A model generated the notes under the pieces. The model searched no databases. It was given only the letters and a program-made list of their open reading frames with translations, and was not told the origin of the DNA. A stretch of DNA of 64,000 nt, from contig JARVGK010000002.1 of assembly GCA_029762535.1 (NCBI GenBank), positions 32,001 through 96,000 of the forward strand. The letters are read 5' to 3'. Source of the DNA: Thermoplasmatota archaeon. Lineage in GTDB: Archaea > Thermoplasmatota > Penumbrarchaeia > Penumbrarchaeales > Penumbrarchaeaceae. Positions 1 through 64,000 of this stretch are shown piece by piece. The translations under genes were made by a program, and so were the position numbers. Within the stretch, counting starts at the first letter, position 1; every line of letters begins with the position of its first letter.

Positions 1-452
1 CAGTCACGATCCCAAGCAGCCTTAATCTTCATCATCAAAAGGACGGATCTTTTTGGAACGATGACCTTTTCTCCTTCGATGTCCCTTGTTTCCATTCGTC
101 CATCAATAATGCTCAAATTAAGGGTATCTCTCTTCCCCTCGAAGCAATCGGATCCTCTGTTAGCAATGTCTATGATGACCTTTCCGCTCGCTGTCGGTCT
201 GAATACCGAGTTCGTCGTCTCCGGGTCCGGATGATAGTCCCTGTGGTCTAGCAGATATTTCTTCAAGGCCTTCTTGGTCCTGCTGTTGGTGATGATATCT
301 ATATCGATGGACCCCCAGTAATCATTGTAGGAATGAACTGCCCAACCACCGACAAGGACCGTGATGGGATGTTCCAGTGACGACTCTCTTTCATTGACCC
401 ATGAGAAGATCGCTTTCAGTTCCTCGAGTGAATCACGTGCTATTTGCTCCAT
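1..452 (-). CDS. Nucleotidyltransferase, AbiEii/type IV TA toxin-like (partial, runs off the window start)
   Basis: Not in ORF track. Manual translation from ATG 452 gives MEQIARDSLEELK...VLVGGWAVHSY...SIDIDI, a GG...DxD NTase motif. Overlaps the stop of the 433-1425 gene. Confidence 0.75.
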   Translation of the reverse strand, partial: MEQIARDSLEELKAIFSWVNERESSLEHPITVLVGGWAVHSYNDYWGSIDIDIITNSRTKKALKKYLLDHRDYHPDPETTNSVFRPTASGKVIIDIANRGSDCFEGKRDTLNLSIIDGRMETRDIEGEKVIVPKRSVLLMMKIKAAWDRD

Positions 453-1425
453 AGGCCCTCACCATCTCGATGAGCAGGTCCCTTCCGGAATAACCAAGAC
501 CTGCAACATCCAGTAGGGTCTGCTCCCTTGAAGAGACCCTGACACCATCGTTCATTTCGGAACGGGAGATCACATCCCTGTCGGGTAGTAGAACCTTGAG
601 CCTAACACCGTCCTTCATATCTCCGGAAAACTCCCTCTTGATGATCTTCCTTGTCCTCTCATCATCCGCGTAGCAATGGATGAGGTCCCCTCTTCGTCCC
701 AGACCGAACTGGAGGGTCGCAGCCATATATGCGGTGATCACCACAGGATCGCCTCTCCTCTCGGACCAATCGGACAGGGTCCTTGCCAGGTCATGTGGCG
801 AATCGAACGATGTGTGTATCTCATAACTTTCCATGTCCTTCAGTGGTCTCTCCCATGCGGCGGCGTTCATGAGGTCCATGAGGTTCGTTAACTCCACCAG
901 ATCCCCCCTGCGTTCCACGAGCCCTCTGGATATGAGGTTTGTTATCACACCATGCGTCCACCCGTAGGAGATATCCTCGGAAATGGAAATGCTCCTGATG
1001 GAGCAGGGACCCTTCCTCATTAGGTGGATTATTATCCTCCACGCCTTCTCGGATGTCAGTTTTCCCCTCGGTCTCCTGGTTTCCTTTTCTATGAATATGT
1101 CATTAGGGAGGTCCAGTATCCCTATTTTCAAATGGTCTGCTCCTTTCCTTATCGAGTCCGGTACGATCTTTGATGCGACCATTATCTCATTTAAATTCTT
1201 ATCCAGTTCCCTAATGAGCAATAGCTGTGCAAGGCTGTCCCATGAAGGTTTGTGGAACAGCCCTATAACTATCCTTCTGTCTCCATCCCCGATCAAGAGG
1301 TCCGCCCTGACACTGAACTCACTGGAGATCCCCATGTCGAAATAAAACATTGATCGTATAGAAAGACCCAGTTCTTCCTTAAGGAACTCCTTCAGCTCTT
1401 CCTTGTCCTTCTCACTTATCTTCAT
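433..1425 (-). CDS. wHTH-containing AbiEi-like type IV TA antitoxin
   Basis: Central wHTH (SIRSISISEDISYGWTHGVITNL), C-terminal VSSREQTLLD motif, coupled to the NTase gene. Confidence 0.6.
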   Translation of the reverse strand: MKISEKDKEELKEFLKEELGLSIRSMFYFDMGISSEFSVRADLLIGDGDRRIVIGLFHKPSWDSLAQLLLIRELDKNLNEIMVASKIVPDSIRKGADHLKIGILDLPNDIFIEKETRRPRGKLTSEKAWRIIIHLMRKGPCSIRSISISEDISYGWTHGVITNLISRGLVERRGDLVELTNLMDLMNAAAWERPLKDMESYEIHTSFDSPHDLARTLSDWSERRGDPVVITAYMAATLQFGLGRRGDLIHCYADDERTRKIIKREFSGDMKDGVRLKVLLPDRDVISRSEMNDGVRVSSREQTLLDVAGLGYSGRDLLIEMVRAYGANST

Positions 1426-1459
1426 TATATATCGTTAATATGTGTATATTATATATAGT

Positions 1460-1515
1460 TATCAGTGATATAGATATCTGTTAATAGCGATATATTTGAA
1501 GGTCTATCAGTGATA
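1460..1515. promoter_or_regulatory. Two copies of palindrome TATCAGTGATA, putative autoregulatory operators
   Basis: 1460-1470 and 1505-1515, in the AT-rich region upstream of the 1425 start. Confidence 0.35.
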
Positions 1516-1937
1516 ATAGAATCCTACAGGTAGAGATGAGGAGGTTCAAAAGATGGGACATGGATATGTCGAAACGGTCCTATCGTTGTACTTTATGCGG
1601 ATCCCCCTCTTAGGTAAGGAGAAGCCTCCTCCTTCTGATCGAAGGCGGGATCCCCTCTCCGTCGGGAGAGGGCGGAGGGGGATAAAAGATGGATCCTCGT
1701 TCATGGTGGGAAAAAGCACCGTTAATTGCGTGAGAGAATGTGTGCTTTTTTTTTTCGATCGATCCCCTTTCTCCTTGATGCGAATTCACAGGTTTCGATG
1801 AATGTTGTTAAACCGCTCATCCTACCCCACATAACACTCTCCCTCGAGTATTCCATCCACTGATGTAAAAGTTGCCCACCTGTGGGAAAAATCAGAGTGC
1901 AGGCCCCCTCAAGGATGGTTTGCCGGGGTCGAACTCT

Positions 1938-1970
1938 ATAATTTGTGTAACTTATTAATACATAAATTGT
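1938..1970. promoter_or_regulatory. Imperfect inverted repeat, putative AbiEi operator/promoter
   Basis: ATAATTTGTGTA-N9-TACATAAATTGT just upstream of ATG 1984. Confidence 0.4.
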
Positions 1971-1983
1971 ATTATATGATTAC

Positions 1984-2712
1984 ATGAAAAATATATCCAA
2001 GCGCGAATACCAGATCATGGAGGAGATACGAAGCAGGGGCCTTACCATATTCACGCCGCTGCAGATCCGAAGGTTCCTGCATCTATCCGATCACCATACC
2101 AATCGGCTCCTTGCCAGGATGGTGGACAAGGACCTGATAAGAAGGGTCGAGAACGGAAAGTACATTCTATCCCGGGAAGCGGATGAAAAGGACGTTTACG
2201 AACTAGTGACCAATCTGATATCCCCCAGCTATCTTTCGCTGTGGAGCGCCCTGCACTTCCACGGTATGACCGAACAGGTACCGAGCAGGGTCTACGTATC
2301 GACCACCAGAAGGAAGGCTCACTTGATGCTCCAGGGAAGGGAGATCGTCTTCGTGACCATCGCGAATCAACACTTCTTCGGCTATGAGAGGGTAGGCACT
2401 GTGGTCGTCTCGGACAGGGAGAAGACCTTGCTGGATTGTCTGAGGCATATGGATAAGGCCGGTGGTCCGTCGCATATCTTCGGGTCCATACCGGATGACC
2501 TGGACCTCGACAGATTGCTGGAGTACTGCAGATCGATGGGCACATCTTCCGTGGTATCAAGGCTTGGATACATGTTGGACCTGAAAGGTATCGTTCACCG
2601 GAGGGACGATCTCAGGTCGCTTGTGACCTCCTACTCCAAGCTGGACCCGCATAGAGGGACAACGAACCTGGACCGTTACTGGAAGCTCTACAGGAACAGG
2701 GTGATGGAATGA
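1984..2712 (+). CDS. abiEi: Type IV TA antitoxin, AbiEi family
   Basis: N-terminal wHTH, YLSLWSALHFHGMTEQVP and SDREKTLLD motifs; ATGA overlap with toxin. Confidence 0.85.
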   Translation: MKNISKREYQIMEEIRSRGLTIFTPLQIRRFLHLSDHHTNRLLARMVDKDLIRRVENGKYILSREADEKDVYELVTNLISPSYLSLWSALHFHGMTEQVPSRVYVSTTRRKAHLMLQGREIVFVTIANQHFFGYERVGTVVVSDREKTLLDCLRHMDKAGGPSHIFGSIPDDLDLDRLLEYCRSMGTSSVVSRLGYMLDLKGIVHRRDDLRSLVTSYSKLDPHRGTTNLDRYWKLYRNRVME

Positions 2713-3473
2713 TCACAAGGGCTCAATTGAGGGAACTGCACGGGGGTGACCTCCCGCTGCACATCCTTGAACAGGACTATGTCCAATCCCTGTTCCTTAT
2801 GGAACTGTATGGCAGGGACGACCATATCGTGTTCAAGGGCGGGACCTTCATAAAACACGCATACGGACTTGACAGGTTCTCTGAGGACCTGGATTTCACA
2901 CTCCGGGATGAGTTCGATATCGTGAAGGTCATCGATCAGGCTGCAAAAAGGCTGGACAGATATGGTATCACCGCAGAGGTAGAGGACCTTACCCGGGGCA
3001 GACCGTCCATCAATGCACGACTGAGATATCGCGGACCGTTGTACAACGGTACTCCAAGGTCGATAGGTACCATAAGGATAGAGGTGTCAAGGCGGGATGA
3101 TATCATCCTTGCTCCGGTCTGGACAAGGCTCTTCTTCAAATATCCCGAAACGGCCGTCGTCAACGTTCTTTCTTTGAGAAAGGAAGAGGTCCTTGCCGAT
3201 AAGGTAAGAGCGCTCAGCACAAGGTCCAAGGGTCGCGATCTCTACGATGTCTGGTTCCTCCTGAACCAGGGGGCCGTCCCGGACCGAGAGCTCTTTGTTC
3301 GAAAGATGCAAGTTGTCGAGAAGGAACCCGTGGTCAGCATTGGAATTTCCGAAGAGGACTGGAAATATGACCTGAAGAACATACTCGTGAGACCCCCGGA
3401 CCTCTCCATGGTCCTTGACAGGGTCAGAGGCGAACTTACTGCCAGAGGGTTCGATGTCATATCGGATCCCTGA
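2709..3473 (+). CDS. abiEii: Type IV TA toxin, AbiEii/AbiGii nucleotidyltransferase
   Basis: FKGGT...RFSEDLDF and K..AL.TR.KGRDLYD motifs. Confidence 0.9.
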   Translation: MITRAQLRELHGGDLPLHILEQDYVQSLFLMELYGRDDHIVFKGGTFIKHAYGLDRFSEDLDFTLRDEFDIVKVIDQAAKRLDRYGITAEVEDLTRGRPSINARLRYRGPLYNGTPRSIGTIRIEVSRRDDIILAPVWTRLFFKYPETAVVNVLSLRKEEVLADKVRALSTRSKGRDLYDVWFLLNQGAVPDRELFVRKMQVVEKEPVVSIGISEEDWKYDLKNILVRPPDLSMVLDRVRGELTARGFDVISDP

Positions 3474-3533
3474 GATGATGAACAGAGGACCCATTCTCAA
3501 ACCAAGCCCCCATGGGCCGGTGGCCCGTCATCC

Positions 3534-3824
3534 ATGAGTGATCTATTCCTTGATATTACGAGCCTCATCATATCTTTGGCAGACATCAGGAAGACCCTCT
3601 CATCCCATAAGCCAGTCCTTGAAAAGGACTATGGTGTGAAGAAAATTGGGATATTCGGGTCATACGCACATGGAACTCATACAGAAAGATCGGACATCGA
3701 CATCCTCGTCGAGCTCAACCGGACCCCTGGCAGGGAACTGATGGACCTGAAATTATATCTAGAGGAGATCCTTGGCAAGGAGGTCGATCTCGTCACGGTC
3801 GCCGCCCTCAGGCCCAAGCTTTGA
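3534..3824 (+). CDS. Minimal nucleotidyltransferase (MNT), orphan with no adjacent HEPN
   Basis: GIFGSYAHG...SDIDILVE...VDLV. Confidence 0.8.
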   Translation: MSDLFLDITSLIISLADIRKTLSSHKPVLEKDYGVKKIGIFGSYAHGTHTERSDIDILVELNRTPGRELMDLKLYLEEILGKEVDLVTVAALRPKL

Positions 3825-4226
3825 GACTAACCCTGACGATCTTCAAAGCTCAAGCCCCCTGGATATCACATTTCTCAGGTTGGGGTTAGGGTTGAAGATC
3901 CAGGTGATCCCATCCACTGTGAAAACAATCTTGTTGCTCATGAGGGTTTTCATAGTTTTTGACAGTAGTTGGTCTTCTCTAAAAAGATGGGATCTGTGTC
4001 GGTTCTCCGATCCCCCTTCGATATCCTACCCCGCATTTTGTTCGTAGGCACACAGCATTCACATCGTTCCACTACCGCATCTCCCTCTTTACGGAAACGC
4101 TTCACCCGGAGCCCTTCCGGCCTGCTCGGCGCCCGTAATTCTAAGCGGTATGAGCATCAGAACCTCGGCTATCATCGAAGGTTTATCGTCCCGTTCTTCT
4201 ACCCTATCCAGTATAGCAAAACGGAA

Positions 4227-4565
4227 TCATAGAACTTCCATTAATGATTCGATAGAAGTTAACAATAGCGGGATATCCTTATTAACCGTTTCATGAACTA
4301 TAGAATAATCCACATCCATGTATCCGTGGACCAATCGATTCCTCAGTCCTGCCATTTTCTTCCATGGGATCTCAGGATGTTCGATCTTCAATTCCGGTGA
4401 AACATTCATCTATGCCTCACCAATTACTTCAAGGAGTTTGAGCAATGCGTATCTTTGCATCTTGTCAGCTCTCATCTCATCTAATGAGGATCCACCCATG
4501 ATCTCGATCGCTTCGAGACATGAATCTCTAATATGAGCCAAGAAAACCTTGTCATCACGAAGCAT
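4227..4565 (-). pseudogene. HEPN/DUF86 (HepT-like) RNase with in-frame TAG at 4410-4412
   Basis: MLRDDKVFLAHIRDS...EVIGEA*MNVSPE...LRNRLVHGY (RxxxxH); both halves in the same frame. Confidence 0.8.
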
Positions 4566-4863
4566 ACTGGATCACGGCCTTATTCATTACCTCTTTTCTG
4601 AAGTACCGACTTAGGTCAGCCGGGGTTCTGACGTCAACTTTTCTTCCACCATACAATTGGGATAAATTCTCCTCGATGTCGAAAAGTTCAAAGTAGCCGA
4701 TCTTTCGTCCTTCCTCGAACTCAACTAGAACATCAATATCCGAATCCGGACCAAAATCATCGCGAAGGATCGATCCGAACAAAGAAAGTTTCCGAATTCC
4801 ATTTTTCTTACAGAATGAAGCGATAATGTTCTTATCGATCGATATCCCGTGGAATTTGGCCAT
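4555..4863 (-). CDS. MNT antitoxin
   Basis: LFGSILRDDFGPDSDIDVLVEF; likely start MAKFHG after CAGGTGG SD. Confidence 0.85.
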   Translation of the reverse strand: MAKFHGISIDKNIIASFCKKNGIRKLSLFGSILRDDFGPDSDIDVLVEFEEGRKIGYFELFDIEENLSQLYGGRKVDVRTPADLSRYFRKEVMNKAVIQYAS

Positions 4864-5127
4864 CTTTACCACCTGACGTTGGGTAGAAATATTGATACAA
4901 ATAAATAAGTTTAACTGTTTTTTAAGTATAGTCCCCGGTATACATATCATCCCGAACCTCGGCTATCTTAGAAGGTTTATTGTCCCGTTCTTCTATCCTA
5001 TCCAGTATAGCAAAACGGAATCATAAACCTTCGTACCTGGCCGCAGGCCAGCTACCAGAAAAATCACCTCAATCCGCCACTTCATATCACCTGACTCCAG
5101 TCAAAAACAAAAGTCAGGTGATCTCAG

Positions 5128-5454
5128 ATGAGAATGGAACAGCTGAAGAAGAGAAATGATTCGTTCAACCACTGGATCGTGAAGTCGATCTTGATCTTCG
5201 AATTAGAGCGAATGGGGCACCGGGTCGAAGTCGAAGTACATCTTCCGGGTATTGGATACTGTGACGTAGTTGATCTTACTGTCGGGATCCAATACGAGAT
5301 CGACGGGAACTGTTCTCCAAAATATCGGAATGAAAAAGCGAAGAAGTATCTTCGCCCTGGGATCCGGGACGTGATCGTGATCCCCATTCACAAGCTTCCG
5401 AATGACATCAATGAGATCCGATCCTACGTTGCTCAATACCTCGTGTCGGATTGA
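5128..5454 (+). CDS. Small putative PD-(D/E)xK-like nuclease, copy 1
   Basis: H...E..GHRVEVE...YCDVVD...QYEID pattern; near-identical copy at 9125; AGGTGAT SD. Confidence 0.55.
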   Translation: MRMEQLKKRNDSFNHWIVKSILIFELERMGHRVEVEVHLPGIGYCDVVDLTVGIQYEIDGNCSPKYRNEKAKKYLRPGIRDVIVIPIHKLPNDINEIRSYVAQYLVSD

Positions 5455-5612
5455 TCGATATTACTTTATTCGGTTCTTTCTCGCCCCCTTACTTCCTCAT
5501 CGGCAATTCACAATCCTCGCCTCATGGTCCTGAAGTACCACCAGGAGCCCTACCCTTACTCCTTTTCGGCTGCGGGATTCTTACCACTTCGTCGTACTCC
5601 CAACCCCAACTA

Positions 5613-5691
5613 CCGCATTACATTCGCAGGCTCATTACATTGACCACGTTACACTTCCCCATCTTCCTGAAGTACGTAGTCAGTCGATGAG
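5613..5691. repeat. 79-bp conserved block, copy 1 (also 9609-9687, 12597-12675)
   Basis: ccgcattacattcgcaggctcattacattgacc...ctgaagtacgtagtcagtcgatgag, near-identical in three places. Confidence 0.9.
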
Positions 5692-5716
5692 ACGGAGGTT
5701 AGGAAAGGTTGTTAGA

Positions 5717-6244
5717 TTATTTTATTAAATTCATTAATTCATTAATATTAATTTTCTTAAATAATATTTCACCTAATCCTGGATCTATATTTAATTTTTT
5801 CACATCAACATTTGTTAATCTCATTTTTGGTTTCTTTATTATGTTAAATATTTCATTTTTTAAGGTTTTTGATAAAGCTGGAATAATTATATATGAATTA
5901 TTATTATCAATCATTATTAACATATATTGTTTTGTATATGAATTTAATTCATTGTAATATATTTTTTTAATATTACTTGGATCAATACGTATTTTATTAA
6001 AAATAAAACTGAATATAATATTTTTGTTTATAGATAATTTTATTGGTATTTTTATTAATGCATATAAAATATATATCAATCCAATTGATGATAATATATT
6101 GAGTAAATATAATGTGAACAATAAATCATCAAGTAAATTATCTATTAAAAAGAAAATAATGGCAAAACAATTTATAATTAATAATGATAAAAAACTCAAT
6201 AATAATCCGTAAAAATAATAATTATTTATTATTTTAAATTTCAT
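5717..6244 (-). CDS. AT-rich membrane protein, putative immunity protein 1
   Basis: Two N-terminal TM segments; ATGA overlap with the upstream large ORF. Confidence 0.55.
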   Translation of the reverse strand: MKFKIINNYYFYGLLLSFLSLLIINCFAIIFFLIDNLLDDLLFTLYLLNILSSIGLIYILYALIKIPIKLSINKNIIFSFIFNKIRIDPSNIKKIYYNELNSYTKQYMLIMIDNNNSYIIIPALSKTLKNEIFNIIKKPKMRLTNVDVKKLNIDPGLGEILFKKININELMNLIK

Positions 6245-8733
6245 TCTTTCAACTCCGTTGCATGAATTACAAAAGAAAGTTCACCTATACCTTTGTAAGG
6301 ACTATTATTCTCTCCTTTAATAGTATAAATTCCATAACCAGAAAAATAAGCTCCTCCTTCGTCATAGATTATGCAATTTTTTGGATTTAATAATTCACCT
6401 TCATCAATTTCTCCATTTTCATTATAATCCAAATACACTTTATTGTTTATTATATCAAAAATTATAAATCCAATTGGAGTACCCGATGAAGGAGATATAT
6501 CTATAAAATCATCGTTCTCATCTTCATCAACAAGGTTAAAACAATCTTTATCGACAATCCATATTCTTAATTCAATAGTATCTAAACAGGTATATAACTT
6601 TGGAGGTTGTTTACTATTTTCATCCCAATCACGTAATGACCAAGTGTGTATATAGTCATATTTTATATTAGGATTCATGAATTGATTAGTAATAATTGGA
6701 AGCCAGGTATATACACTCATATATATTGCTGGATCAGGCCTTATTAAATTGCCATCAATCCAAGATGCCTTATCAAATTCATTATTTTTTAAAAGAGAAG
6801 TTTTATGTTTGTATTGTACTAAATCAATACAAACTTCATAATTATAATCGTAATCATTTTCGAAAGATATCGAAGTTGACCGAATCCTATTGTAGTTCCT
6901 TTTTCTTTCTTCAACAAAGTGTGTTTCGTATCTTACAATAAAAATTATTGCATCTATCAACCATGGAATTGCTCCAACACACCATGCGATCGCAGCGAAT
7001 GGTGATAATACCTTATCAACACCGAAGAATATTGAAATAGCCATACAAGTCGCACTTGCTATATATACAATTCCAGCCCAGGTTTTTTGTTTCAATTTTA
7101 AGTTCCAATCATCATCTTCAATTAAAAACCCATATAACCATATTCCTGCTCCTATGCAAGTTAATATAAAAGAAATAATTGAACAAATTTGTGTACCAAG
7201 TGTAGCACCACCACCAGTGATTACTGCTTCACCTCCTAGTTGTGTGGCCATACCTAATAATGAAAATACGAAACCTAAACAATTTTGTAATGCCTTATAT
7301 AATAAATATATTATACCGTAAATATCAATAATATCCTCAATATTAATTCCTTTTGTAGATTCATAAATATCAACCCCAAAAAGCTTATCGGTTAAATTAT
7401 CAATGGTGAAATAATTTGAATAGTCCTCCATGAAATCTAAATAATTAGTAAAACTAACATTTGTTTCAATATTAAATAAATCAATCAGAGTTTTAAATAA
7501 TAATTCCATTATGATATAATATAAGTCAGATACTATAGATGAAAATTGACTAATATATTTATTAATGTTAATAAATATTGGAATTAAAATTTTTGCAGGA
7601 GAAAAAATATTCAATAATATTGAGTTTAATTTTTCCTGAACATTATCAGATAATTCTTCAGAAATGGAAATTATCATAAACAAATTGCATAGTTCAGGAA
7701 TATGTGTTGTTATACATTCTTTAATTTCGATAAATGAGGATGTTACGACACCTTCAATATAATTTATTATAACTTTCAAACCGTCGATTATTCTTAATAT
7801 TACTTTATTTAACAATTTTAACGGACCAATAAAATTATTAATAATTATATCAGCTATACTTGGTAGTTCTTTATGATTATATCCAATATTATCATTCCTA
7901 TCCATTGCTGTTAGGTTGATATTAAATCCTTCCAAAATAGCAGATTTAAATTTTTCCCAGCTATTTATTGACCATTCAAATGAGTAACTAACATTTGTTA
8001 AATCATTACAATAAATGGTTTGGTCTTCTAATGAAGTGATGTCAACATTTATAAATCTTATACCAAAAAGATCTTTTACACCTACCTCGAATATTATTTT
8101 AAATCCACCATCTGGTATCTTTAACATTCCAAGATTGCAATATTGCACCTCATAGAATGGATTAAATTGCCAAATTTCTGGTGGAGTTCCATCAATACCT
8201 GTTGCAGATGAATTGAATCCCCCCATTAACTCTTGGCTGTCTGTTATTCCATCTTCATCGGTATCATTTTTATTAGGATCTGTTAAATTGCAAAATTCTT
8301 GATAATCATTTAAACCATCATAATCTGTATCATAAATCAATGGATTAGAATTTACATAATAATAAGAGTATTGTTCAAAAGTAGCCTCATATATAATTAA
8401 AACCCTCCATCCAATAATTTCTTTTTTATCCGAAAGTCCATCCCCATCAGTATCAAATAAAATTGCACTCGTTTCAGATCCATCTCTTATTCCATTTCCG
8501 TTCAGATCCTCTTCGTTGTCGGGGATCCCGTCTCTGTCTGAATCTTTCGAGAGCGGGTTATATCCCCATTGGATTTCCGCAGAATCATTGAATCCGTCAC
8601 TGTCAGTATCGTTTGAATTCGGATCCGTCTCTGTCCAGATCTCATTATTTGAGTATATTCCGTCTCCATTGTCTCCGTCTATTCTTCCATTCCTATTACG
8701 ATCTTCTATTCCATCTTTTATTGTGTCTTTCAT
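6241..8733 (-). CDS. DxDxDG (thrombospondin type 3-like Ca-binding) repeat protein with variable TM C-terminus, module 1
   Basis: Homology to the other modules starts at MKDTIKDG (ATG 8733). DTDxDGxxD repeats, TGIDGxPP, INLTAMDRN.NIG, then TM helices and a unique C-terminal domain. Confidence 0.75.
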   Translation of the reverse strand: MKDTIKDGIEDRNRNGRIDGDNGDGIYSNNEIWTETDPNSNDTDSDGFNDSAEIQWGYNPLSKDSDRDGIPDNEEDLNGNGIRDGSETSAILFDTDGDGLSDKKEIIGWRVLIIYEATFEQYSYYYVNSNPLIYDTDYDGLNDYQEFCNLTDPNKNDTDEDGITDSQELMGGFNSSATGIDGTPPEIWQFNPFYEVQYCNLGMLKIPDGGFKIIFEVGVKDLFGIRFINVDITSLEDQTIYCNDLTNVSYSFEWSINSWEKFKSAILEGFNINLTAMDRNDNIGYNHKELPSIADIIINNFIGPLKLLNKVILRIIDGLKVIINYIEGVVTSSFIEIKECITTHIPELCNLFMIISISEELSDNVQEKLNSILLNIFSPAKILIPIFININKYISQFSSIVSDLYYIIMELLFKTLIDLFNIETNVSFTNYLDFMEDYSNYFTIDNLTDKLFGVDIYESTKGINIEDIIDIYGIIYLLYKALQNCLGFVFSLLGMATQLGGEAVITGGGATLGTQICSIISFILTCIGAGIWLYGFLIEDDDWNLKLKQKTWAGIVYIASATCMAISIFFGVDKVLSPFAAIAWCVGAIPWLIDAIIFIVRYETHFVEERKRNYNRIRSTSISFENDYDYNYEVCIDLVQYKHKTSLLKNNEFDKASWIDGNLIRPDPAIYMSVYTWLPIITNQFMNPNIKYDYIHTWSLRDWDENSKQPPKLYTCLDTIELRIWIVDKDCFNLVDEDENDDFIDISPSSGTPIGFIIFDIINNKVYLDYNENGEIDEGELLNPKNCIIYDEGGAYFSGYGIYTIKGENNSPYKGIGELSFVIHATELKE

Positions 8734-8782
8734 TTTTTTCGTTCTTTTTATGTAATAAAAAGTGCAGTAATTAATAAAAGAG

Positions 8783-9687
8783 GGAGGTGCATGCTTCGCA
8801 TGCAGATTCCCGAGGATCGTCTCAGCTGCCGCTTCGCACAGCAGGCCGATCCATCTCGGGTTTCTAAGACCCCCCCAGCCGCCTGCGCTGGCCTCCACCG
8901 CAGACCCCTCCGGCCTGCTCGGCGGCTCTAATTCCTTATCCGACATTTTCAGAACCTCGAATTTCTACAAAGGTCTATTGTTCGGTTTTCTTTCCATTAC
9001 CGTATAGGAAAACCGAATCATAAACCTTCGCATCCAGCAAAGCTGGATATACATTCCAGGTCCATCAATCCGACACTTGACATCACCTGACGTGCGATAA
9101 AAACAAAAGTCAGGTGATGAAAAGATGAAAAAGAAAAGAATAGAACCGTTGAGAATAAGAAGCGATTCCTTCAAACACTGGATCGTCAAATCCATTCTGC
9201 TCTTTGAACTCGAGCGAATGGGTCATAGACTCGAAGTAGAGTTGTATATCCCAGGGATCGGATACTGTGACGTTGTTGATCTCACTGTCGGGATCCAGTA
9301 CGAGATCGACGGGAACTGCTCCCCAAAGTACAGAAATGAGAAAGCAAAAAAGTATCTTCGACCTGGGATCCGGGACGTGATCGTGATCCCCATTCATAAG
9401 CTTCCGAAAGACATCAACGAGATCCGATCCTACGTTGCTCAATACCTCGTGTCGGATTGATCGATAATGCTTTATTCGGTTCTTTCTCGCCCCCTTGTAT
9501 CCTCGATGCGAATTCACAGGCTTCACTTCATGATTGTACACCGCTCACCCTACCCTATTCGCTTTCAGTTGCAGGACTCTTCGCATCTCGTCACACTCCC
9601 CCAAACCCCCGCATTACATTCGCAGGCTCATTACATTGACCACGTTACACTTTCCCATCTTCCTGAAGTACGTAGTCAGTCGATGAG
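8783..9687. repeat. Modular palindromic intergenic element carrying the 111-aa ORF
   Basis: Blocks shared with 4070-4231/4954-5691 and 12173-12675, e.g. tgcatgcttcgcatgca and ccgcagacccctccggcctgctcggcg. Confidence 0.8.
9125..9460 (+). CDS. Small putative PD-(D/E)xK-like nuclease, copy 2
   Basis: Near-identical to 5128-5454. Confidence 0.55.
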   Translation: MKKKRIEPLRIRSDSFKHWIVKSILLFELERMGHRLEVELYIPGIGYCDVVDLTVGIQYEIDGNCSPKYRNEKAKKYLRPGIRDVIVIPIHKLPKDINEIRSYVAQYLVSD

Positions 9688-9903
9688 CACGGGAGGGAGA
9701 AACGGATACTAGTTCATTCTTCTTTACTTACCCTAACCACAATCGACTGGCAGTTAAGAATTATGATACCATGTATGAGCCATTTGTTGCTATTTGCATT
9801 GGCCTCTATGTTCGATCAATAGGAGGAATCTTCGTTATAATTTTAGTAAAGGTTAATGGTCAAACTGAATTATAAGTAGGTGATCGTTATGCATGTTGAT
9901 AAA

Positions 9904-10134
9904 TTATTTTATTTTATGTTTCTTTTTTCCATTGAGACTATTAACTTTTATTTTCTCTAATATATTAGGCAATAAATAAATTATAATAGTAAATATTGAA
10001 ACTAATATACCTATGGCAAAAATAAAATGTTTTATATATATGAAAGCGAAAATAAAAACAAACATCGTTATAATAATTAATATTAATCCAGATAATTGTA
10101 AAATATCTTTATTAGTTTTATTTATATTACTCAT
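9904..10134 (-). CDS. Small two-TM protein, putative immunity protein 2
   Basis: ATG directly follows the stop of module 2; hydrophobic with a basic tail. Confidence 0.55.
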   Translation of the reverse strand: MSNINKTNKDILQLSGLILIIITMFVFIFAFIYIKHFIFAIGILVSIFTIIIYLLPNILEKIKVNSLNGKKKHKIK

Positions 10135-19942: not shown

Positions 19943-20713
19943 GATAGGTGAATGATCGTTACATATAATTAATTATCGTTACATTATTTTAACATTAAAG
20001 GATGACCAAGTGAAGCGTCTGCTGAAGGAGGATATTACCCCTGATCATAGACGACCCGGAATTTTCGGATCCCCCCTGGCAGGCCTTTTTAACATGGGGA
20101 TCCCTCCCCAAAGGGGATCTCCTTTGAGAGAGGGGATACCCCACTCCACTTGAGGTTCCCCCCTGCCTCATGGCAGGGGGATCCACCCCTCCCCCTCCAA
20201 GAGGGGGATCGATACAAAGAAAAAAATCTGGCGCCTTAGCTGGGACCGACAGGCTTTCTTCACCGGATCCTTCATGGGGATCCTCCGTTCACACGATCGG
20301 CCGGTCACATATATGATCGTCGTCTTTCCCTGGTCGGGGGCTCCTCAAGCCCCGCCACGGGTACAATCGTTTTCAAAATATATAAACGAATGATACGGTT
20401 CCAACAATGGATCGTACCCCCTAGGATCTGGAATTTACCCTCTCCTCGAAGGGGGATCTCCAGAATTATACCTTATCTACCATGGAATGGAGAATGATCA
20501 TCTCTGAAAGGGGATCCACCCACCTGGACGAATCCTCTTCTTCGATCCAGGGATCTCCCCCCTCGAGATGGAGGATCCTTGAGAAAAGACATCTCTTGAA
20601 GTTGGATTCGTCGTTCCTATTATTATCCTATCCTGCATTATCCCTGGTTCGTATCATTTTATGAAATGTTGTAATCCGATAAAGGAGAGGATCCTCTACG
20701 ATCGCCAGATATA

Positions 20714-21058
20714 CTATACATCTTCGATCTCCTCGAGCATCAGGCTCACGGTCTCTTCGAGCTCATCAAGCCTGGTCTCATACAGGTCCCACAGGACAAG
20801 ATAATCGATCCCGTGATATTTATGTGTAAGAATGTCCCTGAGCCCTATTATTTTCCTCCATTCGACATCCTTATGCTTTAAACGGAGGTCCTCGGATAAA
20901 TTGCGCGTGAACTCCCCTATGTTCTCGAAGGTCTTCACGACCGCCTTTTTCAATACTTCGTCCGAGATGAAATCCTCGTAATCTTTATGATCGAGCACCT
21001 CTTTGAGGAATTCGATCTCTTCGAGAATGGATCGAAGATAGAACTCGTCATGATGCAA
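20714..21058 (-). CDS. HEPN/DUF86 RNase toxin
   Basis: ENIGE...GLRDILTHKY. Confidence 0.85.
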   Translation of the reverse strand: MHHDEFYLRSILEEIEFLKEVLDHKDYEDFISDEVLKKAVVKTFENIGEFTRNLSEDLRLKHKDVEWRKIIGLRDILTHKYHGIDYLVLWDLYETRLDELEETVSLMLEEIEDV

Positions 21059-21332
21059 TCCATATCACCTGCTCGAGTATGGATTCCCTCAACCTTTTGT
21101 TCAGAGCTCCTGTTGTCACGAGATCCACCTTCTTATCGAACCTGTCAGAAAGGTAGAGATAGAGCCCCATGTAATTGTCGAAAGTGGTCTCGTTGAATTC
21201 AACGAGAATGTCCAGATCACTTTCGGGACGCTGGGATCCCTTCGAATAAGAACCGAAAAGGCCGATCTTTCGGACCTTGAACCGGTCCTTTATCAGGGGG
21301 AAGACCGCCTGCATCTCCTTCATAGCGTCCAT
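21048..21332 (-). CDS. MNT antitoxin
   Basis: GLFGSYSKG...SDLDILVEF. Confidence 0.85.
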   Translation of the reverse strand: MDAMKEMQAVFPLIKDRFKVRKIGLFGSYSKGSQRPESDLDILVEFNETTFDNYMGLYLYLSDRFDKKVDLVTTGALNKRLRESILEQVIWIAS

Positions 21333-21590
21333 GAACGGTCACCTGATTACGTTTTATAAATAATTAACCATAGAGCATAATGAGCCTCTATTCCCTTTCA
21401 TCCTACAAAGGGATCCCCCTTTTTATTGGGAATGAAAAGCATGGGGTGACCATATCACAAAATCCTGTTTGAAGACCCTCTAAAGCTCGTTCGAATGTCC
21501 CAGCTCGGGGGATCATTTCCCCTATAAAGAAAAACATCCTCTTCGATCCAGGGATCTCCCCCCTCGAGATGGAGGATCCTTGAGGAACTC

Positions 21591-22487
21591 TCAATACTTC
21601 CACTTCGCCTCGGAGGGATCGAAGGAGAAGCAATCCTTATCGTCGAACCAGGAGCATACCATATCGGACAGAGGGACCCCTGTCCTGAAGGACAGGCCCT
21701 GGGAATAAAGCAGCAACTGCCCTTCGGGATGTTCAGAAGCGGCCCCCGGCTTGAGGTCCATGATGTGGACCTTCCCGTTCCTGACCTGCAGGATGTCTAT
21801 ATGCCCGGTCACGGTCCCGATCCTCTTGTCGAAAAAATAGACGGGCACCTCGGTTGCCAATGTCGCCAGATCGTTGATCAGCATGAAGTTCTCGACGATC
21901 GGATGCCTTTCAGGTCCTGTCCTTGCCGCGGAGAAACAGAACTGGGCCACGCTGCATGCGAGGTTGCGTGTCCTTCGCACGGAGGCCTGGACCTCGATCG
22001 AGGGATCCGAACATCTGTTACCTTCTTCAAAGAGGTCCCGGTCCTGATACTCAAGGAGATAGCGCTTCAGTCCCTCCTCCTTCAAAGATCCCACCTTGTA
22101 CATGTTCAATGAGAACCTGTAACTCATACCCCTGTGAACGAAATCCCTCGTCCGGATCAGGGGATCGATATTACGGAGCTTCTCCCTGTGGCGGGCCATG
22201 GGGCAGATCCCGGAATAGTTCGCGACCCATCTCTGGATGGTGCTCCTCGAAGGATATGACCGATACCTACTTCTAAGGTCCCGGGCGATCTCGGCAGTGG
22301 TTGTACCCATCGTATGAGCGTTCAGCGCCTGTATGATGATGTGTTTCGGATAAGTCGAGGACGGTGATTCCACGAACCTCTTCTGGCACCTTCTGCACAT
22401 GAAAATGGGTTTCGAACCGCTCTTGGTTTTCCTGTATCCCTTGCTGATTATCTGCTCGGAGCCGCAGTAAGGACATTGGTCCGTCAT
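21591..22487 (-). CDS. InsA-like Zn ribbon + HTH + PD-(D/E)xK nuclease
   Basis: CPYC...CRRC, HTH, TEVPV...GHIDIL...IMDLK...QLLLY; start MTDQC after AGGAG. Confidence 0.65.
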   Translation of the reverse strand: MTDQCPYCGSEQIISKGYRKTKSGSKPIFMCRRCQKRFVESPSSTYPKHIIIQALNAHTMGTTTAEIARDLRSRYRSYPSRSTIQRWVANYSGICPMARHREKLRNIDPLIRTRDFVHRGMSYRFSLNMYKVGSLKEEGLKRYLLEYQDRDLFEEGNRCSDPSIEVQASVRRTRNLACSVAQFCFSAARTGPERHPIVENFMLINDLATLATEVPVYFFDKRIGTVTGHIDILQVRNGKVHIMDLKPGAASEHPEGQLLLYSQGLSFRTGVPLSDMVCSWFDDKDCFSFDPSEAKWKY

Positions 22488-22646
22488 ATCTTTCTCCTGA
22501 GGTTCAAGAGAGTGGACTCCACATAATATTTTGCTTCGATTTATCAAGAATTGAGAATCCTGTATCCTCACCACTTCATTCCTTTCGCGATATCTGATGA
22601 TCTTATCGTATGGAGCGGACAATAAGGGGAGATGAGATCCCATTAT

Positions 22647-23354
22647 CTAGCTCATCGCTTCGATTCTCATATCGCTTGGCATGAGCTCTATCGCATATCT
22701 CAGGGCGGTCCTGGGCATTCTCCGTTTATTCCTCAATACGAACTCGAAGACCTCTTTCCTATGTTGTTTGCTCGATTCCTTGAGCATCCAACCGTATCCC
22801 TTCTGGACCATGTCGTCTTCGTCCTCCAACAACATCAGAGCGATCTCGAATATATCCTCAAGATACTCCCCCCTTCGAGCAGGTGATATCAAGGAGACCG
22901 CCGACGCTCTTCTCATCCACCTGTTCTTAGAACCTGTCCATCTCTTCAACTCCTGAACGGCATCCGGGTATAGACCGATAAAGTCCCCCACGGAATGAGT
23001 GCAGAAGGTGTCCACCTTCGCCCAGGTGTTCAGATGATCGTCTATCCATCTCCTGAACCGAAAAAGATCCTCCCGCTCGAATTGCTTCTTCAGCTTCGGG
23101 ATCCAGTCGCAGACGATGAAGGCCTCCTCGGAATAATCCGAAGAAAGAAGATCCTCGCACATCTCGAAGATCCGCTCCTTTCCAAGGGGTTTCACCTCCT
23201 TCCAGTACTCTTTTGCGATCCTGTTGGTCTCGGCATTCCTCAAACCGTAGTAGAGGACACTTTCTTTAAAGAAACGCTCATTCTTCTCCTTCACGACGGG
23301 ATCCGCCCTCGCTTTGAGGTCGTTCCTTATCCTATCGATGACACCACGCATCAT
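22647..23354 (-). CDS. DNA alkylation repair protein (AlkD family)
   Basis: NTWAKVD, NRWMRRAS, DMVQKGYGWMLKE, RTALRYAIE. Confidence 0.85.
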   Translation of the reverse strand: MMRGVIDRIRNDLKARADPVVKEKNERFFKESVLYYGLRNAETNRIAKEYWKEVKPLGKERIFEMCEDLLSSDYSEEAFIVCDWIPKLKKQFEREDLFRFRRWIDDHLNTWAKVDTFCTHSVGDFIGLYPDAVQELKRWTGSKNRWMRRASAVSLISPARRGEYLEDIFEIALMLLEDEDDMVQKGYGWMLKESSKQHRKEVFEFVLRNKRRMPRTALRYAIELMPSDMRIEAMS

Positions 23355-24124
23355 CCCTCAGGCCTCAATGTCCCCGCGAACACCTGCCATGCTAGCAGGG
23401 ATTTGGCCACAAGAGAAAGCCCTATGTAGACCCACTCCCCGAAAAGATAATTCCTCCACTTCCAGACCTTCTTGTACTGCAGGACCATGTTCAACGCGAA
23501 TATGTTGAAGAAGGCCGCTATCGAGATGTAGATGTAGTAAACGAAGGTGGGAGGTCCACCATCTCCCCCCCCGGCCCCCAGTAAATGGATCGCTATGACC
23601 ACCCACGGGATCAGCCCCGCGATGCATCCGAAGACGAACGGGGACCAGTCCAGCTTCTCGGCAAGCTGATTCATCTTCTCCATGATCAGACCGAAGAGTA
23701 TCATCATCATGTTCAAAAAGAAGATCGCGATAAGAGTGCCGATATCGTAGATCCCGGTGAGCAACGCTATTCCCACGATCATCACCGAGGCGCTTACAGA
23801 ATACTCGTACCACCTGTATTTGTTGATACCTTTTTCCAGATTGGCGATATACCTCTTGAACAGGACGGAGGCTATCAAGAAATGGGCAATTGAGGACATA
23901 AGAAGGAACGATGCGATGAGAGGCCCCAGAGGGATCTCGATGACGTCCGCCGTAGCCGGGAAGAGCGTCCGAGTGACCTCGTTGAAATCCAGAAAACCCC
24001 TCGTTATCTGTATGTTGAAATCCTTCGAAAGAAGTAGCATTAGGATCCCCTGAATAAGGTGAAGGGATCCCGCTGCGATGTTGACGATCCTTAATCTTTT
24101 TACGGTTTTTTCCTTTAATGACAT
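23351..24124 (-). CDS. heR: Heliorhodopsin
   Basis: HLIQG, NKYRWYEYSVSAS, GEWVYIGLSLVAKSLLAW (retinal Lys in SLVAK); start MSLKEK after GGTGAGGT. Confidence 0.9.
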   Translation of the reverse strand: MSLKEKTVKRLRIVNIAAGSLHLIQGILMLLLSKDFNIQITRGFLDFNEVTRTLFPATADVIEIPLGPLIASFLLMSSIAHFLIASVLFKRYIANLEKGINKYRWYEYSVSASVMIVGIALLTGIYDIGTLIAIFFLNMMMILFGLIMEKMNQLAEKLDWSPFVFGCIAGLIPWVVIAIHLLGAGGGDGGPPTFVYYIYISIAAFFNIFALNMVLQYKKVWKWRNYLFGEWVYIGLSLVAKSLLAWQVFAGTLRPEG

Positions 24125-24397
24125 CGACCTCACCCGGGATGTAATATGAATAAGGCATATATCACATCTTTGCATGAAGAAACAGGGAATCCTATCCCTG
24201 CATTGAGCATCCCCCTTGGAACGGATACGTGAACTTCAGGAATGGTCTCCGTATGCCTGTCTATCCTATCGGGTCGTGGCAGTTCTCCCATCCAACTATC
24301 ATCTTCGAACCTTTCAAGACAGCGTAGGTTCAAATGGGATCGTATCCCTGAAATTCAATTGCAGGGTGAACGCTTATCATACCTGAAGATCTTACGT

Positions 24398-27097
24398 TCA
24401 TTTGAATATCTTCGATCTGTTGAGAATTTCTTTTTCGATCTCGACCAGAAGGAATATCTCCGATCCGCAAAGGGCTATGATCCCCCAAGTGGCCATATCC
24501 AGACCCTGCGTCATGAAGATCCCCTGCATGGGCGGGGCATAGGTAAAAAGAAGCTGCAGGACAACTACAAAAGCCACCGCGCCCCACGTATAGGGGGTCG
24601 CTTTCAATCCTTTTATAGAAATGGAGGACCCTTTACTTCGGGCGTTGAAAAGGAACGCTAATTCGCCCATCACCAGCGCGTTCACCGCTGCGGTCCGGGC
24701 CAGCTCCGAACTCGCGCCATTGGACTTCATCCACATGAAAACGGCGAGGGTGACGCCCATGAGAAGCAAGGAGACGTAAATTATCTTGATCAACATGGGT
24801 ATTGTTATCAGCGGTTCATCGGACCTTCGGGGCGGACGCTTCATCGTGTTCTTCTCCATCGGTTCCATGGAGAGGGTCAGACCGAGGCTGACCGCCGTCA
24901 CCATGTTCACCCATAGGACCTGGGCAGCTGTCATCGGTAAAACCAATCCGAGAAAAATTGATGCGATTATCACCATCCCCTCTCCTCCATTGGTTGGCAA
25001 AATGAACAGAAGTGCCTTCTTGAGGTTGTCATAGACCGTTCTGCCCTCCTCGACCGCGTGGACTATCGAGGCGAAATTATCGTCGGCGATCACCATCTCG
25101 GAGGCCTCCTTGGCGGCCTCCGTGCCTTTGATGCCCATGGCTATCCCAATATTGGACCTCTTCAAAGCGGGGGCATCGTTCACTCCGTCCCCTGTCATCG
25201 CGGTGATCTCGCCCTGCTTCTGCAGGGCTTCTACCAGCTTGAGCTTGTGCTCCGGACTCACCCTGGCGAAGATATCGATGCTCTGGGCCTTTTCAGCGAT
25301 ATTTTCATCTGTGAGCTCATCCCCGGTGATGGCTTCGCCTTCGATCCCCAGCTGCTTTCCTATAGCTTTTGCGGTGAGAAGATGGTCCCCGGTGATCATC
25401 TTCACACGGATCCCGGCCTCACGGCATTCCCGGATCGCTTCGATCGCCTCCTGGCGCGGGGGATCGAGCATTCCGAAGATGCCGATAAAGCACAGGTTAG
25501 AAATGTTATCGTGGGATAGTTTTCGATCCGCCGGCCATTCCCTCCAGGCCGATCCCAGAAGCCTGCGCCCATCGGATGCCATCCTCTCGGCGCGGGATTC
25601 CCAGTAATCGCGATCGAGTGGCTCCTCCTCACCATGGAGCTGGTGTTCGCTCATGTCGAGGAGGCTTTCGTAGGCTCCCTTGAGGTATAGTATCCTCTTT
25701 CCATCGATATCGTGAAGGGTTGCCATGTACTTGTGCTCACTCTCGAAAGGGATCACATCCAGACGTTCATAGGGAGGCCGTTCTATGCCTGCTTTGGCCG
25801 CAAGGGTTAGAAGGGCGCCTTCGGTCGGGGATCCCTCTATGGAAAAAACACCATCCTTATTGACCAGGCGGGAGTCGTTGCAGAGTATCCCCCCAAGTAT
25901 CATTCTATCCATTGATAGCGGTCTTTTTCCTTCGATCGATATCCTGCCATCGGGATCATAACCCGTCCCTTCAACGTTGAACACACCCTCAGCAACGGCC
26001 ACCTGCGTGACGGTCATCTCCCCTCTGGTGAGGGTCCCGGTCTTGTCTGAACAGATTACCGTGACGGATCCCAGGGTTTCAACTCCGGGAAGCCTTCGCA
26101 CTATGGTGTTGCGCCTGGCCATTCTCTGTACACCGATCGCCAAAGTTATGGTGATGATGGCCGGAAGTCCCTCAGGGATCGCCGCCACTGAAAGGCCAAT
26201 GATCGCCATTAGCAGATCGGAAAGGGGCATATTCCTGACGAGATGACCGATCGCAAAGGTCAAAGCGGCTATAATTAGGATGATCACGCTCAGTACCTTT
26301 GCGAACCGGTCCACCTTTATGATCAGGGGGGTCTTCAATGATCTGACATCCCCCAGCATTCGGTTGATCTTCCCTATCTCGGTCCTCATTCCCGTGGCGG
26401 TGACAACTCCCAGACCCCTCCCGGAGGTCACAAGGGTCCCGGAGAAGGCCATGTTCTTCCTGTCCCCGAGCATAATGTTTTTCTTTTGGGTTTTCGTTGT
26501 TTTATTTACTGGCTCCGACTCGCCGGTCAGCGAGGATTCGTCCACGTTCAGCTCATGGACCTCGATGAGCCTTAAATCCGCGGGTATTTTGTCCCCCGAT
26601 CTGAGGTGGACCCGATCCCCGGGGACGAGCTCGGAGGCATCGATCTGACGTTTTGTACCATCTCTCAAGACGATGGCGTGGACCGATAGCATATTCCGTA
26701 CAGAATCAAGGGCCCTCTCCGCCTTCCCTTCCTGAACGAACCCTATGGTCCCGTTAATGATCACCACCGCGAATATGATGCCTGAATCCAAATAATGGCC
26801 CAGCACCGCTGTGATCATCCCGGATATCATAAGGACGTATATGAAAACGTTATTGAACTGCTCCAGAAAGCGCCGGATGGGATGTTTTCCCTTTATCCCG
26901 GGTAGGACGTTCTTTCCGTATTCCCTGGATCTTTTTTCTACATTCGAATCCGTTAGACCCTCCTCGGGAGACCGGAGCCCTCTTGAGGTTTCCTCAACGG
27001 TCCTGTCATGCCAGGATGGGTTTTCTTCTATCATGGGGTTCACTTTTTTGAGTTTCAGGGATCGATCTCCGGGCCTTGCAAGGACTTTCGCTGCCAC
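24398..27097 (-). CDS. Cation-transporting P-type ATPase (type IIA-like)
   Basis: TGES, IPEGL, DKTGT, KGA, TGD, GDGVND; true start may be MIEENP. Confidence 0.95.
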
Positions 27098-27136
27098 GAT
27101 TTCAACCTGGTATCGGTTCCTATCTATTGCTTTTGG

Positions 27137-28174
27137 TTACTTATTCTCCGTTATGGGCCCACAAACCTTCTTTTTTATCCTGTACACGAGCATGGTCAGA
27201 TAGGGGGAGGGGGTCTTTTTCCCCCCGATTTCCCAGTGATCCCAAGCCTTCCAAACTGATTCAGGAGTGAACCTTCCCACATCGTCAGCTTTTCCGGTGA
27301 TCACTTTGACCATATCATGGAACCTGGGATCCTTGAGGGCATGATCGTTTAGGGACAGCACATGGGCCACATGGAGTATGTCATACCAGATAAACGGAGC
27401 TTTCAGTTTCCGAAAATCCGTGCCCATGTAGAATATGTACGGATGCCTGGTCCTGCTGTTCTCCCACAGGTCCAGCAATGCGGATGCAGAGGCCTTGGCA
27501 TGATTCGAATCGCGGTATTCTGGATACAGCTCCATTAATTTCAGCATGATCAAGGTGGCATAGGGACATGGATCCTCCTTTTTACCCGGCCCCCTGAATC
27601 TTCCCAGCTCCTTTGAAACCACACAAGGATACCCATTCTCCCTGGATAACATGACCAGAAAATCGACGGCTTTTTCAACACGCTCATCCGACCGCAATCC
27701 CATCTTCGCAAGGCTGTAAACTATGGTAGGCGCATCACACAAGGCCCAGGCTTGGACATCTCTATTCGAACCTCCGTGATGAGATGAGATCCTCATTGGA
27801 AGTTGGATTGGGCCCTCCTCGGATACATGCTGGAATATCCTATCGATGATAGATTGTACACCAGTATCATCATGTTTTATCCCAAGATCAGCCAGGAACG
27901 AGAGCTTGTGGTAGGATTGTCCCGCGCTCTTGTGGGAGTTTAGGACCGCTCCCGGCCAGTTCCCCAGGTCCTTTATCAGGGATCTGATATCGGGATGGCT
28001 CGTCATTCGATCCCTGGCCGAGAGGACCGCCTTTGAGTCTTGAGGTTCCTCAAGGAGATCGATCCGCGTTCTGTATTCTATCCAGGGATCGCTGTTCAAA
28101 AGCCAATCCATTACATTCTCGTTATCCGTTTCCATCGCGATCATCTCACTCCCAGAAATCCGAACCGATCTCAA
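27137..28174 (-). CDS. Conserved hypothetical, alpha/alpha-toroid (prenyltransferase-like)
   Basis: WLL..DP.IEYRT..DLL, PFIWYDILHV, K.SP.LT motifs. Confidence 0.5.
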   Translation of the reverse strand: MRSVRISGSEMIAMETDNENVMDWLLNSDPWIEYRTRIDLLEEPQDSKAVLSARDRMTSHPDIRSLIKDLGNWPGAVLNSHKSAGQSYHKLSFLADLGIKHDDTGVQSIIDRIFQHVSEEGPIQLPMRISSHHGGSNRDVQAWALCDAPTIVYSLAKMGLRSDERVEKAVDFLVMLSRENGYPCVVSKELGRFRGPGKKEDPCPYATLIMLKLMELYPEYRDSNHAKASASALLDLWENSRTRHPYIFYMGTDFRKLKAPFIWYDILHVAHVLSLNDHALKDPRFHDMVKVITGKADDVGRFTPESVWKAWDHWEIGGKKTPSPYLTMLVYRIKKKVCGPITENK

Positions 28175-28559
28175 TCAGGTTCCCCTCCGGATCCGCGATC
28201 ATTGCGGATCGCATCTTCCATGGTTCGTTGCGTGGAGGATATATGGGCCTTGCTCCCGCTTTGACCATTCTCTCGAAGGCCTCATCGACTTTTTCTGGAT
28301 CTCCCACATTGATCGCAAGTTCGAAGGACCCGTTCAAGCCCATGGGAAAGGAGGGTTGAGTTCCAAGGAGATCGGGGAGCTTCGAGCGTTCATACATCGC
28401 GAACCTGATCCCCTCATGTTTGAACTCCGCATATGGACCTTTTCCATCCCAGTCAATGTCGATATCCATCACGTTCCTGTAAAAATCCACCATTCTCAGG
28501 AGATCCTCCACGAACAATCCTATCATATCGAATCTACTACCCATTGCACAACTCTCCAT
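28146..28559 (-). CDS. VOC/glyoxalase family
   Basis: MVDFYRNV...EPWKMRSAMIADPEGNLIEI. Confidence 0.85.
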   Translation of the reverse strand: MESCAMGSRFDMIGLFVEDLLRMVDFYRNVMDIDIDWDGKGPYAEFKHEGIRFAMYERSKLPDLLGTQPSFPMGLNGSFELAINVGDPEKVDEAFERMVKAGARPIYPPRNEPWKMRSAMIADPEGNLIEIGSDFWE

Positions 28560-29146
28560 TATGTCAATACAGTGAAATTCGCCGTATAGGTCCTCCCCTT
28601 CCCGAAGAACTCCTTCAGGGAGAATCCTTCGGGTTCGAACAGGAGTTTCACATCCTCCAAGGCCATGGAGTCGGGATCCCCTCTTTGCTCCGAGATTGAG
28701 ACGATCCCTCCCGGTCGAAGAATTCTTTTCATCTCCCTGACATAAAGGTGTTTTTTATCGATCTCACCCAGAACGGTGACGAGGTAGATTACGTCGAACA
28801 TATCATCCTCATAGGGCAGTTCCGATCCGGAACATACCCTCACATCGACGTTCTCAATATGCTTGAGACGTTTTCTGGCCTTTTCTATCATCTCGGGCTG
28901 AACGTCAGTGAGGTAGAGTTTACCCTTGGGGATCCTCCTTGCAATATGAGGGCTGAAATACCCCGGCCCACAGCCGATCTCCAACACTATTGAATCCTCC
29001 CTGAGACCGAGGCGTTTTGCCAATTTACCCGGGGAGATATAGAGATCCCGAAAAGGAAGGAGGAGGGCCCATGCGAACCCGGGAGGATACAAACCCTTCC
29101 CTCTCAGGCTGCGTTTATCCGACATTTTATACCTCAAGGGGTTCAA
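28559..29146 (-). CDS. Class I SAM methyltransferase
   Basis: VLEIGCGPG, LPYEDDMFD, RILRPGG. Confidence 0.85.
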   Translation of the reverse strand: MNPLRYKMSDKRSLRGKGLYPPGFAWALLLPFRDLYISPGKLAKRLGLREDSIVLEIGCGPGYFSPHIARRIPKGKLYLTDVQPEMIEKARKRLKHIENVDVRVCSGSELPYEDDMFDVIYLVTVLGEIDKKHLYVREMKRILRPGGIVSISEQRGDPDSMALEDVKLLFEPEGFSLKEFFGKGRTYTANFTVLT

Positions 29147-29189
29147 CTATTTGGATCTGGTCTGCGCGAAGTCCTGCATCTCTTATTGA

Positions 29190-29642
29190 TCACCAAATGC
29201 TTCCACAGTATATGCATTCGTTTCTATGGACGCAGAGGATCGAGCCGCAATTATCACACTTCCATCTGGTCCTTTCCTTTATCACGAACGAGGATATGCC
29301 CTCCTCCTTGATGGTCATGAGATTCTCCACCATACTCATGCGATACTTCGTCCTGTATCGCTTGTCGAGGGCCTTCAACCTCCGGCAAGGGAAACTGTCA
29401 CAGCTGTAGCAGAATGTGCCGTTCTCATCCGTTTTAAGATCCTCACAGTTCCTTATCGAGCATACGACGCAGTGATGCGGCTTGTCCTTATCATCGCCCA
29501 GACACCCGGAGCAGGGTTTCCTTTTCCGTATATGGCCTATGCACAAGGCGCAATCCATCCCGCAGGGGGCGATCATCTCCGAGGAGATAGGATATGTTCT
29601 ATGAGAGATCACGCTTTTCACCACGTATTCCCTATCGATCAA
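29190..29642 (-). CDS. DUF3795 Cys-rich protein
   Basis: APCGMDCALC...CSGC...C..C..FPC. Confidence 0.75.
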   Translation of the reverse strand: MIDREYVVKSVISHRTYPISSEMIAPCGMDCALCIGHIRKRKPCSGCLGDDKDKPHHCVVCSIRNCEDLKTDENGTFCYSCDSFPCRRLKALDKRYRTKYRMSMVENLMTIKEEGISSFVIKERTRWKCDNCGSILCVHRNECIYCGSIW

Positions 29643-30034
29643 CTTTTCGAATTCTCCTCGACACGAAACCTGACGATCCGTTTTATGAGATCCTCGGGAA
29701 GGGGCTCATCCAGAGGGAACTGGACCGCGCCCTTTGACGTCTTGTACATCCTCATCTCTTCCTTGAATTCTTTCATAGCACCTGGAGTTGGATAGAATCC
29801 AATATGACCCTCGTACCCTGCGAAATGGACCAGGTTACCGTTCAGTGTAAAAGTGGGAATGCCGTATGCGAGTTTCTCAGCGGCTTCTGGAGCTTCAGAA
29901 ATGATGAATTTGCGGATCTCTTCAAGTTTCTCACGGGCCGGTCCCGAAAAAGAAGCGATGTACTCATCGATGTTCTTGGGCGAGACCTTTTTTGTATTCA
30001 TCAGAACACCATCACTAATTGAGGGATGAGACAT
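29639..30034 (-). CDS. DUF1801/YdhG-like protein
   Basis: IDEYI, YGIPTF, HIGFYP, KGAVQFP. Confidence 0.8.
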   Translation of the reverse strand: MSHPSISDGVLMNTKKVSPKNIDEYIASFSGPAREKLEEIRKFIISEAPEAAEKLAYGIPTFTLNGNLVHFAGYEGHIGFYPTPGAMKEFKEEMRMYKTSKGAVQFPLDEPLPEDLIKRIVRFRVEENSKS

Positions 30035-30341
30035 ATCCCACGGATCTCTGGAAGATCCATTCGTCCTTCACATAATCCGGGGATCTCTCTCTTGTGATCT
30101 GTATCCACTCCCTCATTCTTTTTCTCCCAAGCGGCTGGAAATCTGTGATGCCCTCCTTTCCCACAAGGTCCAATGCCATCTTCTCCGGGACCTTTATTCC
30201 TATCCCGTTCTCGTAGAGGCAGGCGAACATCTTTCCTTTGATGTAATATGCCGGATACCCGAACATCTTGCCAGGGGAGACCCCGGGGATCGAAAGGAGT
30301 ATGGTGTCGATCACTTCCTTGTGTTCCTCATTGAATTTCAT
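30015..30341 (-). CDS. TfoX N-terminal-like protein
   Basis: GKMFGYPAYYIKGKMFA...MREWI. Confidence 0.65.
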   Translation of the reverse strand: MKFNEEHKEVIDTILLSIPGVSPGKMFGYPAYYIKGKMFACLYENGIGIKVPEKMALDLVGKEGITDFQPLGRKRMREWIQITRERSPDYVKDEWIFQRSVGYVSSLN

Positions 30342-30344
30342 ATT

Positions 30345-30830
30345 TCACCCCCGATTGACGATCCCGTTCATCTCGAGTATACTTATCCTTCCCATGAGCG
30401 TCCCTTCCGGGAGCGTTGGGTCATAGGTCCTATGAGCGATCCCTTGGTGCTCCCTCAATCTCCTCAATCCTTCCTTTATCTCATCTTGGTCGAAAAGGAA
30501 ATCCACCCTCCCCTTGAACTGGACCAGTCTGAAGGCGTGGTCGCAGGCATCGGGGACGAACCCAAGATCCTCGTGCACCTGCCCGTGAACGATCTGGTTC
30601 TTTTTGAGGATCCCCACCTTCCTTCCTTTATCAGAGGTATGAAAATATAGACAGCGTTCTTCCTCATCCAGTCCGAAGTCAAGGGTTGCCAGATAAGGTT
30701 CTCCCCCGCTGCACATGGCTATCGTGAGTAGCTTCTGGGAGCGGAGTATGTCAAACATCTCCTCCTCAGAGGCGATCTTCTTCTCCATCGTACGGCTTTT
30801 CATGCACTCCATGGTCACTATATGGCCCAA
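30345..30830 (-). CDS. Pyridoxamine 5'-phosphate oxidase-like (NimA) flavin-binding protein
   Basis: EPY...LYFH...GRK...N. Confidence 0.75.
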   Translation of the reverse strand: MGHIVTMECMKSRTMEKKIASEEEMFDILRSQKLLTIAMCSGGEPYLATLDFGLDEEERCLYFHTSDKGRKVGILKKNQIVHGQVHEDLGFVPDACDHAFRLVQFKGRVDFLFDQDEIKEGLRRLREHQGIAHRTYDPTLPEGTLMGRISILEMNGIVNRG

Positions 30831-31002
30831 ATGACGTATAAAACATCTCCATCAGAGCCTTCCGATCTCGGAGACGAAGTGTCCCGCATCCGGATTCTTC
30901 ACGACCGGGTAATCCTTCTTGTCCATCCACGCAGCTTCTGCCATGATATGGGAGAAAACATCTTGGTAATTCATTTTTTTCCGACCAACAGATTAAGATC
31001 GT

Positions 31003-31830
31003 TCATCGGTAGAATGCCTCGGAGAGCGTATGAAGAAGCTCCTTGCACCCTCCGTTCTTCACGAACTCTGAATGCTCCTCCACTGTTTGGAATTCCCGGT
31101 CGCAGATCTCACTGCAGAGGAACTTCCCCTTTGTGGCCTCATCGAAGGAGAACATGACGTTGGAGGCGTACTGATTGTTGTAAGGGGTCTTCTTGGGATT
31201 CTCCCTGGCCCATTGGATCGAGCGATACCAGATGGTGGCGCTGAGCGCTCCGCAGGCGTTCCCCGTCAGCCCGATCCCTCCGGCGAAACCTGCGACGGTC
31301 ATCTGCTCCTCGGGGGATCCCCCCATCATCCTCACTACCTCCGAGGCGCAGCTCATCGGAGGTTCCTTCAATTCTGGGATGGGCGCGGCCAGTCCCTCCT
31401 TCGCGGATCGGAGTGCGTCCTCGGTCCATTTGTCAGCGAGGGTGAAGCAAGACCTGGCCTTGAAGATGAGATACCTGGCCATCTGGAGTTTTTTGTGGAA
31501 ATCGGTGTCGGTGATGTCCCTGCAGTTCACGCTGCCGGCGTTCTTCTCGAATGCATCGGATACGTTCCTCGTCGCATTGATCGCCATCGCTGTGGCGACA
31601 CCTTGGTCCTTGAACCTTCTGAAGCATTCGTTCCCTACCGCAAGTGAGGTCCCGTAGAGGAGCCCGCACTGATGCCCCATCTGCATGATCCCTCCGACGA
31701 GTGGATCCGATGCACGCTCGAAATCGGTGTTGTGATGTCCGAACTCCCTGTTCAGGATGTAATAGAAGGTATGTGAGCACATCCCCTTCTTCCTGAAAAG
31801 CTTCTTCGTGTCCTGTTTGACCGCCGACAT
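31003..31830 (-). CDS. C_GCAxxG_C_C family protein (duplicated domain)
   Basis: GG...CG...G...C pattern twice (QCGLLYG...NCRDI; ACGALS...LCSEI). Confidence 0.75.
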   Translation of the reverse strand: MSAVKQDTKKLFRKKGMCSHTFYYILNREFGHHNTDFERASDPLVGGIMQMGHQCGLLYGTSLAVGNECFRRFKDQGVATAMAINATRNVSDAFEKNAGSVNCRDITDTDFHKKLQMARYLIFKARSCFTLADKWTEDALRSAKEGLAAPIPELKEPPMSCASEVVRMMGGSPEEQMTVAGFAGGIGLTGNACGALSATIWYRSIQWARENPKKTPYNNQYASNVMFSFDEATKGKFLCSEICDREFQTVEEHSEFVKNGGCKELLHTLSEAFYR

Positions 31831-31838
31831 GTTTTACC

Positions 31839-32717
31839 TCATTTGACGAAGGTTACGACGATATTTCCACGTTTGTGACCCTGTTCCACATATCTGTGCG
31901 CTTCCGGGACCTGATCCAGAGTGTACTTTTTATCGATGACCGCTCTGAGCCTGCCCGCTTCCGCGAGATCCCTGATGAAAAGCAGGTCCTCCGTGATCTC
32001 CTTTGTAGGCGTCCTGATGGATCGGAAATGCCCCCCTTTCTTCAGATGCTTTTTAGGATCCTTCATCTTGCCCACTGCATCGAAGATCGCATCGTATTCC
32101 TTTGGGATCGCATCCTTGGTGTAGTCAAGGACATGGTCCGCACCCAGGGATCGGACCAGATCGATGTTATTAGTGGAACACACCCCGGTCACCTCAGCTC
32201 CGTAGTTCTTTGCGATCTGGACGGCGTAGGATCCAACCGATCCGGAGGCCCCGTAGACGAGGACCTTCTGCCCCTTTCGGATGTCCATCCTCTTGATATT
32301 GTAGAGGGCGGTCATCCCTCCCACGGGGATCGCAGCCGATTCCTCGAAGGAGAGGTTCTTGGGTTTGAGCATGACGACTCCCATCTTCCACCTCTCAGGG
32401 ATGCAGACGTACTCCGCGTTGGCACCGTATGTCAGTCCTGTGGTGGTCCCGAAGAGCTCATCTCCCTTCTTGAAGAGAGTGACCCTGGACCCGGTGCTCT
32501 CCACCGTTCCCGAGAACTCGATCCCGGGGACCTTCATCTTCTTGAAACCGAGGATCATTCCCATCGGAACGAGGACGATCGCGGGGATCTTTCTGAGGTT
32601 CACATCACCTCTGGTGACCGTCGCTGCCTCCACTCTGACGAGGAGTTCATCGTATTTCGGGACCGGTTTGGGGACATCCTCGAGACGGAGGGGCCCTCGG
32701 TTGACGATCGCTTTCAT
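31839..32717 (-). CDS. NAD(P)-dependent MDR oxidoreductase
   Basis: GASGSVG, GADHVLDY, GHKRGNIV. Confidence 0.85.
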   Translation of the reverse strand: MKAIVNRGPLRLEDVPKPVPKYDELLVRVEAATVTRGDVNLRKIPAIVLVPMGMILGFKKMKVPGIEFSGTVESTGSRVTLFKKGDELFGTTTGLTYGANAEYVCIPERWKMGVVMLKPKNLSFEESAAIPVGGMTALYNIKRMDIRKGQKVLVYGASGSVGSYAVQIAKNYGAEVTGVCSTNNIDLVRSLGADHVLDYTKDAIPKEYDAIFDAVGKMKDPKKHLKKGGHFRSIRTPTKEITEDLLFIRDLAEAGRLRAVIDKKYTLDQVPEAHRYVEQGHKRGNIVVTFVK

Positions 32718-32772
32718 CGGGAAACCATCATCATTCGCGGTTATTCAAATTTCTCTCCATATTTCACTTGTT

Positions 32773-33456
32773 TTACGGGTTCAGGTACGATGAGGCATTC
32801 ACCAGGCGCTTGACGTCCCTTAGGCCAATCTTTCCCTTGAAGAACCTCTGGTCCACATTGACCATTTCAAGGTCCTTACACAGTTGTTCCGGATTCGCTT
32901 CCGCTACCATCTTCGCGCTCTTGTACCCTGCCTCATAGAGCATCATCGCCGCCGTGGGATCGGTCCACTGGATCCTGGTGAGGTCGGAGAGGTGGGAGAG
33001 GGTCTCCTTCGTTTCGGGATCGATCCCGGGGAGATCTCCCTCCTGCAGGGTCTCATAGAGGTCCTGGGTGTTCTTGATCCCCTCCTTCTCCAATTTCCTG
33101 ATGACCTCCTCGTCCAGAATGGTGAAGGATCCGATGGGAAAAGGTTTGGGGAAGTAGCTCTCGATCTCCCTGCGGAGGAGGACCAGGTAATGTTCTTCGA
33201 TCCCGGTCTCCTTTGAGACCGCAGGGATCCTCTTCGCGTTCTTCAGGGCCTTCCTCAGATCGGAGAGGGTCCTGTATCCGTTCTCCTCCAGATTCGAGAA
33301 TTTCCCGTCGATCCCCTCCTTCAAGGAGGATCTGGAAGGGACTAAATCGGTATCATCGATCCTTTTTTTCAGGTCTCTAAGGGGGATCCGATCGTCGATG
33401 AAATACGACATGAGGGGGAGATCCATCGGGAATTCATTTCTTTTTCCATCAAACAT
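32773..33456 (-). CDS. DUF4332-like HhH protein
   Basis: SDLTRI...A.MLYEAG repeats. Confidence 0.55.
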   Translation of the reverse strand: MFDGKRNEFPMDLPLMSYFIDDRIPLRDLKKRIDDTDLVPSRSSLKEGIDGKFSNLEENGYRTLSDLRKALKNAKRIPAVSKETGIEEHYLVLLRREIESYFPKPFPIGSFTILDEEVIRKLEKEGIKNTQDLYETLQEGDLPGIDPETKETLSHLSDLTRIQWTDPTAAMMLYEAGYKSAKMVAEANPEQLCKDLEMVNVDQRFFKGKIGLRDVKRLVNASSYLNP

Positions 33457-33584
33457 TTTCTGACCTTCAACCTATTTATTCTATTATTAGTTCCTTATTT
33501 TAGGGACAGAAAATCAAATTATGTCTTTTATAAAGGGACATAATAACGATAAAAATAAATAATAGGAAGCTACTAACTCCTGGC

Positions 33585-34922
33585 ATGGAACGATCCCTGG
33601 CGATCGACTTGATAAAAGAGTTCGAAGAGGAGGGTGTTCCAACAATGATTTTACGGGAGATCCCGACAATATCTCCGAAACAAGGAAGGTCGCTAACCGT
33701 CATTGGTCCGAGGAGAGCAGGAAAAACATACTTCATGTATGAAATGATCAACAGAGGATCTATACCAATTTCCGATCTCGTTTTCTTGGACCTGGAGGAT
33801 GATCGGATCTATCCACCGACCACAAAGGACATCGATGATTTCCTTCGGATACATGATGAGTTATACAGTTCCAGGGTCAATATGACCAGATATGTGTTCC
33901 TGGACGAGATCCAAAACGTAGATGGATGGGAAAGGTTTGTTAGAAGGATCATTAAAGAGAAACGGAACAGGGTTTTTTTAACGGGCTCTTCTTCCAGAAT
34001 GCTGGCTAAGGAGATCGCCACAGCGATGAGAGGGAGGTCCCTCTCTAATCTCGTTCTTCCGTTCTCGTTCAGGGAGTGTCTGGGAGCATGGAAAATTCCG
34101 ATAAGCGAAGATCCCTCACCCAAGAGCCGGACTCAGATAGTAGGTAAAATGGATGAGTACCTCGAATGCGGCGGTTTTCCGGATGTTGTTCAAGAAGATG
34201 AACCCAGAACTCGTGTCCGTATATTGAAGGAATATGTCGAAACGATGTTATTGCGAGATGTGATCGAGAGGAACAAGGTGACAGAGCCCCAGGCTCTGAG
34301 GGTTATCATGAACGGGCTCATTTCATCCTTTTCAAAGGAGGTTCCCTTGAAGAAATACCATGGATTCTTGAAGAGCATCGGGATCGGGGTCTCCAAGAAC
34401 AAGGTATACGAGTACTCCGAGTATTTGATGGAGGCTATGATGTTTTTCAAACTAAAGAAGATCGGAGGGGGTTATAGGACCGTGGAGGGATCTTTTCCCA
34501 AGGTGTATCTGATCGATAACGGGATGGCAACCCAGTATGGTATGAATTACAGAGAGAACAGAGGAAGGTTTTTCGAGAATGCATTGGCTCTTGAGTTCTT
34601 GAGAATGACAGGCTTCGATACGAGGATAAAGTTGGATTACTGGAAGGATACCTACGGGAGGGAGGTTGACTTTGTTCTCAAGACCGAAGGCAAGGTCCGA
34701 TTATTGGTTCAATCCTGTGTAAACCTCTCCGACCCTCAAACCGGAAAAAGAGAATTGGACTCTATTGTAAGAGCTTCCGAGCAGCTTCAATGTGATAACA
34801 TGTTGATCGTCACCCAGGATATGGATTCCAGTATCGAATGGAATGGGAAAACGGTCAGGGTGATCCCTTTATGGAGATATCTGATATCCGATCCTCAAGA
34901 TAGGATAAAGAGTCTGTTCTGA
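33585..34922 (+). CDS. AAA_14 ATPase with DUF4143
   Basis: GPRRAGKT, FLDEIQ, TGSSS, GGFP, KVYLIDNG, EVDFV. Confidence 0.9.
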   Translation: MERSLAIDLIKEFEEEGVPTMILREIPTISPKQGRSLTVIGPRRAGKTYFMYEMINRGSIPISDLVFLDLEDDRIYPPTTKDIDDFLRIHDELYSSRVNMTRYVFLDEIQNVDGWERFVRRIIKEKRNRVFLTGSSSRMLAKEIATAMRGRSLSNLVLPFSFRECLGAWKIPISEDPSPKSRTQIVGKMDEYLECGGFPDVVQEDEPRTRVRILKEYVETMLLRDVIERNKVTEPQALRVIMNGLISSFSKEVPLKKYHGFLKSIGIGVSKNKVYEYSEYLMEAMMFFKLKKIGGGYRTVEGSFPKVYLIDNGMATQYGMNYRENRGRFFENALALEFLRMTGFDTRIKLDYWKDTYGREVDFVLKTEGKVRLLVQSCVNLSDPQTGKRELDSIVRASEQLQCDNMLIVTQDMDSSIEWNGKTVRVIPLWRYLISDPQDRIKSLF

Positions 34923-35056
34923 TAACGTTAGATTGTCCCTCTCTAGGTCCCGTCAGAGTGTGTCCGGATCGGCCGATGCTACCGACCTGTCATCCTCGTA
35001 ACCTTCTTCCAAGAACATCAGGGCCGCCATGGGTTTGGTCCACTGGATATTGTTAT

Positions 35057-36292
35057 TTATTTTGATATTCTCAACCTTACCTTCTCCAGAGGATACCAGG
35101 TTGCCTTCTCGGTGATGATCTCCTTGTATTCATGCCATAAATTCATAAACCCGTGGATCCGTTCCTCTGAAGGGAAATCGGAAGAACAATATCTGGGTGT
35201 CATCCAGTCCGGGACGATTCCTACATAATCGATCCCTTTGAGCATACGAAGGATCTCATGTGACTCGTGTAATTCAAAAGGAATACCATGCTTATTCAAT
35301 GCTAAGGCCATTTTCACAGTCTCAAGAACCCTGACCCTGCTCGATCCGACAAGGGTAAGGCGCCAGCCATCATTCTCCCTGTGAACGTAAAGAGAGATAT
35401 GTGTGGAGTTGCCGCCGCTACATATCTCAAAAGGATGTCCACCGCAATGGGATCCGTGATGATGCCATTCCAGGAACGCTTCTTCTGAGTCAAGATCGAT
35501 CTCGCCCAGGCCGCAGTCCCTCCCGTCGGCCATGACCCGATACATCTCTCTAGCGGTCATGTTGGGTCCGGTGACCCTTTCGTATCCATTGGCAAGATAA
35601 CAGATCCTGCATATGTCGTAGAAGGATCCCGCGGTCATCTTTTCAATGGTTTTGATCGGTTCTGAGATGATCCCCTCGAGTTTCTCGATGTCTTTATCGG
35701 AGAGATCCCCTCGGACCTGGTCCCGCTCTTTGGGGAACACCTCCCACAGATCGCTCCTCAGGACCTTGCCGAATCTCTTTTCATGGGGAAGTTTCTCCTC
35801 GACGTATTTGTTGTAACCCTCTTCATCAGAAACCAGTTTGTCCATGGTCTCTTCGGCTTTGGAACGGATCCAGAGAAGAAGTTCTCTCGGGATCTTTCCA
35901 ATCTTATTCTCATCGACGGGGATCCCCGTCTGGAAATAGGTATCAGGACCAATTGTGAAGTAGTAATTCTCCTGATATTTCGATTGGTTGAACCTGTACC
36001 ACTTGGTTGGGTTCGGATAGTATCCTTGCCATAGTTCTATGAAATCATCGTGGTCATCCACCTCCCCATCCTCCAAGTATTCATTATAATCACCGAAGTC
36101 AGCGATGTCCCCTCTTGGAGCCTCGAACCATACCTTTCTGGTCTCATCGTCATCCTGGACCTCTATCCTCTCCATTGTTTCGATGATTGGTCTGATCAGT
36201 TCTAAGATATTCTTATCCACGATGCCGATCCCTTTTTCGGTGGATTCTATCAACCTGTCGATTCTGGGGGCGGACAATTCGATTCGTTTCAT
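35057..36292 (-). CDS. Conserved hypothetical protein
   Basis: 411-aa ORF; ADGRD.GL and GGHPFEI..GGNSTHISL motifs. Confidence 0.6.
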   Translation of the reverse strand: MKRIELSAPRIDRLIESTEKGIGIVDKNILELIRPIIETMERIEVQDDDETRKVWFEAPRGDIADFGDYNEYLEDGEVDDHDDFIELWQGYYPNPTKWYRFNQSKYQENYYFTIGPDTYFQTGIPVDENKIGKIPRELLLWIRSKAEETMDKLVSDEEGYNKYVEEKLPHEKRFGKVLRSDLWEVFPKERDQVRGDLSDKDIEKLEGIISEPIKTIEKMTAGSFYDICRICYLANGYERVTGPNMTAREMYRVMADGRDCGLGEIDLDSEEAFLEWHHHGSHCGGHPFEICSGGNSTHISLYVHRENDGWRLTLVGSSRVRVLETVKMALALNKHGIPFELHESHEILRMLKGIDYVGIVPDWMTPRYCSSDFPSEERIHGFMNLWHEYKEIITEKATWYPLEKVRLRISK

Positions 36293-36400
36293 TCATCATC
36301 GGATGTATTAACCTATTTATTCATATTTCGAATTAAATTCAGTTTTTTTTAAGAGTAGTTTGTAAAAAAAAACTCAGAGAAAGTGGATTTTTAACGGTTA

Positions 36401-36541
36401 CTATTTTCTTATCTTCCGATGCCCTATGATCGATCCGATCACGATCCCTATCCCAGCACCCATTCCTGTAAAAAGGGGGGCCATGATGAAGTTGGTGAGG
36501 ATCAACCCTAGACTGAAGCCCAAGGCAAGTCCAAGGATCAT
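36401..36541 (-). CDS. Small Gly-rich membrane peptide (46 aa)
   Basis: Manual translation MILGLALGFSLGLIL...GAGIGIVIGSIIGHRKIRK. Confidence 0.3.
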   Translation of the reverse strand: MILGLALGFSLGLILTNFIMAPLFTGMGAGIGIVIGSIIGHRKIRK

Positions 36542-36608
36542 GCAGATCCCAACCCACTTGGATTACTCGTTCCTCCGGCGCCGGTTCACGGAAGTATCAT
36601 GGTCTGTA

Positions 36609-37442
36609 TCATATTTTTTCGTTGAGGCTGAGTTTGTAAAAGGGCATGCGCCTTATCTCCTCGAAGCCGAGCTTCAGGGCCAGATTGTAGGATCCGGTGT
36701 TCTCCAGTCTGCACGACCAGACCGGGGTCAGGTCATTGTCCAGACAATGTTCTATGAACCTGATGGAGACGAGCTCTGCAAAGCCCCGGTTCCGGTATCG
36801 TGCATCTGTCTCTATCCCGATCTCGATGAGATCGCCGTGCACCCAGGCCGTGTACGACCAGGCGACGATGTCCTCGTCTTTGATTATGCAGAACCCGATC
36901 CCCCTTCTGAGGAAGTCCCCGGAGTTGTCCCAGAAGGACTTTGGAATGACCGTCCCCTCGATGGAGTCGAAGAGGTCCGATCCGATGTCCACGATCCTGA
37001 AACCTGCCGGGAGCGGTCTCTTTTTGTTCCGGATGTACTCTCGGAACCGATCCTCGTGGAAGCTGAAGTTCACCCTGTGGTGTAGTTCGATGTTCCTTCT
37101 ATCGTATGGTTCCTGGGGCGGGACCAGGCGGGATCCGAGTAGGGTCTTGATCCTGTTATTCCAGTGATCCGGGTGGACCTGCATCCACTCGTAGGAGCTG
37201 TGGGTGGTCCTTTTTCCAAACATGTACTCAATGAGATGCTGTTCAAACTCCTCGTTGGGATCCCCCACGAGGAGGGAGAGCCCGTAGGGATGGAGGATGT
37301 AGAATGTTGTCGGTCTCTCGATGGAGTTGGTGTAGACCTTCCCGGTGAGATGACCTACGAGGACAGCTTTCGCGAAGTAGGTGTCGAAGGGGACCTGGTC
37401 CAGGTCCACTTCGTGGTATTTATCCGGAGGGAGGACGATCAT
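36609..37442 (-). CDS. GNAT acetyltransferase
   Basis: EIGIETDARYRNRGFA, WSC..EN.GS..LALKLGF. Confidence 0.85.
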   Translation of the reverse strand: MIVLPPDKYHEVDLDQVPFDTYFAKAVLVGHLTGKVYTNSIERPTTFYILHPYGLSLLVGDPNEEFEQHLIEYMFGKRTTHSSYEWMQVHPDHWNNRIKTLLGSRLVPPQEPYDRRNIELHHRVNFSFHEDRFREYIRNKKRPLPAGFRIVDIGSDLFDSIEGTVIPKSFWDNSGDFLRRGIGFCIIKDEDIVAWSYTAWVHGDLIEIGIETDARYRNRGFAELVSIRFIEHCLDNDLTPVWSCRLENTGSYNLALKLGFEEIRRMPFYKLSLNEKI

Positions 37443-37500
37443 CGATCGTCCAGGATATCATCCAAGGAGATAATCCCAGCGGAGGCAATGTGAAGGAAGA

Positions 37501-37527
37501 GGCCGGGATCGACTCCGCCTCCCGGCC
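37501..37527 (-). terminator. GC-rich hairpin after the flavodoxin gene
   Basis: GGCCGGGA-N11-TCCCGGCC followed by pyrimidines on the minus strand. Confidence 0.3.
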
Positions 37528-37528
37528 G

Positions 37529-38017
37529 TCATCCAACCAGTGAGAAGGCGAACTTCTCAGCGTTGGCGAGGTCTTCCTGGTCCGGATGTCCTCGGTTTAA
37601 GCCTCCGAACGCCTTGAGGAAGGAGTTGGTGTTCCACCCGCGGCAACCGAACTCCCCGGCGATGACGAACCCTTTCGATTCCAGGATGGTCCTCAGTTTC
37701 GAATGGTTGCTTTTTATGAACTCATCGTTCATTGCGATCGTGGGGGCACCTGTTGTTGTGAATAGGAAGGCTCTCTTGTTCTGGACTTGAGGGATCCTCT
37801 TGGCCAGTTCTATTATCGAGGGATCGTGCTGGGCGGAATAGACCCCCGATCCGAACCCGACGAGATCGTATTCCTTTAAAGATGAGGGATCGATCTCCGA
37901 GGGTTTCACGATCTCAGCTTTCAGGACCTTCGCCATCGCTTGGGCGATCTTCTCCGTATTCCTGTGATGGTATGATACCAGGACGATCAATGACCGCGCG
38001 TTCCTTGATTGGACCAT
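37529..38017 (-). CDS. Flavodoxin family
   Basis: SYHHRNTEKIA, GFGSGVY, GHPD. Confidence 0.85.
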   Translation of the reverse strand: MVQSRNARSLIVLVSYHHRNTEKIAQAMAKVLKAEIVKPSEIDPSSLKEYDLVGFGSGVYSAQHDPSIIELAKRIPQVQNKRAFLFTTTGAPTIAMNDEFIKSNHSKLRTILESKGFVIAGEFGCRGWNTNSFLKAFGGLNRGHPDQEDLANAEKFAFSLVG

Positions 38018-38035
38018 TATATCACCATCCAGATG

Positions 38036-38656
38036 CTATGCCTTTAGTAAAATGACGAAGAACGAGGATGACACCCCGACCTTTTGGCGGCATCTGTCGA
38101 TCTCCAAACGGTCCTTTTCCATCTCTTCGATCAGTTCGGGGTCCGACGGTCGCATCTCCATAATATCGATCAACAGTCTCTCTATCTTCAAGAAATAACT
38201 CTCATACCAGATATCTTCCGAAAGTTCGATGAGCCCCAGTATCAAATAACCCGCATCGATGGCGGACGCGATCTTTGCACCTCTGTCTCGATCCTCATCA
38301 TGCACGACGAGAACGCCGCCCTTTCTTAGGAATCGTCCCCATTCCCGGATGCTCCTTTGGAATCCCATCACGAAAACGGTCCCTTCCGACCAGATGATGT
38401 CATAGGACCCTTCCGGGAATACCATATCATCGATGGATCCCTGAATTATGGTTATCCTGTGAACCAGGCCAGCTTCCGCCACCTTTCTTCGAAGGAGTTC
38501 GAGTGCTCTTCCGTCCAGGTCGATCGAGTCTATGGTACCGTCGCAAAGACGGGCCAACTCCATCGTGGGGACCCCGGACCCGCAACCCACGTCCAGTATT
38601 CTAGGGGAATCCATGTGGGGTACATACGAGAACGCCCTCCTCGTGTATTCGCTCAA
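38036..38656 (-). CDS. Class I SAM methyltransferase
   Basis: ILDVGCGSG, YDIIWSEG, LRKGG. Confidence 0.85.
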   Translation of the reverse strand: MSEYTRRAFSYVPHMDSPRILDVGCGSGVPTMELARLCDGTIDSIDLDGRALELLRRKVAEAGLVHRITIIQGSIDDMVFPEGSYDIIWSEGTVFVMGFQRSIREWGRFLRKGGVLVVHDEDRDRGAKIASAIDAGYLILGLIELSEDIWYESYFLKIERLLIDIMEMRPSDPELIEEMEKDRLEIDRCRQKVGVSSSFFVILLKA

Positions 38657-38764
38657 TCCTTCGCGTATTCTTTCCTTGAGTTCAAGGTAATCGTCACATC
38701 CGATCCCTCGAACAGGATCGGTTTCCGGTTTGAGTCCTTCGTTGATAGGATCACATCCAATTGT

Positions 38765-39694
38765 TCATACCATCCTGATCGCCACGTTGCCTCGCTTATG
38801 CCCCTGATCGACGTAACGATGGGCCTCCACTATTTGTTCCAGGGTATAGGTCCGGTCTATGAACGGCCGGATCCCTCCGGAGGAGACGATCCCTGCCAAC
38901 TCGGTTAGGAGCGATCCGATGTTGTACTTCTTGATCTTGTTGGAGGAGGTGTCGGAGTTGAGGTGGATGCCTCCTTCCTTCAGGGCTTTTTTTGCCATGT
39001 TCTTTGGTATCTTACCCACCGCATCGAAGACCACGTCGTATCGCTTGGGGTTCGTGGTGAAGTCCTCCTTCTGGTAGTCGATAACATGGTCCGCTCCCAG
39101 GGATCGGACCATCTCCATGTTCTTTCCGGAGCAGACCGCGGTGACTATCGCTCCCTCGGCCTTTGCCAGCTGGATCGAGATGGATCCGAGACTGCCCGAT
39201 GCCCCGTAGATGAGGATCTCCTGGCCTTTCTTTAGATAGGCCTGTTTGAGGATCCCCAGGGCTGTGACCCCTCCCGAAGGGATGACCGCGGCCTCTTCGA
39301 ATGAGAGCTTTTTTGGTTTCTTTGTCACAGGACCGTTCTGGGGCATGGTCTTGTACTCGGCGTATCCTCCGAAACCGTTGAAGACGGTTGTTGCCATGAC
39401 CTCGTCCCCGGCCTGGAACCTGGTCACTTTTTCTCCTGTGGATTCGACGATCCCGGAGAGTTCCATCCCAAGGACCTTCTTTCTGGGTCTGGTTGATCCA
39501 AGGTATAGCCTCGCCAGGACCTTTGTGATCCAGGGGCCTGGAATATCCAGACCCCGCATCCGGGAATCTCCCCTGTGGACGGATGTGGCTTTTACCTTGA
39601 TGAGGATCTCATCGTCCTTTGGCAATGGTTTTGGCATCCGCTCCATCCGGAGGACCTCAGGAGGGCCGTAGGATGAACATACTATCGCTTTCAT
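38765..39694 (-). CDS. NAD(P)-dependent MDR oxidoreductase (paralog of 31839-32717)
   Basis: YGPPEVL, GASGSLG, GHKRGNV. Confidence 0.85.
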   Translation of the reverse strand: MKAIVCSSYGPPEVLRMERMPKPLPKDDEILIKVKATSVHRGDSRMRGLDIPGPWITKVLARLYLGSTRPRKKVLGMELSGIVESTGEKVTRFQAGDEVMATTVFNGFGGYAEYKTMPQNGPVTKKPKKLSFEEAAVIPSGGVTALGILKQAYLKKGQEILIYGASGSLGSISIQLAKAEGAIVTAVCSGKNMEMVRSLGADHVIDYQKEDFTTNPKRYDVVFDAVGKIPKNMAKKALKEGGIHLNSDTSSNKIKKYNIGSLLTELAGIVSSGGIRPFIDRTYTLEQIVEAHRYVDQGHKRGNVAIRMV

Positions 39695-39945
39695 CCTTTC
39701 TCACCATCGTCCAAGAAACAATCGTCACATTCCCAATATTCTCCCTCATGATAGCTTCCTGTCCATTCAACAACAGGGACATTATCGAGTACCTTGGAAT
39801 TACCTATCCGAACATATTCTCCCTTGCCGCAAGGGGCACGTATACGTCCGAAAAAGTGACCTCCGGAGTATTCGCCATTTTCCTTGATATGAACGATGAT
39901 CTCCTTTCCGCATATCGAGCAATTCTTATTTATCGATCTTTCCAT
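39691..39945 (-). CDS. Small Zn-ribbon protein
   Basis: CSICG...EYWECDDC. Confidence 0.5.
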   Translation of the reverse strand: MERSINKNCSICGKEIIVHIKENGEYSGGHFFGRIRAPCGKGEYVRIGNSKVLDNVPVVEWTGSYHEGEYWECDDCFLDDGEKG

Positions 39946-40176
39946 GGTCAGCCCCCAGAAAGGTGCTATTCCGATGTGATAATGGATGGAACGACCATTC
40001 ATTCTACACCTATATATGCTGGTCGATCAGGATCCGATCGGGAGCGGTCAGTGTGATGATCGGAGATAGAATAATTGGGGATCGGTCCGATCGTTCTGAT
40101 CCAGCACTGGTCCGGGGGCATACCGGGATAGTTATTGTTCTTTGGTTACTTCACGCTCATTTTTCCCTGGAAAGGT

Positions 40177-40557
40177 TCAATTCAAAGCAACAATAAGGCT
40201 CGCAATAAGAGAAAGAGCGGTGACCGGAGCCCATATCCTCTCGATCCTGCTGGGGGTTATCGTGTTCATGATGGTTCCCACCACTGTGAAGAGGACCACG
40301 GCCCAGATGGCATATCTAGAGAATGTGTAGAGGGAGGGCAGGACAAGTTCCGCCCGGGCAAGAACGATGACGATCAGGGCTGCCAGTATAAACATATTGG
40401 ATACTGCCACGATCCTCATCTTCGGAGGATACTTCCCGGGGTATTTTCCTCCCATGGAGGCAGATCCCCATGGGGCGCCCAGAACTAGTGCTCCCTGAAA
40501 AAGGATCACGATCCCGATAAGGAAGGTGAAGATTATTGCGGATATCGTTGCGATCAT
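40177..40557 (-). CDS. Membrane protein
   Basis: Four hydrophobic segments, LGAPWG..SMGG, ERIWAP. Confidence 0.65.
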   Translation of the reverse strand: MIATISAIIFTFLIGIVILFQGALVLGAPWGSASMGGKYPGKYPPKMRIVAVSNMFILAALIVIVLARAELVLPSLYTFSRYAIWAVVLFTVVGTIMNTITPSRIERIWAPVTALSLIASLIVALN

Positions 40558-40566
40558 GATCTTACC

Positions 40567-41019
40567 CTATCCGAAGGATCTCCCTTTGGTCTCTATAAGG
40601 TTCTTGAACGTTTCCAGTTCGGATCGGGATTGTTTGATCATCTTTCTCTTCATCAAAGGGAGGAGCAGGTTCAAAGGGAACCTTGTTCCCTTCCCTGACC
40701 AGGTCAATGTCATCGAGGTTTTTTTTCCCAAGGGTTTCAGAATCGTCTCAACTTGAGCAATAATGACATCACCCTTAACTCGGGATAAATATCTCTTACC
40801 TGGTTCGCATTCGATAAGTCGATCCTCCATGACATATGGTCTCCCCTTCTGCGTGTAGTGGAGAAGGCCCACGGAACCGACCTCCCCAGGTTTACCGTTT
40901 ATTACTTCGAACCTTTCCAGATCCCTCTGCCAGTAAGGGAAATTGGTTGGATCCATCAGGGCTTCGACAACGATCCCTGCGGGTTTGTTTATAGTGGTAT
41001 TTACGGTGAATTTTAACAT
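40567..41019 (-). CDS. SRPBCC family
   Basis: INKP..V...DP.NFP.W, C-terminal LETFK.LIE helix. Confidence 0.7.
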   Translation of the reverse strand: MLKFTVNTTINKPAGIVVEALMDPTNFPYWQRDLERFEVINGKPGEVGSVGLLHYTQKGRPYVMEDRLIECEPGKRYLSRVKGDVIIAQVETILKPLGKKTSMTLTWSGKGTRFPLNLLLPLMKRKMIKQSRSELETFKNLIETKGRSFG

Positions 41020-41218
41020 ATCGTTCCCCTCTTGAAAGGTTTCAAGGTAAAACAGGTGTTATCGGCGGTATTTTCGATATGGTCGATCCATATCAATGCC
41101 AACATATAGGTGTTTCGATCGAAAAAGAGGATGGTTGAGTACAGGAGGGGGGCCCGCCTCCAGCGCGGCAACCACTCCGGTTCTTTGAATTCCTCTGAAA
41201 TTCCCTTCCACCACTTTA

Positions 41219-41401
41219 TCATTTCAAAGCGTTCACGAGTTTGCTGTATTGGCCTTTTGTCAAAAAGATCCTGACCTGGCCAGGTACCGCGTCTTTCGAG
41301 AGGTTCGCCCGAAAGTCGCGATCCCATCTCAGGACCTTTTTCGTCCTGGCATCGATGTCGATGTAGTATCTGATCTCTTTATCGTCTTCCATGAATTTCA
41401 C
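41219..41401 (-). CDS. Small hypothetical protein
   Basis: 60-aa ORF co-oriented with neighbours. Confidence 0.45.
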   Translation of the reverse strand: MKFMEDDKEIRYYIDIDARTKKVLRWDRDFRANLSKDAVPGQVRIFLTKGQYSKLVNALK

Positions 41402-41419
41402 CGGTCAATGAGCAATTAA

Positions 41420-41890
41420 TTACAGTTCCATCCTCATCCGGACCATGTCCCTGCACTCGATCCCGTTCTCGAATATCCTCTCCTTGTAATGGATCCGGAA
41501 GTGGTCGGGTTCGACTCCGATGATCCTGAAACCGCATTTCTGATACAGGAGCATCTGGATGGCACCTGGATTCCCGGTCCCGATCTCTAACGTCTTGATC
41601 CCGTCATTTTTGGATCGTTCGATGGCCTGTAGGATCAGGGCCTTCCCGATCCCTCGGTTATGATGGTCCTCCTGGACCGAGACGTTGATGATCTCTCTTG
41701 TTAGAGGTCTGGTATCGATCATAATTATTACCCCGAGGATCCTATCTTTCTCTTTATGGACATAGCATATGCTCCTGTCGAGATAGCTATCGATCATCTC
41801 CTCCGAAGGGTCCGCCAGCATCAAGAGGTCTTTTGGTATTATGGATTTGTCGCACACTTCTTCGATCATTGGTATTACCTCGTTATTCAT
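41420..41890 (-). CDS. GNAT acetyltransferase
   Basis: LADPSEEM, RGIGKAL, LYQKCGF. Confidence 0.85.
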   Translation of the reverse strand: MNNEVIPMIEEVCDKSIIPKDLLMLADPSEEMIDSYLDRSICYVHKEKDRILGVIIMIDTRPLTREIINVSVQEDHHNRGIGKALILQAIERSKNDGIKTLEIGTGNPGAIQMLLYQKCGFRIIGVEPDHFRIHYKERIFENGIECRDMVRMRMEL

Positions 41891-41900
41891 CTATTCCGAA

Positions 41901-41931
41901 AAGAAGATTCGGTTTTGACCCGAATCTTCTT
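41901..41931. other. Perfect 12-bp inverted repeat
   Basis: AAGAAGATTCGG-N7-CCGAATCTTCTT between two GNAT genes. Confidence 0.5.
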
Positions 41932-41952
41932 GAGTTCGATTTACCCCCTTGT

Positions 41953-42717
41953 TCAAGACGTGAGATCCTCCACGAACGAGGAGAATTTCTTCTCCGTCAT
42001 CAGTTCATGGGTCTTGAACTCGCCTTGGTAGTATATACCCAGTGTTCCGAAAGGACTACCCAAGTTCTGGGCTTCCTCATGATCTTGGAGTTTGATGGCC
42101 TGATATGGGATTCCTCTGTTCTTCAGTGTGTCCGATAGGAGGTTGACGTAGTCTTCCATGAACGGGCACTGGTTGGAGTAGATGAAGGTGAACCCCTTCT
42201 TGTTGGAACAGGTGCCCGTTTTCGCGTTTTGGGTGAAACTGGGAGGTTCTCCCTTTTTTTTAAGGTTGAGGAACAACAGCTCGAAGTAAGGAGTGGCTTT
42301 GTCGACCGTTCTGAAGCCGTGTTCGAGGTAGAATTTTTTATCCGTCAGGAAGGGTCTGACCTTGTCGCTGGAGACGACGACGATCCCATCCATACCCTTT
42401 GATTTCGAGTCTTGGATGCAGTCGTTCAAGAGTTGTGTGGAGAGGCCTTTTCCCTTGAACTTTCCCGAGACCCAGAGGCAGTTGATGACCATCATTTTCT
42501 TACCAACGATAGGTTTCCAGACCTTTTCAATTGGCATGTATTCGATGAAGAACTTCCCCCTCTCGTCGAACCTTCTGAAGACCAATCCGTCGCTGAAGCG
42601 ATCTTTCATCCACACTTTTTTTGTTTGGGCCCTTCTCTGATTGTCCTTGTCGTTTCCGATGCAGCAGCAGATATGTTCCGTGTCTATGTTGGTATCGTCT
42701 ATCGATATGATCTCCAT
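41953..42717 (-). CDS. YoaP-like GNAT protein
   Basis: EHICC, FIEYMP, CLWVSG, YSNQCPF. Confidence 0.8.
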   Translation of the reverse strand: MEIISIDDTNIDTEHICCCIGNDKDNQRRAQTKKVWMKDRFSDGLVFRRFDERGKFFIEYMPIEKVWKPIVGKKMMVINCLWVSGKFKGKGLSTQLLNDCIQDSKSKGMDGIVVVSSDKVRPFLTDKKFYLEHGFRTVDKATPYFELLFLNLKKKGEPPSFTQNAKTGTCSNKKGFTFIYSNQCPFMEDYVNLLSDTLKNRGIPYQAIKLQDHEEAQNLGSPFGTLGIYYQGEFKTHELMTEKKFSSFVEDLTS

Positions 42718-43185
42718 TCATGATCCCTCCTTCAGGGTTTTTTCCACAAATCCTCTGGGAAGGGAGGTCATGGTCACGATGTCGTCAATTGACTTCCCCT
42801 GACCGGACAGTCTCCTGCAGACATCTTCCATGGATTCCCCGATCTCTATGATGTTTCGGTCAGGATCGTAGAACCTCATGACCCTCTGCTGCCAGGGCTG
42901 GGTCCTGATATCGTGGACGAAGTCCACATTGAGGGTTTCTAGTTCGGACCGGATCCGATCCAGATCGTCGTGTTCGAAGTATAGCTCGAAGTTGTTGCCT
43001 CCGGTCGTGACAGGGTGATCCTCGATGAGGCTGGCATAGTGTTCCTTCAGGTGGATGGCGAAATCCCCGTTAAAGACAACGTTCTGGCCGTAATCTTCCT
43101 TGATGGTTTGGCCGAGTACTTCCTGGTAGAACCTCTTGGACCTCTCCATATCCTCGACCACGATCAATGGACAGATGTATCTCAT
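42718..43185 (-). CDS. VOC/glyoxalase family
   Basis: SKRFYQEVLG, PWQQRVMRFYDPD. Confidence 0.85.
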   Translation of the reverse strand: MRYICPLIVVEDMERSKRFYQEVLGQTIKEDYGQNVVFNGDFAIHLKEHYASLIEDHPVTTGGNNFELYFEHDDLDRIRSELETLNVDFVHDIRTQPWQQRVMRFYDPDRNIIEIGESMEDVCRRLSGQGKSIDDIVTMTSLPRGFVEKTLKEGS

Positions 43186-43470
43186 CTACGATCCCCCCGT
43201 GAGCCTTTGGACTCTATCTTTTATGGACCGATCGTGTTGTTCGTCGGTGTAGATGGGATCCTTGAGGTCCCTCCAGAGGTCGCAGGGGATCTTTAGGCAC
43301 GATCCGCAGTTCTCAATTGATTTCTTGGTCACACAGTCATAGATGGGGCAGGCATCTGAGTTGACGTACTGTGCCCACCAGACCCTGCCTTTTATCTGGG
43401 AGCATCCCCGGCAGGAGGAATCTTTGTAGTGGGTGCAATCGGTGCCGCATACTGATATGGCATCTTCCAT
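43186..43470 (-). CDS. DUF3795 Cys-rich protein
   Basis: VCGTDC...CRGC...CPIYDC...CGSC..IPC. Confidence 0.7.
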   Translation of the reverse strand: MEDAISVCGTDCTHYKDSSCRGCSQIKGRVWWAQYVNSDACPIYDCVTKKSIENCGSCLKIPCDLWRDLKDPIYTDEQHDRSIKDRVQRLTGGS

Positions 43471-43637
43471 CTGTTCTATCCTCCACGGATGGTTAGTTAT
43501 TGATATCCTTCTATACTTCCTCAAGGGTCTTTCCATTTCCTATATTAACCTGATCCACGCCTTCTTCGATAATCTTCAGGATCTTTTCTGACAATCTCGT
43601 TTCTTTTGCCATAGACCATCCTCATGATGATATTGTT

Positions 43638-43904
43638 TTACTTGATACGATGAGGACATCCTGCCCAGCAGCAGGGTCGGCGCTTCCCTTCCAGGAGTTC
43701 TTCTTTCGTGCGCCGGATCCGCCGCGTCCTTGTCTGGGGTTTCTTCGCGTCCTCGATCCAGCAGATGAACTCGTTCCTTGCGATGGGAGTGAGGTCCTTC
43801 CATAGAGCGAGGACCTCCTCGGAGGAGGTCAGAGCGATCCGTAGATCCTCCGGCAGTTCGTGGGCGATCCCTGCGGGGATCTCATTTTCGGACATATATC
43901 TCAC
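43638..43904 (-). CDS. YdeI/OmpD-associated family
   Basis: LPEDL..AL...W..LTP...WI..AKKPQTR.RRI. Confidence 0.75.
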   Translation of the reverse strand: MRYMSENEIPAGIAHELPEDLRIALTSSEEVLALWKDLTPIARNEFICWIEDAKKPQTRTRRIRRTKEELLEGKRRPCCWAGCPHRIK

Positions 43905-44014
43905 CTATCATACTTCCAAGCACCATAGCTTATAGTGGATCATCAAAAAGTGGTAATAAGGACCATAGTTTTTTAAAAAAAGTAGCTTTTCATTGATACT
44001 TATTTCTTTATTTC

Positions 44015-44521
44015 TCATAATTTTTTTCGATAAACTTGATGGACCTGATCATGGAACAATGTTTCTTTTTCCAGTTTCAATCCATTCTTCTCAGATACTC
44101 GTATGGATCGTATGTTTTGTTTAAGGATTATGCTTATGATTGATTTGAGTTTCAGTTCATTTTTGGCATACTTAATACATCCTTCAGCTGCTTCGGTCCC
44201 ATATCCCTTACCCCAAAATTCGTCGGATATCCTGTAAGCGACCTCGATCTCGTCGATCTCATCGATGGTTTGTTTAAGCAATCCACATATCCCAAGAAAC
44301 CTATTATCATCCTTTAGAATAACTGCCCAAAAGGTGAATCCATCTTCATTTTGTCTTCTCTGAATCTCCTTGAGAAATTCCCGCGATTCTATCATGTTCA
44401 ATGTTTTTGGGAAGAACCTATGCACCTTTTCATTTGCCAATAATATCGCCAATTCTTCGAATCTGTCCTCTCCAAGCGTCTCGAGGATCAATCTATCGGT
44501 TTCAAATATTCTCAAGATCAT
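44015..44521 (-). CDS. RimJ/RimL GNAT acetyltransferase
   Basis: FETDRLIL, WGKGYGTEAA, N.RS.RV.EKNG. Confidence 0.85.
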   Translation of the reverse strand: MILRIFETDRLILETLGEDRFEELAILLANEKVHRFFPKTLNMIESREFLKEIQRRQNEDGFTFWAVILKDDNRFLGICGLLKQTIDEIDEIEVAYRISDEFWGKGYGTEAAEGCIKYAKNELKLKSIISIILKQNIRSIRVSEKNGLKLEKETLFHDQVHQVYRKKL

Positions 44522-44612
44522 CTCTCCGATAATGTAGATCGAGGTGTAATGAACGATCCGTACAGTCGAAAGTTGTGCACATGATTCCCGGCCGCTCTTG
44601 CTCTTCTTATTG

Positions 44613-45272
44613 CTACTTTGGTGGAGGATCTGAATAGTTAATTTTCCTGAACACATAGGCATATGCGGTCATGGTGTATGCCGGACCCTTCATTGTCTTT
44701 TCAATTGTTTCTTCATCTATCAGCTTCTTTCCCTTGGGGACGAAATAGGACTCAAGAGCAGTATCCGAATAGCCAAACCTATTCCCATTTCTCTTAACTA
44801 CACCGATGAACTCAAATCTTGTGTCCAGATATGCAAGCGGTGCATCACCATGGCTGTTGTTGGCCAGAAGGATCCCGCCCCTTCTCAAATAGTTCCCACA
44901 ATACCGCGAAATGGATCCTGCATAGAGGGATATGAGAAGATCGAACGAGTCTTTCTTCTCTGGAAAGCCTTCTGAAAAGTCCGCTTTGTAAAATCTGTAA
45001 GAAGCTGACCGTTCATATTCTTTATTTTTGTTTACGAATAACAATGTCTCGTCTGATCCGAAGAAGGGCTCGCATCTTTTGTCCATATCCACATAAGCCA
45101 TATACGGGATCACAAGTGAGGGCGTAATGTGCACGAAACTGCCGGGATACAACCCGGACTCGATGTTGAACATCTCGGCCAATAAACTGAAAAGTCCGAG
45201 CCTTTCATCCCCCTTGTCGACTAAGTATTTTTTGTAGAGTTCGGGATAAATGGAATTCATTTTGAGTTTCAT
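44613..45272 (-). CDS. Hypothetical, SAM-MTase-like
   Basis: LYPGSFVHITPS, SFDLLISLYAG, YLRRGGILLANNSHGDA. Confidence 0.55.
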   Translation of the reverse strand: MKLKMNSIYPELYKKYLVDKGDERLGLFSLLAEMFNIESGLYPGSFVHITPSLVIPYMAYVDMDKRCEPFFGSDETLLFVNKNKEYERSASYRFYKADFSEGFPEKKDSFDLLISLYAGSISRYCGNYLRRGGILLANNSHGDAPLAYLDTRFEFIGVVKRNGNRFGYSDTALESYFVPKGKKLIDEETIEKTMKGPAYTMTAYAYVFRKINYSDPPPK

Positions 45273-45294
45273 CTTTTACCCCCCCTAAAGGATG

Positions 45295-45345
45295 AATTTG
45301 GGTCGAACGAAGTGCAACGAGTGGACCACATGGCCGAGATGTAAT
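45295..45345 (-). mobile_element. Degenerate half attC-like site
   Basis: aatttgggtcgaacgaagtgcaacgag matches the 53922/54785 sites; ends GTAA instead of GTTA and lacks the other arm. Confidence 0.55.
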
Positions 45346-45439
45346 AGACACGATCGATGGCTGATATTATTCCCCGCCACACAGAAGGAATACACAGCAT
45401 AGCGCGAATGATGTGAACGATCAATTATCAGAGACATGT

Positions 45440-45802
45440 TCATTCTGACCAAACTGAGTCTTCATTATCGTCGGGCCGATTAATCTTAAAAACCAGTAGG
45501 CGAAATGGCAGATCCGATCTATTCCAGAGATTATGCACCTCTCTGGGAGAGCACACGAACGCGTCACCTGGTTTCGCAAGGTATTGAGCCTCGTCGATAA
45601 ATATGTGGCACTCTCCGGATAGGATGTAAAAGACCTCCGTCTGAATATTGTGATAGTGAGCACGCTGTTTGGTGTGGGGAGGGATCGTAACTTCCTGAAG
45701 CATGTGGCCACCCGGTGGTAGATCCATCGTATCGAACAGTACTCGCTTGGAGTAGTCTTTGCGAACATCTGGTGTGACCGAAGACAGAGAGCTTTGTTTC
45801 AT
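45440..45802 (-). CDS. Cupin domain protein
   Basis: HYH..QTEVFYILSG...PGD...P.EVH. Confidence 0.85.
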   Translation of the reverse strand: MKQSSLSSVTPDVRKDYSKRVLFDTMDLPPGGHMLQEVTIPPHTKQRAHYHNIQTEVFYILSGECHIFIDEAQYLAKPGDAFVCSPREVHNLWNRSDLPFRLLVFKINRPDDNEDSVWSE

Positions 45803-45842
45803 ATGGGATCCAACCTATTATCAATTGATCTTAGAATATTTC

Positions 45843-45936
45843 CATCAACGGCCGCGAGTATGCGGAGTCCTGGGCGCAGTGATGGATTTGGGTGAGGGGC
45901 GATCAGCGCCCCGAACTTTATACTCGCGAGTTAAAG
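45843..45936 (-). mobile_element. attC-like site
   Basis: CAACggcCGCGAGTAT...ATACTCGCGaGTTA. Confidence 0.7.
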
Positions 45937-46219
45937 GAAACGAACGTAGTTATCCCGCAGGATAACGTATTGAGAGCGGAGCATGGCACGGAGCGAAGCG
46001 AAGTGAGCTTTTCGTCTGCGAAGATCATACAGCTGACGTAGTTATTTCTTGCTCTATTTATCGTTCAGATCCTCCGTGAGGGGGTTCGATACACACTTTT
46101 GTGTCATGGTATTATGGATGTCGGAGAACTCAGATAAAGGAATTGGAGATGGCATCAAATTACCTGACGATGTGCATCAGGCGTAAGCAACGAAAAGTAT
46201 ATCTTCATGGCGTCCATGC

Positions 46220-46246
46220 GTAACACGAATTATAATATTGTGCCAC
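46220..46246 (+). promoter_or_regulatory. NikR-like operator around the TATA box
   Basis: GTAACAC-N13-GTGCCAC enclosing TTATAA, upstream of a metal ABC operon. Confidence 0.3.
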
Positions 46247-46252
46247 CTGGAG

Positions 46253-46873
46253 ATGACACACATGACGAACCTTGAGAAAATGCTCATTGAGGCGGGCCGG
46301 TTCCACGGCCACATCTGCCCAGGACTGGCCATCGGAGTGGTGGCTTCTTACATTGCTCTTCGTGACGCGCGGCGTTCCGATGACGAGGAATTGGTGGCCA
46401 TCGTGGAGAATGATGCTTGCGGTGTTGATGCCATTCAGCACCTCACCGGATGCACCTTCGGCAAGGGAAACCTTGTGTTTCGGGACCATGGCAAGTCCGT
46501 CTATACATTCCTGAACCGAGCCACAGGCAAGGCCCTGCGCCTTTCTCTCGACCATTCCGCGATCGAAAGCAGCTTGCACGATCGTGAATTGTTCGAAAGC
46601 GTCCGCAATGGAACCGCAACTCCAGGGGAGATAGATGCGTTTCATGTTCGCTGGGAGGAGCGCGCCAGGGAGGTCCTTTACCGTGCTGGATCACTTTTCA
46701 AGGTCGATCAGGTGGACATTGCCTTCCCTGAGAAGGCCCGGATACATGACAATATTACTTGTGATAAGTGCAAAGAGCAAGTAATGGCCACCCGGATCGT
46801 GGAGACGGAACAGGGGCGCAAATTCTGCATACCATGCTCCGAAGAGAAAAAAGAAAAGGAGTATGGAAAATGA
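46253..46873 (+). CDS. FmdE family protein with C-terminal Zn finger
   Basis: FHGHICPGLAIG, ENDACGVDAIQ..TGCTFGKGNL, CDKC..CIPC. Confidence 0.9.
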   Translation: MTHMTNLEKMLIEAGRFHGHICPGLAIGVVASYIALRDARRSDDEELVAIVENDACGVDAIQHLTGCTFGKGNLVFRDHGKSVYTFLNRATGKALRLSLDHSAIESSLHDRELFESVRNGTATPGEIDAFHVRWEERAREVLYRAGSLFKVDQVDIAFPEKARIHDNITCDKCKEQVMATRIVETEQGRKFCIPCSEEKKEKEYGK

Positions 46874-47964
46874 AAAGAGCAAATCCAAGCTTCGCCACGT
46901 TGGGGCTGCTGCTAACTGTGTCGATCCTCTCCGCAGGATGCTTGAACGTCGAAACGGAAAATGATGGCGAAATGAAGGAGATCACGGACCTGCTTGATCG
47001 AAAAGTTGACGTTCCTGTTGAAGTGGAGCGCGTTGTTGGGGTCGCTTCGGGGACGGTCAGAATGCTGACATACCTTGAAGCAACCGACATGATCGTGGGC
47101 GTGGAGGACGTTGAGACCACGCCTCCCATGACGCCCTACCAGTTCGCCCATCCGGACCTGAAGGACCTCCCCGTTATTGGACCACAGCACGGAGGCGATG
47201 CGGAACTCATAATGGTCCAGCAGCCAGATGTGATCTTCCACTCATGCTCGCAGTTCGAAACGGCCACCGGGGCGATGATGGACGATCTCCAGACGAAGAC
47301 AGGCATACCCGTCGTGGCCATAGACCTTGGTGATCTTGGAGAAAGGCGGGCAGTTTTCGATCGATCCCTGCGCCTCATAGGGGATATTCTGGGAAAAGGC
47401 GATAGGGCAGGGGCGGTCATCTCCTACATCGACAAAGTTCTTGAGGATCTTGAAGATCGGACCTTTGATATACCGGATGACATCAAACCTTCGGTCTACG
47501 TTGGTGGAGTTGCGCTTCGAGGCTCCCGGGACATTCTATCGACGCGGGCGGACTATCCTCCTTTCGAGTACACCAACGTGAACAACGTCGCCTCGTCGGT
47601 GGGCACCGGGCATATGTTCCTCGATAAGGAACAACTTTTGGCCTGGGATCCCGACATTCTGTTCGTCGACTCCATGAGTTACGACCTTGTTGTTGATAGA
47701 ATGACCAATGATACCGCCTATTCCCTGCTGTCGGCCGTTGTCGAAGGCGACATATACACCGTCATGCCATACAATTCATATAACAACAATTTCGCGACGG
47801 TGCTGGCCAACTGTTACTTCGTTGGGTCGGTAGTGTACCCGGATGGTTTTGCAGATGTGAACGTCACGGCCGAGGCAGATGAGATATACTCCGCCATGTT
47901 GGGAGCGCCCGTATATGAGCAGATGGCAAAGAAATACCATGGGTTTGAAAAGATCGACCTTTAA
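46870..47964 (+). CDS. Fe/B12-type ABC substrate-binding lipoprotein
   Basis: Lipobox SAGC, TDLLDRKV..P, E.I...QPDVI. Confidence 0.85.
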   Translation: MKRANPSFATLGLLLTVSILSAGCLNVETENDGEMKEITDLLDRKVDVPVEVERVVGVASGTVRMLTYLEATDMIVGVEDVETTPPMTPYQFAHPDLKDLPVIGPQHGGDAELIMVQQPDVIFHSCSQFETATGAMMDDLQTKTGIPVVAIDLGDLGERRAVFDRSLRLIGDILGKGDRAGAVISYIDKVLEDLEDRTFDIPDDIKPSVYVGGVALRGSRDILSTRADYPPFEYTNVNNVASSVGTGHMFLDKEQLLAWDPDILFVDSMSYDLVVDRMTNDTAYSLLSAVVEGDIYTVMPYNSYNNNFATVLANCYFVGSVVYPDGFADVNVTAEADEIYSAMLGAPVYEQMAKKYHGFEKIDL

Positions 47965-47991
47965 AATGACTGAAAACTCGGGAAGTTCCAT

Positions 47992-49071
47992 ATGACAGAC
48001 CATAACTCTTCACATAAGCCCCGAGACCCGATCGCACAGCACAGGAGGCAGAACCTCTTAAGGAGAATTTTGCTGCTGACAGGGGCCATCCTATTGGGGC
48101 TGGTGGCCATGTACGCCCTCACCCTGGGACCGTACCCGATGACCATGATCGATGTTTTCAATGCATTCATTGGTAATGGATCGGATGTCCATCGGACCGT
48201 GATATGGAACATCCGTATGACGCGCATCGCCACCGCCATATTCGCAGGCGCCGCCCTGGCCGTTTCCGGGATGGTAATGCAGAACGTCCTTCGCAACCCC
48301 CTGGCATCACCATCGACACTGGGGGTCTCCCACGCCGCGTCCTTCGGGGCCGCCTTCGGAATCGTTGTCCTCGGCGCGGGCACCACACAGGCCCACTCAG
48401 TGTACTTCGACCACCCCTATTTATTGGCTTTATGCGCATTCGCCGCGGCCATGATTTCCACCGGAGTCATAATCCTGCTAGCGCGGATCAGGGATGCATC
48501 ACCCGAGACCATGATCCTGGCCGGCGTGGCCATGGCATCCCTGTTCACCGCAGGAACCACCTCACTTCGGTACTTCGCCAGTGATGAGGTGCAGCTATCA
48601 TCCATCATATTCTGGACCTTTGGTGACCTGGGCCGGACCGATTGGACCTCTGTGTCCATCATTTCTGTGGGCACCGTAGCCACCCTCATCTACTTCTTCC
48701 TCAATCGCTGGCGATACAATGCGATCAACGGCGGAGAGGATGTAGCCCGCACCTTGGGGGTCAATACCAATCGAACCCGCATATTGGGTCTGCTTATCTC
48801 ATCCCTCCTGACCGCTCTGGTCGTCTCCTTCGTGGGCATTATCGGGTTCGTTGGTCTGGTTGTTCCTCACATCGTTCGGCGCGTGGTTGGAACAGACGCC
48901 CGCTTTCTCATCCCCGGGTGCTGTATCGCCGGTGCCCTCCTCCTTCTGGTATCCGACACCGTCGCCCGGACTATGCTCTCACCCGTCATCATGCCGGTTG
49001 GGATCCTCACCTCATTCCTCGGGGCTCCACTTTTCATCTATCTCATCATCAGGGGGCGGAAGCATTGGTAG
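47992..49071 (+). CDS. FecCD/BtuC ABC permease
   Basis: RNPLASPSTLG, GIIGFVGLVVPH, PVGILTS..GAP. Confidence 0.9.
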   Translation: MTDHNSSHKPRDPIAQHRRQNLLRRILLLTGAILLGLVAMYALTLGPYPMTMIDVFNAFIGNGSDVHRTVIWNIRMTRIATAIFAGAALAVSGMVMQNVLRNPLASPSTLGVSHAASFGAAFGIVVLGAGTTQAHSVYFDHPYLLALCAFAAAMISTGVIILLARIRDASPETMILAGVAMASLFTAGTTSLRYFASDEVQLSSIIFWTFGDLGRTDWTSVSIISVGTVATLIYFFLNRWRYNAINGGEDVARTLGVNTNRTRILGLLISSLLTALVVSFVGIIGFVGLVVPHIVRRVVGTDARFLIPGCCIAGALLLLVSDTVARTMLSPVIMPVGILTSFLGAPLFIYLIIRGRKHW

Positions 49072-49862
49072 ATCTCGTCACCCTCGATGATGTCTCGTTC
49101 GCTTACGGGAAGATACAAGCACTGAGTGATATCACTCTTTCCTTTCGGACAGGTTCACTGGTAGGCATGATCGGTCCCAATGGATCGGGAAAGACAACCC
49201 TCATAAGATGCGTTTGTAGGCTTGTCAGGCCCGAAAATGGAACCGTGACGATCAATGGCAGGGACCTCTCATCACTGAACAGTCTTGATCTGGCCCGCAT
49301 GGTGGGGTATGTGCCCCAGATGCAGGAGAAGGCCTTTCCAGTGCCTATATTCGAAGCTGTTCTTGCGGGGCGCATACCTCATCTGGGATGGGCTCCTTCG
49401 GACCATGATCTTGCCATAGTCAAAAACGTCCTGGAACTCATGGACCTGGAAGATATCTCCCAGAGGAACATCAACACACTCAGTGGGGGACAGATGCAGC
49501 GCGTACAAATCGCCCGCGCCCTGGCCCAGGAACCCCTGGTATTGTGCCTTGATGAGCCCACCAGCAATCTGGACATCAAGCATCAACTGGGGCTCATGCG
49601 CATGGTACGAGATCTGACCCGGAAAAGAAAGATGCTGGCCCTCATGGCCATCCACGACCTAAACCTGGCATCTCAGTACTGTGACCGATTGGTCCTCCTC
49701 CAGAACGGTGAGGTCTTTTCCTCGGGAACACCACAGGAGGTCCTGACCCGGAAGAACGTCAGGAACGCATTCAATATCAACGTGGCCATTCACACCCACG
49801 GCGATCTGATACACATCGTGCCCGTGGAGAACACTGATCTCAGGAGGCTTGAACATACCTGA
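49065..49862 (+). CDS. ABC ATPase (FecE/BtuD-like)
   Basis: GPNGSGKT, LSGGQ, LDEPT; probable TTG start. Confidence 0.9.
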   Translation: MVDLVTLDDVSFAYGKIQALSDITLSFRTGSLVGMIGPNGSGKTTLIRCVCRLVRPENGTVTINGRDLSSLNSLDLARMVGYVPQMQEKAFPVPIFEAVLAGRIPHLGWAPSDHDLAIVKNVLELMDLEDISQRNINTLSGGQMQRVQIARALAQEPLVLCLDEPTSNLDIKHQLGLMRMVRDLTRKRKMLALMAIHDLNLASQYCDRLVLLQNGEVFSSGTPQEVLTRKNVRNAFNINVAIHTHGDLIHIVPVENTDLRRLEHT

Positions 49863-49954
49863 ATCTTCTGGCAACCCGGTCCAAGGATGGAGTGGGTGCC
49901 ACCCTCGAAGATCCATGGCCGTGGGTTATCCGATCCGAACGGAGTGATCCATTA

Positions 49955-50048
49955 GGATAACGGGTGGGGACATGCGACGTTGCCGAAGGCAATGTCCCCC
50001 TGGGCGCAGCGGCCCGCAGGGGCGCGGAGGCGTGTCCGCAAGTTAGAC
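49955..50048 (-). mobile_element. attC-like site
   Basis: TAACgggtgGGGACATGC...GCGTGTCCgcaaGTTA, followed by the conserved cccgag block. Confidence 0.65.
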
Positions 50049-50161
50049 AACCCGAGAGAAGCGAGAGCGCAGTGTGGTCGTGCACCGCATCCGAAGGCGA
50101 GGAGCGCAGAAGTTTCTAATTCTCCTGAACCACAGGGCTTGGCGTAGTTTTCAATAACCGG

Positions 50162-51544
50162 TTATGTTTCGTGAGGGGGAGTCTCATCCACCACTAACTC
50201 ATACCAGACATTGTTCCCACCGCCCTTTTTCACAATCTTGCCTTCCCTGATAAGTTCATTCAGGTCACGGAGGGCGGTGCCTCTGTGAATAGAGAAATGA
50301 TATTCAATGTCTTCTGCCATTATTCTCTCTTTAGCTTCAATAAAGTCCATAATCCACTTCAATCGATTTCCTTTGCGTTTGTTCCGCATTTGTATCTGTT
50401 CTTTGTCCGTTCTGTGCCCGATTTCCTTCGGTTCAGCTTCGGATTTGCTTCGGATGTCACGATGGAAGACGGCACTGAAAAAAGAACCAATCTCAAAATC
50501 GATTCCGAGATCGTACTCTTTCATCGATTTTCTCATCCTTTTAATGCCGGAGCCAGCTTTTTCCACCAGACCAAGTCTGTGAACCATGTCAGTTAAGAGA
50601 GGGTTTCTCTGAGCACTCCGTTTCCCCAGGTCTTCTTCCGGAAACAACAGCTTTCCCGGGTTCACTATTTCCACCCGCTCGGGGCTGATGTGTACCTGGA
50701 TGTTCGAGGAATAGAGATAATCCCTGTGTATCATTGCGTTTATGATGGCCTCCCGCAGGGCATCTTTCGGAAGCTCCAGCTTCGCGGTATGTTTCAGGCC
50801 GTCGATGATTATGGCAGTGTTCAGCTTTGACAGAAGATAATTGTTGGCGTCGTTCAGATTGGTGGCGAAGTCTACAGAGAATTCCTTCGAGTCTATGATA
50901 TCGATCTGCTCTTTATCGGCATACAGGAAGCAGGCCACCGTCGCATTGGGGAAATGTGATTTTACGTCCTTGGAAAAGAACAGAACGCCGCAGTTGTTCA
51001 GCTTTCCATTGGTCAGCAGGTTCAGGTTGCTCAGAATATGCTCTTTCGACAGGTCGCCGTCCAGCCCTGCTTCCTTCCGGAATCTGGCAAACGCGTCTTC
51101 TGAGAAATCCCGGTCTTTGAAATCAATGGTGTTTCTCTCGAAGGAGATGAGGTTCTCCTTCTGGAACAGTTCCCTAATCTCGTCCCTGTTCAGCTACTGG
51201 GAATTGGCGCCGTACCTCAGATAGAAGTGGCCGTTCACGGTGTAGGGCTTGTCCTTCCCTTCCGAGACGTATATCACCACCATATCTCTAACCTGCTCGA
51301 TCCGGGCATTGAAGGCGGGGTTCATGTTCCTGGCGATGTCTTGGATCTTCGACCTGTCGGAATTGGTCAGCTTGTAGCCTTTTATATCACCGGTCCTATC
51401 CTCAACACCGATTATTATCTTACCGCCGGAGGAGTTGGCAAAAGCACAGATGTCCTTTTCGATGGTACTGCTCAGCGACTCCTTCAGCTCGATGGTGTAG
51501 CCCTCACCGGTTTTCACGACATCAACAAGTTCTTCGTAGTTCAT
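50162..51544 (-). pseudogene. AlbA_2 + HATPase_c_4 + wHTH gene with in-frame TAG at 51194-51196
   Basis: ORFs 51194-51544 and 50162-50938 form one frame (GANSQ*LNRDEI). Confidence 0.8.
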
Positions 51545-51678
51545 ATCTCAACCCCGAGTTGTTCTTCCATCATGATCTCGAACTGCCTTGAGATTAGCAA
51601 CCCCTTCTTCTTGCAATGCTCTTTGTATTTGTCGTATAGATCGGAATCCACGCTCAAAGTGACGTTTCTTGACGGCAT
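51541..51678 (-). CDS. 45-aa RHH/CopG-like leader protein, copy A
   Basis: Not in track: MPSRNVTLSVDSDLYDKYKEHCKKKGLLISRQFEIMMEEQLGVEI. Confidence 0.75.
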   Translation of the reverse strand: MPSRNVTLSVDSDLYDKYKEHCKKKGLLISRQFEIMMEEQLGVEI

Positions 51679-51916
51679 GTTATCACATTCACAGGTAAAT
51701 GTCTGCATTGTTATTTAAATGTGTATGATCCGTAACCCACCCTCACTCCGGTTATTGAAAATTTAAATCGAGAGTTAGCGAGCCATTTAATGTGTGTTAT
51801 GCCTGGTTGCGTAGCAACCGAGTATCTGTTTCTTCTGGTGTTTCGTTAAACGAAGCCAAGCCCGTTTCTGGTGGTTCAGGTTCCACGATTAAAAGGAGGG
51901 GAAAATTAGGATTTTC

Positions 51917-52000
51917 GGATAACGGACGCGGCTAACCGAAGTTCGTGGGGAGAAGGTGCTTTAGCACCCGAAGCCTTAAAATGAGGTCGAGGCTTCGGTT
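51917..52000 (-). mobile_element. Atypical attC-like site (no GTTA arm)
   Basis: TAACGGACGCG start identical to the other sites; partner arm replaced by a ccgaagcct/aggcttcgg hairpin. Confidence 0.5.
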
Positions 52001-52133
52001 CCGAAAATCATCCTGCCGCCGTAGTTTTTTCTTGCTCTGTTTTTATTCATCTTTTCGTTATCCGTCGTGGGGGGTGTTCCGGTATTCTCTATTCTGCTTG
52101 TTTTTTTCCAAAATGCCTCAATACTCGTATGCT

Positions 52134-53542
52134 TCATATAATCTCCCAGCGTCCTTCCTTTCGACCGCCCGTGCGTCTGAGCAAACCATCGGATTGCAGT
52201 TTTTGGATGTTTCGTTCTATTGATCGTTCAGTAACTCCTATAAGAGAAGCCAGTTCAGGAATTGTTATTGTGTCGTTCTTTTCGATCTCCTGCAATATCT
52301 TTCCTGACGTTTTTCCAACGCTTTCCCGACGCTTTCTCTGGCGATTCCTGTATATAAAAGCGGAATCGCGGTAGTGAATACCGGTCCATCCATATACTTT
52401 GGAACGCCGTCGGGCGTGTAATGAGGTAGATACTTCCCGATATTCATCATCCCGGATCCAATTTCTTCCACCCAGCTCAGTTGTGCAAAGAACTTTGCAA
52501 TAACGGGATTCTTGGAGAAGGGCACCACTTTTTCGGGGTCAAGGACTCCCTCGACCCTGTAGTTGCTTGCGTTAGTGGTTTCTACACGATCTTTGTAAAT
52601 TATCAATCGGGCTGGATGGGCGTTCATGTATTCGCGATGCACCAGAAAATTAGCAATAACTTCCCGGAATATCTTATCGCGTAGACTTATCCTAGCGTCT
52701 CCTTCCAGGTAAAATGGGTCTGGAAGATGTTTGGCAATAAAGGCCATGAGCCGGTCGTATGCTTCAATGAGATTGCAATCTATACGGTCGCGGTCGTCAT
52801 AATGGTCCATCTGAACCCGGCGAACCATGGCATCGATCTTGTAATGAGGTAAAACACTCCGTATGGTCTCGTCTTTTCCCAGTAGCAGGATGGCAGCAAG
52901 GGTATAGCCCTCATTCCCGGTTTCCTGATCCTTTCTGAAAAGCCCGGCCTTGAGCAACAGCTGCTCATCGTCCAATTCTCTCCACGGATGATTCGGTCCA
53001 CGGGTTAATATGAGATTACGAAGCCTGGGCAGCATGTCCAAACGCAAATCGTCAAGAGTTGTGGCAGAATAAATTATGTTCTCGGTGTATGTCGCCCGCT
53101 TCCGGTTACTAATCTCCGCGATCCGGTGGGGCTGGGTCACACGGAAATCGCCATCATTGCTTCGGTCGAAGACAACACCGTTGGTTTTATGCACCTAGGA
53201 ACTAGCAGGCACTGAAATATGCATGATCTTCTTTCCATCAAGAACATGTATAACGGGATGGAGGATGAACGGCGGATCCAGCTTTTGAGTATTATTGGAA
53301 AGATTGACCATATCTGTTTTCATCTTATCGATGGATTGCGGATCGATTCCCAATACCCTTCCTTGATCATCAACTCCGAGAAGAATGTCTCCTCCGTCCC
53401 GGTTCAGCATTGCACATATTGTTTCGAATAAACTCGTGGGAAGAGATTTTCTTGCTTCCTTGTATTCTACCCGGATACCCTCGCCCATTGCAAGCAGATG
53501 TTTAAGGCGAATTTGCATCGGGTCACTTTGCATTTTTCTCAT
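52134..53542 (-). pseudogene. AlbA_2 + HATPase_c_4 + wHTH gene with in-frame TAG (53195-53197) and a frameshift near 52320
   Basis: VPASS*VHKT; wHTH (ITIPELASLIGVTERSIERNI...GRWEII) lies in another frame. Confidence 0.8.
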
Positions 53543-53672
53543 CCTCTTTCATCTGTTCTTCCATCATGATCTCGAACTGTCTTGATATGAGCCAACCTTT
53601 CCTTTTACAGTAATCTCTGTATTTATTATAGAGATTTTCATCGAACCTTAAAGTAACGTTCTTTGAAGGCAT
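53523..53672 (-). CDS. 49-aa RHH/CopG-like leader protein, copy B
   Basis: MPSKNVTLRFDENLYNKYRDYCKRKGWLISRQFEIMMEEQMKEDEKNAK. Confidence 0.75.
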   Translation of the reverse strand: MPSKNVTLRFDENLYNKYRDYCKRKGWLISRQFEIMMEEQMKEDEKNAK

Positions 53673-53918
53673 TTTAATCACTCACTGCACATACTTACAA
53701 ATGCATATAAATGCATCATTTTTGTTATATGACACCCCCCCCACGCCCGTTGAGCAAGAAAAATTTGGGTGAGCGGAGCGAACCATTTAACCGGTGTTAT
53801 ACTGGGTTGCGAAGCAATCTGGCACATGTCGTTATTCTCTTTTCGTGTGGGTTAAACGAAGGCGGCAGGAATAGATGATTTTCGCTTGTCTGGCCAATGC
53901 CGGGAGACGAAAAATTTC

Positions 53919-54014
53919 ATTTAACGGACGCGACTATGCGAAGTTGCGTAGCGAAGCGGAGCAATTTGGGTCGAGCGAAGTGCAACGAGCGAGCCGTATA
54001 GTCGCGAGTTATCC
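53919..54014 (-). mobile_element. attC-like site
   Basis: TAACggaCGCGACTAT...ATAGTCGCGaGTTA. Confidence 0.8.
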
Positions 54015-54060
54015 GATCCGAGCTATGCGAGGATGAGCATCTTTGATGCGAACGTCGGGT

Positions 54061-54483
54061 TCAGTGGTTTTTATTAGCTATATTAAAGAGTTCTTTCGTC
54101 GAGAATCTCTTTAATTTGTCCTGTCTATCAAAATCCTTATCTTCAGTCCATATCCCACTTGCCTTAACCGCCAAACCTAAAGCTAGAAAGGGCGTATCTT
54201 TAATATCGATATCTTTCATGATTTCTTCAGCGAGTTCAAGATGATCTATGAATACATCCGATGGAATCAATTCGATTCTCTCGAGAATTGATAATAATAT
54301 GATGTCAAATTCTCTATCGGTTAACTTTGATTTTTCGATTAGGTAATGTCGATATTTTTCTATCTCTGTTATTACGTAATCTGGAGCAATAAAATTGAAC
54401 TCCTCATTGAAGATGATCTTTCTTGTTTGTGAATCTTTGATCAATCCAGCCATGATTCTATTTGAATCTATGACCATCTTCAT
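54061..54483 (-). CDS. vapC: PIN/VapC toxin
   Basis: VIDSN...E...DIKDTPFLALG...WTEDKDF. Confidence 0.85.
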   Translation of the reverse strand: MKMVIDSNRIMAGLIKDSQTRKIIFNEEFNFIAPDYVITEIEKYRHYLIEKSKLTDREFDIILLSILERIELIPSDVFIDHLELAEEIMKDIDIKDTPFLALGLAVKASGIWTEDKDFDRQDKLKRFSTKELFNIANKNH

Positions 54484-54713
54484 GCGGATTGCTTCCTTTT
54501 GTAATGTTTGTAGATGCCTTCTTTGACCTTTTCATCGAGAGCCATGACTTCTTCTTCAGTCAGTTCGCTCTCTTGAGTCAAAGAGTCAAGCAATGCCAAC
54601 TTCTTTGCATAATCGGATATTGCCCTTCTAGCAATCTCGCTCCATCTGATCTCGCTGTGTTGTTTCATGATCACATGAATATCTGAAGGTACCGATAGGG
54701 TTATGTTGGGCAT
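54480..54713 (-). CDS. vapB: RHH antitoxin
   Basis: MPNITLSVP...WSEIARRAI; coupled to the PIN gene. Confidence 0.75.
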   Translation of the reverse strand: MPNITLSVPSDIHVIMKQHSEIRWSEIARRAISDYAKKLALLDSLTQESELTEEEVMALDEKVKEGIYKHYKRKQSA

Positions 54714-54730
54714 ATGATTACCACACAGGC

Positions 54731-54748
54731 ATATGTGATATCACATAT
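54731..54748. promoter_or_regulatory. Perfect 18-bp palindrome, putative antitoxin operator
   Basis: ATATGTGATATCACATAT upstream of the vapB ATG. Confidence 0.55.
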
Positions 54749-54781
54749 TTATTAATTGCCGTAACCACTGAACCCGATGTC

Positions 54782-54877
54782 GGATAACGGACGCGACTAT
54801 GCGAAGTTGCGTAGCGAAGCGGAGCAATTTGGGTCGAGCGAAGTGCAACGAGCGAGCCGTATGAGCGCGAGTTAAGT
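54782..54877 (-). mobile_element. attC-like site
   Basis: Nearly identical to the 53919 site. Confidence 0.8.
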
Positions 54878-54972
54878 TCCCCGAGCCGAAGTTATCCGTA
54901 AGGATAACGTAGGCGAGAGCGCAGCGTGGTCCGGAGTTATCGAAGATAACGACGGAAGTTGACCAGGATCAA

Positions 54973-55143
54973 TTAAGAAAACAATATCAAATATACAATG
55001 AATATCAGTATTATACTAAGGAGAATATAAAAGGGAATACTCTTGCCTTTTTTTGCTAAATAGATTAATAACCCTATAATAGCAAGGATAAATGAAAGAA
55101 GACAACATCCCGGAATTAATAAAAAATATGTTGGCATTCCCAT
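54973..55143 (-). CDS. 56-aa two-TM membrane protein (single-gene cassette)
   Basis: Not in track: MGMPTYFLLIPGCCLLSFILAIIGLLIYLAKKGKSIPFYILLSIILIFIVYLILFS; AGGAG SD; fills the cassette. Confidence 0.65.
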   Translation of the reverse strand: MGMPTYFLLIPGCCLLSFILAIIGLLIYLAKKGKSIPFYILLSIILIFIVYLILFS

Positions 55144-55176
55144 TAATATTCTCCTGTAAAAATGCTGGTCAATTGA

Positions 55177-55272
55177 ACTTAACGGACGCGACTATGCGAA
55201 GTTTGCGAACGTAGTGAGCAAATTTGGGTGAGGGGCGGGCCGAGCCCCGAACCGCATAGTGGCGTGTTATTC
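55177..55272 (-). mobile_element. attC-like site
   Basis: TAACggacgcgACTATGCG...CGCATAGTggcgtGTTA. Confidence 0.8.
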
Positions 55273-55344
55273 GCCCCGAGCCGTAGGCGAGAGCGCAGCG
55301 TGGTCCGAAGTTATCCGAAGGATAACGAAGGAAGTTGAGGGGGT

Positions 55345-55743
55345 CTAATGCCCGGATAAGAATTCGGAAGATTGAATGATCCTCACGCTATCATATTGCT
55401 TGATCTTCAGTAAATGATTATCTCCCGAAATGATATATTCAGCCTTTCCTAAAATTGCTGTTTCCAAGACCATGTTATCCTTTGGATCATCTTCGATGAC
55501 ATATAGAGAATCTGTTATGAAAACGAGATCAGACATCAAGATCAAACTTTGAATGAAAGCATGGATCTTATCATCCGGGACATGGAACTTTTTTCGAAGA
55601 ACCATCTCAGTTTCTGAAAGAATCTGTTCGGAGGTGACAGATCTTATTTTTCCTGACTTGCATCTTGTCAATAATGACCTTTCATTCCCATTCCAGAAAA
55701 AGCCAGAGATGAGAATGTTCGAATCAAGGACTATCCGGACCAA
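55345..55743 (-). CDS. PIN-family toxin
   Basis: VLDSNILISG...DDPKDNMVLETA...IISGDNHLL. Confidence 0.85.
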   Translation of the reverse strand: MVRIVLDSNILISGFFWNGNERSLLTRCKSGKIRSVTSEQILSETEMVLRKKFHVPDDKIHAFIQSLILMSDLVFITDSLYVIEDDPKDNMVLETAILGKAEYIISGDNHLLKIKQYDSVRIIQSSEFLSGH

Positions 55744-55746
55744 AGA

Positions 55747-56013
55747 TCAATTCTCCTTGGATCTGATTTCCTTTATTGCTTTAAGTACATCTGATTTCTT
55801 TAACATCTTCTCCTTGGCGAAATCACTTCCCCAATGGAGAAGATTTTGGAAATCCTCATCGGTGGGGATGTCGATCTTTTTCAGGACTATCGTTTCGTTC
55901 TCTCCATACATGGCAAAGAACTCACCGGGTTTGAATCCGAGGAGTTCGCGAAGGTCTTTCGGTATCACGATCTGCCCTTTGGAGGAGAGCCTTGTGATGG
56001 TTACTTCGGACAT
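55747..56013 (-). CDS. AbrB/MazE/SpoVT antitoxin
   Basis: LSSKGQIVIPKDLRELLG; operator-like IR AGTAAGA-CCA-TCTTACT at 56021-56037. Confidence 0.85.
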   Translation of the reverse strand: MSEVTITRLSSKGQIVIPKDLRELLGFKPGEFFAMYGENETIVLKKIDIPTDEDFQNLLHWGSDFAKEKMLKKSDVLKAIKEIRSKEN

Positions 56014-56089
56014 GGTAATAAGTAAGACCATCTTACTATTTCATTTTTTCGGGTACTTGTAGACGATCACATTAAACCCCCGAAATTGC

Positions 56090-56180
56090 GAATAACGTCC
56101 TGGGGATATGGGAAGTTGGCCGAAGGCCAATTTGGGTGAAGGGTCTGCAAGACCCGTAACCTCATATCCCCATGTTATCT
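56090..56180 (-). mobile_element. attC-like site
   Basis: TAACgtccTGGGGATATG...CATATCCCCAtGTTA: a different arm sequence with pairing retained. Confidence 0.8.
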
Positions 56181-56322
56181 TCCCCGAGCGATAGCGAGAG
56201 TGCAACGGGGTCGAGGCACGAAGTGCCGAAGAAGTTTGAAACCCTGCCGTAAATTCCGTTGTTGCCGTAGTTTTTTCTTACTCTATTCATCGTTCACGTT
56301 CTCCGTGGGGGTGTTCCGTTTA

Positions 56323-58920
56323 TCATGCTTTCAACTCTAATTTTTCATTAAATGCTCCAATGAAATTTGTTTTCAGATCTTCATTGTAGAATGGAAGCCC
56401 GATAATTTTGTATTTCGTATTTTCTGCCAGTATCTCGATTTGATAATTTCCTTCAATGTTTGTTAGGAATTGCTGTTTCCAGTCATCTTTTTCAAGTAAG
56501 TGACTTCCTTTCGGTTCGATGAAAACCTGGTAATAGAGAATTTGTTTGGTTTTTTTCTCTTTTAAGAATAGGACAAAATCTGGTTCAAGAGAATTTCCAT
56601 CTGAAAAGCGATAAAGCTGGAAAATTTTCTGGTTTCTAAGTAGATATATATCTGAATATCTTTTTTGTAATTTATCAATTGCATCGTTTATGAATCTTAC
56701 AAAGTATTTCTCTTCTGATGTTCCATAATTTTCTTCATATACATACCAGTCCTTGTTTTTTAGGTCTAATCGTAAATCTAGTTTTAGAGTTTCACTCATC
56801 CCAATACCGATTTCTTTGTCAGATGTGTCATTTACTGCGATATTGATTATTTTGTCTTCTACTAAATCTTTAATTTTGCTTGCTTTGAATAATATAGTCC
56901 CGACATATTCAGTATAACCAGATTCGATATTGCTTTGAAGTTTCTTCAAAACCTCTGTACATATTTCCAGTTTATCATCACAATTGAGTGAATCTAATTT
57001 TGTAATTGAAGTCGTTACCTCTACCTGAACATCTTTTAAAGCTTCAATGAACTTGCTGATAGATTTTGATTTAGGGAAATATTTTTTCAGGTTATTAAAT
57101 TTGTAAAAATCCAACCTGGTTAGAGATTTTCGCATAATTTGAATTCCGAAGTCGTTCAGTTTAAAAATCTTTGATCTTTTCTCTTCAACATCTTTCTTCT
57201 TTTCCCCGTTGAATATAGTAGAATCTCTAACATATCCTGTTCTGAGACCAATTTTATACAATTTATCGATGTCCAAATCTGATATATCCTTGATTTTAGT
57301 TCTATCTGATTTTTTCTTTTCGTTGATGAATATCAGGCCATTAGACCAAAAATCTGATTTCTTAAACCCATCTTTGACTTTCAAATGGATTTCTCGCTTT
57401 TCCGGTGGCATGATGCCAGATTCCACCAAAGCTGTAGTCAATTCTTGAATGTATCTTGGGTTATGGGCACTGTGGTAATAAAGCTCTTCAAGAATTTTCA
57501 ACTCGTTGTTTGGTTCCTCATCGTATTTTCTCTTGAATCGCTCCTGTTCATCTGTTATTGTGAAAGGAAAATATCTAGCGCCTCTCCCGATAAGTTGGGC
57601 TTCTGCGATGGTCGTTTTACCAGGCTTCCCTGCTTTTGCATCTCTAGTATCATAAAGTCTTACAATGTCAAATAGATTGAGAACATCCCAACCTTCGTTA
57701 AGCATACCGACTGCAAAAACAACCCGAATTTCGTTATCTTTATCCTCAAGCGAATTAACTAGTAACTGTTTCTTTTCACTCTCACTTTTAGAATTGACTG
57801 ATAAACACTTATTCTCATGAAATTCTTCTTTAATCTCTGATACCAAATTCTCCAATGTAATGTCATTTTCTTCAAAATAATTAAAAGCCGTATTAAGAAT
57901 CGATTTTTGTTCAACATTGTTTTTTATTTTTGATATGTCGCTAATTTTCAAGGATTTGATCTTTTTCTTAAATTCATCTTCAATAGTGGTAGATTCATCA
58001 ATGGTTCTGGATTTCAACAGGATTACTGGCTTAATAAATTTCTTATGCTTTTCTGCAATCTTTCGTCTATATTGACTTAGGATGACTGACTGTAATGTCC
58101 TTTCTATTGGCTTTAAATCTGCCTCCATCACTTTGACTTCCTTTGAATACCCGTCTAATCTAAACTGTTTTAATGAGTAATCATAGATTATTTTACTATC
58201 GTATTTATCTCTAATTGCTGGATGACTCAAATCAACGGTGGCGGTATACTCCAGCATGATATTTCCCAGGTTTGAATTGAAGATATTATTTACGGTATGT
58301 TCCCAGGTAGTTTTGGCTAATTTTTCTTCCTTACCCAATTTATTCTTTGTCCAAGCATTGATATGGTGGGCTTCATCGGAAATGATTACGATTTTTTTAT
58401 CCTTGAAGTCCTCGTAAGTCATGCTGTTCTCGCGCGGGGTATTCATGAAACAGTGAAGCCCCTGGATTGTGGTAAAATGGATATTGATCGCATCAGGGTT
58501 AGCACCCTCGAAATTTTCTACCGGACTAATGAAAACCTCTTTTTCTCCAAATTTTATGTGTTCGTTGAACAGATATTTTGATGAAAGTAGATTTAAGAAA
58601 TTATCTTTAGTCTTTTCTATGATGTTGGTACTATTCACAAAGAAAAGAAAATTCCGATAACCTTTCTCATAAAGATAGAGAATATTGGCGGCCATCAATA
58701 ATGTTTTTCCGCTTCCAGTGGCCATGTGAAACAGCAATTGCGTTGGTTTGATTCTCCTTTTATCTTTTTCATAATTATAAATGAATCTGCGTATAGCTTC
58801 CAGTTGATATTCTCTCAATTCAAACAAATGATTCAGATTATTTGTAATATTGTCTGGAATCTCAGTACCCAGCAAGCCCTGTTCTGAAAGAACATCATAC
58901 GTTTCCTTCAAAGTGGGCAT
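56323..58920 (-). CDS. res: Type III restriction endonuclease subunit
   Basis: MATGSGKT, DEAH, EGWDV, Q.IGRG.R, C-terminal PDF...IEPKG. Confidence 0.9.
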   Translation of the reverse strand: MPTLKETYDVLSEQGLLGTEIPDNITNNLNHLFELREYQLEAIRRFIYNYEKDKRRIKPTQLLFHMATGSGKTLLMAANILYLYEKGYRNFLFFVNSTNIIEKTKDNFLNLLSSKYLFNEHIKFGEKEVFISPVENFEGANPDAINIHFTTIQGLHCFMNTPRENSMTYEDFKDKKIVIISDEAHHINAWTKNKLGKEEKLAKTTWEHTVNNIFNSNLGNIMLEYTATVDLSHPAIRDKYDSKIIYDYSLKQFRLDGYSKEVKVMEADLKPIERTLQSVILSQYRRKIAEKHKKFIKPVILLKSRTIDESTTIEDEFKKKIKSLKISDISKIKNNVEQKSILNTAFNYFEENDITLENLVSEIKEEFHENKCLSVNSKSESEKKQLLVNSLEDKDNEIRVVFAVGMLNEGWDVLNLFDIVRLYDTRDAKAGKPGKTTIAEAQLIGRGARYFPFTITDEQERFKRKYDEEPNNELKILEELYYHSAHNPRYIQELTTALVESGIMPPEKREIHLKVKDGFKKSDFWSNGLIFINEKKKSDRTKIKDISDLDIDKLYKIGLRTGYVRDSTIFNGEKKKDVEEKRSKIFKLNDFGIQIMRKSLTRLDFYKFNNLKKYFPKSKSISKFIEALKDVQVEVTTSITKLDSLNCDDKLEICTEVLKKLQSNIESGYTEYVGTILFKASKIKDLVEDKIINIAVNDTSDKEIGIGMSETLKLDLRLDLKNKDWYVYEENYGTSEEKYFVRFINDAIDKLQKRYSDIYLLRNQKIFQLYRFSDGNSLEPDFVLFLKEKKTKQILYYQVFIEPKGSHLLEKDDWKQQFLTNIEGNYQIEILAENTKYKIIGLPFYNEDLKTNFIGAFNEKLELKA

Positions 58921-58921
58921 G

Positions 58922-60928
58922 TTATAACACTCCGTAGAAGCGTTTGTTTATTTCTTTGTCCTCGTCTGATACGCCATAATCCTCGTCATCAATTTCGTTG
59001 AAATTAACATAAAGCTGATTTTTATCCAGACACTCAATTAGGAATGCCTTTTGGTTCTCCAAGTCCAAGTCCTTGAAATCTTGAGCATTTTCATCGAATT
59101 GCTTCGGATCTATTCTGTAACTAAGGAAAGCTTCTTTTTTCATCTTATCCCATATTGCCAATAAATCTTTTATTGTCTTTGCTTCTTGAATTTTATCCAT
59201 ATAGGATTCATTCCATTTCATCAGTTCACAATAAATAAATTCACCACCACCTTCCCACTTTACATATTTTGAGATACCAGATTGATCATAATTTTCAATT
59301 TTCTCTATTAATTTACCCTTTGAGTTTGCATTTCCGATAACATTTTTTAATCTCATAAGCGAATCATTTTTACCATAATCCAATTGTTCTATGCCGAGAT
59401 ATTTTCTACCCAACTTATGCGCAACTGCACATGTTGTACCACTACCTAAGAAGAAATCCAAAACAATATCTCCCTTATCAGTTCCCATTTCAATTATTCT
59501 CCTTAAAAGTTTTTCTGGTTTTTTACCACGTTTTAATTTAACATTACCTTCATTAGCAATTCCTTCCCAAGGTATATCCGTCCATATATTTGATAATAAA
59601 TTTGTTGGAACGAGATTACCATCAATGTTTCTAACCTTGTTATTATAAAAAGTAATTTCTTTTCCATTTAAGATATATCTATCAGTTAAATTATCTCTTC
59701 GATTAACAAATACTTTATCCAGATTCTTCAAAGATTCTTCCTTTATGTCTAATGTTTCCTTTCCAGCATCAATGTTTATTTCTGTAAATCGAAAGACTCT
59801 TTCCTTATTATTCAAGGCATAGTCCGCTAATTCAGATAAAGTACGATTTGTTCCTAATTCTTTTTTTAAATATCGACTATTTTTAACCTTAAACTTTTCC
59901 GCAATAATATCTTTAATATTTGAATAAGTCCAATTTGATGGGTTTTCTTCAATATTGTCTATCTGAAATGAATAATTTTCATCATAATTAGTTTCTTCGT
60001 ATTGAGTGATGTACTTCCACAACTTTTTAGACTTTGCATAAATTAATATATATTCGGCACTTTCAAAAACTCCCAAATTTACAGTTTTAAAACCAGACGG
60101 AGATCGAGTTTTTATACTAATAAGATTAATGAAATTATTATCAAATATTTCATCTAGTAATATTCTTAATCTGGATACATGAATGTCGCTAATTTGAATG
60201 AAAATGGCCCCATCCTTACATAGTAATTCTCGTGCAATTTCTAATCTGTTTTTCATAAATGTAAGCCATGTTGAGTAGTTAAAACTATCATTATACTGAA
60301 ACTCATCATTCCCTGTATTGTAGGGAGGGTCAATGTAAATTAATTTAATTTTTCCAGCATATCTTTTTTTCAATGAATGCAAAGCAAGGAGATTATTACC
60401 TTTAATCATGATATTATCTGTTGTTTTAATTTCTTCTATGTTATGCTCTCCTTTTGCATCAATCCGTTTTAAACCAGTCAATACTTTAGGATCGAATAAT
60501 CTGTCAATCTCATCAGGAGCAAGAATTTCATTCCAAAATATTTCTTTGCGATTTTTTTCTTCGGGATCTTCCATTCCGCCTTCCAAAACGCAATCTTTGT
60601 ATGGCCAGGATAGAACCACTTCACTACTTTTTGTTAGGTATTCGTTTTGTGTTGTAAGTCCAATCTTGTTTTTGAAAGTGGTGTACGAATCTGGTAAGAA
60701 TTCTTTGTTATCAACGAATTTCATGAATTTTTCTTTGTCAAAAATGATTGCTTTATTTACAATTTTAAAGAAATGCACTTTTAATTTTTCGTTTTCAAGA
60801 AGGAGGGAAATCAGCTCATCATCGAGTTTAAGACCAAGTTCGATTATTTTATTTTTCAATAATTTATCATCTGAAACTAAACGTTCATCCTTTTTTAATG
60901 TGTCAATCATTTCATCAATTAACGTCAT
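58922..60928 (-). CDS. mod: Type III R-M methyltransferase
   Basis: IYIDPPY, KKPEKLL, DFFLGSGTT (beta class), adjacent to res. Confidence 0.9.
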   Translation of the reverse strand: MTLIDEMIDTLKKDERLVSDDKLLKNKIIELGLKLDDELISLLLENEKLKVHFFKIVNKAIIFDKEKFMKFVDNKEFLPDSYTTFKNKIGLTTQNEYLTKSSEVVLSWPYKDCVLEGGMEDPEEKNRKEIFWNEILAPDEIDRLFDPKVLTGLKRIDAKGEHNIEEIKTTDNIMIKGNNLLALHSLKKRYAGKIKLIYIDPPYNTGNDEFQYNDSFNYSTWLTFMKNRLEIARELLCKDGAIFIQISDIHVSRLRILLDEIFDNNFINLISIKTRSPSGFKTVNLGVFESAEYILIYAKSKKLWKYITQYEETNYDENYSFQIDNIEENPSNWTYSNIKDIIAEKFKVKNSRYLKKELGTNRTLSELADYALNNKERVFRFTEINIDAGKETLDIKEESLKNLDKVFVNRRDNLTDRYILNGKEITFYNNKVRNIDGNLVPTNLLSNIWTDIPWEGIANEGNVKLKRGKKPEKLLRRIIEMGTDKGDIVLDFFLGSGTTCAVAHKLGRKYLGIEQLDYGKNDSLMRLKNVIGNANSKGKLIEKIENYDQSGISKYVKWEGGGEFIYCELMKWNESYMDKIQEAKTIKDLLAIWDKMKKEAFLSYRIDPKQFDENAQDFKDLDLENQKAFLIECLDKNQLYVNFNEIDDEDYGVSDEDKEINKRFYGVL

Positions 60929-63405
60929 TTCTTTTCCTCCTTATTATTCGAAATTAAATTCCAGTTTACGCTTCCACAATTACATCTTACGCCACTTTGT
61001 TTCATTCCATCTGCTGTAATTTTCAATATACCACCACAACTATGACATGAAAAGAGATAATATAAATCTTGAAATGCCTCTTTTATAGGTCGAAAGTCTT
61101 TATCACTAAAGTTTATCCAATTATTAAAATGAACGTTTGCATTAATTCCCCATTGTTCAGCATATGTGCGTTTATAAATGCTAGAACGCATTGAATCTAA
61201 TTCTTCAAATTTTGCCGTCTTTTCTGATTTTTCCCAGGAAACTGATGATTTTTTAGCCTTTTTAATTAAGTCCTTATATCCATCCATTAATGGTATTGTA
61301 AAATCACCAAGATCTAGCTGGCCGTTTAATTTGTATCGTACTCGTATCTGTAATGAATCACACACTAGCCCAAAATACTCTTCCAAACCGCGTCTTAATC
61401 TCGAAGCAGCAGAAGGAACATCGTTTCTTGTCAAATCTTCTTCAATTTTACTCCAGAGGTCTGCTTGAAGATTTACTTGAGGCCCTGTATCAACTTTCCA
61501 ATTATAGAATTCAACCATGCAACTCTTATTATCAACAACTCCTTCACTTCTCATTTGATTAGCCCATGTCTTATCATGGGTTGTGATTAAAAATTGTCTG
61601 TTTGGGAAATTTGATGCAAGCACGCGACAAATATCTCGCCTATGATTCGAATCCACAGACATTATTACATCATCTAAGATAATGAGGTCAATAAGACCTT
61701 CTGCCAAACGTTCAGATAGAGCCAAATATAAACAAAGCCCCATACTATCTTGATGACCTTCACTGTGGAGGGCTTGTGGAGAAAAAGCCCCTCGGCCATA
61801 AAAATCAACTTCAAATTTTAATGCCGCCCCATCTGGTGAAATAGTCGCGGAAAAATCTTTTTCGTCTGAACCATGTAATTCTTTATATAATTGCACAAAG
61901 CGATCATTTACATCTTTGTAAAGATTTCCCAATATAGTATCTCTGGAATATTCAAATGTATTTAACAATATCTCTGCTTTTTTATATGAGATACTTGCGT
62001 TTTTAAAATCATTTTTTGCTTTTTCAAGACCTTTTAAATTTTCTTCAAGGCGTGTTAATGTATCCCACGCAGTTTGTTCAGGGGTTATCGGTGGCGCTTT
62101 GGTTTTAACAATTTCTATTAGAGTTTGAAGATTTTGTTTAATTTCCTCAGAAATAAGCATGTGTTTTACTCTGTCGCTATCAAATTCGATCAATGGATAT
62201 TTTTCGAGTGGATTAGCTAATGCTATGGATAACTGATTCAAATCTGACGAACATGTTTTCAATTGGATGCTCCATTCCTTTTCCTCAATTTTATTTAATA
62301 CCTCAATTATTTTATTTATGCTTCCTCTTGTATTGTTCACACGCTTTGATATGGAATCGGACAAAGATGTAATTCTGTTTCTTTGTTGTGATATTTCTTC
62401 AATATCAGTCAATTTTGAGGTAAGATATTCATCTAATTTACCGCTTGGCCACTGTGTATCACACAATGGGCAGTTACCCGTGTCATCGATCATAGATTTT
62501 CCAAGTTCAATTAATTGAAATCGATTGTATGTTTTCAATAATTTCGGATTCGATTTTATAGAGTTTAGAAGATTTCTAAGTTCTTTATCAAATTCAATGA
62601 TTCCTTTTTGATTCTTTTCGTCAAAGGAATTATGAATATTTTGAATATCTTTTTCAAATATAGTAAGATTGACATGATTGTCGTTGATAATACTGGTAGG
62701 TGGCGTAAGGGCCTTTTTTAACGTATCTGAAGAAACCGAATTCAATTCATTACTTTTTAATGTTTTACGTAATTGATTTACGTAATCCAGTAGCATCTTT
62801 TCATTAAATGATGTTGTTTGAATTGTTGCGTTAACCTCACCTTTTTTCTCATCTATTGCTTCTTCTTTTGTCTGCTTTTCTCTTTTAAAAGTATTTTCAA
62901 TATTTACAAATGCTTTTCTTATTATTTCAATGTCTGATATATTTAATAATGCTTGAATCTCCTGGGCACGTGTACTACCATCAGAGGTAATATATTTTAA
63001 AATTTCTCGTCTTGTTAATACATGTTCTCCCCTCGATGCAAGGGATAAAATGGGTTCAAGATTAGGTAAATATTTTTCATCAGATACAACTAACTTAGTG
63101 GGTTGTGCCATATCTCTTTTTATTTCAATAGGAACATTAATTTTTGGAAATTGAATAACTGCACGTACAATAGCATCTTTTGGCTTGTGATCAATATGTG
63201 GGCCACATTCTTTCAATTTGATATTGCGAGTTCCCTCTCCCTTTAAACGAGAAATTCGACCTGTTAAGAGGAAATCAATGGCATCAACAACAGCACTTTT
63301 CCCTGAACCATTTGGCCCCCATATTACTATATTTTTTCCTTGGGGCGTTAGTTTTATATGGGTTATACCCCGCACATTTTCAATTTCAAGCTCAATCAGT
63401 TTCAA
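60925..63405 (-). CDS. Rad50/SMC-like ABC ATPase with Zn hook and RloC/PrrC-like C-terminus
   Basis: GPNGSGKS, coiled coil with CPLC, HSEG, LIILDD, TTHD; then RRGLEEYF...NANVH and CHSC/CNC. Confidence 0.7.
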   Translation of the reverse strand: MKLIELEIENVRGITHIKLTPQGKNIVIWGPNGSGKSAVVDAIDFLLTGRISRLKGEGTRNIKLKECGPHIDHKPKDAIVRAVIQFPKINVPIEIKRDMAQPTKLVVSDEKYLPNLEPILSLASRGEHVLTRREILKYITSDGSTRAQEIQALLNISDIEIIRKAFVNIENTFKREKQTKEEAIDEKKGEVNATIQTTSFNEKMLLDYVNQLRKTLKSNELNSVSSDTLKKALTPPTSIINDNHVNLTIFEKDIQNIHNSFDEKNQKGIIEFDKELRNLLNSIKSNPKLLKTYNRFQLIELGKSMIDDTGNCPLCDTQWPSGKLDEYLTSKLTDIEEISQQRNRITSLSDSISKRVNNTRGSINKIIEVLNKIEEKEWSIQLKTCSSDLNQLSIALANPLEKYPLIEFDSDRVKHMLISEEIKQNLQTLIEIVKTKAPPITPEQTAWDTLTRLEENLKGLEKAKNDFKNASISYKKAEILLNTFEYSRDTILGNLYKDVNDRFVQLYKELHGSDEKDFSATISPDGAALKFEVDFYGRGAFSPQALHSEGHQDSMGLCLYLALSERLAEGLIDLIILDDVIMSVDSNHRRDICRVLASNFPNRQFLITTHDKTWANQMRSEGVVDNKSCMVEFYNWKVDTGPQVNLQADLWSKIEEDLTRNDVPSAASRLRRGLEEYFGLVCDSLQIRVRYKLNGQLDLGDFTIPLMDGYKDLIKKAKKSSVSWEKSEKTAKFEELDSMRSSIYKRTYAEQWGINANVHFNNWINFSDKDFRPIKEAFQDLYYLFSCHSCGGILKITADGMKQSGVRCNCGSVNWNLISNNKEEKK

Positions 63406-63595
63406 GTTCTTCCCTCGAAGTAGTTTTTAATACGCTGATAATTTTTTTAGTATCAGCTAATTGTCCTGTTGAATTAAGTTCACGAAGCTTATTGATGGTC
63501 ACCACATTAAATTCATCTTTATCATTGAGGTCTGAAAACATTTTATCAAGTATGTGGTCAATCAATGAAGATGTTTGTATTGTTTCGGGAGTCAT
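63392..63595 (-). CDS. Small hypothetical protein coupled to the ATPase
   Basis: 67 aa, GGAGGT SD, overlaps both neighbours. Confidence 0.55.
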   Translation of the reverse strand: MTPETIQTSSLIDHILDKMFSDLNDKDEFNVVTINKLRELNSTGQLADTKKIISVLKTTSREELETD

Positions 63596-63732
63596 TTATT
63601 TACCTCCTTCATCTGTTCTTCCATCATAATTTCAAATTGTCGGGATATGAGCCACCCCTTCTTCTTACAGAATCCTTTGTATCGTTCGTAAAGGTCTTCA
63701 TCAACACTGAGGGTTACGTTCTTTGAAGGCAT
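63592..63732 (-). CDS. 46-aa RHH/CopG-like leader protein, copy C
   Basis: MPSKNVTLSVDEDLYERYKGFCKKKGWLISRQFEIMMEEQMKEVNK. Confidence 0.75.
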   Translation of the reverse strand: MPSKNVTLSVDEDLYERYKGFCKKKGWLISRQFEIMMEEQMKEVNK

Positions 63733-64000
63733 GATAATCACATTCATCTCCAAATGTCAGCAAATGTATATAAGTATTCGCTTTTTCCGTTTCTATTCGT
63801 TGTTCGGAACACCCCCCACGTCCATAGAGTAAGAAAAAATTTGGGTATTCGCTTTGCGAATCCGTTTAACATCCGTTAGCCGAGAGTCTGGACTTGTCCA
63901 GATTTTGGTGGTTCTTTCCGTCTTGTTTCCGTTAAACGAAGGCAACAACGTCATGAATTTACGGTCTCCTTTTCATAGGCATGGTTTCAAATTGAAGATA

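Follow-up and report, generated by a model that had tools for sequence, protein, structure and literature searches.

This locus raises the question of why genes of an archaeon should be enclosed by nested inverted repeats. In the window, i.e. the whole stretch of 64,000 nt analysed here from a Thermoplasmatota archaeon (genome 93 % complete), a first-pass annotation had described such repeats and proposed that each cassette could fold as one giant hairpin inside a scaffold related to attC sites. The repeats are real, all ten quoted arm pairs being present, and each pair of them is formed by the left and right end of one gene cassette, the cassettes belonging to an integron-like array. The kinship with attC was borne out; the new gene-capture route suggested along with it was not. 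That an integron-like array with an adjacent enzyme is present seems highly probable, and it is probable that this array is served by a tyrosine recombinase of Xer size without the I2 insertion of IntI, the pairing of a cassette's own ends assembling the substrate.

All cassettes lie in one orientation beside an integrase gene and an attI-like site, the arrangement by which an integron is recognized, with sites and cassettes given here on the plus strand. The leftmost intact site body, of the TAAC..GTTA type, lies at 45846–45933 (covariance model match of 66 bits) and is followed by the left end of a long-scaffold cassette (45930–46090) whose right end is missing. The adjoining 46100–49900 resembles chromosome (54 % GC) and includes an unannotated 211-aa ORF and an iron ABC transporter; the arrangement at 45930–49960, i.e. 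an orphan left end and 3.8 kb of chromosome-like DNA, is an old rearrangement splitting the array. A decayed site body (49958–50045, 30 bits) precedes cassette 1 (50042–51925), a long-scaffold cassette with a decayed left core that carries a Schlafen AlbA_2 plus HATPase_c_4 gene (50162–51544, minus strand) with an in-frame TAG at 51194–51196. Next come a truncated site body recognized by sequence, without a covariance model match (51922–51978), and the long-scaffold cassette 2 (51978–53925), whose cargo is a second gene of the same kind (52265–53542, minus strand) with an in-frame TAG at 53195–53197. Three small cassettes follow, all with complete agreement (5/5) between the five nucleotides (N5) after GTTA and those before the next TAAC. 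A site body at 53922–54011 (86 bits) precedes the first VapBC-type cassette (54008–54788; PIN gene 54061–54483 and 77-aa partner 54480–54713, both on the minus strand), one at 54785–54874 (75 bits) a cassette with a 56-aa ORF (54871–55183; ORF 54973–55143, minus strand), and one at 55180–55269 (85 bits) the second VapBC-type cassette (55266–56096; PIN gene 55345–55743 and MazE/AbrB antitoxin 55747–56031, both on the minus strand). After a further site body (56093–56177, 69 bits), a 7.8-kb long-scaffold restriction–modification (R-M) cassette extends from 56174 to 64000 and ends 2 nt past the window; its genes, all on the minus strand, encode type III Res (56323–58920), Mod (58922–60928) and an SMC-like AAA ATPase (60925–63405). 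The next site body has its first two bases at 63999–64000 (whole: L001:2000–2107). Right of the window lie the integrase-proximal cassette with a 1365-aa sacsin-like ATPase-domain gene (L001:2104–6726) and, about 5 kb from the window, the dif-like attI-like site (L001:6714–6742) and the gene of a 266-aa tyrosine recombinase without the IntI insertion (L001:6856–7656, plus strand), divergent from the array. The cargo has a GC content of 33–45 %, compared with about 51–54 % in the flanks, and includes no transposase gene in the window; an Rfam search of 40000–64000 gave no match.

Several smaller features accompany the array. GNAT-like, 219-aa and 115-aa genes on the minus strand at 43600–45840, with decayed site fragments at about 45290–45350, are probably older cassettes. 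Small hairpins of the GTTATC..GATAAC type, like miniature outer arms, occur in left flanks at 54887–54950, 45945–45969 and 49940–49964, and 49925–49961 may be an empty unit. Upstream of the cargo, all three long-scaffold cassettes share a 139-nt element (69–77 % alike; 51549–51687, 53543–53681 and 63603–63741), which may represent the promoter and the decayed remains of a small gene for a ribbon-helix-helix regulator. Far from the array, on another contig of the same genome, a lone site stands with an RHH/PIN toxin–antitoxin cassette that has lost its right end (L042 10540–10621).

How far do the ends of a cassette pair? Perfect arm pairs begin at 56271/63824 (16 bp), 54055/54763 (15 bp), 50148/51748 (14 bp), 52026/53752 (12 bp), 56247/63955 and 56257/63941 (10 bp each) and 54959/55165 (8 bp); those at 56233/63978 and 56304/63805 are imperfect, and the outer 9-bp pair of the R-M cassette is completed 2 nt past the window end. 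Collinear nested stems between the 200-nt ends add up to 66 bp in the R-M cassette, 47 and 39 bp in Schlafen cassettes 1 and 2, 31 and 24 bp in two small cassettes and 45 bp in the cassette just right of the window, compared with means of 6–12 bp and maxima of 15–31 bp in 60 shuffles. The 31 bp of the first VapBC-type cassette equal its own shuffle maximum and no more, and the 18 bp of the second are within chance in the same test. Inverted repeats within the cargo of the window's large cassettes show no clear excess. Only the ends pair in these cassettes, which therefore have stem-and-loop shapes and are not rods; folding of whole cassettes into rods was rejected for this window and for cassettes above 3 kb, where repeats in coding regions show no excess. 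Of the giant hairpin, the pairing thus stands, but it is the outer half of a recombination site whose strands come from the cassette's own two ends. The cargo was also rightly placed at the position of the small sub-hairpin of the site: the loop is equivalent because the site is pseudo-twofold symmetric, both halves running purine-AG-TT-stem ... stem-AA-TT. The further statement that in the three large cassettes the inner stem follows GTAG and precedes an attC-type half-site needs one correction, since the cassette at 50042 has a decayed TTTAAAT and not TTTGGGT.

The other half of the site, the site body, opens with TAAC, followed by a small bulge of approximately 2 nt in the spacer and an 11-bp stem. 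GAAG then leads to a variable hairpin and TTTGG to a second one, after which the partner strand and GTTA complete the body. The covariation check proposed for a larger set gave a clear outcome: in 24 copies, 95 % of the cells are paired and 14 of the 21 pairs show double-sided changes, which none of 500 shuffles reproduced, while slid controls pair in 34–48 %. Of 37 genomes from the host's class, 19 have a match to the covariance model, as do 47 of 121 from one Nanoarchaeia order, and seven of the eight matches in the host genome fall in one array; class 1 attC sites are not matched. The 11-bp L-type stem is unbroken, without an extrahelical base, and the bulge lies beside AAC instead. CGNAG, a motif that forms very stable DNA mini-hairpins, is strongly biased to the folded strand in site bodies (222 : 12 against the other strand) and left flanks (121 : 8) compared with the cargo (65 : 77), and it appears from this asymmetry that sites and left flanks fold on one strand. 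The GTAG of the first-pass annotation, in which a link to REP/TnpA(REP) substrates of HUH enzymes had been seen, is one of several such C-GNA-G loops, alternating with GAAG and GGAG, and no Y1 transposase was found in the genome; the link was not sustained. The main gene lies opposite the folded strand in 40 of 56 cassettes, i.e. in about three in ten it lies on the other strand.

Where the strands would be exchanged is indicated by the bases next to the core. N5 after GTTA and N5 before the next TAAC match perfectly in 45 of 78 intervals, compared with 7 of 127 across single sites and 120 of 6006 between non-cognate ends; some poorly matching intervals probably span missed sites. The left arm of the site reads ATT-N5-TAA in 92 of 119 sites and RYYYAAC in 34 of 119. 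The attI-like site, found in 15 loci, has the same arm, a 6-nt spacer and a second arm, the arms being 11 bp long. In a relative with a 94 % identical enzyme, the sequence to the right of TAA|C at this site is almost the same, and the one to the left differs; many integrase contigs end at the attI-like site and give no comparison there. N5 matching and this strain comparison together place the crossover at TAA|C, i.e. most likely between A and C of a conserved AAC on the folded strand, and a cassette thus begins with the C of a TAA|C and closes with the TAA of the following one. Each site has two arms resembling Xer boxes, the inner one within the branched covarying body. As judged from the N5 matches, the arm pattern and the strain comparison, the outer arm (ATT-N5-TAA / TTA-N5) becomes complete only through pairing of the cassette's own two ends. 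Double-stranded cassette sites have 8–10 nt between the arms, compared with 6 at the attI-like site, the excess being looped out on folding. In relatives, the attI-like site (L001 6714–6775) is itself built as an inverted repeat, though not a perfect one, and a second arm of the Xer type follows some 40 nt downstream, so that this site may fold too.

The 266-aa enzyme has the PF13495 and PF00589 domains with intact catalytic residues, and its gene is the sole full-length PF00589 match in the genome. Compared with VchIntIA it lacks about 44 residues, i.e. the IntI I2 insertion, and its Lys-to-His spacing is 63 aa (58–68 aa in array-adjacent enzymes) versus 106–107 aa in IntI1, IntI2 and a Pseudoalteromonas IntI. 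It scores 187 bits with the IntI model TIGR02249 (cut-off 265) and 185 bits with the XerA model NF040815 (cut-off 220). In the tree it clusters, with good support, with enzymes of Thermoplasmatota, Nanoarchaeia and Altiarchaeales, and this group is separate from XerC/D, dif-adjacent XerA and IntI; other array-adjacent enzymes fall into neighbouring, poorly resolved groups and do not form one clade. Among 20 loci of the Nanoarchaeia order chosen by the site model alone, seven have a relative of the recombinase on the same side and strand, while some array-adjacent enzymes have the opposite orientation. Within the family, sites occur in 6 of 8 genomes with the enzyme versus 3 of 16 without it, these being metagenome-assembled genomes whose kin are not independent. 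It is adjacency and co-occurrence that suggest that this enzyme acts on these sites.

Beyond N5, the median pairing energy is −20 kcal/mol for cognate and −8 kcal/mol for non-cognate ends, the cognate pairing being the stronger in 55 of 56 cassettes; pairing strength correlates weakly with cassette length (rho about −0.31, p 0.02). The second stem begins after purine-AG and stops before TT, mirroring the inner half of the site. The search for the same scaffold with other cargo was successful: the long scaffold of the three large cassettes recurs in two phyla with unrelated cargo (G020, G035, G082, G117 and two metagenome contigs). Its inner module (AAAA-TTTGGGT, a hairpin, a dif-like TAA-N6-TTA and the partner GTTAAAC-GAAG; 53760–53872, plus strand) has further copies at about 51758–51862 and 63836–63950. 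Long-scaffold cassettes are larger (1.4–7.8 kb versus a median of 0.7 kb, p 0.003, n=5), and larger cassettes tend towards the longer conserved scaffold, while many small ones, in relatives, have perfect stems in coding DNA. In cassettes of up to 3 kb, perfect repeats of at least 12 bp with both arms in coding sequence number 23, compared with 3.1 under synonymous shuffling; control DNA outside arrays has 2 versus 1.8 expected. At least 10 codons from gene ends there are 16 versus 2.15 (maximum 7 in 300 synonymous shuffles), six of the 16 coming from one locus. The excess is absent in cassettes above 3 kb and in the cargo of this window. Given array and enzyme, the extended pairing of cassette ends is likely to have a functional role.

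Could a known system account for all this? An ordinary integron or CALIN, in which a classical IntI acting in trans would use the sites as attC variants and the end pairing would be the usual R'/R'' complementarity at somewhat greater length, would explain the conserved AAC and a crossover position as in attC (PMC5027507), a purine-rich folded strand with the main gene mostly opposite it, and the 12 bp of end complementarity, beyond the 7-bp core, in the class 1 cassette aadA2 (L181 2360–3165); archaeal CALINs are also known (PMC9668308). Against it, no TIGR02249 match above cut-off was found in the 37 + 121 = 158 genomes searched, ATT-N5-TAA far outnumbers RYYYAAC, the L-type stem has no extrahelical base, the site model misses class 1 attC, and the end pairing extends over tens of bp, up to 66; we consider this explanation quite unlikely. 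Still a little less credible is a double-stranded dif-module system of the pdif/IMEX kind, run by the host's chromosomal XerA with the hairpins being incidental. The arms do resemble Xer boxes, the attI-like site has a 6-nt spacer and the enzyme scores about equally with the XerA and IntI models, below both cut-offs, but the double-stranded cassette sites are too widely spaced in comparison with the attI-like site, the strand asymmetry is strong and in the tree the enzyme is separate from both XerC/D and dif-adjacent XerA. Non-autonomous elements of the IS/MITE or REP/HUH kind, bordered by terminal inverted repeats, to which perfect terminal stems and a GTAG beside a stem might point, are largely refuted and very improbable: no IS/MITE signature was found, a TAAC core is shared without any target duplication, the repeats are specific to each cassette and not shared by a family, all units run in one direction in one array, no PF01797 (HUH Y1) match exists in the 93 % complete genome, and other GNA loops, GAAG and GGAG, occur in the place of GTAG.

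A more serious competitor accepts array and enzyme and takes the extended pairing for a by-product, i.e. a scar of cassette birth or repair, one end having been copied onto the other by fold-back, or a means to protect or compact a single-stranded circle. Every cassette has innermost stems of its own, perfectly paired, and many of these reach across a gene end or sit within genes. The coding-region stems show no strand preference, and neither G-T versus A-C counts nor the folding z-score assigned them to a strand, so that they could be due to mRNA structure or to copying in a symmetric manner. On the other hand, between Thermoplasmatota and Nanoarchaeia the long scaffold has preserved its helices by compensatory changes. 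Its stem in front of GTAG is paired at 9.3 of 11 positions in cognate and 5.5 in non-cognate combinations, a matrix for the T-rich inner stem, misregistered in two rows, being left out. The purine-AG-TT / AA-TT junction is also conserved across cassettes. Compensatory changes and conserved junction indicate selection, and we regard a mere by-product as rather unlikely.

The array works like an integron and yet lacks the features that define one, i.e. the I2 domain, the R' consensus and the extrahelical bases of the L-box (PMC5027507, PMC9668308). It shares with integrons (same sources) the divergent tyrosine recombinase gene with PF13495 N-terminal domain, the adjacent insertion site, a one-directional array, AAC with the crossover between A and C, one folded strand, and defence and toxin–antitoxin cargo. 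In contrast to integrons, its enzyme has no I2 insertion, its site is branched, with a paired spacer, a small bulge and no extrahelical L-box base, its arm is the Xer-like ATT-N5-TAA, its cassette ends pair over tens of bases, sometimes reaching coding DNA, and a sizeable minority of main genes lies on the other strand. Folded single-stranded DNA that mimics a double-stranded dif-like site for an I2-less enzyme, the two strands of the site coming from distant parts of one molecule, is likewise seen in the attP of CTX-phi and in IMEX using XerC/D (PMC7790495); those depend on host XerCD at dif, whereas here a dedicated recombinase stands beside an array of many unrelated gene cassettes, and no phage is involved. 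In size and fold the enzyme is like archaeal XerA (PDB 4a8e, 5hxy), and the attI-like site, as in XerA/dif and pdif, has the two 11-bp arms around a spacer of 6 nt (6–8 bp in Xer/dif). Unlike XerA, however, it forms a separate branch, and the cassette sites fit the Xer pattern, and would work, only when folded. Strand-specific DNA hairpins with GNA loops are also a feature of IS200/IS605 and REP/TnpA(REP), from which the present system differs in its tyrosine recombinase geometry and array organization, no HUH enzyme having been found in this genome.

Under our reading of end pairing as substrate assembly, pairing in single-stranded DNA would draw two neighbouring sites into a four-way junction at two TAA|C points, and one pair of strand exchanges there would release a circle. 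The site of the circle would then fold into a duplex resembling dif, the cargo forming one of its loops, and the circle would insert at the attI-like site beside the recombinase gene, to be resolved by replication, by analogy with IntI or CTX-phi. For action on folded DNA by an enzyme without I2, CTX-phi is the precedent (PMC7790495). Excision of classical cassettes is reported to be penalized by length (PMC5371416), a penalty that end pairing could ease.

Short complementarity of cassette ends is textbook knowledge; the nested extent of the pairing, the branched modules and the enzyme are not. A literature search, with most subscription papers outside its reach, found no description of such a system. 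The I2 domain is regarded as the innovation through which integrases became able to recombine single-stranded sites (PMC7790495), and its presence is a requirement in surveys for integrons (PMC9668308). A cassette system without I2 would escape such screens. With this array, the origin of integrons from Xer enzymes can be tested directly. We put forward tentatively, as possible though not yet the expected outcome, a second and widespread class of archaeal integrons, in which an I2-less recombinase shuffles cassettes that fold their own ends, and in small ones even coding DNA, into the substrate. If so, such integrons would show the step from Xer/dif to IntI/attC in living form, and the perfect cassette-specific stems would record how genes become cassettes.

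There are also signs of movement. The same cassette has different neighbours in G004 and L046, a remnant of a G004-type cassette lies on another contig of the host genome, and sediment samples with hardly any coverage of the flanking host DNA contain close copies of cassettes from the window. By these sequence comparisons, both cassettes and scaffolds pass between arrays and hosts. No excised circle was seen in contigs, and the joints met there are due to related arrays that other organisms carry.

Defence and toxin–antitoxin genes are prominent among the cargo. In both Schlafen AlbA_2 genes, a CAG-to-TAG change makes a stop at almost equivalent codons (117 and 116), right where the AlbA_2 domain ends; in other samples CAG stands at both positions. 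The contexts (GCWGC-like and CCWGG-like) would fit methylcytosine deamination. Read-through by pyrrolysine was rejected, with no PylS above cut-off and CAG at both positions elsewhere.

Related recombinases were seen in other settings as well. Longer I2-less enzymes (350–390 aa) stand beside sites and point towards the array in L153 and L154 (genomes G034 and G031), and Terriglobia genomes (L057–L096) harbour dozens of near-identical copies per genome of a relative of about 270–300 aa, a behaviour like that of insertion sequences. Finally, one large unit beside a related recombinase (L131 1–9630) carries TIR (ThsB-like) genes and an SNF2 helicase, i.e. a multi-gene defence cargo.
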